Positions 1 to 20,000 of a DNA stretch of 20,000 nucleotides are shown piece after piece. Origin of the DNA: an uncultured virus (IMG/VR IMGVR_UViG_3300009605_000022). Its lineage: Duplodnaviria; Heunggongvirae; Uroviricota; Caudoviricetes. How positions within the stretch are numbered: position 1 is the stretch's first letter; each line of letters opens with the position of its first letter. A model generated the notes under the pieces. It worked only from the letters and a program-made list of their open reading frames with translations. It had not been told where the DNA came from and did not search any database. The stretch is from IMG/VR virus record IMGVR_UViG_3300009605_000022; one strand, given 5' to 3'. A program made the position numbers and the translations under genes.

Positions 1-50
1 TGACCGGCTCTCCAAGGAAGAGCTGTCTTAGTTTGAGTTGCTTTGCTCAT
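1..50 (-). CDS. 5' end of a leaderless ORF (MSKATQTKTALPWRAG...), runs off the window
   Basis: ATG at 50-48 lies 3 nt after the TTGGTAT element of the type-B promoter, the same geometry as the ORFs starting at 794 and 1590. Confidence 0.7.
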   Translation of the reverse strand, partial: MSKATQTKTALPWRAG

Positions 51-53
51 AAT

Positions 54-103
54 ATACCAAGGACACCACCCTATATAAAGCTTTTTTCACCCGAGTGGAA
101 AAA
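54..103 (-). promoter_or_regulatory. Type-B archaeal promoter (TTTATATA box 79-72, TTGGTAT initiator-like element) plus upstream palindrome TTTTTTCAC-CCGA-GTGGAAAAA
   Basis: Repeated at 798-846 and 1594-1641; the TATA box lies 22-29 nt upstream of the ATG with an A-rich BRE-like flank. Confidence 0.8.
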
Positions 104-154
104 TAAAAAATGCAACTTCACCTGAGGCTCCGCGTGTTTAAGAAACACCTCAGG
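101..154 (-). terminator. Hairpin CCTGAGG/CCTCAGG with inner GTGTTT/AAACAC, followed by a U-rich tract on the minus strand
   Basis: Inverted repeats 121-127/148-154 and 134-139/143-148; TTTTTTATTTTT downstream on the minus strand. Confidence 0.6.
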
Positions 155-540
155 GAGCGGTTGCCCGAGAGCACATTAATCTGCATAGGTAGTGCTACAC
201 GTGGGGTGTGACCTGTCGCCAGTCAAAAGGATATCCTTCACGAAAGGCGAACACAAGCATGAACAGGTGTGATACTCATAGCTTAACGGATTGATTCTAT
301 AACAGGGATAAAGTGATTCAAAGGTGATACATAATGTTAGCTACACGTCGTTCTAAAACTTAGATGCGCATCGACCGGAAAGGGATTGGGTCAGCACTGT
401 TCAGCTAGTATTTGTTATGTGAATGTCTCGTTGTTGCGTATGGTTCGATTTTGTTTCCTTGTCAGGTCACGTGTTACAGCTGATAACTGTAAGTGAGCGG
501 GTGCAATACTATTTTGCTATTTTCATCTCCCCGCTCTGTA
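110..540 (-). ncRNA. Candidate large structured ncRNA 1 (~430 nt)
   Basis: Sits directly behind the type-A promoter (541-569) with no credible ORF. Stems: 495-501/530-536, 474-479/487-492, long-range 208-215/463-470, 216-220/246-250, 227-238, 363-372, 170-174/192-196, and a terminal hairpin plus U tract. Confidence 0.65.
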
Positions 541-569
541 TTACCAATAGAGTGTCTCTATATAAGCTT
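541..569 (-). promoter_or_regulatory. Type-A archaeal promoter repeat (AAGCTTATATAG-AGACACTCTA-TTGGTAA on the minus strand)
   Basis: 29-bp repeat, 27/29 identical to the copies at 1420-1448 and 2170-2198; contains the dyad ATAGAG-TGT-CTCTAT. Confidence 0.8.
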
Positions 570-794
570 TTCTCCCATGGACTTTATCTCACTGACATAC
601 ACGTCACCGAGTTCAAAAGAACCATAAGTAAAATCTGATTTGACAGCGCAGAACCAACGGGCGTGTGGGTTCTTCGCTTCATTCTCAGCGTTTTGGTATT
701 TCTTTAATACTCTCCATTCAAAGCCACGTGGGCCAGTCCAGACCTCGTAAGGGTCATCTGTTTTGCGGGTTTTACCGCACATGTTTTTAGTCAT
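558..794 (-). CDS. Leaderless 78-aa hypothetical viral protein
   Basis: ATG 3 nt after TTGGTAT of a type-B promoter; protein-like composition (WRVLKKYQ...ARWFCAVKS...ELGDVY); stop lies inside the next TATA box. Confidence 0.85.
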   Translation of the reverse strand: MTKNMCGKTRKTDDPYEVWTGPRGFEWRVLKKYQNAENEAKNPHARWFCAVKSDFTYGSFELGDVYVSEIKSMGEKLI

Positions 795-797
795 ACA

Positions 798-846
798 ATA
801 CCAAGGGTGGGGGTCTATATAAAGCTTTTTTCACACGAGTGGAAAA
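798..846 (-). promoter_or_regulatory. Type-B promoter plus palindrome TTTTTTCAC-ACGA-GTGGAAAA
   Basis: ATACCAA 798-804, TATATAAA 816-823, palindrome 826-846. Confidence 0.8.
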
Positions 847-884
847 CCTCGAGGCGGGGGCAAAGGCCATAGCCCCCTAGAGGT
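846..884 (-). terminator. GC-rich hairpin ending the 1402-896 operon
   Basis: ACCTC/GAGGT (846-850/880-884) and GGGGGC/GCCCCC (856-861/872-877), followed by TTTT on the minus strand. Confidence 0.55.
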
Positions 885-895
885 GTCAAAACTGC

Positions 896-976
896 TTACG
901 AAATACGTCTGGCCTTTTTGATAATCTTATTCGTTCTCTTCTTCCAACCTCGTTCTAAGTAGGTATCGTAGCTCAT
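896..976 (-). CDS. 26-aa basic microprotein MSYDTYLERGWKKRTNKIIKKARRIS
   Basis: Hand-translated; ATGA overlap with the upstream ORF stop. Confidence 0.55.
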   Translation of the reverse strand: MSYDTYLERGWKKRTNKIIKKARRIS

Positions 977-1089
977 AAGCCACACCCACAGCAAGGTGCA
1001 TCTTCACACCCGCAGAGGACAATATAGTCTCCTGCTTCACTTATACCAGAGATGACCATGTCATCTAAAATATCTAAGATGCTCTTCAT
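973..1089 (-). CDS. 38-aa Cys-rich microprotein ending CGCEDAPCCGCGL
   Basis: Hand-translated; ATGA overlaps at both ends; metal-binding-like Cys cluster. Confidence 0.7.
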   Translation of the reverse strand: MKSILDILDDMVISGISEAGDYIVLCGCEDAPCCGCGL

Positions 1090-1223
1090 TTGGTCAACCC
1101 CAGCTTGATTGCTTTTAGTTGGTCCAATACTCCGGAATCAATTTTATTCTTTTGTATGGTTCTGCGTGCTACTCTCCTGAAGCGGAAAGCGTTTCTGGTG
1201 TCTTGTATTGTTTGTTCTAACAT
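1086..1223 (-). CDS. 45-aa basic microprotein MLEQTIQDTRNAFRFRRVARR...
   Basis: Hand-translated; AGGAG Shine-Dalgarno upstream; ATGA coupling downstream. Confidence 0.65.
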   Translation of the reverse strand: MLEQTIQDTRNAFRFRRVARRTIQKNKIDSGVLDQLKAIKLGLTK

Positions 1224-1237
1224 GTTTATCTCCTATC

Positions 1238-1402
1238 TTACCATACTCCACAGGCTATATAAAACCTTTCATCATCGAACCGTGGGTTCTCTGCTTCATA
1301 CTTTTTTGCGAAGTCTTTTGCTACCTGCATCTTTACCGATGCCGGCCATCCTGTTGTCCTTATTAGGTCTGCTGTTGCTTGAAAATCTTTTCTTGTGTTC
1401 AT
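1238..1402 (-). CDS. 54-aa viral protein MNTRKDF...NPRFDDERFYIACGVW
   Basis: Start moved to 1402 (GAGGA SD, downstream of a type-A promoter); the TRKDF...NPRFD..RF..AC pattern resembles small phage early proteins (from memory, not searched). Confidence 0.8.
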   Translation of the reverse strand: MNTRKDFQATADLIRTTGWPASVKMQVAKDFAKKYEAENPRFDDERFYIACGVW

Positions 1403-1419
1403 ATTTATTTCCTCGTATA

Positions 1420-1448
1420 TTACCAATAGGGTGTCCCTATATAAGCTT
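1420..1448 (-). promoter_or_regulatory. Type-A promoter repeat
   Basis: TTACCAATAGGGTGTCCCTATATAAGCTT, identical to 2170-2198. Confidence 0.8.
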
Positions 1449-1590
1449 ACCGGTGCCTCCACTTTCTCATTCTCACCAGCATACTTTGAGTTTGTAAACT
1501 CCTGCTGTAGAACTCTTCGAATTCCATTTTACCACCATATGATTTATAGTGATGCCAATTTGCTAACCTTTGTGTTTCGTATTTAGTCAT
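1447..1590 (-). CDS. Leaderless 47-aa protein MTKYETQRLANWHHYKSYGG...
   Basis: ATG 3 nt after TTGGTAT; the stop TAA overlaps the AAGCTT of the next promoter. Confidence 0.7.
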   Translation of the reverse strand: MTKYETQRLANWHHYKSYGGKMEFEEFYSRSLQTQSMLVRMRKWRHR

Positions 1591-1593
1591 AGT

Positions 1594-1641
1594 ATACCAA
1601 CGGGTGTGTCTATATAAAGCTTTTTTCACACGTGTGGAAAA
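1594..1641 (-). promoter_or_regulatory. Type-B promoter plus palindrome TTTTTTCAC-ACGT-GTGGAAAA
   Basis: ATACCAA 1594-1600, TATATAAA 1611-1618, palindrome 1621-1641. Confidence 0.8.
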
Positions 1642-1644
1642 GCT

Positions 1645-1980
1645 GGCGCCCCGCCGACTTAAAAGAAGCCGGTTATGGGGGTAACCTGCGTTTAGCTGTC
1701 CTACCATTATAGGCTGGCTTACTAAACTGAAGATGCGTCGCTACGTTTAACGCTCGGGCGGACTTATGCCTAAGGCCCTTCGCCATCACTTGTCAGGCGT
1801 CTCCTATTGTCCACGATGCTGGACAGTTTATTAGACTGACTCATACACTTGCCCTTTCCGTTGGGGGAACCTACTCCTTCGGCCTCCTTCTTACAGTGTT
1901 CGTGGACTCACGGAACATAATCTCTTTTGGGCTGAGTGTAATACTATTTTACTATTTTCATCGTCTCAGCCCGTTAGAGG
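1645..1980 (-). ncRNA. Candidate structured ncRNA 2 (~335 nt)
   Basis: GC-richer with no credible ORF. Stems: 1929-1936/1965-1972 (domain shared with ncRNA 1), 1897-1917, 1808-1825, 1757-1760/1781-1784, 1723-1729/1824-1830, and terminal hairpin 1649-1680 with a G-U pair on the minus strand. Confidence 0.6.
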
Positions 1981-1988
1981 TGCGTGGT

Positions 1989-2057
1989 TTATAATTTTCT
2001 TGTTGCGTATGATATTCCTACTAACCATGTTAGTAAGCTACTTTGGTATGTGTTCAT
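1989..2057 (-). CDS. 22-aa micro-ORF MNTYQSSLLTWLVGISYATRKL
   Basis: AGGAGG SD; TAATG overlap with the upstream stop. Confidence 0.45.
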   Translation of the reverse strand: MNTYQSSLLTWLVGISYATRKL

Positions 2058-2155
2058 TAGTCGCCTCCTTTTCTTATTAAGTATTGATAGTGAAATGGTC
2101 TACCGTTTTTCTTAAAGTCTTTTGCTAGCTTTGCCCAGTGTTGTCTTCGTGTCAT
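2057..2155 (-). CDS. 32-aa basic microprotein MTRRQHWAKLAKDFKKNGRPFHYQYLIRKGGD
   Basis: Start moved to 2155 (GAGGA SD, downstream of a type-A promoter). Confidence 0.65.
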   Translation of the reverse strand: MTRRQHWAKLAKDFKKNGRPFHYQYLIRKGGD

Positions 2156-2169
2156 GTTTTTCCTCTGTA

Positions 2170-2198
2170 TTACCAATAGGGTGTCCCTATATAAGCTT
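2170..2198 (-). promoter_or_regulatory. Type-A promoter repeat
   Basis: Identical to 1420-1448. Confidence 0.8.
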
Positions 2199-2289
2199 AT
2201 CCCCTGAACTCCGTCCAGCACTCCCAACATAGTTGAGAGTTGAAAAGTGTATAAGTCATGCATGCTGATTTATTACATTCTTCGCACAT
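2197..2289 (-). CDS. 30-aa CxxC...CxxC zinc-finger-like microprotein MCEECNKSACMTYTLFNSQLCWECWTEFRG
   Basis: GGTGAGG SD; two CxxC pairs; stop overlaps the promoter repeat. Confidence 0.65.
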   Translation of the reverse strand: MCEECNKSACMTYTLFNSQLCWECWTEFRG

Positions 2290-2290
2290 T

Positions 2291-2407
2291 TTATTCCTCA
2301 CCGGTCCAAAATGTTGCGAACATTTCAGTATCGCAATCTTCACATAGTCCACCGAATAATTCGATATCTTCCAAGCCACAGTCTTCACATTGTTGTTTTA
2401 ATTCCAT
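2291..2407 (-). CDS. 38-aa acidic zinc-finger-like microprotein MELKQQCEDCGLEDIELFGGLCEDCDTEMFATFWTGEE
   Basis: Hand-translated; GAGGA SD; CEDC occurs twice; downstream of the promoter variant at 2425-2453. Confidence 0.7.
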   Translation of the reverse strand: MELKQQCEDCGLEDIELFGGLCEDCDTEMFATFWTGEE

Positions 2408-2424
2408 TTGTATTCCTCGCTAAT

Positions 2425-2453
2425 ATACCAACGCGAGGTAACATATATTACTT
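2425..2453 (-). promoter_or_regulatory. Degenerate type-B-like promoter
   Basis: TTGGTAT element plus TAATATAT box at equivalent spacing. Confidence 0.55.
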
Positions 2454-2539
2454 TGGGTGGGGCCTATCGTCGTGAACCTCAAAATCCTAAACAGGGGTAT
2501 ATAAGGGGGCCAATCCCGCTCGCGTTTTTTGGTGAAATT

Positions 2540-2560
2540 TTTTTTCACACGTGTGGAAAA
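2540..2560. repeat. Fourth copy of the palindrome TTTTTTCACACGTGTGGAAAA
   Basis: Identical to 1621-1641. Confidence 0.9.
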
Positions 2561-2610
2561 ATTGCTGGGGGTTTATATACCCCCTTTTCCGGCGAATGGA
2601 CTATATATAC

Positions 2611-2751
2611 TTATAGCTGTTCGTGAATCTGGTCAACGATGTCATGAAGTATGTCTAACATATAACCACGAGTTAATACGTCATTATGACCATACTTATT
2701 TTTTTGCATCGAACCGATGTCAACTTTATCTAAATCAATTTCGAATTTCAT
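2611..2751 (-). CDS. 46-aa protein MKFEIDLDKVDIGSMQKNKYGHNDVLTRGYMLDILHDIVDQIHEQL
   Basis: Hand-translated; GAGGT SD; ATGA overlap with the upstream ORF. Confidence 0.7.
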   Translation of the reverse strand: MKFEIDLDKVDIGSMQKNKYGHNDVLTRGYMLDILHDIVDQIHEQL

Positions 2752-2975
2752 TTTTCTACCTCCTTTATTTTTCCTGCCATTTCTTGAACCTCTTTTAGAA
2801 CATACTTTGCAAAGTTATTCCAATCGGTTTTATTTCTTGAATCTTTTGCTAATGAATCCCATGCCATTATAGTGGACCTGAGATTATTGTAAGCGTTAGC
2901 TTCGTTTCTGATTTGCTCATTGCTTAATGCTGGGGCTTCTTCTGCCCTCTTGATGTAGGTGATTAACATGCTCAT
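2748..2975 (-). CDS. 75-aa helical hypothetical protein
   Basis: ORF track; coupled to both neighbours; GGGGGTG SD. Confidence 0.75.
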   Translation of the reverse strand: MSMLITYIKRAEEAPALSNEQIRNEANAYNNLRSTIMAWDSLAKDSRNKTDWNNFAKYVLKEVQEMAGKIKEVEK

Positions 2976-2977
2976 GT

Positions 2978-3166
2978 TTACACCCCCAATTCATAGAAGC
3001 AGTCAAGGCATACCTTGTAGCCTCTTGCCCTGTGGGCTTGAACTGCATCGTTGCAACACTCGCACATATCTTGTGCGTTGTTTAATTCTTTCATGCCTTG
3101 CTCGATGGCCATATCTAATTGGTGCATCATGCTGTCTAACTCGGTTATTATTTCGTTGTTGTTCAT
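2978..3166 (-). CDS. 62-aa coiled-coil plus CxxC...CxxC zinc-ribbon protein
   Basis: Start moved to 3166 (GAGGA SD after GTAATACAGAG, the same initiator context as type-A promoters); CECC...CLDC. Confidence 0.75.
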   Translation of the reverse strand: MNNNEIITELDSMMHQLDMAIEQGMKELNNAQDMCECCNDAVQAHRARGYKVCLDCFYELGV

Positions 3167-3179
3167 ATTTGTTTCCTCT

Positions 3180-3212
3180 GTATTACTCATAGCGACCTAC
3201 TTAATAAAGGTT
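3180..3212 (-). promoter_or_regulatory. Promoter variant (AACCTTTATTAA...GAGTAATAC)
   Basis: TATA-like box at the same distance from GTAATACAGAG as in the type-A copies. Confidence 0.5.
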
Positions 3213-3266
3213 TCGTTGGGAGGGGTATACCCCCCCTACCCTAGGCCCCTACTGGGGGTGCCCCCC

Positions 3267-3581
3267 TTAGGCCCTCCTGTGCCCAGTGTTTGCCATACCT
3301 TGACATTCTGGCTCAGAGCCATATTGTCGGTAGTGTTCAGCAACCAAAGAAGCTTCATGTTCTAAAGCTTCCCATGGGTTTGAAAATTCTTTCAATACTA
3401 TCATGGATACATCATGACCTTTTTTAGGCCTGTGTTTACTAAGTCTTGACTGGGGGTCTTGAGTTAGTCCGTAATAGATTGCATCCTTATCTATTCCTTG
3501 TGTATAATCGACGTCAAAGAAGTGATAACTTGTCTTTTCTGTCTGTCTGGCTAGTTTGTATATATAGTAGTTGTTGTTCAT
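3267..3581 (-). CDS. GIY-YIG family nuclease-like protein
   Basis: YYIYKL...IYYGLTQDPQSRLSKH...EALEHE matches the GIY...YIG.T...R..H...E pattern. Confidence 0.7.
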   Translation of the reverse strand: MNNNYYIYKLARQTEKTSYHFFDVDYTQGIDKDAIYYGLTQDPQSRLSKHRPKKGHDVSMIVLKEFSNPWEALEHEASLVAEHYRQYGSEPECQGMANTGHRRA

Positions 3582-3595
3582 ATTACTTACCTCTT

Positions 3596-3628
3596 ACCTA
3601 TACAGGGGCAACACCCTATATAAGCTTA
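3596..3628 (-). promoter_or_regulatory. Type-A-like promoter for the GIY-YIG gene
   Basis: AAGCTTATATAGGG on the minus strand; GAGGT SD downstream. Confidence 0.65.
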
Positions 3629-3670
3629 AGTGTTTTAAAGGAGGGGGTATATAAGTAAATCCAAGCAAAT

Positions 3671-3790
3671 GGAAAAAAACGCAAAAAAAATGACAAAAAA
3701 ATGCAAAAAATCGCGCAAAAAATGCGCTAAAAAAACGCCAAAAACGCGCCAATGTCGCGCGCTATAAATTTATTAAAAATCGCGCTAATG
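3671..3790. repeat. Phased A-tracts separated by short CG-containing linkers
   Basis: A5-8 tracts start at 3673, 3683, 3695, 3705, 3717, 3729 and 3740. Confidence 0.8.
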
Positions 3791-4113
3791 TATATATTAT
3801 CTTATTATATTATCTTTTTCAGTATACCCCCGTCTAAAAAAATCATGCCCCCACCTAAACACACAGGCGCCTAGGGGTTTAAACAAATCGAGCCATTTTT
3901 TGAAAGCACTAAATAAGAATATACTATAAGCACTGTGTTTAAACTATATATCGCTAAGTATCTCTTGCATTATTAATCAAGCTCTTTTAACCATGCTCTA
4001 TTAGTCTCTCTTACGCGCGTAGGATAGCCAGTGAACTGAGAAGCAAGCTCTACATACCACAACTCTTATATACTCTGAGGTAGTATAATTATATACAAAA
4101 AAGGAAACTAACT

Positions 4114-4599
4114 ATGTCCAAAAAAACCCAAAACGCAATTAAGTGGATGTGTAACGACATTCGCGATTTGCTAATAGAAAAGAACAAGGCCTATGGCAAC
4201 TCAGCTATAGACCCTGAGAACATATTCAGTAAGCTCGATAATGCACAAGCTATCTGTGCACGTATCGATGATAAGCTAGCTCGTATAAAGAACAGAGGGC
4301 TAGATGATAAAACAGAAGACACACTTGATGACCTCATAGGTTATTTAGTATTGCTCAAAGTCGCGAGGAGCGAGGAGGCAGCTAATGTGACTGTATGGAC
4401 CATGTGTAATTGTGCGTTAGGGTGTACTATGTGTAGCAAGAGCTGTGATTGCGTTTGCAATATGGAGCCTAATACATCTGATAAGTTTAGCGACTATAGC
4501 GAAGGTTATGCACCTCCGTGGAGTCAAGAGATAGAAAAGGTAACGGTCTTTGTTAGTGACCCCGGAGATGAAATGAAGCCTATAGAGAAAAAGGCTTAA
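4114..4599 (+). CDS. DUF1599/nucleotide-modification-associated domain 1-like protein with a Cys-rich tail
   Basis: KNKAYGNS...RIDDKLAR...EDTLDDLIGY motif; CNCALGCTMCSKSCDCVC; CTTATATA box at 4065-4072. Confidence 0.75.
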   Translation: MSKKTQNAIKWMCNDIRDLLIEKNKAYGNSAIDPENIFSKLDNAQAICARIDDKLARIKNRGLDDKTEDTLDDLIGYLVLLKVARSEEAANVTVWTMCNCALGCTMCSKSCDCVCNMEPNTSDKFSDYSEGYAPPWSQEIEKVTVFVSDPGDEMKPIEKKA

Positions 4600-5675
4600 T
4601 GGAGCTTAATATGATTGAGATAAAACATTTAATGAAAGACTCTTTAGTGCCTTTGGCTTTAGAGAGAGGAGGAACTGTAAAGCCTCTTATAATACCAGCA
4701 GCCGAGACCGGTGGGTTAGGATTATGCAACCCGTCGATATACCACGTACCTAAGACATCTAAGTACTTGATTAATGTGCGTAATGTATCTTATTACTTAC
4801 ACCACTGTGAAGGAGACCAGAAGTACCAAACACCATGGGGTCCTTTGAATTATGTAAGACCAGATAACGATGCATACCTAAGAACTAAGAATTTTATATG
4901 CGATTATAATTTAGGACAGGGTAAGATAACCAAGCATAAACTATTAGATACATCTAAATTTAAGAAAGAACCTGAGTGGGACTTTGTAGGATTAGAGGAT
5001 GGACGTATAGTGGAGTGGGAAGGTAAAACATATTTAACCGGCGTTAGGCGCTACGCGCCTGATGGCAAAGGAAGGATGGTGCTGTCTGAAATTGAGATTA
5101 CTAAAAAAGGAGTCAAGGAAGTTGGTCGATATGTGATGGACTCTCCTAATGGTCCTGAAGAATACTGTGAGAAGAACTGGATGCCTATCTTAGATATGCC
5201 ATTCCATTATGTTCATACAGCTAACCCACTTAAGATTGTCAAAGTAGATATAAATGAAAAGTGGAAACATAACCCAATAAAGTATAGGTGTCCTGTTAAC
5301 GTAGTACACGAAGGTAAAGAAGAGATACCTCTACAGTTAGACCCTCGTGGCAGTTCACAACTTGTACCATGGAAGGATGGTTATCTATGTGTAACACATG
5401 AATGTGACTACTGGCATAATGAGAAAAATGACAGAGACGCACATTACTATCACAGGTTTATATACTGGGACAAAGAATGGAACCTAAAAGGATATTCACA
5501 ACCGTACAAGTTTATGGATGGTAGAATAGAATTCTGTTGTGGTATGGCAGGTCACCCTGATGCACAGTGTGATGACATGCTTATAACATATGGCTTCCAA
5601 GATAATTCTGCTTATGTACTACACATAAAAGAAGACCATATACTAGAGTTATTGGAGCATTCAAATAAGGAATGA
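4599..5675 (+). CDS. GH130/GH43-like five-bladed beta-propeller glycosidase or phosphorylase
   Basis: NPSI, GLEDGR, EKNWMP, RGSS, IEFCCG, ITYGFQD motifs. Confidence 0.75.
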   Translation: MELNMIEIKHLMKDSLVPLALERGGTVKPLIIPAAETGGLGLCNPSIYHVPKTSKYLINVRNVSYYLHHCEGDQKYQTPWGPLNYVRPDNDAYLRTKNFICDYNLGQGKITKHKLLDTSKFKKEPEWDFVGLEDGRIVEWEGKTYLTGVRRYAPDGKGRMVLSEIEITKKGVKEVGRYVMDSPNGPEEYCEKNWMPILDMPFHYVHTANPLKIVKVDINEKWKHNPIKYRCPVNVVHEGKEEIPLQLDPRGSSQLVPWKDGYLCVTHECDYWHNEKNDRDAHYYHRFIYWDKEWNLKGYSQPYKFMDGRIEFCCGMAGHPDAQCDDMLITYGFQDNSAYVLHIKEDHILELLEHSNKE

Positions 5676-7297
5676 ACAATTACTGGAAAACCACAGCGTG
5701 GCCTACGCTAGAGATAACAACCTCAATTCCTAAAGCAGGATGCGTAGTTGATTGTGTCTTTTGTCCACAACGAGTCTTACAGAAAGTATGGGATGCTGAG
5801 AAGTTCACTACTAACGCAGCTAGAACTATGAAGCTCGAGGACTTCAAGATGGTAATAGATAAATTACCTAAAGAAGTGAGGATTACTTTCTCAGGGTTCA
5901 CCGAACCTTGGTTAAATAAAAATACTACTGACATGTTGTTATATGCACATGAGCAGGGACATAGGGTATCCGTATTTACTACAGCAGTAGGTATGCAACT
6001 CAAAGACGTTGAAAGAATAAAAGACATTCCATTCTGTGGTGGACCTAATGGTGGGTTTACTTTACACTTACCTGATACAGAAAGGTTAGCCAAACATCCA
6101 GTAAATAAGAAGTACATTAAAGTAGTTCAAGCACTTAAAGACGCCAATATCAATAATTTTCAAACGATGTCTATGGGCATGGTTCATGAAGAGGTGGTAG
6201 ATATTTATCCAGACGAAGAAGTCAATAAATATGAAATGTGGCACAGAGCAGGTAACCTATTAGGTGAAGCTCAACTTAAACCAGAAGTAAAAGAAGTATG
6301 GGATAGATTTAAATCAATAATGCATGAGGATGAAATGACATGTGGTTGTGTAGAAGATTTATATCATAATATCTTATTACCTAATGGTGAAGTATCTTTA
6401 TGTTGTATGGATTATAATTTAGAAGAGATACTTGGTAATTTATATACTGAAGAGTATGACGACATACTACCACCACCAAATACTACATATGATATGTGTA
6501 GCAGGTGTGAGAATGGTGTTCCACCTATGAAACTAAGTGGATGGGAAGAAGAGATAACAATAAACCCACAAGGAACATCACCAGAGAGTAATGCACCTAT
6601 TCTCGTCAAAGAAGAAACAATAGATAGATTAGATTATAACAATTACTTTGTTCCAGAAGCTATGGTACAATATTTAGATAATAATAAAGTTCCAGAGCAT
6701 GAAATAATAAACTGGGCTAAGAATAACTTCTGTCATAACGAAAAGACGTTTGTAGACATAGGAGCACATGTTGGTACATATACATGGACACTAGCACCGT
6801 TCTTTAGTAGTACAGTTAGTTTCGAACCTACTAAGTCAACATATAATTATTTATGTGGAAACGTAATGCTTAAGAACCTGTCAAAGAAAGTTACAACTCA
6901 TAACGTAGCTTTAGGTGCAGAAGAAACTACCATGATGTTTTACGAAAGAAGTAAAGATGGTGGTACTAATGGATTGAACTTAGATTACAACAATGGTAAA
7001 TGGTTAGGTAATGACCAAGACCACTACGAAGTAAAAGTAAATAGATTAGATGATTATAAACTAATGAATGTAGGATTTATAAAAATAGATGTAGAAGGCT
7101 ATGAGCTTGCAGTATTAAAAGGAGCAACCACAACATTACAGAACAATGGTTACCCTCCAATACTATTCGAAAGCTGGCCTGCTAACAATCCAGAGAATAC
7201 TTTATTGAAAGATAATTTATTTAATTACTTATTCGCATTAGGATACAAAATAGGAAGTACACCACACCCCGAGATATTTATAGCAAGGAAAGATTAA
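5672..7297 (+). CDS. Radical SAM/SPASM-like domain fused to an FkbM-family methyltransferase
   Basis: CVVDCVFC, SGFTEP, VSLCCMDY..LGN..CSRC; then FVDIGAHVG, FEP, IKIDVEGYELAVLKGA. Confidence 0.85.
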   Translation: MNNYWKTTAWPTLEITTSIPKAGCVVDCVFCPQRVLQKVWDAEKFTTNAARTMKLEDFKMVIDKLPKEVRITFSGFTEPWLNKNTTDMLLYAHEQGHRVSVFTTAVGMQLKDVERIKDIPFCGGPNGGFTLHLPDTERLAKHPVNKKYIKVVQALKDANINNFQTMSMGMVHEEVVDIYPDEEVNKYEMWHRAGNLLGEAQLKPEVKEVWDRFKSIMHEDEMTCGCVEDLYHNILLPNGEVSLCCMDYNLEEILGNLYTEEYDDILPPPNTTYDMCSRCENGVPPMKLSGWEEEITINPQGTSPESNAPILVKEETIDRLDYNNYFVPEAMVQYLDNNKVPEHEIINWAKNNFCHNEKTFVDIGAHVGTYTWTLAPFFSSTVSFEPTKSTYNYLCGNVMLKNLSKKVTTHNVALGAEETTMMFYERSKDGGTNGLNLDYNNGKWLGNDQDHYEVKVNRLDDYKLMNVGFIKIDVEGYELAVLKGATTTLQNNGYPPILFESWPANNPENTLLKDNLFNYLFALGYKIGSTPHPEIFIARKD

Positions 7298-7299
7298 CA

Positions 7300-7959
7300 A
7301 TGAGACAAATAGAAATAAAATTAGAAGAATACCTAGCAGACCCCACAGAACCAATGACCAGTTTCAACATGGGACTTGAGTATGAACTCATAGGGCAGTA
7401 TGCCTCTGCAATGGGATACTATCTGAAAGCAGCTGAATTAACAGATGATGATAAGTTAGCATACGAATGTTTACTTAGAAAAGCAATGTGTTATAAAGAG
7501 TTACCAGATAGATGGGCACATGTAAGAATTAATTGTTTACACGCAGTTAGTTTGATGCCAGAAAGACCTGAAGCATATCATTTGCTGTCTGTAGCTTACG
7601 AGAACACAGGCAATTGGATAGAATCATATACATGGGCTAAAGTAGGACAAAGATTAAATGGAATAGCTAAGAATGATATATTAAGAACAGATGTACAATA
7701 TGCTGGACATTATGTATTAAGATTTCAACAAGCTGTTGCAGAATGGCATCTAGGTAGATTCCAAGAATCAATAGACCAATTCAAAGCTTTACTTGAAGAA
7801 GAACCTTTAGACTTAGCTTATCAAGGTCATTGTAAATGGAATGTAGACCACCTAGAAGGTAGAGATGCAGATGCACTTGCTGGTATTAAGAAAGGTAAGA
7901 GCACTACTGATAAAGATGAGATAATTAAAAAGATAATGGAGAAACAACAAAAGAAGTAA
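7300..7959 (+). CDS. TPR-repeat protein
   Basis: Helical repeats: GQYASAMGYYLKAAEL, PERPEAYHLLS, LGRFQESIDQF. Confidence 0.75.
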   Translation: MRQIEIKLEEYLADPTEPMTSFNMGLEYELIGQYASAMGYYLKAAELTDDDKLAYECLLRKAMCYKELPDRWAHVRINCLHAVSLMPERPEAYHLLSVAYENTGNWIESYTWAKVGQRLNGIAKNDILRTDVQYAGHYVLRFQQAVAEWHLGRFQESIDQFKALLEEEPLDLAYQGHCKWNVDHLEGRDADALAGIKKGKSTTDKDEIIKKIMEKQQKK

Positions 7960-7961
7960 TT

Positions 7962-8711
7962 ATGTTAGATGAGCTAGAAGATGTAGGTTGGATATCCGAA
8001 GAAGACTTCAAAGAGATGAAGAGTCTCGGTATAGAAACCCCTAAAGAGTATTTTAAATATAAAGATAATATAACCACTAGAGATGTAGAAGATATATTAT
8101 TAGAATCAGTAAAACATGTTACAGTTAAAGAAGGCTCATTACCTACATTGATTGTTATCGACGATTTCTTTAACGACCCTGATTCAGTAAGAGACTTTGC
8201 TATGACTAGAGACTTTGTACCACGTGGAGAACATGGTGCAGTAGGGCACAGAACTTTAGTTCACCATCATTTTGATGGAGTAAGAGAACACTTTGAAAAA
8301 GTACTTGGTTCTAAGATATTAGATGGAAAAGACATAGGTGGTTGGGATTACCAACCTAATGGTACATTCCAACACTGTATGGCAGAAGACCCTTTTGTTA
8401 TTCATGCAGATGACCAACAATGGGCAGCTATGGTATATCTAACACCTGACGCACCACCAGAGTGTGGAACTTCTATGTATAGACATAAAGAGTCAGGAAT
8501 GGATGCAATACGTAAAAAGGAGTGGCACATATTTAAAGAAAACTTTTATGATGCAACACCCTTTGAGTTAGTAGATAAGATAGGAAACAAATACAATCGT
8601 TGTGTGATTATGGATGCTAAACTAATACACGCAGCTTCACAATACTTTGGCGACAATATAAAAAATGATAGATTATTTCAAATATACTTTTTTGATACGG
8701 AGAACAAATAA
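7962..8711 (+). CDS. 2OG-Fe(II) oxygenase-like protein (DUF6445-like)
   Basis: IVIDDFFNDPD, HAD (HxD), AMVYLTP..GT, NKYNR, distal H in IHAA, RLFQ. Confidence 0.75.
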   Translation: MLDELEDVGWISEEDFKEMKSLGIETPKEYFKYKDNITTRDVEDILLESVKHVTVKEGSLPTLIVIDDFFNDPDSVRDFAMTRDFVPRGEHGAVGHRTLVHHHFDGVREHFEKVLGSKILDGKDIGGWDYQPNGTFQHCMAEDPFVIHADDQQWAAMVYLTPDAPPECGTSMYRHKESGMDAIRKKEWHIFKENFYDATPFELVDKIGNKYNRCVIMDAKLIHAASQYFGDNIKNDRLFQIYFFDTENK

Positions 8712-9685
8712 TGACAGAAACTAAATGGACAGCGAGTCACATGAGGCTCAGCCCAAGTAAGATTAATACTTACATGAAATGCCCCCGAGAGTTCTACTAT
8801 AACTATATAGCTAAACTCCCACAAAAGAAAACAATACATTTGTTCAGAGGAACATTAGTACACAAAGTCTTAGAAGAACTTTTTAAGCAACAATTTAAAA
8901 CTTTACCACAATGGGAGAAAGGAGAACCTAAGGTATGGGTACAAGAACAATTCGAAAAAGGATGGGAAGAAAAGATAGCTAAACACAAATGGTTATGGGA
9001 CGTACACACTGATTTAGAAATGGATGCTATGTATAAAGAGACAGAAGCACTATTACAAAACTTTGTAGACTCTGTAGATAAGAAACTAACAGAAATGGTT
9101 GAATGGAAGATATTCCGTAATAAACAACAAGCATGGAATGCAGTAGCACCTAAGTATGCTGAGAAGTGGGTTAAGTCTCACGAGTATGCAATCGTAGGAG
9201 TTATAGATGTTGTATGTAATGATTTCGATGGTGGCACTACACTACTTGATTATAAGACATCAAAAAGATATGGACCATACCTACCAGAAGAATATTACAG
9301 GCAGTTAATTATTTATGCCTTTTTATATACGTTAGAGATGGGAGAGATGCCTAACTTTGTAGGTGTTAACTATCTTCGTTTTGATGATACATTCTTTGTT
9401 AAGGTAGGACAAAAGGAACTTGATGAAGCTAAAGACTTAATTAAGATGGTACACGATTGTATCAAAGAACGTCAAGAGTATGAAGACAGATATGAACAGA
9501 AACCACAGAACTTATGTAAGTGGTGTTCTTTCCATAAATCTCAAGGTGGACCCTGTGATGCTGAAGTTCCAAAATGGGAACCAAAGTTCAAAAAACGTAA
9601 AAAAGAAAATTATGCAGATATATCAAAAGATTCTAAATTGAACATAGAATTAGAAAATCAGGACCAGTTTCCAGACTACGACTAA
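8711..9685 (+). CDS. PD-(D/E)XK nuclease, Cas4/RecB(AddB)-like, with four Fe-S cysteines
   Basis: SPS...CPR, GTLVH, GVID...DYKT, QLIIY, CKWC...C. Confidence 0.85.
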   Translation: MTETKWTASHMRLSPSKINTYMKCPREFYYNYIAKLPQKKTIHLFRGTLVHKVLEELFKQQFKTLPQWEKGEPKVWVQEQFEKGWEEKIAKHKWLWDVHTDLEMDAMYKETEALLQNFVDSVDKKLTEMVEWKIFRNKQQAWNAVAPKYAEKWVKSHEYAIVGVIDVVCNDFDGGTTLLDYKTSKRYGPYLPEEYYRQLIIYAFLYTLEMGEMPNFVGVNYLRFDDTFFVKVGQKELDEAKDLIKMVHDCIKERQEYEDRYEQKPQNLCKWCSFHKSQGGPCDAEVPKWEPKFKKRKKENYADISKDSKLNIELENQDQFPDYD

Positions 9686-9687
9686 GG

Positions 9688-9722
9688 AAACCTTTATATA
9701 AGCGCGTGATGTAAAATATAAC
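9688..9722 (+). promoter_or_regulatory. Archaeal promoter AAACC-TTTATATA, near-leaderless
   Basis: TATA box at 9693-9700, ATG at 9723. Confidence 0.65.
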
Positions 9723-10679
9723 ATGGCGCGCGATGATTATGGAGCTATCTCTGTAATCTCTGATGATGAACGTGAAGCATTAGGGATAGGAGGTAGAAGA
9801 CCAGACGATGAAGAAGAAGGTCTTTTTGAGACCATTGGTAAAGCTGGAGATAAACTTGGAGAAACTAAATTAGGTAAAAAACTAGGTTCTATACTTACGG
9901 TACTATTATTAACTATGTTTGGCAGCGGCGCTGTAGATGTCGGTATGCTACAAGATATTTTTGGAGGAGAGGAAGAGCCCATATCAAAGGGTGGATGTAT
10001 GGACGTTGGAGCTGTCAATTTTAAAAGTGATGCAACTTTTGATAACGGCAGTTGTGTATTCCCCCCTCCTGTAGTGTATGGATGTACAAATCCAGATGCA
10101 GATAATTATAACGCACAGGCTACCCATGATAATGGGCGATGTCAATTTCTTGGTGGGAGTCCTAACAACAACACAAATAACAATGAGACACAGACAAACG
10201 AGACAGTTTATGGGTGTATGGACTTAGAAGCTGAGAACTATAATGACCGAGCTGAGGAAGATGATGGAAGCTGTGAGTATGAAGAGTATGATTGTACAGC
10301 TAACCATACTTATTTTTATAATGGTTTACAATACGGAAACTATTCTAGAGAAGACAACTCTTTAAATATTACAGTAGACATAGATACAGACTGTGACCTA
10401 GACACATTACCAGTTATGGTTTATTATGACATAGGTCATATGAAGGTAGTGGACAACGAAACAGTGTGGAATGGTTATATGTTTAATAATTACTTTTTTA
10501 ACGTAACTGGTTGGGAAGGTAATGAATATCAACTATCCTCAGGGGTAGAATACTTTACAGAACCTTATACAGGATGGTATATGGTATATGTGAATTTATA
10601 CGCAGACTACAATAGAGATGGTGAGTATGAATACGTAAATTACTTTTACATAGAAGAAATTATATTGGAGGAGGAATGA
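9723..10679 (+). CDS. Membrane-anchored acidic surface protein with three GCxDxxAxN(Y/F)...DxGxC-type repeats
   Basis: Hydrophobic segment LGSILTVLLLTMFG; three Cys-paired repeats; many N-x-S/T sequons. Confidence 0.75.
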   Translation: MARDDYGAISVISDDEREALGIGGRRPDDEEEGLFETIGKAGDKLGETKLGKKLGSILTVLLLTMFGSGAVDVGMLQDIFGGEEEPISKGGCMDVGAVNFKSDATFDNGSCVFPPPVVYGCTNPDADNYNAQATHDNGRCQFLGGSPNNNTNNNETQTNETVYGCMDLEAENYNDRAEEDDGSCEYEEYDCTANHTYFYNGLQYGNYSREDNSLNITVDIDTDCDLDTLPVMVYYDIGHMKVVDNETVWNGYMFNNYFFNVTGWEGNEYQLSSGVEYFTEPYTGWYMVYVNLYADYNRDGEYEYVNYFYIEEIILEEE

Positions 10680-10813
10680 AGGCTAGAGAAATGCTAGTCC
10701 TTACAAATATGTTAGCGAAAATTATATCAGAAGTGGATGACTTGAAAAGAATGATTAGCAAATCAGTTAATGACGATTTTAGAGAAAACTACACTGAAGG
10801 TGAAGAGGAGTGA
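10676..10813 (+). CDS. 45-aa protein MKAREMLVLTNMLAKIISEVDDLKRM...
   Basis: Hand-translated; GGAGG SD; ATGA/GTGA overlaps fill the gap exactly. Confidence 0.7.
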   Translation: MKAREMLVLTNMLAKIISEVDDLKRMISKSVNDDFRENYTEGEEE

Positions 10814-11340
10814 TTGAATGGATAAGTATACTAGAAATATTGGCAGTAACAATGGCAGCGTCAGCTACCATATTAATGCTAGTAATAATAGTGCAATTTG
10901 CGCGCCGCATGATGCCAAGTATACCACCCAAGAAAGTAGTGCTGATAGAACAAACAAAAGAAAAGGAGAAACCAAAAATGAGTAAAGAAGCAAAGGAAGG
11001 AGTTACATTTAATGACCTATTTATGTTTATGATTGCAGTACCTCTAGTTTTACTGTGGGTTGGATTTGCAGGGTTCGTTATACATAGCGGACTTGGTAAA
11101 CCTGAAGTTCTTGAAAACATTGAAGCATACACAACTTTAATAGCTATATTAGGTGGGCCAGCCCTTCTAATTATTAAAGATGCTCTAGATGTTTGGAAAC
11201 AAGAACAAGCAGAGAAAACAGCATTCTACAAGATTAAAGCACAATCTGTTATTGATTATAATGAATCTACACAGAAGCAAGCACAAATGATAGAAGCTAA
11301 GGCACAAGAACAAGAACATAAGATGGAGATAAAAAAATGA
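10810..11340 (+). CDS. Integral membrane protein (2-3 TM) with a coiled-coil C-terminus
   Basis: Three hydrophobic stretches; possible second start at 10978. Confidence 0.75.
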   Translation: MIEWISILEILAVTMAASATILMLVIIVQFARRMMPSIPPKKVVLIEQTKEKEKPKMSKEAKEGVTFNDLFMFMIAVPLVLLWVGFAGFVIHSGLGKPEVLENIEAYTTLIAILGGPALLIIKDALDVWKQEQAEKTAFYKIKAQSVIDYNESTQKQAQMIEAKAQEQEHKMEIKK

Positions 11341-11489
11341 ACGACTTTGAGATGAAACAAATGAGAGCTGAGCTAGATGGACTACATGAGACAGTAGAAG
11401 TATTGTTAGCATGTATAGGCAAAGATATGTACGCAGAGCACGACTGCTGTTGTGATGAGAGCGGTTGCTGCGTAACCGAGGAAGAATAA
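11337..11489 (+). CDS. 50-aa protein with a Cys/acidic tail (HDCCCDESGCC)
   Basis: Hand-translated; GGAG SD; ATGA overlap. Confidence 0.7.
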   Translation: MNDFEMKQMRAELDGLHETVEVLLACIGKDMYAEHDCCCDESGCCVTEEE

Positions 11490-11491
11490 AC

Positions 11492-11716
11492 ATGGTAGAA
11501 GAACCAGATTTTATGAATAAACAAAAGAAGGCTTTTGGTATTTACAAAGGAGATGGTAGTGGAGAAGTTAACACAAATCCTGAACAAGGAACACCCAATG
11601 CAGATTGGTGTGAGAAAGTTAATTCATTACCAACCTATAGTGCACCTAATGGTAACAAGGAAACTTACACCGACAAGGACTATAGATTTAAACCAAAAGA
11701 CGATTACATAGACTAG
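11492..11716 (+). CDS. 74-aa hypothetical protein
   Basis: ORF-track frame; start moved to ATG 11492 (GAGG SD). Confidence 0.7.
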   Translation: MVEEPDFMNKQKKAFGIYKGDGSGEVNTNPEQGTPNADWCEKVNSLPTYSAPNGNKETYTDKDYRFKPKDDYID

Positions 11717-11726
11717 GATTGATTCT

Positions 11727-11846
11727 ATGGCTTATGTAAAGAAAAACAAAAACGGGGTCCCCCGAAAGAAACCTACCAAGCGTAGGGTGAAGAAAGGTGA
11801 GAAGGCCTTCCGTGGAAAAGACGGAAAACTCAGGAAAAAGAAATAA
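11727..11846 (+). CDS. 39-aa extremely basic protein MAYVKKNKNGVPRKKPTKRRVKK...
   Basis: Hand-translated; TAATG overlap with the next gene. Confidence 0.7.
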   Translation: MAYVKKNKNGVPRKKPTKRRVKKGEKAFRGKDGKLRKKK

Positions 11847-12106
11847 TGGCAATAAGTAATAAACAAGTAGCAAAAACAAACAAGAAAGAAGGAATCGATA
11901 AAACTCTAACAATGAGGAAATCAGGTTCTGGAGAAAAAGTCTTCAGCCACGTTGGCGGTAAGACCCATGCTTTAGAAAAGAATCCTATATCTAAAGAAAC
12001 AGCTCTTAAACAAATTAGAGATGTAACAGAAACAGAGATAGCAGATAGAAAGCACCACGGTCACCACATAGGTAAAAGACAAGCAACCAAAGATACAAGG
12101 AAGTAA
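11846..12106 (+). CDS. 86-aa basic, His-containing protein
   Basis: ORF track; coupled start. Confidence 0.75.
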   Translation: MAISNKQVAKTNKKEGIDKTLTMRKSGSGEKVFSHVGGKTHALEKNPISKETALKQIRDVTETEIADRKHHGHHIGKRQATKDTRK

Positions 12107-12108
12107 TA

Positions 12109-12285
12109 ATGATATTTAGAAATGGTTCAGAAAAGAAACATGAATGTCTTTCACATGACCACTTTATGGATGAAGATGGTAAATCTTGGAGCGGTATGAA
12201 TACAGCTGTTCCTAAGACACGTGAAGCATTGATGAAAAAGAAAGGACCAATTATAGGTAGGTCACCAGCAGGAGTTGATGAATAA
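12109..12285 (+). CDS. 58-aa protein MIFRNGSEKKHECLSHDHF...
   Basis: Hand-translated; fills the gap with a TAATG overlap. Confidence 0.7.
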   Translation: MIFRNGSEKKHECLSHDHFMDEDGKSWSGMNTAVPKTREALMKKKGPIIGRSPAGVDE

Positions 12286-12452
12286 TGGTAGCTAAGAAGA
12301 AAGGACTGTATGCAAACATACACGCCAAAAGAAAGCGCATTAAGAAAGGCTCTGGTGAGAAGATGAAGAAGAAAGGAGCTAAAGGACGACCTACAGCTAA
12401 ACAATTTAAAAAAGCAGCAAAGACTGCTAAGAAAAGAGGCAAGAAGAAATAA
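12285..12452 (+). CDS. 55-aa Lys-rich protein MVAKKKGLYANIHAKRKRIKKGSGEKM...
   Basis: Hand-translated; TAATG overlaps on both sides; GLYANIHAKRKR resembles a small-protein family of marine phages (from memory). Confidence 0.8.
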   Translation: MVAKKKGLYANIHAKRKRIKKGSGEKMKKKGAKGRPTAKQFKKAAKTAKKRGKKK

Positions 12453-12739
12453 TGGCGCCTGCAAAGAAGAAGGATGCCAAATTAACAAGAGCGGGAGTAT
12501 CAGGTTATAACAAACCTAAGCGAACGCCTAAACACCCAAAGAAATCACATGTAGTAGTTGCTAAAGAAGGTGGTAAGACTAAACTAATTAGATTTGGTCA
12601 ACAAGGAGTAACTACAGCAGGTAAGAAAACAGACAAGAAATCTATGGCCCGAAGGAAGAGTTTTAAAGCGCGCCACGCTAAGAATATCAAGAAGGGAAAG
12701 ATGTCTGCTGCATATTGGGCTGATAAAGTTAAATGGTAA
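12452..12739 (+). CDS. 95-aa basic viral protein (RFGQQG...RRKSFKARH...SAAYWA..KW type)
   Basis: ORF track; motif recalled from marine virus hypothetical proteins. Confidence 0.8.
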   Translation: MAPAKKKDAKLTRAGVSGYNKPKRTPKHPKKSHVVVAKEGGKTKLIRFGQQGVTTAGKKTDKKSMARRKSFKARHAKNIKKGKMSAAYWADKVKW

Positions 12740-12853
12740 GCTTTATATACTCAGGGGTGCTAATTATTATAGGCTCTCTCGTTAGGGCCAAGGCTTCATA
12801 GGATAGGCATACGCCAGTGTCCAAGAAGGAGCCCACAAAAAAAGGAGACATAT
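12738..12853 (+). promoter_or_regulatory. Promoter AAGC-TTTATATA followed by a structured ~80-nt leader
   Basis: TATA box 12742-12749; hairpins 12772-12789 and 12792-12833; AGGAG SD. Confidence 0.65.
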
Positions 12854-13303
12854 ATGTCGAACAATACAACAAATGAAACAAATGATAACTCAACAGTACT
12901 AGATACTAATGAGACAGCAGATGGTAATTTATCTGCTATTATCGAGAGTGTAGAAGAATCAGGACTTTTGGATAGTCTAATGGATGAACCGTTATTGGTA
13001 GGACTCGTTGCAGTAGTATTAGGTCTTGGTGCTTACATAGCATACACAGTACCAGCTGTTAAAGCTTTAGTATTTAAATACTTAAAGAATAACGAAGCCG
13101 AACTTATGGAACTATTAGATAAAAACTTAACAAAAGTTCAGATGAAGGCATTCGAGAAGCTGGATGAAGCAGCTCAGAAGCACGTAAAGGACTCAATGGT
13201 CAAAAATGTTTTAGTCACCGCATGGGATGAGAAAGACGATGAATTAGCCGCATTGGTTAAATCAAAAGTCAAATCAGCTCTTGACGAAGGCAAAGCACTT
13301 TGA
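12854..13303 (+). CDS. Single-pass membrane protein with a sequon-rich acidic N-terminus
   Basis: NNT/NET/NST/NET/NLS sequons, TM segment LLVGLVAVVLGLGAYIAY, helical C-terminus. Confidence 0.75.
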   Translation: MSNNTTNETNDNSTVLDTNETADGNLSAIIESVEESGLLDSLMDEPLLVGLVAVVLGLGAYIAYTVPAVKALVFKYLKNNEAELMELLDKNLTKVQMKAFEKLDEAAQKHVKDSMVKNVLVTAWDEKDDELAALVKSKVKSALDEGKAL

Positions 13304-13650
13304 ACGTAGAGGAATACGAGCAGCGGTTACGTCAGCGAGTAGGAGAAGGGGAATATGAACGTCATAAAGAACTTGTACGCTTGCTGGCTCGCAATCTTGC
13401 TCTTGAAGACATACTGTGGGAAGAAATTCTTGTATCTATTCGGGATGTTAACAAAAGAACAGAGCTACTGCGACAGAGAAATTCAATCGTTCGTGACATA
13501 CATACGGAGTTCCGAGCGTTAAATATAGAAGTGCCTACAGTGGCAGAAGAAAGAACAGCAGACTTTGCATCTTTCTTAGGAGATTTAGGAAATGACGACG
13601 ACCAAGCTACCTCAGGGGGTAGCACCGCCAAGTCCAGTGAAGAGTCATAA
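13300..13650 (+). CDS. Putative terminase small subunit
   Basis: Helical 116-aa protein immediately upstream of and overlapping terL; call is positional. Confidence 0.55.
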   Translation: MNVEEYEQRLRQRVGEGEYERHKELVRLLARNLALEDILWEEILVSIRDVNKRTELLRQRNSIVRDIHTEFRALNIEVPTVAEERTADFASFLGDLGNDDDQATSGGSTAKSSEES

Positions 13651-15307
13651 AAGCACCATTACGGCATCAATAACCGGAACTGGGCTCCATGATTCAAGAG
13701 AGTTAGAGAATATATTCGAAAAGTGTAGACAAAGTCCTGACAAAATGTTGAAGTTGGTCAGAGCTTTTTGCGAAACGTACTTAATGGACCAAAAGCAACG
13801 ACCTCTTAAACTTAGACCTTTACAGGAAGATATCATTGTAAATGCATTGACCTATCCCGAGAATGGAAAGCAACGTAAGTTAGCAATCCTAGCGCCAAGG
13901 GGCAGTGGGAAATCATTCGCACTTTCTGTAGCTGTATGTATCTATATGTTTTTTAATAGATTTAGAGACTTAGTGTTTATCTTGGCTCCAACTGAGGACC
14001 AAGCAGCTCTAATATTCAATTACTGTTATCGTCATTTTGCTGATAACAAATTCTTGGATAGCTTAGTAGACGGGTATCGTTTTCATAACAAGCCCAATAT
14101 AACACTTAAGGGGGGCACTGTAATGCGCAGAGCTCCATTAGCGCCTACTAATCAAGGACAAGCTATACGTGGACAACATCCAACTTTCTTAATAGTTGAC
14201 GAGTCTCCGCTTATAGATGACCGATTGTTCATTGACAATGTAGAGCCTGCTATTGTTTCTAATAAAGCTCCTTTTATAAACTTGGGTACGCCTAAGTCAA
14301 AGGAGAATCATATGTATCGTTATCTTTATGATGACGCTTATGAACAGACATTTACACGCATGCATTATACATGGAAGGATGCCATTAAAAAGGGCAACGC
14401 TTATGACCCACCGTACACCGAGGAGGAGATGCTCGACAAAATGATAGAGTGGGGAGAGGATTCCATATATTGGAGAACTGAATATGAATGCGAATTCGTT
14501 GAAAGTGTATCTAATGTATTCCAACCAGAAAAGGTGAAAGCATGTTATGAGGATTACGAACTTACTAAAATCGATGGAGAAGTCAGAGGGCAGGGAGGCA
14601 GTAATATCACTGTTGCTGTTGACATTGGCAAATCTGTTAATTCTACTGTTATTAGTGCATGGCGTCTTGAAAAGTCTGATGCCGAGAATATTGCAAGAAT
14701 GGTATACTGTGAAGAAATTAATGCACGAACTGGCGGACACGACATACCATATCAGCGTAGACGTATCATGGACGTGGCTCTGGGTCTTAGTGCCGATAGG
14801 GTTATTATTGACGCTACTGGTATTGGTGGTGCGATTGAACAGGACATCAGAAGAGGATGTGTAGATAATGGTATTCACTTTATTGGTTTTGTTTTTACGG
14901 GCGGTCCTAAAGGAACTAAAACACAGATGTACAGGGATTACCAATCGTTTATCCAACAAGGAAGAGTAAAAGTACCTAATCCTAAACTTTTAAATAAAGA
15001 CGACGCAAAAGTAATAAACAAATGGACCAGAGAACATTTCGATTTAGAATACACTATGGATGCAGCTCAGAAGACTGAAAGGATATCTGCACCTAGTAAT
15101 AAACATGATGATTACTGTGATAGCTCAGCAATGGGTATACACGCAACTTTGAGTATGTTACCATCTCAAGGAACATTTGCTTCAGCGTCTGTAAACAGAC
15201 CTAGAAGAGTTGAAAGAGCGGAAAGACCAAATCACACTGGAGGTCCACTTTTTGCAACAACAAGACGTAGAAATCAGCTAAATAAGCCTAGTTATACCAA
15301 TTTGTGA
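13592..15307 (+). CDS. terL: Terminase large subunit
   Basis: LRPLQ adenine-binding motif, Walker A APRGSGKS, Walker B FLIVDE, GTP coupling motif, nuclease acidic motifs AVDIG, IDATG, HDDYCD. Confidence 0.95.
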   Translation: MTTTKLPQGVAPPSPVKSHKSTITASITGTGLHDSRELENIFEKCRQSPDKMLKLVRAFCETYLMDQKQRPLKLRPLQEDIIVNALTYPENGKQRKLAILAPRGSGKSFALSVAVCIYMFFNRFRDLVFILAPTEDQAALIFNYCYRHFADNKFLDSLVDGYRFHNKPNITLKGGTVMRRAPLAPTNQGQAIRGQHPTFLIVDESPLIDDRLFIDNVEPAIVSNKAPFINLGTPKSKENHMYRYLYDDAYEQTFTRMHYTWKDAIKKGNAYDPPYTEEEMLDKMIEWGEDSIYWRTEYECEFVESVSNVFQPEKVKACYEDYELTKIDGEVRGQGGSNITVAVDIGKSVNSTVISAWRLEKSDAENIARMVYCEEINARTGGHDIPYQRRRIMDVALGLSADRVIIDATGIGGAIEQDIRRGCVDNGIHFIGFVFTGGPKGTKTQMYRDYQSFIQQGRVKVPNPKLLNKDDAKVINKWTREHFDLEYTMDAAQKTERISAPSNKHDDYCDSSAMGIHATLSMLPSQGTFASASVNRPRRVERAERPNHTGGPLFATTRRRNQLNKPSYTNL

Positions 15308-15349
15308 CAAAAGCTTTATATACTATATTAACGTTAATTATAAATAGCC
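15308..15349 (+). promoter_or_regulatory. Promoter AAAAGC-TTTATATA for the head operon
   Basis: TATA box 15315-15322, 27 nt before the ATG; same core as the type-B promoters. Confidence 0.7.
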
Positions 15350-16654
15350 ATGTCGTTGATAGATAATATTAGGCGACGCTTTGCTCTAACAGGAAGCGCA
15401 CCAGCCTTTGAAAAAGATGAGCCCCGCTCTTATGGGGACGGAGTTATCAAACGTATTGCATTAAGTAAGGGAGGTACCTCTTTTCAACAAAAGAAGTATG
15501 AACCTCATATTGGACGTCCAAGAACTTACATGAATGTATACCTAGCTGACCCTATCGTTCGTAGTCTTATTGATTTACCATGTTTTTATGCGGTAAAAGA
15601 TAACTATGACATAGTCACAGCTGATGATAGCTTAAGAGAAACAATAGAAACCATGTTCCGAGATATTAATATAGAGAATATATTATACGGGTGGTTGAGA
15701 AATGCCCGAGTTTTTGGTAATGGATACTTGGAGTGGACCGGCGATAACTTAATTGTCCGTTCTAGCCAAAACATGTTTGTTAAAAGAGACAAGCATGGAC
15801 AAATAGAATACTACTATCAGGATTTAGGAGATGATAAAGATTCTATATATTTTGAAGAAGATGAAATTATTGAGATAAAAAATAATGCATTCGATGATTA
15901 TGCATATGGATTATCTGACATTCATCCTATTCTGTATTTAGTAGACCTAAAAGATTATGCAGAGCGTGATATAGGTGCAGCTTTAAATAAGTATGCTAAC
16001 TCACGTTATGATATCTCAGCAGGTTTACCTGACATGCCTTATGGTCCAGATAAGATTAACGAAATAGTTGATGCTTTTAATAATCTGGCACCCGGAGAAG
16101 ATATTATACATGGGAACGATATAATAGTAAAAGAACTCCAAGGTACACAAAGAGCATTTGAGTATGGTAAATACACAGATGATTTGTTAGATAAAATACA
16201 CATGGCTTTAAAAGTTCCTAGAACAATGTGGACTGACCCAGATAAGGCACGTCCTATTTTCGAACCATATGTTAGATTCTTACAAACTATGGTTGAGTCT
16301 GCAATGAACTCACAGCTTATGCCTCAGTTAGAAAATGGTGAAGCTAAATTTAAGTTCAGGCAAATTAACGTTGATGATTCATTCACCAAAGCAAAAACTG
16401 ATATGATTTATTTATCAGAAGGAGTATTGTCACCCGGTGAAGTAAGAGAAGAGAGAGGATTAGACCCTGAAGGAGTTGCAGAACTAGACATGGAAACTTC
16501 TGAAGATATCAAAGCTTCTCCAATCAAAGAAGAACAAGGTGATAAGAATGTAAATATTTCTGGAGGAAAGAACCAAGATAAACAGGAAGAATCCGCCAGA
16601 GCGCAGAACAGAGGTAATAAACCTTCCGCAAACGCAACAGGAGATAGAAAATGA
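15350..16654 (+). CDS. Portal protein
   Basis: Position after terL; VFGNGYLE, YGLSDI, ALKVP, GVLSPGEVREERGL motifs. Confidence 0.9.
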   Translation: MSLIDNIRRRFALTGSAPAFEKDEPRSYGDGVIKRIALSKGGTSFQQKKYEPHIGRPRTYMNVYLADPIVRSLIDLPCFYAVKDNYDIVTADDSLRETIETMFRDINIENILYGWLRNARVFGNGYLEWTGDNLIVRSSQNMFVKRDKHGQIEYYYQDLGDDKDSIYFEEDEIIEIKNNAFDDYAYGLSDIHPILYLVDLKDYAERDIGAALNKYANSRYDISAGLPDMPYGPDKINEIVDAFNNLAPGEDIIHGNDIIVKELQGTQRAFEYGKYTDDLLDKIHMALKVPRTMWTDPDKARPIFEPYVRFLQTMVESAMNSQLMPQLENGEAKFKFRQINVDDSFTKAKTDMIYLSEGVLSPGEVREERGLDPEGVAELDMETSEDIKASPIKEEQGDKNVNISGGKNQDKQEESARAQNRGNKPSANATGDRK

Positions 16655-17919
16655 CATACGAAAAATGTGTAACAACTGTTAGCAAATCGCTAAAAGAACG
16701 CGGTCTTGAAGACCACGAAACAAAAGCTCAAAATATGTGTAACATATGGGCTGAGGAAAATGGCGTAGAGCGAGAGTTCGGCAGGTCAACATCAAAAGAG
16801 CCAAGAAGGAGGTCGTTTGCTTTATCTAACGTAGAAGCAAATGATATGACATTTAACGACGGCAACGACGGTGTGGAGTCTGTGAACTTCCCCGTAATAG
16901 CCATTACGTCCGGCCCTCATGAATATGAGGAAGACGGACAGCAAAGTAAAGTTTACATCGAAGGTAGCACATTGAAAGATGCTTTAACAACTTTTAATGA
17001 CCTTCCTATGTATGTAGACCATCAACGAACACCAGAGGATTTAATCGGCATGGCTACTGACCCTCAGGTGATTGAGATGGACAACGGAAAGACTGCCGTA
17101 AAAATGATGGCTACTGTTTCATCACAGTATCCACGTGGGGCAGAAGTAATGGAGAAAGTGAAGGAGGGGGATATGACGCATGTCAGCATCGATTGGTTCT
17201 CAAATGATGTTGATGTCATGGGCGATACATTCGCAACCAACATACGCCCCACAGAGGTAAGTTTCATCGACAATAAATCGATGGACCCCGTCTGTAAGGA
17301 ATGTACAATAGAAGGGGAATGTGAACCACATGCAGAAGATGAACATGATGATGACCACGATTGTGGTTGTGATGGTGAACACAAGGCATGTAAATGCGAA
17401 GACGGGAACACAGAGGTAGAAACTATGACAGAAGAAACCAACGTAAAATCCGATGCAGAGAATTTGGTAGAACGCGAGTTCGCCTCTCTACGAGCAAAGC
17501 TAGACGAAGCTTTAGCTTCTAACAAGGAAGTTGAATCTCAGTACAATGAAGCCCTTAAGACAATTGAGGCTTTCAAAGAATCTGAGGAAAAACGTGCCGC
17601 AGAAGAAGCAGAAATTCGAAAAGCAAATGCTATAGAGGCAATTATATCGAAGGAACTAATTTTTGGTAGTGTATCAGAAGAGTCCAAAGATACTCGAGTC
17701 GAAGAATTATCCGCATGGGGTGAAGATAAGCTGACTGGATTCAGCGAGGCTTTAGCAGTAATGCCAGAGCCATCAGTAGAAGTCGAAAGAAGTTTCGGCA
17801 AAGGCAAAGCAAGTGAAGATTCACCTGTAGAAGCCGAAGAAACCGAGCGCAAGTTCGGAGTCTCAGTTAAAGATGGACGTATCGTCTTAAACAGAGATGT
17901 ATTAGAAGGAGATAATTAA
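16651..17919 (+). CDS. Prohead protease fused to an acidic coiled-coil scaffold domain
   Basis: PMYVDH...IG, HVSIDW, EVSFID protease-like motifs; C-terminal coiled coil; position before the capsid genes. Confidence 0.8.
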   Translation: MTYEKCVTTVSKSLKERGLEDHETKAQNMCNIWAEENGVEREFGRSTSKEPRRRSFALSNVEANDMTFNDGNDGVESVNFPVIAITSGPHEYEEDGQQSKVYIEGSTLKDALTTFNDLPMYVDHQRTPEDLIGMATDPQVIEMDNGKTAVKMMATVSSQYPRGAEVMEKVKEGDMTHVSIDWFSNDVDVMGDTFATNIRPTEVSFIDNKSMDPVCKECTIEGECEPHAEDEHDDDHDCGCDGEHKACKCEDGNTEVETMTEETNVKSDAENLVEREFASLRAKLDEALASNKEVESQYNEALKTIEAFKESEEKRAAEEAEIRKANAIEAIISKELIFGSVSEESKDTRVEELSAWGEDKLTGFSEALAVMPEPSVEVERSFGKGKASEDSPVEAEETERKFGVSVKDGRIVLNRDVLEGDN

Positions 17920-17921
17920 TT

Positions 17922-18314
17922 ATGGCAACAGAAATTTTATTGAACGACGGTGGAGCACCAGCACGTATTTTACCATACGTAGCAGCTGAAGCTATCACTG
18001 CCGGAGATGCATGCACCATTGATGCCAGTGGTGAATTGCAAAAAGCAGACACAGGAGATGCGTTATTTAAATTCGCATATGCCGGGGTTGCACTAACAGA
18101 CATAGCATCAGGAGCTGTAGGCTCTTTGATAACAGGTGTTGGAGTAGTCTTGAACATTAACTGTGCAGACGTAGCAGCAGGCTCAGCTATGATGATGGGA
18201 ACTACCGCAGGTAGATTACTATTAGCAACTAACGCAGCAGCAGCAGCTAAAGCACAAGCAGTAACGCTAGAGAACAACAGCGCAGCAGGGTTGACAAAAT
18301 GTCAAACCCTCTAA
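17922..18314 (+). CDS. Capsid decoration/cement-like protein
   Basis: Ala/Gly-rich 130 aa (AAEAITAGD, GVALTDIASG) between protease and major capsid gene. Confidence 0.7.
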   Translation: MATEILLNDGGAPARILPYVAAEAITAGDACTIDASGELQKADTGDALFKFAYAGVALTDIASGAVGSLITGVGVVLNINCADVAAGSAMMMGTTAGRLLLATNAAAAAKAQAVTLENNSAAGLTKCQTL

Positions 18315-18325
18315 GGAGTTAAACA

Positions 18326-19432
18326 ATGCCAACAGACGCAACCGGTGGAATACTAACTAGCCTAAATACAGGTGCAGTCAATGGAGGTCTAGGAGAACGA
18401 GTTCTTGTAGACTACAAAGATGTAATAATGGACTACAAGGTCACAGACCTTCCAGTTATGCAATTCTTTGCTGACCCAATGACGACCGATACAGGCGGTA
18501 ATATTGATATTACTTTCGCAAGACCTAGCATGAAGCTAGAACAAATAAACGAGGGAACAACCCCTGAATACCAACACACTAAACTAAGGTCCGAGAGAAT
18601 CGCAGTTAAAGAGTGGGGTATAGCAATAGGTGTTACCCGAAGAATGATTGAAGATTCAAGGTTCAACGAAGTTGAAATGGCTTTGAATGAAGCACGCAGA
18701 GCTGTAGACAGACACTTGACAGAACATGTTGTTAAAGTAGTATTTGGTTCAGACGCTGCCGATGCAACATTTGGAACTATTGCAATTACCGCTGCAACCA
18801 CAGAAGCAACAATCACAACGTTCGCAACTAACCCATCATCAGGTTTCCTTGGTGACGGAATAGTAGCAGCAGATGTAGACAGTGGAAGCTCACGTGTTAA
18901 TTCGTATGGTAATGAAACCGACGCAAGATTAATCCGTAAGATGTACCACAACAGTGCCGCAGGAGCAGCAGCAGGTAATTTCGCTTTAGCTGATGTCCCT
19001 AAAGGTATTGACCACATCGCTACGCACGGATACAACGCAACTCACATTTTCTTATCCCCAGCACATTATCACAAATTATTAAACATTGGTGATTTCGTAA
19101 CGGCCTTCACGACCGCTAGTGGTGGAGAAGCAGGAGATGCAGCAAATCCAACAACTACTCTCAACAACCCTGAGAACCCTTTCAACACAACCGCTAAGAC
19201 TGGAAAAGTCGGAAGCTTATATGGACTTGATGTTATAGTCAACGCCTATGTACCTTCAGACAGATTCGGTGTTTTCGACTTGACTGTTAAGCCAATGGCT
19301 TACGTAGAAAGACGCCCATTGACTGTAGAAGAAGCCAATCCCGGATTCGGAATTGTCGGCTCTTACATGTCTATGAGATATGGTTTAAAGATTGTTAGAC
19401 CAGAAACTGGATTTATCGTAATTAACGCTTAG
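18326..19432 (+). CDS. Major capsid protein, HK97 fold
   Basis: INEG, KEWGIAIGVTRRMIEDS, HIFLSP, GSLYGLDVIVN, RYGLKIVRPE; position. Confidence 0.92.
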   Translation: MPTDATGGILTSLNTGAVNGGLGERVLVDYKDVIMDYKVTDLPVMQFFADPMTTDTGGNIDITFARPSMKLEQINEGTTPEYQHTKLRSERIAVKEWGIAIGVTRRMIEDSRFNEVEMALNEARRAVDRHLTEHVVKVVFGSDAADATFGTIAITAATTEATITTFATNPSSGFLGDGIVAADVDSGSSRVNSYGNETDARLIRKMYHNSAAGAAAGNFALADVPKGIDHIATHGYNATHIFLSPAHYHKLLNIGDFVTAFTTASGGEAGDAANPTTTLNNPENPFNTTAKTGKVGSLYGLDVIVNAYVPSDRFGVFDLTVKPMAYVERRPLTVEEANPGFGIVGSYMSMRYGLKIVRPETGFIVINA

Positions 19433-19458
19433 ATTGAACTAACTTTAATTCAAGGTTC

Positions 19459-19479
19459 GGAGGGTACCTCAAACCCTCC
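19459..19479 (+). terminator. Hairpin GGAGGG/CCCTCC after the capsid gene
   Basis: Inverted repeat in the intergenic gap; no U tract, so it may be a stabilising or processing hairpin instead. Confidence 0.4.
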
Positions 19480-19502
19480 ACCCAGTACTGGAGCGTTCCT
19501 AA

Positions 19503-20000
19503 ATGTCAAAAAATTATTCTAAAGTTTTAAGAAGTACAAACTCTTTTGGAGGTACAAAAAATTACATAAGGAGCGAAGTCGCTGGCGGTACTGGCTCACA
19601 AGGTTCTCAAGGTATTCAAGGTTCTCAAGGTTCTCAAGGTACGACAGGTACAACAGGAACACAAGGTAATACAGGTACACAAGGTAATACAGGAACACAA
19701 GGAACTACAGGAACACAAGGAACTACAGGAACTCAAGGTACAACTGGTACTCAAGGAACAGCAGGTTCTGGTGGTGGTTCAGGTACTCAAGGTACACAAG
19801 GTACTCAAGGTACACAAGGTACACAAGGAACTACAGGAACACAAGGAACTACAGGGACACAGGGAACTACAGGAACACAAGGAACTACTGGAGCTCAAGG
19901 TACAAATGGAACACAGGGTACTACGGGAACTCAAGGAACTCAAGGAACACAGGGAACTGAGGGACTATTCGGTGGTAACAGTATAGAATTTAATTATAGC
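19503..20000 (+). CDS. Collagen-like (Gly-X-Y) fibre protein, partial
   Basis: Open frame from ATG 19503 to the window end (not in the ORF track): MSKNYSKVLR...GSQGSQGIQ...(GTQ/GTT/GNT)n; GGAG SD. Confidence 0.88.
   Translation, partial: MSKNYSKVLRSTNSFGGTKNYIRSEVAGGTGSQGSQGIQGSQGSQGTTGTTGTQGNTGTQGNTGTQGTTGTQGTTGTQGTTGTQGTAGSGGGSGTQGTQGTQGTQGTQGTTGTQGTTGTQGTTGTQGTTGAQGTNGTQGTTGTQGTQGTQGTEGLFGGNSIEFNYS

Follow-up and report, generated by a model that had tools for sequence, protein, structure and literature searches.

In an uncultured marine tailed virus, one genome arm opens with a chain of very small gene units, each self-contained, and the chain is punctuated by a conserved palindrome confined to this array. 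On balance, it appears rather probable that the chain consists of miniature transcription units read by the RNA polymerase of the host, the palindrome being a putative docking site for a dimeric protein. As the head of a minus-strand block of small genes, the array would most likely be transcribed first, and it is this position that suggests an early timing. The promoter leading a unit is composed of an A-rich BRE plus a TTTATATA box, 10-11 bp, a fixed TTGGTA, 3-4 nt and a leaderless ATG, a layout which places the centre of the TATA at about -25. Other promoters inside the units, built on this core too, would serve further small genes, either leaderless or with GAGG at the extreme 5' end, and would also drive two structured non-coding RNAs. 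Units end in a GC hairpin plus a short T run, right behind which lies the palindrome, centred near -42 relative to the promoter that follows. There it would dock a DNA-binding protein, dimeric and of viral or host origin, which would co-regulate the three to five promoters that lead units and/or shield the units from read-through; shut-off would be likelier than activation, since promoters of the same core function without the palindrome. Being repeated, this module of 50-60 bp has also served as a site for the gain, loss and swap of genes or whole units among relatives.

Layout of the array

The window, i.e., the whole stretch of 20,000 nucleotides analysed here, holds four copies of the palindrome TTTCCAC-N4-GTGAAAA (P1 to P4, Table 1) at spacings of 744, 795 and 919 bp, exactly as stated in the original prediction; a scan with TTTTYCACNNNNGTGRAAAA allowing at most one mismatch gave 4 matches against 0.00 expected, and none of 200 shuffles had any. 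The palindrome is absent from the remaining 46 kb of the same virus (G001). Two complete relatives (67,299 and 69,348 bp) have exactly four palindromes each, all inside the array and in a single orientation, with none outside it and 0 matches to the reversed control pattern. Two promoter-like repeat families, A and B, had also been claimed, and both are present (scan with CTATATAARCTT: 6 matches against 0.47 expected). The proposed order of elements on the minus strand was likewise borne out: the stop of ORF 558-794 lies inside the TATA of promoter A (559-566), that of ORF 1447-1590 adjoins the next promoter A TATA (1438-1445), and GC hairpins stand before the palindromes. Three of the four palindromes, read on the minus strand, abut a BRE/TATA-type promoter with an ATG 20-22 nt past the TATA.

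Two other parts of the prediction held less strictly. While families A and B exist, their strict B,A,B,A alternation is broken by extra TATA promoters (1256-1263 and 2498-2505), and a further TATA-like element near 1975-1990 stands outside it. The array is periodic in the sense of one unit per 514-1048 bp in the relatives (median 692, n = 142 spacings), and nothing stricter. Past the left edge of the window, L072 (the same virus at 99.87% identity, reaching 1226 nt further left) adds two small genes and no further palindrome. The small proteins of the array, for which putative host-takeover or anti-defence roles had been proposed, gave no informative matches; for genes 10 and 11 the predicted folds reach low to moderate confidence, and the fold of gene 11, the sole one searched, had no match among solved structures.

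Table 1. Position and description of the elements of the array in the window
Feature	Position	Strand	Description
Upstream operon	2611-3627	-	Ends at P1; promoter 3603-3627; GIY-YIG-like 104-aa gene 3267-3581; three small ORFs
Palindrome P1	2540-2561	.	First in minus-strand reading; after hairpin 2567-2584; no directly abutting promoter
Conserved non-coding leader, unit 1	2408-2535	-	TATA 2498-2505; second, degenerate TATA; TTGGTA flanked by inverted repeat
Zinc-ribbon gene (family 2)	2291-2407	-	Four-cysteine, 38 aa
CxxC...CxxC small ORF (family 1-like)	2197-2289	-	30 aa; read from sequence
Promoter A, unit 1	2163-2204	-	TATA 2188-2195; SD-led; would drive 32-aa ORF 2057-2155
5' hairpin of ncRNA 1	1929-1972	-	Stem variable; loop of ~30 nt conserved
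ncRNA 1	1642-1915	-	Ten helices; terminal hairpin plus T run merging into P2
Palindrome P2	1621-1641	.	Abuts promoter B of unit 2
Promoter B, unit 2	1588-1620	-	TATA 1611-1618; leaderless ATG 1588-1590; would drive ORF 1447-1590 (47 aa)
Promoter A, unit 2	1413-1454	-	TATA 1438-1445; SD-led; would drive ORF 1238-1402 (54 aa)
Third promoter, unit 2	1255-1269	-	TATA 1256-1263; would drive ORFs 1086-1223 (45 aa) and 973-1089 (38 aa)
GC-rich hairpin	849-885	-	Closes unit 2 immediately before P3
Palindrome P3	826-846	.	Abuts promoter B of unit 3
Promoter B, unit 3	792-825	-	TATA 816-823; leaderless ATG 792-794
78-aa ORF (family 5)	558-794	-	Conserved in 50 loci; RNA contig covers 445-788
Promoter A, unit 3	537-575	-	TATA 559-566; TTGGTA 542-547; predicted +1 at 537
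5' hairpin of ncRNA 2 precursor	495-536	-	Conserved loop, the same as in 1929-1972
ncRNA 2	104-473	-	Core closed by helix 470-463/215-208; 3' domain and T-rich end at 104-116
Palindrome P4	82-103	.	Abuts gene 10 promoter; last of the array
Promoter B, gene 10	48-81	-	TATA 72-79; TTGGTA 55-60; ATG 48-50
Gene 10, 5' part	1-50	-	79 aa in L072; runs past the window edge

Conservation and exchange among relatives

The array was found in 60 of 66 related non-redundant marine loci; the repeats persist in relatives, and nearly every small ORF of the relatives has its own promoter. Three related lineages have the promoters and no palindrome at all, which makes the palindrome dispensable. Several exchanges have their borders at the repeats. 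L048 has one extra palindrome-bounded unit carrying a 210-aa ORF of the GP88 family; in comparison with L068, homology ends 31 nt past the start of one palindrome and restarts exactly at the next, with a palindrome-plus-promoter repeat at both borders of the indel. In the swap between L047 and L013, the junctions lie within promoter repeats, as is also the case where the zinc-ribbon gene and the family-0 gene have moved between units (L047, L094 and L031). Repeat zones hold 603 of 2365 HSP ends against 316 expected, and among 1794 gap events 32% of the left and 42% of the right boundaries fall at the TATA element against 16% at random. The junctions of gains and swaps are enriched 2-2.7-fold at repeats, a figure drawn from events that are non-independent because the sequences share ancestry.

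It is possible, though not likely, that the repeats are chiefly recombination modules and that the shuffling of small early genes, by homologous exchange between repeated blocks of terminator, palindrome and promoter, is their selected function. The exchanges just described are what such modules would leave behind, but the consensus gene order is kept in 38 of the 45 loci spanning ncRNA 1, and 58-68% of gap boundaries lie away from any repeat. Moreover, conserved regulatory DNA beside variable genes yields the same pattern without special recombination, and neither near-fixed palindrome arms nor a fixed distance to the TATA is needed for homologous exchange. As such, the shuffling announced in the original prediction is only partly supported: genes and units are gained and swapped with an enrichment at repeats, but in a gene order that is mostly fixed.

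The model for that prediction was the PeSL (promoter-early stem-loop) element of T4-type phages, which is reportedly the subject of work by Arbiol et al. in 2010. Going by the excerpted text of Comeau et al. (2014; PMC4122927), PeSL elements and the present repeats have in common a composite of terminator and early promoter flanking small variable genes, as well as indel or replacement junctions between relatives that lie within the repeats. In place of the sigma-70 promoter of PeSL, however, the present repeats have a BRE/TATA-type promoter and, between it and the terminator, a distinct palindrome whose arms are near-fixed; gene order is mostly fixed, and the virus is not T4-like, with a tape-measure gene present and T4 core genes absent. 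The stem-loop part of the analogy does not extend to the palindrome, which is better read as a protein docking site since its arms hardly vary, its centre varies and its sense strand has a C.A mismatch.

Promoter geometry and the host

Among 164 distinct promoter contexts, 160 have a spacer of 10 or 11 bp, and an ATG follows TTGGTA by 3-4 nt in 126, each of which (126/126) opens an ORF of at least 25 codons; of the others, 31 are SD-led, 4 lead into an ncRNA hairpin and 3 are unclassified. The first codons after the leaderless ATG vary in a codon-like manner (ACT/AGC, GGT/GGG, ATG/TTA). The same BRE/TATA elements, lacking TTGGTA, also stand ahead of the genes at 9723 (ATG 22 nt past the box) and 15350. 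The TATA and TTGGTA blocks are also readable as TTTATA-16/17-TGnTAnnnT.

This geometry, leaderless in 126 of 164 contexts, fits an archaeal host better than a sigma-70 promoter, and of the archaeal virus originally predicted it is the promoter architecture that speaks for such a host. A search of 66 kb yielded no RNA polymerase gene, and capsid, terminase and polymerase have at most 21-24% identity to cultured phages or archaeal viruses, or are unmatched. It is unlikely that the host is a bacterium and the repeat a sigma-70 promoter, i.e., a -35 TTTATA, a 16-17-bp spacer and an extended -10 TGnTAnnnT, despite hairpin plus T-run ends that look like intrinsic terminators. A sigma-70 scan gave 15 sites against 9.5 +/- 2.6 in shuffles; two early promoters pass it, with a TG before the second hexamer, but only those two. 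The start codon comes right after the would-be -10 hexamer in the 126 leaderless contexts, so that a sigma-70 start about 7 nt downstream would fall inside the gene; transcripts from SD-led promoters would lack the GAGG, and the ncRNA 5' hairpin starts 1 nt past the start predicted from archaeal geometry. The sole binned relative, a 4.3-kb contig whose capsid gene is 57% identical, lies in a bin titled Dehalococcoidales bacterium, but the binning of so short a contig is weak evidence.

The closest archaeal counterparts are the class I intergenic repeats of halovirus HF2 and other haloferacalesviruses, proposed, in the excerpted text of Russ, Pfeiffer and Dyall-Smith (2021; PMC8707807), to hold binding sites for viral regulators. 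On the basis of that excerpt, both sets of repeats are extended (about 58 bp), belong to tailed viruses of archaea (putatively so here), combine a TATA-type promoter with extra conserved motifs, occur in multiple copies ahead of early or middle genes, and are kept in sequence and position among relatives (PMC8707807). There is no likeness in sequence, the HF2 beta motif having 5 one-mismatch matches in the window (2.5 expected), all outside the repeats. Unlike in HF2, the extra motif here is a 7-N4-7 palindrome that lies upstream of the BRE and adjoins a hairpin/T-run end. The units measure 0.5-1 kb, far less than in HF2, their genes start without a leader at a constant spacing, structured RNAs occur in two of them, and the virus is marine.

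The palindrome as a putative docking site

Over 143 distinct copies, the left arm is TTTCCAC without exception and changes in the right arm are limited to a single position (GTGAAAA in 123, GTGGAAA in 18, GTGTAAA in 2), while the centre takes 23 different tetramers. The TATA element begins 20-26 nt past the palindrome in 124 copies. The palindrome is asymmetric in 125 of the 143, a feature that a symmetric dimer does not require and that counts against a docking site.

Dimeric regulators with operators beside archaeal core promoters are exemplified by the GvpE UAS, Ptr2 and TFB-RF1, and repressors by SSV1 F55. With these operators, the palindrome shares inverted half-sites one helical turn apart and a fixed place beside BRE/TATA; unlike them, it has no known cognate protein, and its reuse is limited to three to five promoters within a single small array of the genome.

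A protein of another kind could be the partner, namely the GIY-YIG-like nuclease whose gene heads the array, and for which the palindrome would be the recognition or cleavage site; the array would then be an active cassette-exchange system, homing-like or integron-like. The gene occurs in 28/28 informative palindrome-bearing loci and in 0/4 informative palindrome-free loci (two lineages), precedes the first palindrome by about 0.8-1.1 kb in the two complete relatives, and has its motif residues conserved in 28 distinct members; the palindrome-free 20-kb fragment G002 lacks both gene and palindrome. The idea is nevertheless quite improbable: just two palindrome-free lineages are independent and both are fragments (G002 is 28% complete), the Pfam match scores 22.5 bits where the threshold is 22.6, no DNA-binding domain is recognisable in the protein, neither a tyrosine nor a serine recombinase was found, and gene order is mostly fixed.

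As the palindrome always stands at a unit end, a role in termination is possible. It is always preceded by a stable hairpin (mean folding energy of -15 kcal/mol over the upstream 48 nt, 4.7 below shuffles), its left arm contains the end of a run of 3-6 T, 19 of the 143 copies have no promoter behind them, and the 33-nt sense RNA can fold at -7.0 and -7.6 kcal/mol. That it acts in RNA or as a terminator, with no protein partner at all, is nonetheless highly doubtful, for the arms have zero compensatory changes, the sense strand carries the C.A mismatch in 123 copies, fold z-scores are only -1.5 and -2.1, a transcript ending at the T run would exclude the right arm, and a terminator scan placed a hairpin plus T-run beside only one of the four window copies.

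Two structured RNAs

Both ncRNAs of the array are genuine structured RNAs, with structures supported by covariation, and the claim that promoter/terminator cassettes carry unrelated small cargo including two such RNAs is sustained. In the alignment of ncRNA 1 (43 distinct sequences), 98.4% of cells are paired and 28 of 50 pairs are compensatory, slid controls being 35-47% paired and none of 500 shuffles reaching this level. The corresponding values for ncRNA 2 (27 sequences) are 96.3% and 25 of 83 pairs, with slid controls at 29-47%. Neither had a match among 4227 Rfam families.

The ncRNA 2 region is present in ocean metatranscriptome contigs of four runs from four studies, contigs which show neither strand nor ends; positions 164-473 are covered in runs of three studies, and in the fourth (X16) the RNA contig overlaps ncRNA 2 only at its 5' end (445-473). 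RNA contigs cover ncRNA 1 in two of the four studies (1741-1904 and 1677-1812), an RNA contig of a relative extends to 2470 in the leader of unit 1, and in three metatranscriptome runs almost no other part of the 4 kb is covered. ROOL and GOLLD are large structured RNAs carried by phages, with no known function. The present ncRNAs are likewise covariation-supported, multi-helix, phage-borne and abundant in RNA samples but, unlike these, they are shorter, stand apart from Rfam, lie inside a putative early-gene array, and each have their own TATA-type promoter or follow a small ORF. Their length is about 310 nt for ncRNA 2, by contig ends, and about 230-270 nt for ncRNA 1; the 5' hairpin at 495-536 lies outside the abundant ncRNA 2 species.

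Conservation of the Array in Related Viruses

The palindrome TTTCCAC-N4-GTGAAAA, which the original prediction had proposed to delimit the units of an array of small genes and RNAs read on the minus strand, occurs there four times (P1 to P4; see the table below), against 0.00 matches expected and with 0/200 shuffles matching, and nowhere else in the virus. Relatives were collected with an exact 20-base string of the window, yielding 15 loci in viral contigs, and with patterns of ncRNA 1, one of the two structured RNAs of the array, which added 17 viral and 53 metagenome loci; the core of this RNA is present in 84 loci and 56 distinct versions, and 66 loci remain after redundancy removal. The repeats are retained in these relatives, with palindromes in 60 of the 66 non-redundant loci and a spacing of 514-1048 bp. 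Among the 25 loci spanning the whole array, 17 exhibit four palindromes, five exhibit five and three exhibit none. The count is exactly four in each of two relatives known from complete genomes, one of 67,299 bp that bears terminal repeats and one of 69,348 bp, where all copies share one orientation and lie in the array only. Past the left edge of the window, locus L072, which corresponds to the same virus (99.87% identity over 3812 nt), adds 1226 nt with two small genes, namely gene 10 (79 aa) and gene 11 (110 aa), and no further palindrome.

Features of the window and of the overlapping fragment G001 (positions refer to the window)
Feature	Position	Strand	Remarks
Small ORFs	1-3600 (filled)	-
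Palindrome P4	82-103
ncRNA 2	104-473	-
Hairpin preceding ncRNA 2	495-536		conserved loop of ~30 nt
TATA boxes of promoters A	559-566, 1438-1445, 2188-2195	-	same core as promoters B
Palindrome P3	826-846
Palindrome P2	1621-1641
ncRNA 1	1642-1915	-
Hairpin preceding ncRNA 1	1929-1972		conserved loop of ~30 nt
Palindrome P1	2540-2561
GIY-YIG-like gene	3267-3581	-	104 aa; Pfam 22.5 bits vs. cut-off of 22.6; motif residues conserved in 28 members
Divergent intergenic region	3600-4113
Plus-strand genes	4114 onward	+	radical-SAM/FkbM methyltransferase fusion, TPR protein, PD-(D/E)XK exonuclease, portal, collagen-like fibre
Large terminase	13592-15307	+
Major capsid protein	18326-19432	+
Block in G001		-	class II ribonucleotide reductase, family B DNA polymerase, Hsp20, squalene/phytoene-synthase homologue, RecU, pyrimidine-dimer glycosylase, CobT- and CobS-like proteins

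Promoter Architecture and the Putative Operator

In archaea, the core promoter comprises a TATA box centred about 25-27 bp 5' of the start and preceded by an A-rich BRE, together with a pyrimidine/purine pair at -1/+1. On the minus strand of the window, three palindromes run directly into AAAAGC-TTTATATA-G, followed by 9-10 further bp (10-11 after TATATA), TTGGTA, 4 nt and an ATG, and behind P1 stands a conserved leader of 130 nt that includes a TATA box at 2498-2505. Besides these unit-leading promoters B, which abut the palindrome, the internal promoters A lead to GAGG(A)n-ATG or, at 537, into a hairpin. While both families were recovered as predicted, their strict alternation along the array did not hold, further promoters being found at 1256-1263 and near 1980; in relatives, nearly each small ORF has its own promoter, overlapping the preceding stop codon. 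Among 164 distinct promoter contexts, the ATG lies 3-4 nt past TTGGTA in 126, all of which start an ORF that is 25 codons long or longer, the others being SD-led (31), entering an ncRNA hairpin (4) or unclassified (3). The first codons of these leaderless genes vary among relatives as codons do, and the ATG after TTGGTA is therefore the start codon. In leaderless promoters (126/164), TTTATATA ends 20-22 nt before this ATG and is centred near -25, with -1/+1 occupied by a pyrimidine/purine and the stretch before the box rich in A; as read from the listings, AAAAGC or AAAACC stands upstream of the TATA box, and T or C just before the A of the ATG. As such, the geometry is of archaeal type, as anticipated, the BRE/TATA layout being found in 126 of the 164 contexts. 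BRE/TATA elements lacking TTGGTA or palindrome also precede the genes at 9723 (ATG 22 nt past the box) and 15350.

An alternative reading of the two promoter blocks is a sigma-70 promoter, and two early promoters do pass a sigma-70 scan, but only these two. On that reading, moreover, transcription would start inside the ORFs, since in 126/164 contexts the ATG comes immediately after the presumptive -10 hexamer, and the GAGG of the SD-led genes would be cut off. The array provides a compact and directly testable regulatory grammar, in which a terminator is followed by the putative operator palindrome, the BRE/TATA, a fixed TTGGTA and the ATG of a leaderless gene. With an archaeal host, these would rank, haloviruses aside, among the clearest examples of early promoters tagged by an operator in an archaeal virus, and their elements could serve directly as parts for studying transcription in marine archaea.

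Across 143 distinct copies, the left arm of the palindrome is always TTTCCAC and the right arm GTGAAAA (123), GTGGAAA (18) or GTGTAAA (2), around a centre with 23 different tetramers leaning to nCGn. The TATA element lies 20-26 nt past the palindrome start in 124 of these copies, and the 48 nt on the 5' side fold with an average of -15 kcal/mol. The arms of the palindrome itself contain a C.A mismatch on the sense strand, and RNA folding around it is unremarkable (z-scores of -1.5 and -2.1). Because the near-fixed arms are spaced by one helical turn, flank a variable centre and lack compensatory change, the palindrome is best read as a candidate operator of a dimeric DNA-binding protein rather than as an RNA stem; the layout of an operator, i.e., inverted half-sites, fixed arms, variable centre and fixed distance to the core promoter, is found here, the site being centred about 42 bp upstream of the ATG of the leaderless gene and right against the BRE. 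The palindrome is an add-on to the promoter, since an identical core functions in promoters that lack it, both inside units and in three palindrome-free lineages. Its putative role would more readily be shut-off or insulation than activation.

The search for a cognate protein was negative: for 11 plus 10 small proteins of the array, Pfam and PHROGs revealed no DNA-binding family and returned only a weak zinc-ribbon, a threshold-level GIY-YIG and GP88. AlphaFold models of genes 11 and 10 reached a pLDDT of 71.7 and 61.0, respectively, and a Foldseek search with the gene 11 model, the one searched, gave no PDB fold match at E <= 0.001.

Of note, tandem GTGAGAAA(C)-type repeats (2-4 copies) lie just 5' of the first palindrome in seven related loci (L010, L012, L013, L015, L018, L022 and L023), where they stand in place of the GGGGGTATATAAACCCCC hairpin preceding the first palindrome in the lineage of the window. 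TATATA cores between G runs and C runs (e.g., GGGGGTATATAAACCCCC) are located at operon ends, i.e., at 2567-2584, 2495-2510, 3215-3245 and 3633-3651, and could be both hairpin terminators and two-way TATA elements.

Virus Genome and Host

The source of the window is a tailed virus. The IMG/VR fragment G001 is 100% identical to the window from position 8975 onward, where it begins, so that the array lies outside it; it adds tail genes, including a 1183-aa tape measure, and a minus-strand block. In relatives, the genes downstream of the array run into the CobS-like gene, and the array is therefore the head of this minus-strand block, adjoining the divergent intergenic region. Neither RNA polymerase, integrase nor tRNA was found in the window and G001. 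Within the divergent region, six phased A-tract repeats (AAAAAAATGC-like), 10-13 bp apart at 3663-3751, could be bent DNA, an origin or a control region. A single 541-aa ORF at 5672-7297 joins a radical-SAM/SPASM domain to an FkbM-type methyltransferase, and the collagen-like fibre gene region is itself repeated about ten times at 68-80% identity in G001 11408-13761 (L002-L008), downstream of window position 19503.

The host is probably an archaeon, going by the promoter layout; no host marker was found. The viral proteins are remote from every cultured virus: polymerase and terminase reach only 21-24% identity, to genes of cyanophages, a Salinibacter phage and haloviruses, no DNA or capsid match was obtained in the phage collection, and all ESM Atlas neighbours are viral. 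PDB sequence searches with three unknown ORFs returned nothing usable, and the palindrome plus TATA pattern was found in none of the genome contigs searched. Among species-representative genomes, the sole capsid-profile match is L097, a 4.3-kb contig with a capsid gene 57% identical to that of the window, in a bin titled uncultured Dehalococcoidales bacterium. A Rad51/RadA family gene is given as typical of marthaviruses (PMC7678222); it is absent in 3/3 records, and membership in that group is therefore not supported. The virus group to which the window belongs is abundant in the ocean, with 927 metagenome-protein relatives of the capsid protein and no cultured member, and near-identical DNA is present in 14 runs of several studies.

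Gene Order and Junctions

Expressed in numbered families of small ORFs, the consensus order runs from an upstream operon (families 1, 9, 6, 4) to a palindrome, the zinc-ribbon gene 2 and, further on, ncRNA 1, then to a palindrome with families 0, (13), 3 and 7, to a palindrome with family 5 and ncRNA 2, and finally to a palindrome with genes 10 and 11. This order is followed in 38 of the 45 loci spanning ncRNA 1 and is unclear in one; gene 2 is shifted to the next unit in three palindrome-bearing loci, and the order is permuted in three palindrome-free ones. Four loci contain an extra palindrome-bounded unit (L048 at 1628-2260, as well as L064, L047 and L069), the 210-aa cysteine-rich ORF of which belongs to the GP88 family (Pfam, E = 2e-23).

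Two events could be followed in detail. Between L048 and L068, homology ends 31 nt past the start of one palindrome and restarts exactly at the next, and in the swap of gene 2 and family 0 the junctions lie inside promoter repeats. Over all pairs, 603 of 2365 HSP ends fall in repeat zones (13.4% of the region) vs. 316 expected. For gaps of at least 100 nt (n = 1794), the left boundary lies at a TATA element in 32% and the right one in 42%, vs. 16% at random, and both do so in 15.7%; no probability is attached to these counts because they share ancestry and are not independent. As to the expectation that breakpoints fall in the repeats, junctions lie there in the two detailed events and are enriched 2-2.7-fold overall, but 58-68% of boundaries, from events that are not independent, are located elsewhere. 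For the proposed shuffling akin to the promoter/stem-loop elements (PeSL) of T4-type phages, the repeats are indeed preferred junctions, but the order is not freely shuffled (38/45 loci in consensus).

The GIY-YIG-like gene is present in 28/28 informative palindrome-bearing loci and in 0/4 informative palindrome-free ones, the latter representing two lineages, i.e., two independent cases, on fragments; the 20-kb fragment G002 lacks both gene and palindrome. These counts hint at a co-occurrence of palindrome and nuclease, a cheap lead on how such arrays get remodelled: if it recognised the palindrome, the small nuclease would make a passive repeat an active exchange site. In its boldest form, the array would actively exchange cassettes in a marine archaeal virus: a head-encoded GIY-YIG nuclease would recognise the asymmetric unit-bounding palindromes and drive gain, loss and swap of promoter-equipped cargo, including two abundant host-acting structured RNAs. 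We consider this very improbable; were it true, the array would be the functional equivalent of integrons or homing cassettes, made from different parts.

Comparison With Known Repeat Systems

The class I intergenic repeats of HF2 are characterised as extended promoter-bearing repeats, presumed regulator sites, conserved in place (PMC8707807). Like them, the array has a module of about 50-60 bp with an archaeal-type promoter, found in 60/66 non-redundant loci and in the same order. As for promoter activity in cells, the units here are covered by RNA contigs. Unlike in HF2, the beta motif TCTTTAAGTC (the one tried of alpha, beta and gamma) gives 5 one-mismatch matches vs. 2.5 expected, none of them in the array repeats. 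The PeSL elements are terminator-plus-promoter composites at indel junctions (PMC4122927, PMC2839356). The array repeats similarly combine, between small genes, a stem-loop terminator (mean of -15 kcal/mol) with a promoter (TATA in 124/143 copies), but that promoter is not sigma-70 and the virus has a tape measure and no T4 core genes. The array thus works like both systems and is a member of neither, because it has no HF2 motif, no sigma-70 promoter and no T4 core. It also differs from an integron-type array, which has an adjacent tyrosine recombinase and promoterless cassettes, in that no integrase family was found in the scanned ORFs of the window and G001, and in that its cassettes carry their own promoters. 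A limited literature search found no prior account of arrays or RNAs of this kind in archaeal viruses.

Structured RNAs

Both RNAs of the original prediction were borne out. For ncRNA 1, 43 distinct sequences support ten helices with 98.4% of cells paired and compensatory change in 28 of 50 pairs; 0/500 column shuffles reach this pairing or covariation, and sliding the partners by 1-3 columns lowers pairing to 35-47%. For ncRNA 2, 27 sequences give 96.3% pairing and compensatory change in 25 of 83 pairs (slid controls, 29-47%), the core being enclosed by a closing helix of 470-463 with 215-208. Rfam 15 gave no match at gathering score over the whole window, and only three chance-level matches (E 0.67-4.5) in 1-4100 at E <= 5.

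Metatranscriptome contigs from four runs of four studies were mapped to the 4-kb region. The ncRNA 2 region is covered in 4/4 runs, by a contig overlapping just its 5' end in run X16 (445-788), and ncRNA 1 in 2/4; a 266-nt contig is identical to 207-472. In three runs almost nothing else of the 4 kb is covered, one of these, X15, adding a contig at 1159-1406, and 2949-4000 is bare in all four, uncovered stretches being no evidence of silence. Although absent from RNA family libraries, the two covariation-supported RNAs dominate the metatranscriptome signal of the region. To our knowledge, hardly any large structured RNA has been described from (putative) archaeal viruses. In three studies the contigs end at 472/473, one running into the sequencing adapter, i.e., 3 nt before the closing helix, which weakly hints that the 5' hairpin of ncRNA 2 is removed, neither strand nor true ends being readable from such contigs. 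Circular or deleted cassette junctions were looked for in the assembled RNA contigs; the joints 528->1990 and 532->1988 were rejected as mapping artefacts, because the ncRNA 1 hairpin of a relative matches both copies of the conserved loop.

In the window-type lineage, this loop belongs to the hairpin preceding each RNA, the stem of which has at least nine paired spellings among 25 distinct copies; in the other lineage, ncRNA 1 begins directly after the stop codon of a small ORF. By pairwise alignment of the two ncRNA regions, relatedness is claimed for the shared hairpin loop only. The loop contains, in 25 distinct copies, the five-codon frame ATG AAA ATA GYA AAA TAG (MKI[A/V]K), retained in a variant as ATG ATA ATA GCA AAA TAA, and an inner GCAA/UUGC stem covarying to GUAA/UUAC. 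The loop may represent a micro-ORF or act as a signal for processing; a C/D-box was rejected, the D box not being conserved. Within ncRNA 1 itself, the invariant hairpin loop GAAGGAGUA (alignment A2 columns 51-59, window ~1866-1874, minus strand) displays a Shine-Dalgarno-like AAGGAG in 43/43 sequences.

Follow-up and report, generated by a model that had tools for sequence, protein, structure and literature searches.

A folded non-coding RNA of uncultured marine phages with a palindromic internal loop that suggests self-pairing

The minus strand of positions 95-540 of the window (the whole stretch of phage DNA that was analysed, 20,000 nt) is a gene for a real folded phage RNA, which is non-coding. 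The RNA belongs to no known family and resembles the ornate phage RNAs GOLLD and ROOL in kind. It is about 300-445 nt long and modular, consisting of an optional 5' hairpin (P1), a small hairpin (P2), a constant core of about 265 nt and an optional 3' domain. An 8-nt palindrome in an internal loop of the core is suggestive of symmetric pairing between two copies of the RNA. To the fuller reading, in which the product of 95-540 would be a trans-acting, self-pairing RNA with the role of a scaffold or decoy in the early phase of infection, we give about an even chance; the strongest competing view is that of an RNA which works as a monomer or bound to protein, and roles in cis are less likely.

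To our knowledge, few natural RNAs act as homo-oligomers. The family described here adds a much smaller homo-oligomer candidate with a clean, testable signature of symmetric pairing, for which natural variants without single modules (P1, 3' domain, palindrome arm) are available. Uncultured marine phages of a widespread group carry it, and the RNA was found in ocean RNA libraries, which makes it a tractable model for what ornate phage RNAs do. In addition, an RNA family and a neighbouring second RNA candidate are brought to light which current RNA databases have missed.

Phage context

Positions 1-3700 of the window hold small minus-strand genes punctuated by a promoter-like element (repeat families D2-D4). 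From 4114 onward the genes lie on the plus strand and include a radical-SAM/methyltransferase fusion, an exonuclease, the large terminase, the portal and the major head protein; the identity of this terminase to those of cultured phages stays below 24%. G001 represents the same phage from window position 8975 onward, and the RNA locus is outside its overlap. No Pfam or PHROG family was obtained for most of the small early genes, including those for the 78-aa protein upstream and the 79-aa and 110-aa proteins downstream of the RNA, and weak matches below threshold pointed to a zinc-ribbon (2291-2407) and a GIY-YIG protein (3267-3581). The rest of the phage encodes PolB, a class II RNR, RecU, DenV, CobT/CbbQ-like proteins and Hsp20. 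Neither an RNA polymerase nor a clear RNA-binding partner was found in the scanned parts of the phage genome. The one sign that this phage may have an enzyme acting on RNA is a 229-aa protein in G001 (L107:16963-17652), which has no PHROG family and matches the palm of poly(A)-polymerase-like nucleotidyltransferases weakly and below the cutoff (E 3e-4).

Several further features of the genome were recorded. A second promoter-like type, UUUUCCACnCGnGUGAAAAAAGCUUUAUAUAG-~10 nt-TTGGTAnnnn-ATG with a fixed distance, is present on the minus strand at 51-105, 799-849 and 1591-1644. A start 7 nt past TTGG would yield leaderless mRNAs; if TATATT is read as the usual -10 motif, the start would fall inside the ORF. 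An array at 3663-3762, in which A tracts follow one another at 10-13 nt and which holds seven copies of the repeat family D1, is located between the divergent early (minus) and late (plus) blocks and has the appearance of intrinsically bent DNA ahead of the first early promoter. The fusion at 5672-7297 (541 aa) combines radical SAM/SPASM with an FkbM-type methyltransferase and is followed by a TPR protein (7300-7959). The gene at 19503-20000 continues in G001:C1:11408-13761 with about ten tandem diverged copies of a unit of about 330 nt (68-80% identical), and its product is probably a repeat-domain structural protein.

Homologue samples

Homologues were collected by an exact search for a 21-nt core motif, which gave 6 IMG/VR loci and 49 metagenome-contig loci. 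Together with the window, these 56 stretches comprised 42 distinct ones, 36 of them at full length. The metagenome match L070, in which the 21-nt motif has unrelated surroundings, was excluded prior to alignment, leaving 35 homologues in alignment A4 and 33 distinct cores in alignment A5. A second sample, independent of the motif, was drawn via the upstream 78-aa protein and comprised 17 loci. The RNA was located directly downstream of this protein in 11 of them (nhmmer E ≤ 5e-25), and the remaining 6, which carry the most divergent relatives of the 78-aa protein, are without the RNA at this place. Six of the 11 neighbour-derived contigs were new and, with L009 added, the set grew to 39 distinct cores (alignment A8), all of which are from uncultured marine phage contigs.

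The RNA is conserved block-wise across contigs which are 73-89% identical. A profile of the core matched once in the window and had no match in G001 (four loci searched: L001, L106-L108). Positions 1-1500 of the window gave no blastn match in 50,697 phage records. The 27-nt loop motif of P1 had no match among 185,579 prokaryote species genomes; a 19-nt core motif gave 13 matches there, each of only 19-27 nt, which were regarded as chance. Neither motif led to a host or a prophage.

Transcription unit and coding potential

The following features define the unit:

95-540, minus strand: structured RNA gene with conserved fold and covariation and no conserved ORF
538-575, minus strand: promoter-like element AAGCTTATATAG-~10 nt-CTATTGGTAATAC, belonging to the repeat families D2-D4 of the window
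99-164, minus strand: 3' domain with covariation, formed by the hairpin GCAAC...GUUGC (164-112) and a U tract (about 110-99)

A preliminary description, made from the sequence of the window, had proposed a stand-alone structured transcript with its own promoter and terminator in a segment free of ORFs. What it had seen in the sequence (long-range helix, promoter, 3' end, stems and ORF gap) was confirmed as a whole, and its view of a stand-alone structured non-coding transcription unit is borne out by covariation, the lack of a conserved ORF, the promoter-like element upstream of 35/35 homologues and the terminator domain in 30/35. A second part of its interpretation, which concerned an alternative pairing of GAGCGG at 155-160, found no support (see below).

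The promoter-like element at 575-538 combines AAGCTTATATAG and CTATTGGTAATAC, recurs in the window and overlaps the stop codon of the upstream 78-aa gene (558-794). From its position, we infer that the RNA starts with the A about 7 nt past TTGG, near 537-535. At the other end, a stable hairpin (164-112) is followed by the U tract AUUUUUUAUUUUU, which is the arrangement of an intrinsic terminator, and the 3' domain is likely to be one. Of the 30 homologues with this domain, 28 possess a T-rich tail, which in L068 sits behind an extra hairpin, and the stem pairs (A4 columns 468-473 with 498-503) are double-changed in 2-13 sequences. A simple terminator scan had missed the hairpin, as loop and stem are beyond the limits of the scan. 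In the five homologues without the 3' domain, the RNA stops right past the closing helix of the core.

The longest sense ORF within 95-540 encodes 26 aa, in agreement with the ORF gap that had been claimed. A search of the homologues for a conserved peptide frame, as had been proposed, gave none: across 35 homologues no ORF is kept in position or length. Short ORFs are present in every copy, a sense ORF of at least 20 aa is absent in 2 of the 35, and the lengths of indels are not multiples of three.

The RNA might instead serve the 79-aa gene as a long leader with a regulatory role or as a 5' UTR that is processed. This gene starts at window position 50 and is found downstream of the RNA in most homologues; the absence of the terminator domain in five homologues would suit such a role as well. 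Between the RNA and the 79-aa gene, however, there is another promoter-like element (69-105), whose distance to the ATG is fixed, the terminator-like hairpin and its U tract come ahead of the gene, and the region upstream of the RNA differs among phage groups, so that this explanation is improbable.

Fold and covariation

For 43 hand-picked pairs on A8 (39 distinct cores), 98.5% of cells were paired. Double-sided changes numbered 17 compared to a shuffle mean of 6.0, and none of 500 shuffles reached 17; most homologues share the exact 21-nt motif and form a close, mosaic branch, and this kinship inflates shuffle-based controls. When the partner columns were slid by 1-3 positions, pairing dropped to 29-49%. 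RNAalifold on A4 predicted 61 pairs and found 18 of these to be double-changed in a compensating manner. A fuller fold of 70 pairs on the 33 cores of A5, which was derived from the same alignment as used for its counts, had 96.8% of cells paired versus 91.4% in shuffles, and its 18 double-sided changes were reached by 0/500 shuffles. At least eight stems had been described; six helices tested on A8, with P1, the terminator stem and further inner helices in addition, agree with this number.

Folding was also compared with that of shuffled sequences, as suggested in the preliminary description. The 446 nt of the minus strand gave a z-score of -1.64 (4/100 shuffles equally good) and the core gave -1.65 (7/200 shuffles equally good), whereas the plus strand gave +0.53. 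This signal is weak and, on thermodynamics of a single sequence, borderline; hence, the case is based on the comparison of homologues. With 17 double-changed pairs and clean controls, a reading of the region as something other than a functional RNA, either an intergenic remnant or a stretch that encodes small peptides, is scarcely credible. A z-score of only about -1.6 and short ORFs in every copy are what it would predict; against it, the ORFs are unconserved in place and length, two of 35 copies have none of at least 20 aa in sense direction, and conservation is block-wise in contigs of 73-89% identity.

The fold contains conserved G-U pairs, e.g., at A8 columns 140/173, 282/298 and 284/297. 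Since these would be C-A on the other strand, the fold works for the minus strand only. Both observations, the conserved G-U pairs and the strand dependence of folding, indicate RNA rather than duplex DNA and bear on a possible role in cis on DNA or replication, in which the region would be an origin-proximal primer transcript or a structured DNA site. ColE1 RNA II is such a transcript that primes replication. The early region, the strong promoter-like element and a distance of about 3 kb from the phased A-tract array at 3663-3762 would fit this role, but a terminator-like hairpin ends the unit in 30/35 homologues and neither iterons nor a nearby initiator gene were seen among the scanned neighbours. 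We consider a role in replication just as improbable as that of a leader.

Architecture of the RNA

The modules and helices of the RNA are:

495-536, minus strand: P1, 5' hairpin GAGCGGG/CCCGCUC with a 27-nt loop (527-501) and inner stem GYAA/UURC
473-492, minus strand: P2, small hairpin with two exclusive registers, UUACAG/CUGUAA or GUUAU/GUAAC
463-470, minus strand: 5' strand of the closing helix, GUGACCUG, pairing with 208-215
208-215, minus strand: 3' strand of the closing helix, CAGGUCAC, pairing with 463-470
277-442, minus strand: long irregular arm with H2, H3, H4, less certain inner helices and, near the tip, H10
442-436 with 282-277, minus strand: H2, 98.3% paired on A8
432-429 with 288-285, minus strand: H3, three covarying pairs (A4 fold)
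418-413 with 304-299, minus strand: H4, 94.9% paired on A8
377-372 with 350-344, minus strand: H10, 100% paired on A8, three pairs double-changed
364-371, minus strand: perfect palindrome of 8 nt, AUGCGCAU, in the internal loop flanked by H10 and a mini-hairpin (363-353)
216-250, minus strand: H6 arm, outer stem UCGCC/GGCGA around the hairpin UCGUGAAGG-AUAU-CCUUUUGA, with covariation

The core is closed by GUGACCUG/CAGGUCAC and encloses the long irregular arm and the shorter H6 arm. This long-range helix, which had been pointed out before (208-215 with 463-470), was recovered in the single-sequence fold, in the alignment folds and by covariation. In 39 sequences, 100% of its cells are paired and three of its eight pairs are double-changed. 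It is invariant in the motif-derived sample and varies only in the wider one, where three compensating spellings were found, namely GUGACCUG/CAGGUCAC, GUGACGUG/CAUGUCAC (L119) and GUGACGAA/UUCGUCAC (L009). The H6 arm has 99.2% of cells paired and 9/13 pairs double-changed (A8); its tip is a UUCG tetraloop hairpin in 5 of the 11 copies which were not chosen by the 21-nt motif. Within the long arm, register and spelling of H3 vary by group (AACG/CGUU, GACGA/UCGUC and AUACGA/UCGUAU, as read from the alignments), and the inner helices H7-H9 are taken only from the alignment fold. Many unpaired segments of the RNA are highly conserved in the alignments.

On the 18 distinct rows of alignment A6, P1 had 92.6% of cells paired versus 72.2% in shuffles, with double-sided changes in 7/8 outer and 1/4 inner pairs. 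P1 is absent in 5/35 homologues and has its tip replaced in others, so that three forms of the tip exist: the 27-nt loop, a short loop or a UUUCAGGGGCCGAAUCCCGAC module, the last of which we take to resemble the T-loop of tRNA. The swappable tips might be handles for a shared partner or for the stability of the RNA. In P2, CAG/CUG is replaced by UGG/CCA in 10 sequences (A5 fold, pairs 6-22 and 7-21), and its GUUA/UAAC register had 96.8% of cells paired on A8.

GAGCGG at 155-160 had been put forward as the sign of an alternative partner for the 5' stem strand near the 3' end. The motif is present, but the alternative pairing found no support: CCGCUC (160-155) is kept regardless of P1, in 29/30 RNAs with the 3' domain, including five without P1 and five with a mismatching P1 strand. 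The pairing is possible in 20/30 RNAs with the 3' domain, and only L078 changes matchingly.

Palindromic internal loop

The palindrome at 364-371 is perfect in 32/33 distinct cores of A5, where it occurs in five spellings: AUGCGCAU (12 cores), ACGGCCGU (12), AUGGCCAU (6), UCCUAGGA (1) and CCAGCUGG (1). The exception is L068, whose core is devoid of the whole palindrome arm. All 11 neighbour-derived copies are palindromic as well (AUGCGCAU in seven, AUGGCCAU in three and UCAGCUGA in one). The last of these is a sixth spelling and is found in L119 and L009. The central four letters alternate between GCGC, GGCC, CUAG and AGCU, and no non-palindromic intermediate was seen among the cores and copies which have the arm. 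In a positional control with 160 eight-column windows of A5, the sole other palindrome was the hairpin tip of the search motif. The 12-nt sequence AAGGAUAUCCUU was considered as a second pairing site and rejected, for copies that were not selected by the motif have UUCG tetraloop hairpins there.

The palindrome is thus a self-complementary stretch that is unpaired in the monomer fold and kept through changes of spelling. A palindrome of 8 nt is unable to fold back on itself, and neighbouring letters of a single strand cannot form a pair. Energies of the 8-mer self-duplexes range from -10.5 to -14.3 kcal/mol. In a cofold of two cores, the minimum was a trivial, uninformative domain swap in which the palindrome is unused.

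A published precedent is provided by OLE and GOLLD: Kretsch et al. (10.1101/2024.12.08.627333) take switching between GGCC, GAUC and AGCU in OLE L9.3 and GOLLD L21a as evidence for intermolecular kissing loops, which they resolved by cryo-EM in both RNAs. The loop described here likewise is self-complementary with a centre that switches between palindromes. It differs from OLE L9.3 and GOLLD L21a in being an 8-nt palindrome in an internal loop beside a mini-hairpin instead of a terminal loop, and the contact, which in those RNAs was seen by cryo-EM, is here predicted from sequence. From the palindrome being kept across spellings and from this precedent, we infer symmetric RNA-RNA pairing.

The structured, trans-acting RNA could also work as a monomer or in a protein complex, with the palindrome serving, for example, as the site of a dimeric RNA-binding protein or of an RNase that requires a duplex. 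Fold and covariation fit a monomer equally well, the many conserved unpaired segments are expected of protein or tertiary contacts, and L068 lives without the palindrome arm. On the other hand, a protein that reads the sequence at the palindrome would not tolerate six spellings, all of which are perfectly self-complementary; moreover, the letters of the palindrome cannot pair in-strand and the published precedent is one of intermolecular pairing. We hold a monomeric or protein-bound RNA to be less likely than a self-pairing one, though it is a rival to be taken seriously. If the RNA does pair with itself, the palindromes of two copies would form a symmetric loop-loop contact, giving a dimer or a larger assembly, and this assembly would, in early infection, scaffold a protein or nucleic-acid partner or act as a decoy for it.

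Comparison with known RNA families

The whole window was searched against Rfam at gathering thresholds, and no match was obtained. At E-values up to 10, positions 1-2100 and 90-580 gave only sub-threshold snoRNA-type chance matches. Rfam 15 covers GOLLD, ROOL, OLE, raiA, 6S, Y RNA, RNase P and tmRNA as well as group I/II introns, pRNA and the known self-cleaving ribozymes. ARAGORN found no tRNA or tmRNA gene in the window. A box C/D (kink-turn) assignment was rejected, as the P1-type hairpin of region B (see below) scored 24.1 bits versus a cutoff of 45 and, in the P1 loop, the 3' strand (...UUGCAC-stem) has no GA or CUGA adjoining the stem.

The likeness to GOLLD and ROOL proposed in the preliminary description is apt as an analogy, given that the RNA is phage-borne and ornate and probably pairs with itself; without an Rfam match, it is a member of neither family. 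Like these, it is hundreds of nucleotides long, with a covarying fold of many helices and a variable periphery. Unlike these, it has a core of about 265 nt in place of more than 500-800 nt and no tRNA genes nearby, and its predicted assembly would use a single candidate bridge. According to Kretsch et al. (10.1101/2024.12.08.627333), the solved structures of GOLLD and ROOL self-assemble via kissing loops and other bridges.

Two further systems were compared. RNA-RNA association via loop complementarity is also known from the HIV-1 dimerisation initiation site and from the pRNA of phi29, a phage RNA transcribed from an early promoter at the genome end, which uses two different complementary loops and forms a ring on the portal. 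The RNA described here showed no similarity to them in the Rfam scans, and its phage is unrelated to phi29 (terminase less than 24% identical to any cultured phage's).

A full-text literature search gave no description of this phage RNA family. In an IMG/VR comparative screen, Fremin, Bhatt and Kyrpides (2023, PMC10690425) predicted 10,006 candidate structured viral RNAs. Four motif strings of the RNA were not found in the searchable part of its supplementary files, and the family could be among the candidates of the screen.

Presence in RNA libraries

Part of 95-600 is present in 17 runs which are on record as RNA. Contigs from four RNA-library runs (four studies), compared over 1-2400, cover 166-489. 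One of them, of 266 nt, equals 207-472 with no difference, and variants at 367/368 convert AUGCGCAU to AUGGCCAU. Elsewhere in 1-2400, the cover comprises only 1159-1406 (X1) and 1988-2018 (X2); absence of cover carries no weight as evidence, and the runs had been chosen for containing the RNA stretch. Such contigs carry no information on strand, ends or level, and DNA may be contained in the libraries; the cover therefore stands for presence in RNA libraries, short of proof of transcription. Contig ends at 471-473 in three runs were considered as a sign of RNA processing, which was rejected because this may be the border of a variable module where assemblies break.

Second RNA candidate and shared hairpin

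A second structured RNA candidate without an ORF, region B, was noticed on the minus strand at 1634-1976, downstream of ORFs of 32 aa and 22 aa in the same transcription unit. A fold on six homologues predicted 69 pairs, 19 with compensating changes. Neither a conserved palindrome nor an Rfam match was found in region B, and the only part in common with the RNA at 95-540 is the hairpin with the 27-nt loop (1936-1962 in region B).

This loop, GAUGAAAAUAGYAAAAUAGUAUURCAC, is present in the window at 501-527 and 1936-1962 and in 20 IMG/VR loci (L009-L028). It is always located atop a stem of 6-8 bp with varying sequence, and ACYUUAC often follows 3' of it. In other phages its sites are intergenic, and in L011, L013 and L024 it is just ahead of an ORF. 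The loop could offer a handle to proteins, stabilise the 5' end or mark a site of processing.

Taken together with the palindrome, the shared hairpin prompts a tentative proposal, which we hold with less confidence than that of a self-pairing scaffold or decoy: the RNA may represent a compact class of ornate RNAs that form an RNA-only dimer or assembly via a palindromic internal loop and are built from interchangeable modules, with the 27-nt-loop hairpin being common to region B and to intergenic sites of other marine phages. If so, a common RNA "parts kit", perhaps with a shared protein partner, would exist in this uncultured marine phage lineage.

In the phage of L121, with 70% identity in the upstream protein, this promoter-like element stands ahead of a different sequence (1434-1600). 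This sequence also opens with a long hairpin, GGAGCGGG ... CCCCGCUCC, and is possibly another RNA in the same slot.

Follow-up and report, generated by a model that had tools for sequence, protein, structure and literature searches.

A minus-strand locus with two copies of an RNA module

The window, by which we mean the whole stretch of 20,000 nucleotides analyzed here, belongs to an uncultured virus (IMG/VR record IMGVR_UViG_3300009605_000022). Near its beginning, two long non-coding RNAs (ncRNAs) are read on the minus strand, each with a small hairpin module on its 5′ side. In the direction of reading, the features are:

2170..2198, minus strand: promoter-like site of a unit made of two small ORFs, module copy 2 and ncRNA 2
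2057..2155, minus strand: 32-aa basic ORF (MTRRQHWAKLAKDFKKNGRPFHYQYLIRKGGD), first gene of the copy 2 unit, with synonymous changes in related loci L002 and L012
1989..2057, minus strand: conserved 22-aa ORF (MNTYQSSLLTWLVGISYATRKL), ending 16 nt ahead of copy 2
1929..1972, minus strand: module copy 2, GGGCUGAG (1972-1965)-AC-GAUGAAAAUAGUAAAAUAGUAUUACA (1962-1937)-CUCAGCCC (1936-1929), that is, outer helix 1972-1965/1936-1929 (GGGCUGAG/CUCAGCCC), spacer AC, and core 1962-1937 of the U12/A24 variant
1642..1928, minus strand: linker of about 20 nt, small hairpin (1920-1908) and ncRNA 2 body, with closing helix GUCCACGA (1907-1900) pairing with UCGUGGAC
541..569, minus strand: promoter-like site of copy 1, AAGCTTATATAG-N10-TTGGTAA, of archaeal type as read from sequence only
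495..536, minus strand: module copy 1, GAGCGGG (536-530)-GA-GAUGAAAAUAGCAAAAUAGUAUUGCA (527-502)-CCCGCUC (501-495), that is, outer helix 536-530/501-495, spacer GA (529-528), and core 527-502, with inner helix G517-A514 with U505-C503 and apical loop 513-507
474..492, minus strand: second small hairpin of leader 1, UUACAG-UUAUCAG-CUGUAA (UUAUGG/CCAUAA in relatives, two pairs changed on both sides)
165..473, minus strand: ncRNA 1 body, closed by GUGACCUG (470-463) pairing with CAGGUCAC near 213-206
105..164, minus strand: 3′ trailer of ncRNA 1, hairpin GCAACCGCUCCCUGAGG...CCUCAGGUGAAGUUGC and then a T-run (110-97)

An earlier note on this DNA had described a domain present twice with perfectly paired closing stems. 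We verified it at 495-536 and at 1929-1972: the two stems enclose 28 nt apiece, 24 of them shared by both copies, and the sole two differences in the 26-nt core are compensatory, as the note had said, with C12/G24 in copy 1 and U12/A24 in copy 2. Within the core, an internal loop of 12 nt on the 5′ side (AA-GAUGAAAAUA) leads into an inner helix of 4 bp (GYAA/UURC), which is capped by an apical loop of 7 nt (AAUAGUA) and followed by a single unpaired A. The core stands on an outer helix of 5-10 bp whose sequence is free and whose polarity is fixed, the 5′ strand being rich in purines and the 3′ strand in pyrimidines. A degenerate version of the 26-mer has two matches in the window, whereas 200 dinucleotide-preserving shuffles gave none. 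With a covariance model made from 17 instances, copy 1 reaches 67.5 bits and copy 2 69.6 bits, the next site in the window being at 10.2 bits, and the folding z-scores are -3.8 and -5.0, respectively. The predicted folds also include an alternative GAUG/UAUU pairing. The module is a self-contained structured RNA in the minus-strand (GAUGA) sense.

As for the virus, its large terminase subunit (TerL) has no relative in 185,579 species genomes, and the nearest deposited phage TerL is 22-24% identical. Neither its major capsid protein (MCP) nor the 4.1-kb RNA region finds a match in 50,697 phage records, and the assignment given by a protein atlas is 'Viruses' only.

Recurrence and covariation

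Viral and marine metagenome contigs hold 105 distinct instances of the 26-nt core (unique instances, retrieved with N permitted at core positions 12, 19 and 24), on at least 35 different outer stems in which the pairing is always kept. At core positions 12/24, 70 instances have C/G and all of the remaining 35 have U/A, and both forms are seen on identical outer stems. Strong copies number 1-2 per 56-70 kb genome; the nearest related record, G001, lacks the core, though that record may be a fragment.

We evaluated covariation for two architectures. For the simple form (17 instances), 93% of cells are paired, both sides have changed at 7 of the 8 outer pairs, and the covariation score is 0.557 vs. 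0.175 in shuffles; none of 500 shuffles reaches 0.557, and slid registers stay at or below 0.18. For the three-way-junction form (14 instances), 98% of cells are paired, both sides have changed at 12 of 19 pairs, and again no shuffle out of 500 matches the score. The covariation of both forms, together with the joint change of positions 12 and 24, bears out the proposal that this is a conserved RNA structural module. Its covariation is clean and its distinct instances exceed 100, which makes it a strong candidate for a new RNA family.

Could the conserved object be DNA instead? The A/T-rich 28-bp core contains a direct heptamer repeat (AAAATAG twice) and is flanked by G/C-rich inverted repeats, the counts of G.U vs. 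A.C (4 vs. 2 cells) do not decide the strand, and in silico folding is about equal on both strands, all of which would suit a cruciform or a single-strand hairpin used for replication, recombination or protein binding. Such a DNA-level element is nevertheless the most improbable of the readings we considered: the orientation is strictly tied to the direction of transcription, the polarity of the stem strands is conserved, the three-way-junction variant, like the C12/G24 pair, indicates that a single strand folds on itself, and the sequence is found in RNA libraries.

The core hardly varies. Scans in which core positions 1-4, 6-10 or 15-21 were freed returned a single further true variant, G19A, which is the sole loop variant (6 of the 105 instances) and turns UAG into UAA. 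The two bases ahead of GAUGA are AA in 82 instances, AG, GA and GC in 7 each, and AC in 2; the 3′ end of the core is UUGCA or UUACA in all 105. In the outer helix, purines make up 79% of the 5′ strand, and the three pairs adjoining the core are R-Y in almost every case.

The five-codon frame reported in the earlier note is there, AUG AAA AUA GCA/GUA AAA UAG, and one could take the module for a translated mini-gene, in which the purine-rich 5′ strand would act as a Shine-Dalgarno sequence, the loop would encode MKIAK/MKIVK, and the drop-off of the ribosome or of peptidyl-tRNA would be the point of the element. The lambda bar minigenes are an example of peptidyl-tRNA drop-off. The AUG and the in-frame stop are kept in 105/105 instances, also under G19A, the 5′ strand of the stem is rich in purines, and copy 1 has AGAGCGGGGAGAUG at the place of the neighboring gene's AGAGGAAAAACAUG. 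But the retrieval pattern itself fixes most of the frame, and the third codon positions A7, A10 and A16, when freed, never varied, which points to a constraint on nucleotides and not on coding. Whenever Ala becomes Val, position 24 changes to compensate, only 2-4 nt separate the G-run from the AUG, and 25 three-way-junction and other variants read ...CCUAAAAA or ...AAUCGGC ahead of the AUG, with no tract resembling a Shine-Dalgarno. We find a mini-gene very hard to credit.

Comparison with known RNA families

The earlier note did not recognize the element, and no Rfam 15 family recognizes it either. There is no match on either copy in the window at E-values up to 10, and none on the module in 33 related loci that include the three-way-junction and other variants. 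Lax filters on short stretches bring up only C/D snoRNA look-alikes, at 24.1 and 16.7 bits vs. gathering thresholds of 45 and 47.

These best look-alikes are plant C/D snoRNA models, and the module does share with box C/D sRNAs and kink-turns a terminal stem followed by ..GAUGA. However, the U at position 2 of the C box (RUGAUGA) is never present in the 105 instances, there is no D box (CUGA) beside the 3′ strand of the terminal stem, and only 28 nt are enclosed. A kink-turn has a three-nt bulge and then tandem sheared G.A/A.G pairs; judged by its letters, the module has a spacer of 2 nt, and its non-bulged strand next to the helix is CA and not GA. Archaeal SECIS-like elements are 3′-UTR hairpins in which a GAA/A internal loop serves an in-frame UGA. 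The internal loop of the module carries GAA in its 5′ strand and a lone A in its 3′ strand; no SECIS family matched, and many instances follow no gene. The module is not a tRNA or tRNA-like either: ARAGORN reports 0 genes in the window, the Rfam tRNA model matches only true tRNA-Glu genes, and for a minihelix the outer helix is variable (5-10 bp vs. a 7-bp acceptor) and the loop AAUAGUA lacks the T-loop consensus. An intrinsic terminator hairpin was also considered and rejected; a T5 run follows within about 40 nt in 10 of 92 instances, and in neither window copy. Thus, a target for anti-termination right behind the module is not general.

The manA RNA motif (RF01745; Weinberg et al. 2010, PMC2864571) is an orphan structured RNA of marine viruses, and a recent preprint describes cage structures of manA RNAs (bioRxiv 10.64898/2026.07.01.735769). 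The module is likewise a marine-virus orphan structured RNA, and in five related loci (L024, L008, L009, L026 and L005) the end of a manA match abuts the start of the module. The manA matches end at L024:1489 and L008:1455, and the modules start at about 1491 and 1456, so they are adjacent with no overlap. The manA model leaves the module uncovered, the window has no manA match, the module is about 45 nt vs. about 190 nt for manA, and the two have no common structure.

The exact core is absent from 185,579 prokaryote species genomes, and therefore the module mimics no host gene letter for letter. The 52-nt module has no BLAST match in 50,697 phage records, although a low-complexity filter may hide one. 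A comparison of 23 instances, from 300 nt upstream to 450 nt downstream, brought up no recurrent partner for the core among the longest complementary runs; U-runs directly after the module in L009 and L026, and in those two only, are able to pair with AUGAAAAUAG.

In the literature that could be searched, the letters of the core bring up only unrelated papers, and the accessible papers on archaeal-virus ncRNAs do not describe the module. A bulk catalogue (PMC10690425) with 8,495 candidate structured RNAs draws on the same source collection, IMG/VR, and lists the same kind of object, short covarying intergenic motifs. The core sequence and six contig names are absent from its six searchable files, which include a 4-Mb table; the module may or may not be an unnamed candidate there.

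Placement, promoters and sense

The minus-strand reading proposed in the earlier note agrees with the promoters around the module: promoter motifs within 300 nt are in sense in 100 cases vs. 17 antisense, and those 10-80 nt upstream are 22 sense vs. 1 antisense. A TATA-like site lies 15-75 nt upstream in 24/100 instances, and in 8 examples of differing architecture the first paired base is 21-29 nt past the TATA octamer. Copy 1 starts a few nt past the TTGGTAA element of its promoter-like site, as had been noted. Its outer helix begins 23 nt past the TATA octamer, and the ATGs of neighboring leaderless genes are 21-22 nt past theirs; from the promoter-like site we infer the transcription start for copy 1. 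Copy 2 is away from its promoter, which lies at 2170-2198, and it is preceded by the two small ORFs (2155-2057 and 2057-1989). The 22-aa ORF is coding, because its serine codons alternate between AGY and UCN among relatives. The small proteins beside the module match no informative Pfam or PHROG family, and a 118-aa gene that follows it in the L150 class, and is absent from the window, has no family.

The module is portable: it is placed at the predicted first bases of transcripts, or in spacers after small ORFs or manA RNAs. Mostly it stands ahead of long, structured, untranslated RNAs. In 59 of 74 instances the next 150 nt contain no start of an ATG ORF of at least 40 aa, bodies of the 'block A/B' type follow in about 35/92, and relatives have tRNA-Glu genes in the same arrays. 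It is not always a leader, because in L018, L014, L024 and L025 it comes after an RNA body and before a terminator or a promoter. The order is module-body-tRNA in L008 and L003, body-module-tRNA in L014, and body-module-terminator in L018.

Some modules have little else around them. In 11/100 instances the module has a promoter upstream, and another promoter or a T-run follows it within about 110 nt; L207 has promoter, module, GC hairpin with U-run and next promoter, L191 and L257 have promoter, module and next promoter, and L202 has promoter, module and T5.

These near stand-alone units raise the question of whether the product is a free-standing small RNA, a hairpin of 45-85 nt with its ends held by the outer helix, either released from a longer transcript or transcribed from a promoter of its own. 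Such an RNA would act in trans through the invariant loops, as a decoy of, or guide to, a conserved host RNA or protein. The permuted order of modules and RNA bodies, the 1-2 strong copies per genome, and the invariance of 26 nt, which suits a conserved target, all agree with it. On the other side, roughly 9 out of 10 instances have no terminator or promoter directly behind, the core has no recurrent partner in cis and none known in trans, it is missing from the prokaryote genomes searched, and a species this short escapes standard RNA-seq libraries. We consider a free small RNA a possibility of some weight, though a doubtful one.

Two side observations concern the sequence that follows. A second hairpin of at least 5 bp occurs after the module in 59/96 instances vs. 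45% of control windows, and because of that comparison we do not take it as a general feature. The motif CYTTAY occurs 5-16 nt past the core in 42/100 instances vs. 10.6% of control windows. It is real; at some loci the motif simply coincides with the BRE/TATA of the promoter that comes next, and behind copy 1 it makes up the 5′ strand of the second hairpin. In L003, L008 and L014, AACCUUAUUA lies 3-8 nt ahead of tRNA-Glu.

The downstream RNAs and their metatranscriptome contigs

The two long non-coding segments are both real structured ncRNAs. The ncRNA 1 alignment (6 sequences) has 84 predicted pairs, 25 of them with a compensatory change, and the ncRNA 2 alignment (7 sequences) has 67, also with 25. 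The module folds separately from these bodies; the linker in L001 has an additional hairpin.

For the ncRNA 1 body there are metatranscriptome contigs at 207-472, 323-473, 409-473, 164-248 and 166-314, and for ncRNA 2 there is one, at 1741-1904. Contigs from three studies end at 472/473, about 22 nt past copy 1, after the second hairpin of the leader and 3 nt before the closing helix of the body. Two of these stops have no loose end; one continues into sequencing-adapter letters, that is, a recurrent fragment end. These are assembled contigs from RNA runs only, and ends, strand and level are not reliable from them. Likewise, the absence of contig cover over 474-540 (X15-X17) and 1905-1980 (X17) carries no weight, given that contigs cannot show absence. 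Contigs in X19 (445-788) and X16 (record 7) cross a module unbroken, and thus uncut RNA or contaminating DNA exists.

The earlier note had placed the module at the 5′ end of the two ncRNAs, which we take to mean an integral domain of the mature molecules that works within them. The contig stops at 472/473 give a weak hint that mature ncRNA 1 lacks the module and starts about 22 nt past it. An integral domain would fit with the module's position on the 5′ side of both ncRNAs in the window, with the 'block A/B' bodies behind about 35/92 instances, and with the X16 and X19 contigs that reach from module into body. It fits poorly with the absence of module-body pairing in either ncRNA alignment, with the lack of conserved complementarity to downstream sequence and, weakly, with the contig stops. 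What comes behind the same module can be any of at least four unrelated RNA bodies, a tRNA, protein-coding ORFs, terminators, the next promoter or nothing, and what comes before it can be a manA RNA, so the notion of a single ncRNA family defined by the module does not hold. We regard the integral domain as unlikely.

The possible RNA end 22 nt downstream also bears on whether the module could be a small self-cleaving ribozyme of a new class that would cut the polycistronic RNA within or close to its own sequence. The module has the features typical of small ribozymes: its junction and loop nucleotides are invariant, its stems covary freely, and it is placed between RNA units. However, there is no match to a Rfam ribozyme family at E-values up to 10 (hammerhead, twister, pistol, hatchet and HDV-like were among those considered), the putative end is outside the module and past a second hairpin, the loop core is A/U-rich, the simple form has no evident pseudoknot or second helix junction, and contigs cross the module uncut. 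A ribozyme seems to us improbable.

A proposed leader or spacer tag

The reading we prefer, and hold tentatively, is that the module is a leader or spacer tag, in which the invariant loops dock a conserved factor that acts on the precursor, for processing or for transcription processivity. The loops would be the docking site for a single conserved partner acting in trans, which would be a protein or RNP of the host or the virus. The partner would act on the nascent or precursor transcript in either of two ways: it may cut the units of an RNA operon apart (punctuation), or it may keep the polymerase going through long untranslated RNA. The module would afterwards be separated from the mature ncRNA. 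We note that the near stand-alone units, such as L207, L191, L202 and L257, suit a free small RNA better than a tag.

Both modes have counterparts. In bacteria and phages, lambda nut/boxB with N, HK022 put, and the boxB-boxA-boxC elements of rrn leaders keep the polymerase going through long untranslated RNA. The module is like them a short hairpin with a conserved loop, just past a promoter and in spacers, ahead of long untranslated structured RNAs, and the mature RNA may be freed of it; copy 2 also has a small basic ORF (TRRQHWAKLAK...) upstream. In contrast, the promoters of the module are archaeal-type and no boxA-like element was found. The resemblance is in placement only. The second counterpart is the tRNA punctuation of mitochondrial transcripts and related tRNA-like processing signals, such as the mascRNA of MALAT1 and the tRNA-miRNA units of gammaherpesviruses. 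The module is similarly a small folded unit between RNAs of one precursor, and the arrays of relatives hold a real tRNA-Glu, but it is itself not tRNA-like.

One may go further, more speculatively than for the tag itself, and conceive of the module as the recognition element of an undescribed system for building structured-RNA operons (manA cages, 250-310-nt ncRNAs, tRNA-Glu) in viruses with archaeal-type transcription. It would be a polymerase-bound or nuclease-recruiting, possibly self-cleaving, tag that both aids read-through and marks the cuts in the precursor, the counterpart of nut/put and of tRNA punctuation in one 45-nt element. This is a rather doubtful proposition.

What can be said is that the module, with its invariant core of 28 nt on a stem that changes freely, is small, very well defined and short enough for direct tests. 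If our reading holds, it would give us a handle on the production and maturation of a set of abundant structured ncRNAs in uncultured marine viruses that have archaeal-type promoters, on the neighbors of the cage-assembling manA RNAs, and on the host or viral factor that reads the tag.

A covarying hairpin at two sites

The earlier note had placed on the minus strand two hairpins whose stems are unrelated in sequence and yet pair perfectly, each enclosing 28 nt, 24 of them identical. Re-reading both sites bears this out, and when the copies are compared the two differences in their 26-nt core are indeed complementary (C12/G24 vs. U12/A24).

Copies of the module in the window
536-495, minus strand, copy 1: GAGCGGG-GA-GAUGAAAAUAGCAAAAUAGUAUUGCA-CCCGCUC
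1972-1929, minus strand, copy 2: GGGCUGAG-AC-GAUGAAAAUAGUAAAAUAGUAUUACA-CUCAGCCC

A degenerate 26-mer has 2 matches in the window, and is matched in 0 of 200 shuffles. A covariance model of the module scores 67.5 bits at copy 1, 69.6 bits at copy 2, and at most 10.2 bits over the rest of the window, and the folding z-scores are -3.8 for copy 1 and -5.0 for copy 2. Thermodynamic folding is ambiguous for the A/U-rich core, and for copy 1 it favours GAUG/UAUU over the covariation-backed GCAA/UUGC.

Covariation and core invariance in relatives

The exact core is found in 27 IMG/VR contig stretches. A metagenome scan with N at core positions 12, 19, and 24 matches at least 124 stretches, and the pooled scans give at least 105 unique 126-nt instances. 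Among the matches listed, positions 12/24 are C/G in 70 of 105 and U/A in the other 35; no further combination occurs, though all were permitted. At position 19, in the apical loop, 99 instances have G and 6 have A. Both 12/24 forms can be found on one and the same outer stem (GGAUAGG, GGUUAGG, and several three-way-junction ones), so the switch has occurred repeatedly.

Most of the 105 instances listed (80) are simple hairpins. We scored 17 of these as an 8-bp outer helix, 12-nt loop, 4-bp helix, 7-nt loop, and 1 nt: 93% of cells are paired, 7 of the 8 outer pairs show both-sided change, and the covariation score of 0.557 (vs. 0.175 in shuffles) is reached by 0 of 500 shuffles, while slid registers score at most 0.18. 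Another 15 of those listed have an additional hairpin, placed after the 5′ strand of the outer helix and before the core (P1-GAAC-P2-GACCUAAAAR-core-A-P1′), and 10 have other extended stems. For 14 of the 15 with the extra hairpin, 98% of cells are paired, 12 of 19 pairs show changes in both partners, and none of 500 shuffles reaches the score. The module is a widespread covarying RNA structure.

The invariance of the core is partly a selection effect, because instances were fetched by the core. Three extra scans, each with another part of the core freed, gained one true variant, with apical loop AAUAAUA (contig stretches L098 and L113); the remaining new matches lack the stem and look like chance. 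From the freed-position scans, and from the contrast with the fully diverged stems, we argue that the invariance is real. An intriguing idea is that the loop holds a translated mini-ORF, whose stop codon G19A preserves and whose AUG follows a purine-rich tract. However, third codon positions show no variation once freed, every Ala/Val change comes with a compensating one at position 24, and 25 variants have no Shine-Dalgarno-like tract at all, and we regard translation as very improbable.

The polarity of the stem is also fixed: purines make up 79% of its 5′ strand, and the three core-adjacent pairs are R-Y in 33, 35, and 31 of 35 distinct stems. G.U occupies 4 cells vs. 2 for A.C, counts that leave the strand undecided. 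Since 28 nt stay invariant over fully diverged stems of fixed polarity, one conserved partner probably reads the loops of the module.

Promoters and transcription

The minus strand of the window carries recurrent sites AAAGCTTTATATAG-N9/10-TTGGTAT, with 21-22 nt from the TATA octamer to the ATG of the next gene. Archaeal BRE/TATA promoters with leaderless mRNAs have this geometry, and it is solely from the geometry that we would infer the host domain. Neither the core pattern nor the terminase is matched in cellular genomes. Among deposited phages no close relative was found for the terminase, the capsid protein, or the 4.1-kb RNA region, nor for the module, in a search whose low-complexity filter may hide matches.

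The outer helix of copy 1 starts 23 nt past a TATA octamer, that is, where the transcript is predicted to begin. Over 92 instances, promoter motifs within 300 nt of the module number 100 in sense and 17 in antisense, and those 10-80 nt upstream number 22 and 1. The module sequence also occurs in RNA libraries, in a contig of metatranscriptome run X19 (445-788) and, from a relative, in record 7 of run X16. From promoter orientation and presence in RNA libraries, we conclude that the module is transcribed in the GAUGA sense.

Genes and promoters overlap at two places on this strand, where the stop codons of a 78-aa ORF (794-558) and of an ORF ending at 1447 fall inside the TATA box of the next promoter.

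Stop codons within a TATA box
558-560, minus strand: AAG CTT ATA TAG
1447-1449, minus strand: GG TAA GCTTATATAG

The non-coding RNAs downstream

On the 3′ side of copy 1 come a small hairpin (492-474) and a body of about 310 nt (ncRNA 1; 165-473, minus strand), whose closing helix is GUGACCUG/CAGGUCAC; a trailer hairpin and a T-run come next. Of the 84 predicted pairs of this RNA, 25 show compensatory change across six homologues. Copy 2 is preceded by two real small genes of 32 and 22 aa, the latter with AGY/UCN serine switches among relatives. The body 3′ of copy 2 is a different one, about 260 nt long (ncRNA 2; 1642-1907, minus strand), with compensatory change in 25 of 67 predicted pairs (7 sequences). 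Neither alignment shows pairing between module and body, and neither body matches Rfam; the linker in L001 carries an additional hairpin. Many relatives' bodies have in common a YUGACAAG-N-AUGGCGAAG hairpin and a CGCGGUUGGAAGCCCGUGGUUAGC block.

The conserved 32-aa basic protein (2057-2155, minus strand) begins MTRRQHWAKLAKDFKK and has no family match. Its arginine-rich start is reminiscent of the RNA-binding peptides of phage N proteins.

Our RNA evidence consists of assembled contigs from four metatranscriptome runs, and absent contig cover over the module itself does not count as evidence. Contigs of X15, X16, and X17, from three studies, cover 164-473 and end at 472/473, directly past the second leader hairpin and 3 nt ahead of the closing helix of the body; the opposite limit, 164-167, lies just short of the trailer hairpin. 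The X15 and X16 contigs have no loose end at 472/473. The X17 contig runs there into sequencing-adapter letters, which requires many fragments ending at one base. Another X17 contig spans 1741-1904 of ncRNA 2, and we give its end no weight because it falls within a predicted helix. These contigs hint, weakly, at a mature ncRNA 1 of about 473-165 that lacks the module. Word depth in X17 over 164-473 is up to 138 per bin, and most genes neighbouring ncRNA 1 are without cover in this marine metatranscriptome.

Genomic context

The module is portable across contexts. Upstream we find a promoter (24 of 100 instances), the 22-aa ORF (about 27 of 92), another RNA body (L014, L018), or manA, a structured RNA motif of marine viruses. 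In L024 (63.9 bits) and L008 (55.5 bits) the Rfam match to manA stops precisely at the module, as do matches below the gathering score (E 1e-9 to 1e-10) in L009, L026, and L005. Downstream are several unrelated structured bodies, tRNA-Glu(UUC) (17 nt past the module in L014), Shine-Dalgarno-bearing ORFs (L004, L022, and the L150 class), a terminator (L207, L202), or the next promoter (L191, L257, L005). In 59 of 74 instances no ATG ORF of at least 40 aa starts within 150 nt downstream. Strong copies number one or two in each of five viral genomes (56-70 kb).

Homologues of manA (RF01745)
L024: 1309-1489
L008: 1270-1455
L009: 1569-1752
L026: 1534-1716
L005: 1311-1488
L014: 2620-2796

These homologues belong to viruses with archaeal-type promoters; five of the six are joined head-to-tail to the module, and tRNA-Glu(UUC) with encoded CCA occurs in the same arrays.

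The order module-body-tRNA (L003, L008) is permuted to body-module-tRNA in L014. This permutation of module, body, and tRNA, along with a few near stand-alone units (11 of 100 instances), favours the main rival to a tag acting in cis, a free small RNA, which we consider unlikely.

Close relatives (L007:1527-1720 vs. L022 and L010) differ by whole ncRNA cassettes inserted 3′ of the module. Each cassette ends in an identical AACCACCTTACATT junction, so cassettes shuffle at a short conserved boundary. In a distinct clade the gene 3′ of the module encodes a conserved 118-aa protein (…GRLPAGVKYD…KSGKLSLDELK) that belongs to no known family, and part of the extended 3′ strand of the module resembles a second promoter there.

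Clade with the 118-aa protein
L150, L186, L192, L212, L219, L223, L257

Comparison with known RNAs

No family in Rfam 15 matches the module, and the earlier note's reading of a conserved RNA module is of the right kind. As the mark of a single ncRNA family it is too narrow, the module being a portable leader/spacer unit with unrelated bodies downstream. The module adjoins manA and is not part of it. The nearest look-alike models, C/D snoRNAs, score far below threshold, and the D box and kink-turn features are absent; a tRNA-like identity finds no support from ARAGORN or Rfam. Bacterial leader/spacer antiterminators and tRNA-type punctuation resemble the module in placement only. We found no description of it in the literature or Rfam, and 'not in print' refers to those searches only; a 2023 catalogue of 8,495 candidate RNAs from IMG/VR (PMC10690425), whose alignments lie outside this comparison, may list the motif unnamed.

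Other elements of the window

A near-palindromic 20-mer, TTTTCCACNCGNGTGAAAAA, has 4 copies vs. 0 expected. Three lie directly 5′ of a BRE/TATA promoter and at the 3′ ends of ncRNA 1 and ncRNA 2; the element may act as a bidirectional terminator or an operator, or in both ways.

Copies of the 20-mer
83-102
827-846
1622-1641
2541-2560

A 12-mer, TTGTTGCGTATG, is present at 431-442 and 2000-2011 (plus coordinates). On the minus strand it forms the 3′ end of the 22-aa ORF 5′ of copy 2 and recurs within ncRNA 1, 3′ of copy 1; in L113 a similar stretch follows the module. The shared 12-mer looks like a trace of recombination between cassettes.

Protein genes
3267-3581: small GIY-YIG-like protein, slightly below the Pfam threshold
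5672-7297: fusion of a radical-SAM/SPASM domain and an FkbM methyltransferase
8711-9685: Cas4-like PD-(D/E)XK nuclease

What the module may do

We tentatively propose that the module is a cis-acting tag on a precursor RNA, possibly for processing or else for processivity (nut/put-like). A tag of this kind fits most of the contexts, namely the transcript start, the end of translation and onset of long untranslated RNA, and the gaps between RNA units, and it fits the hint that the module is lost from the mature RNA. The module is a transcribed, self-contained hairpin whose loop set is invariant, located at the transcript starts and in the spacers of RNA-rich operons; our best guess is that it would serve as a docking tag for processing or processivity.
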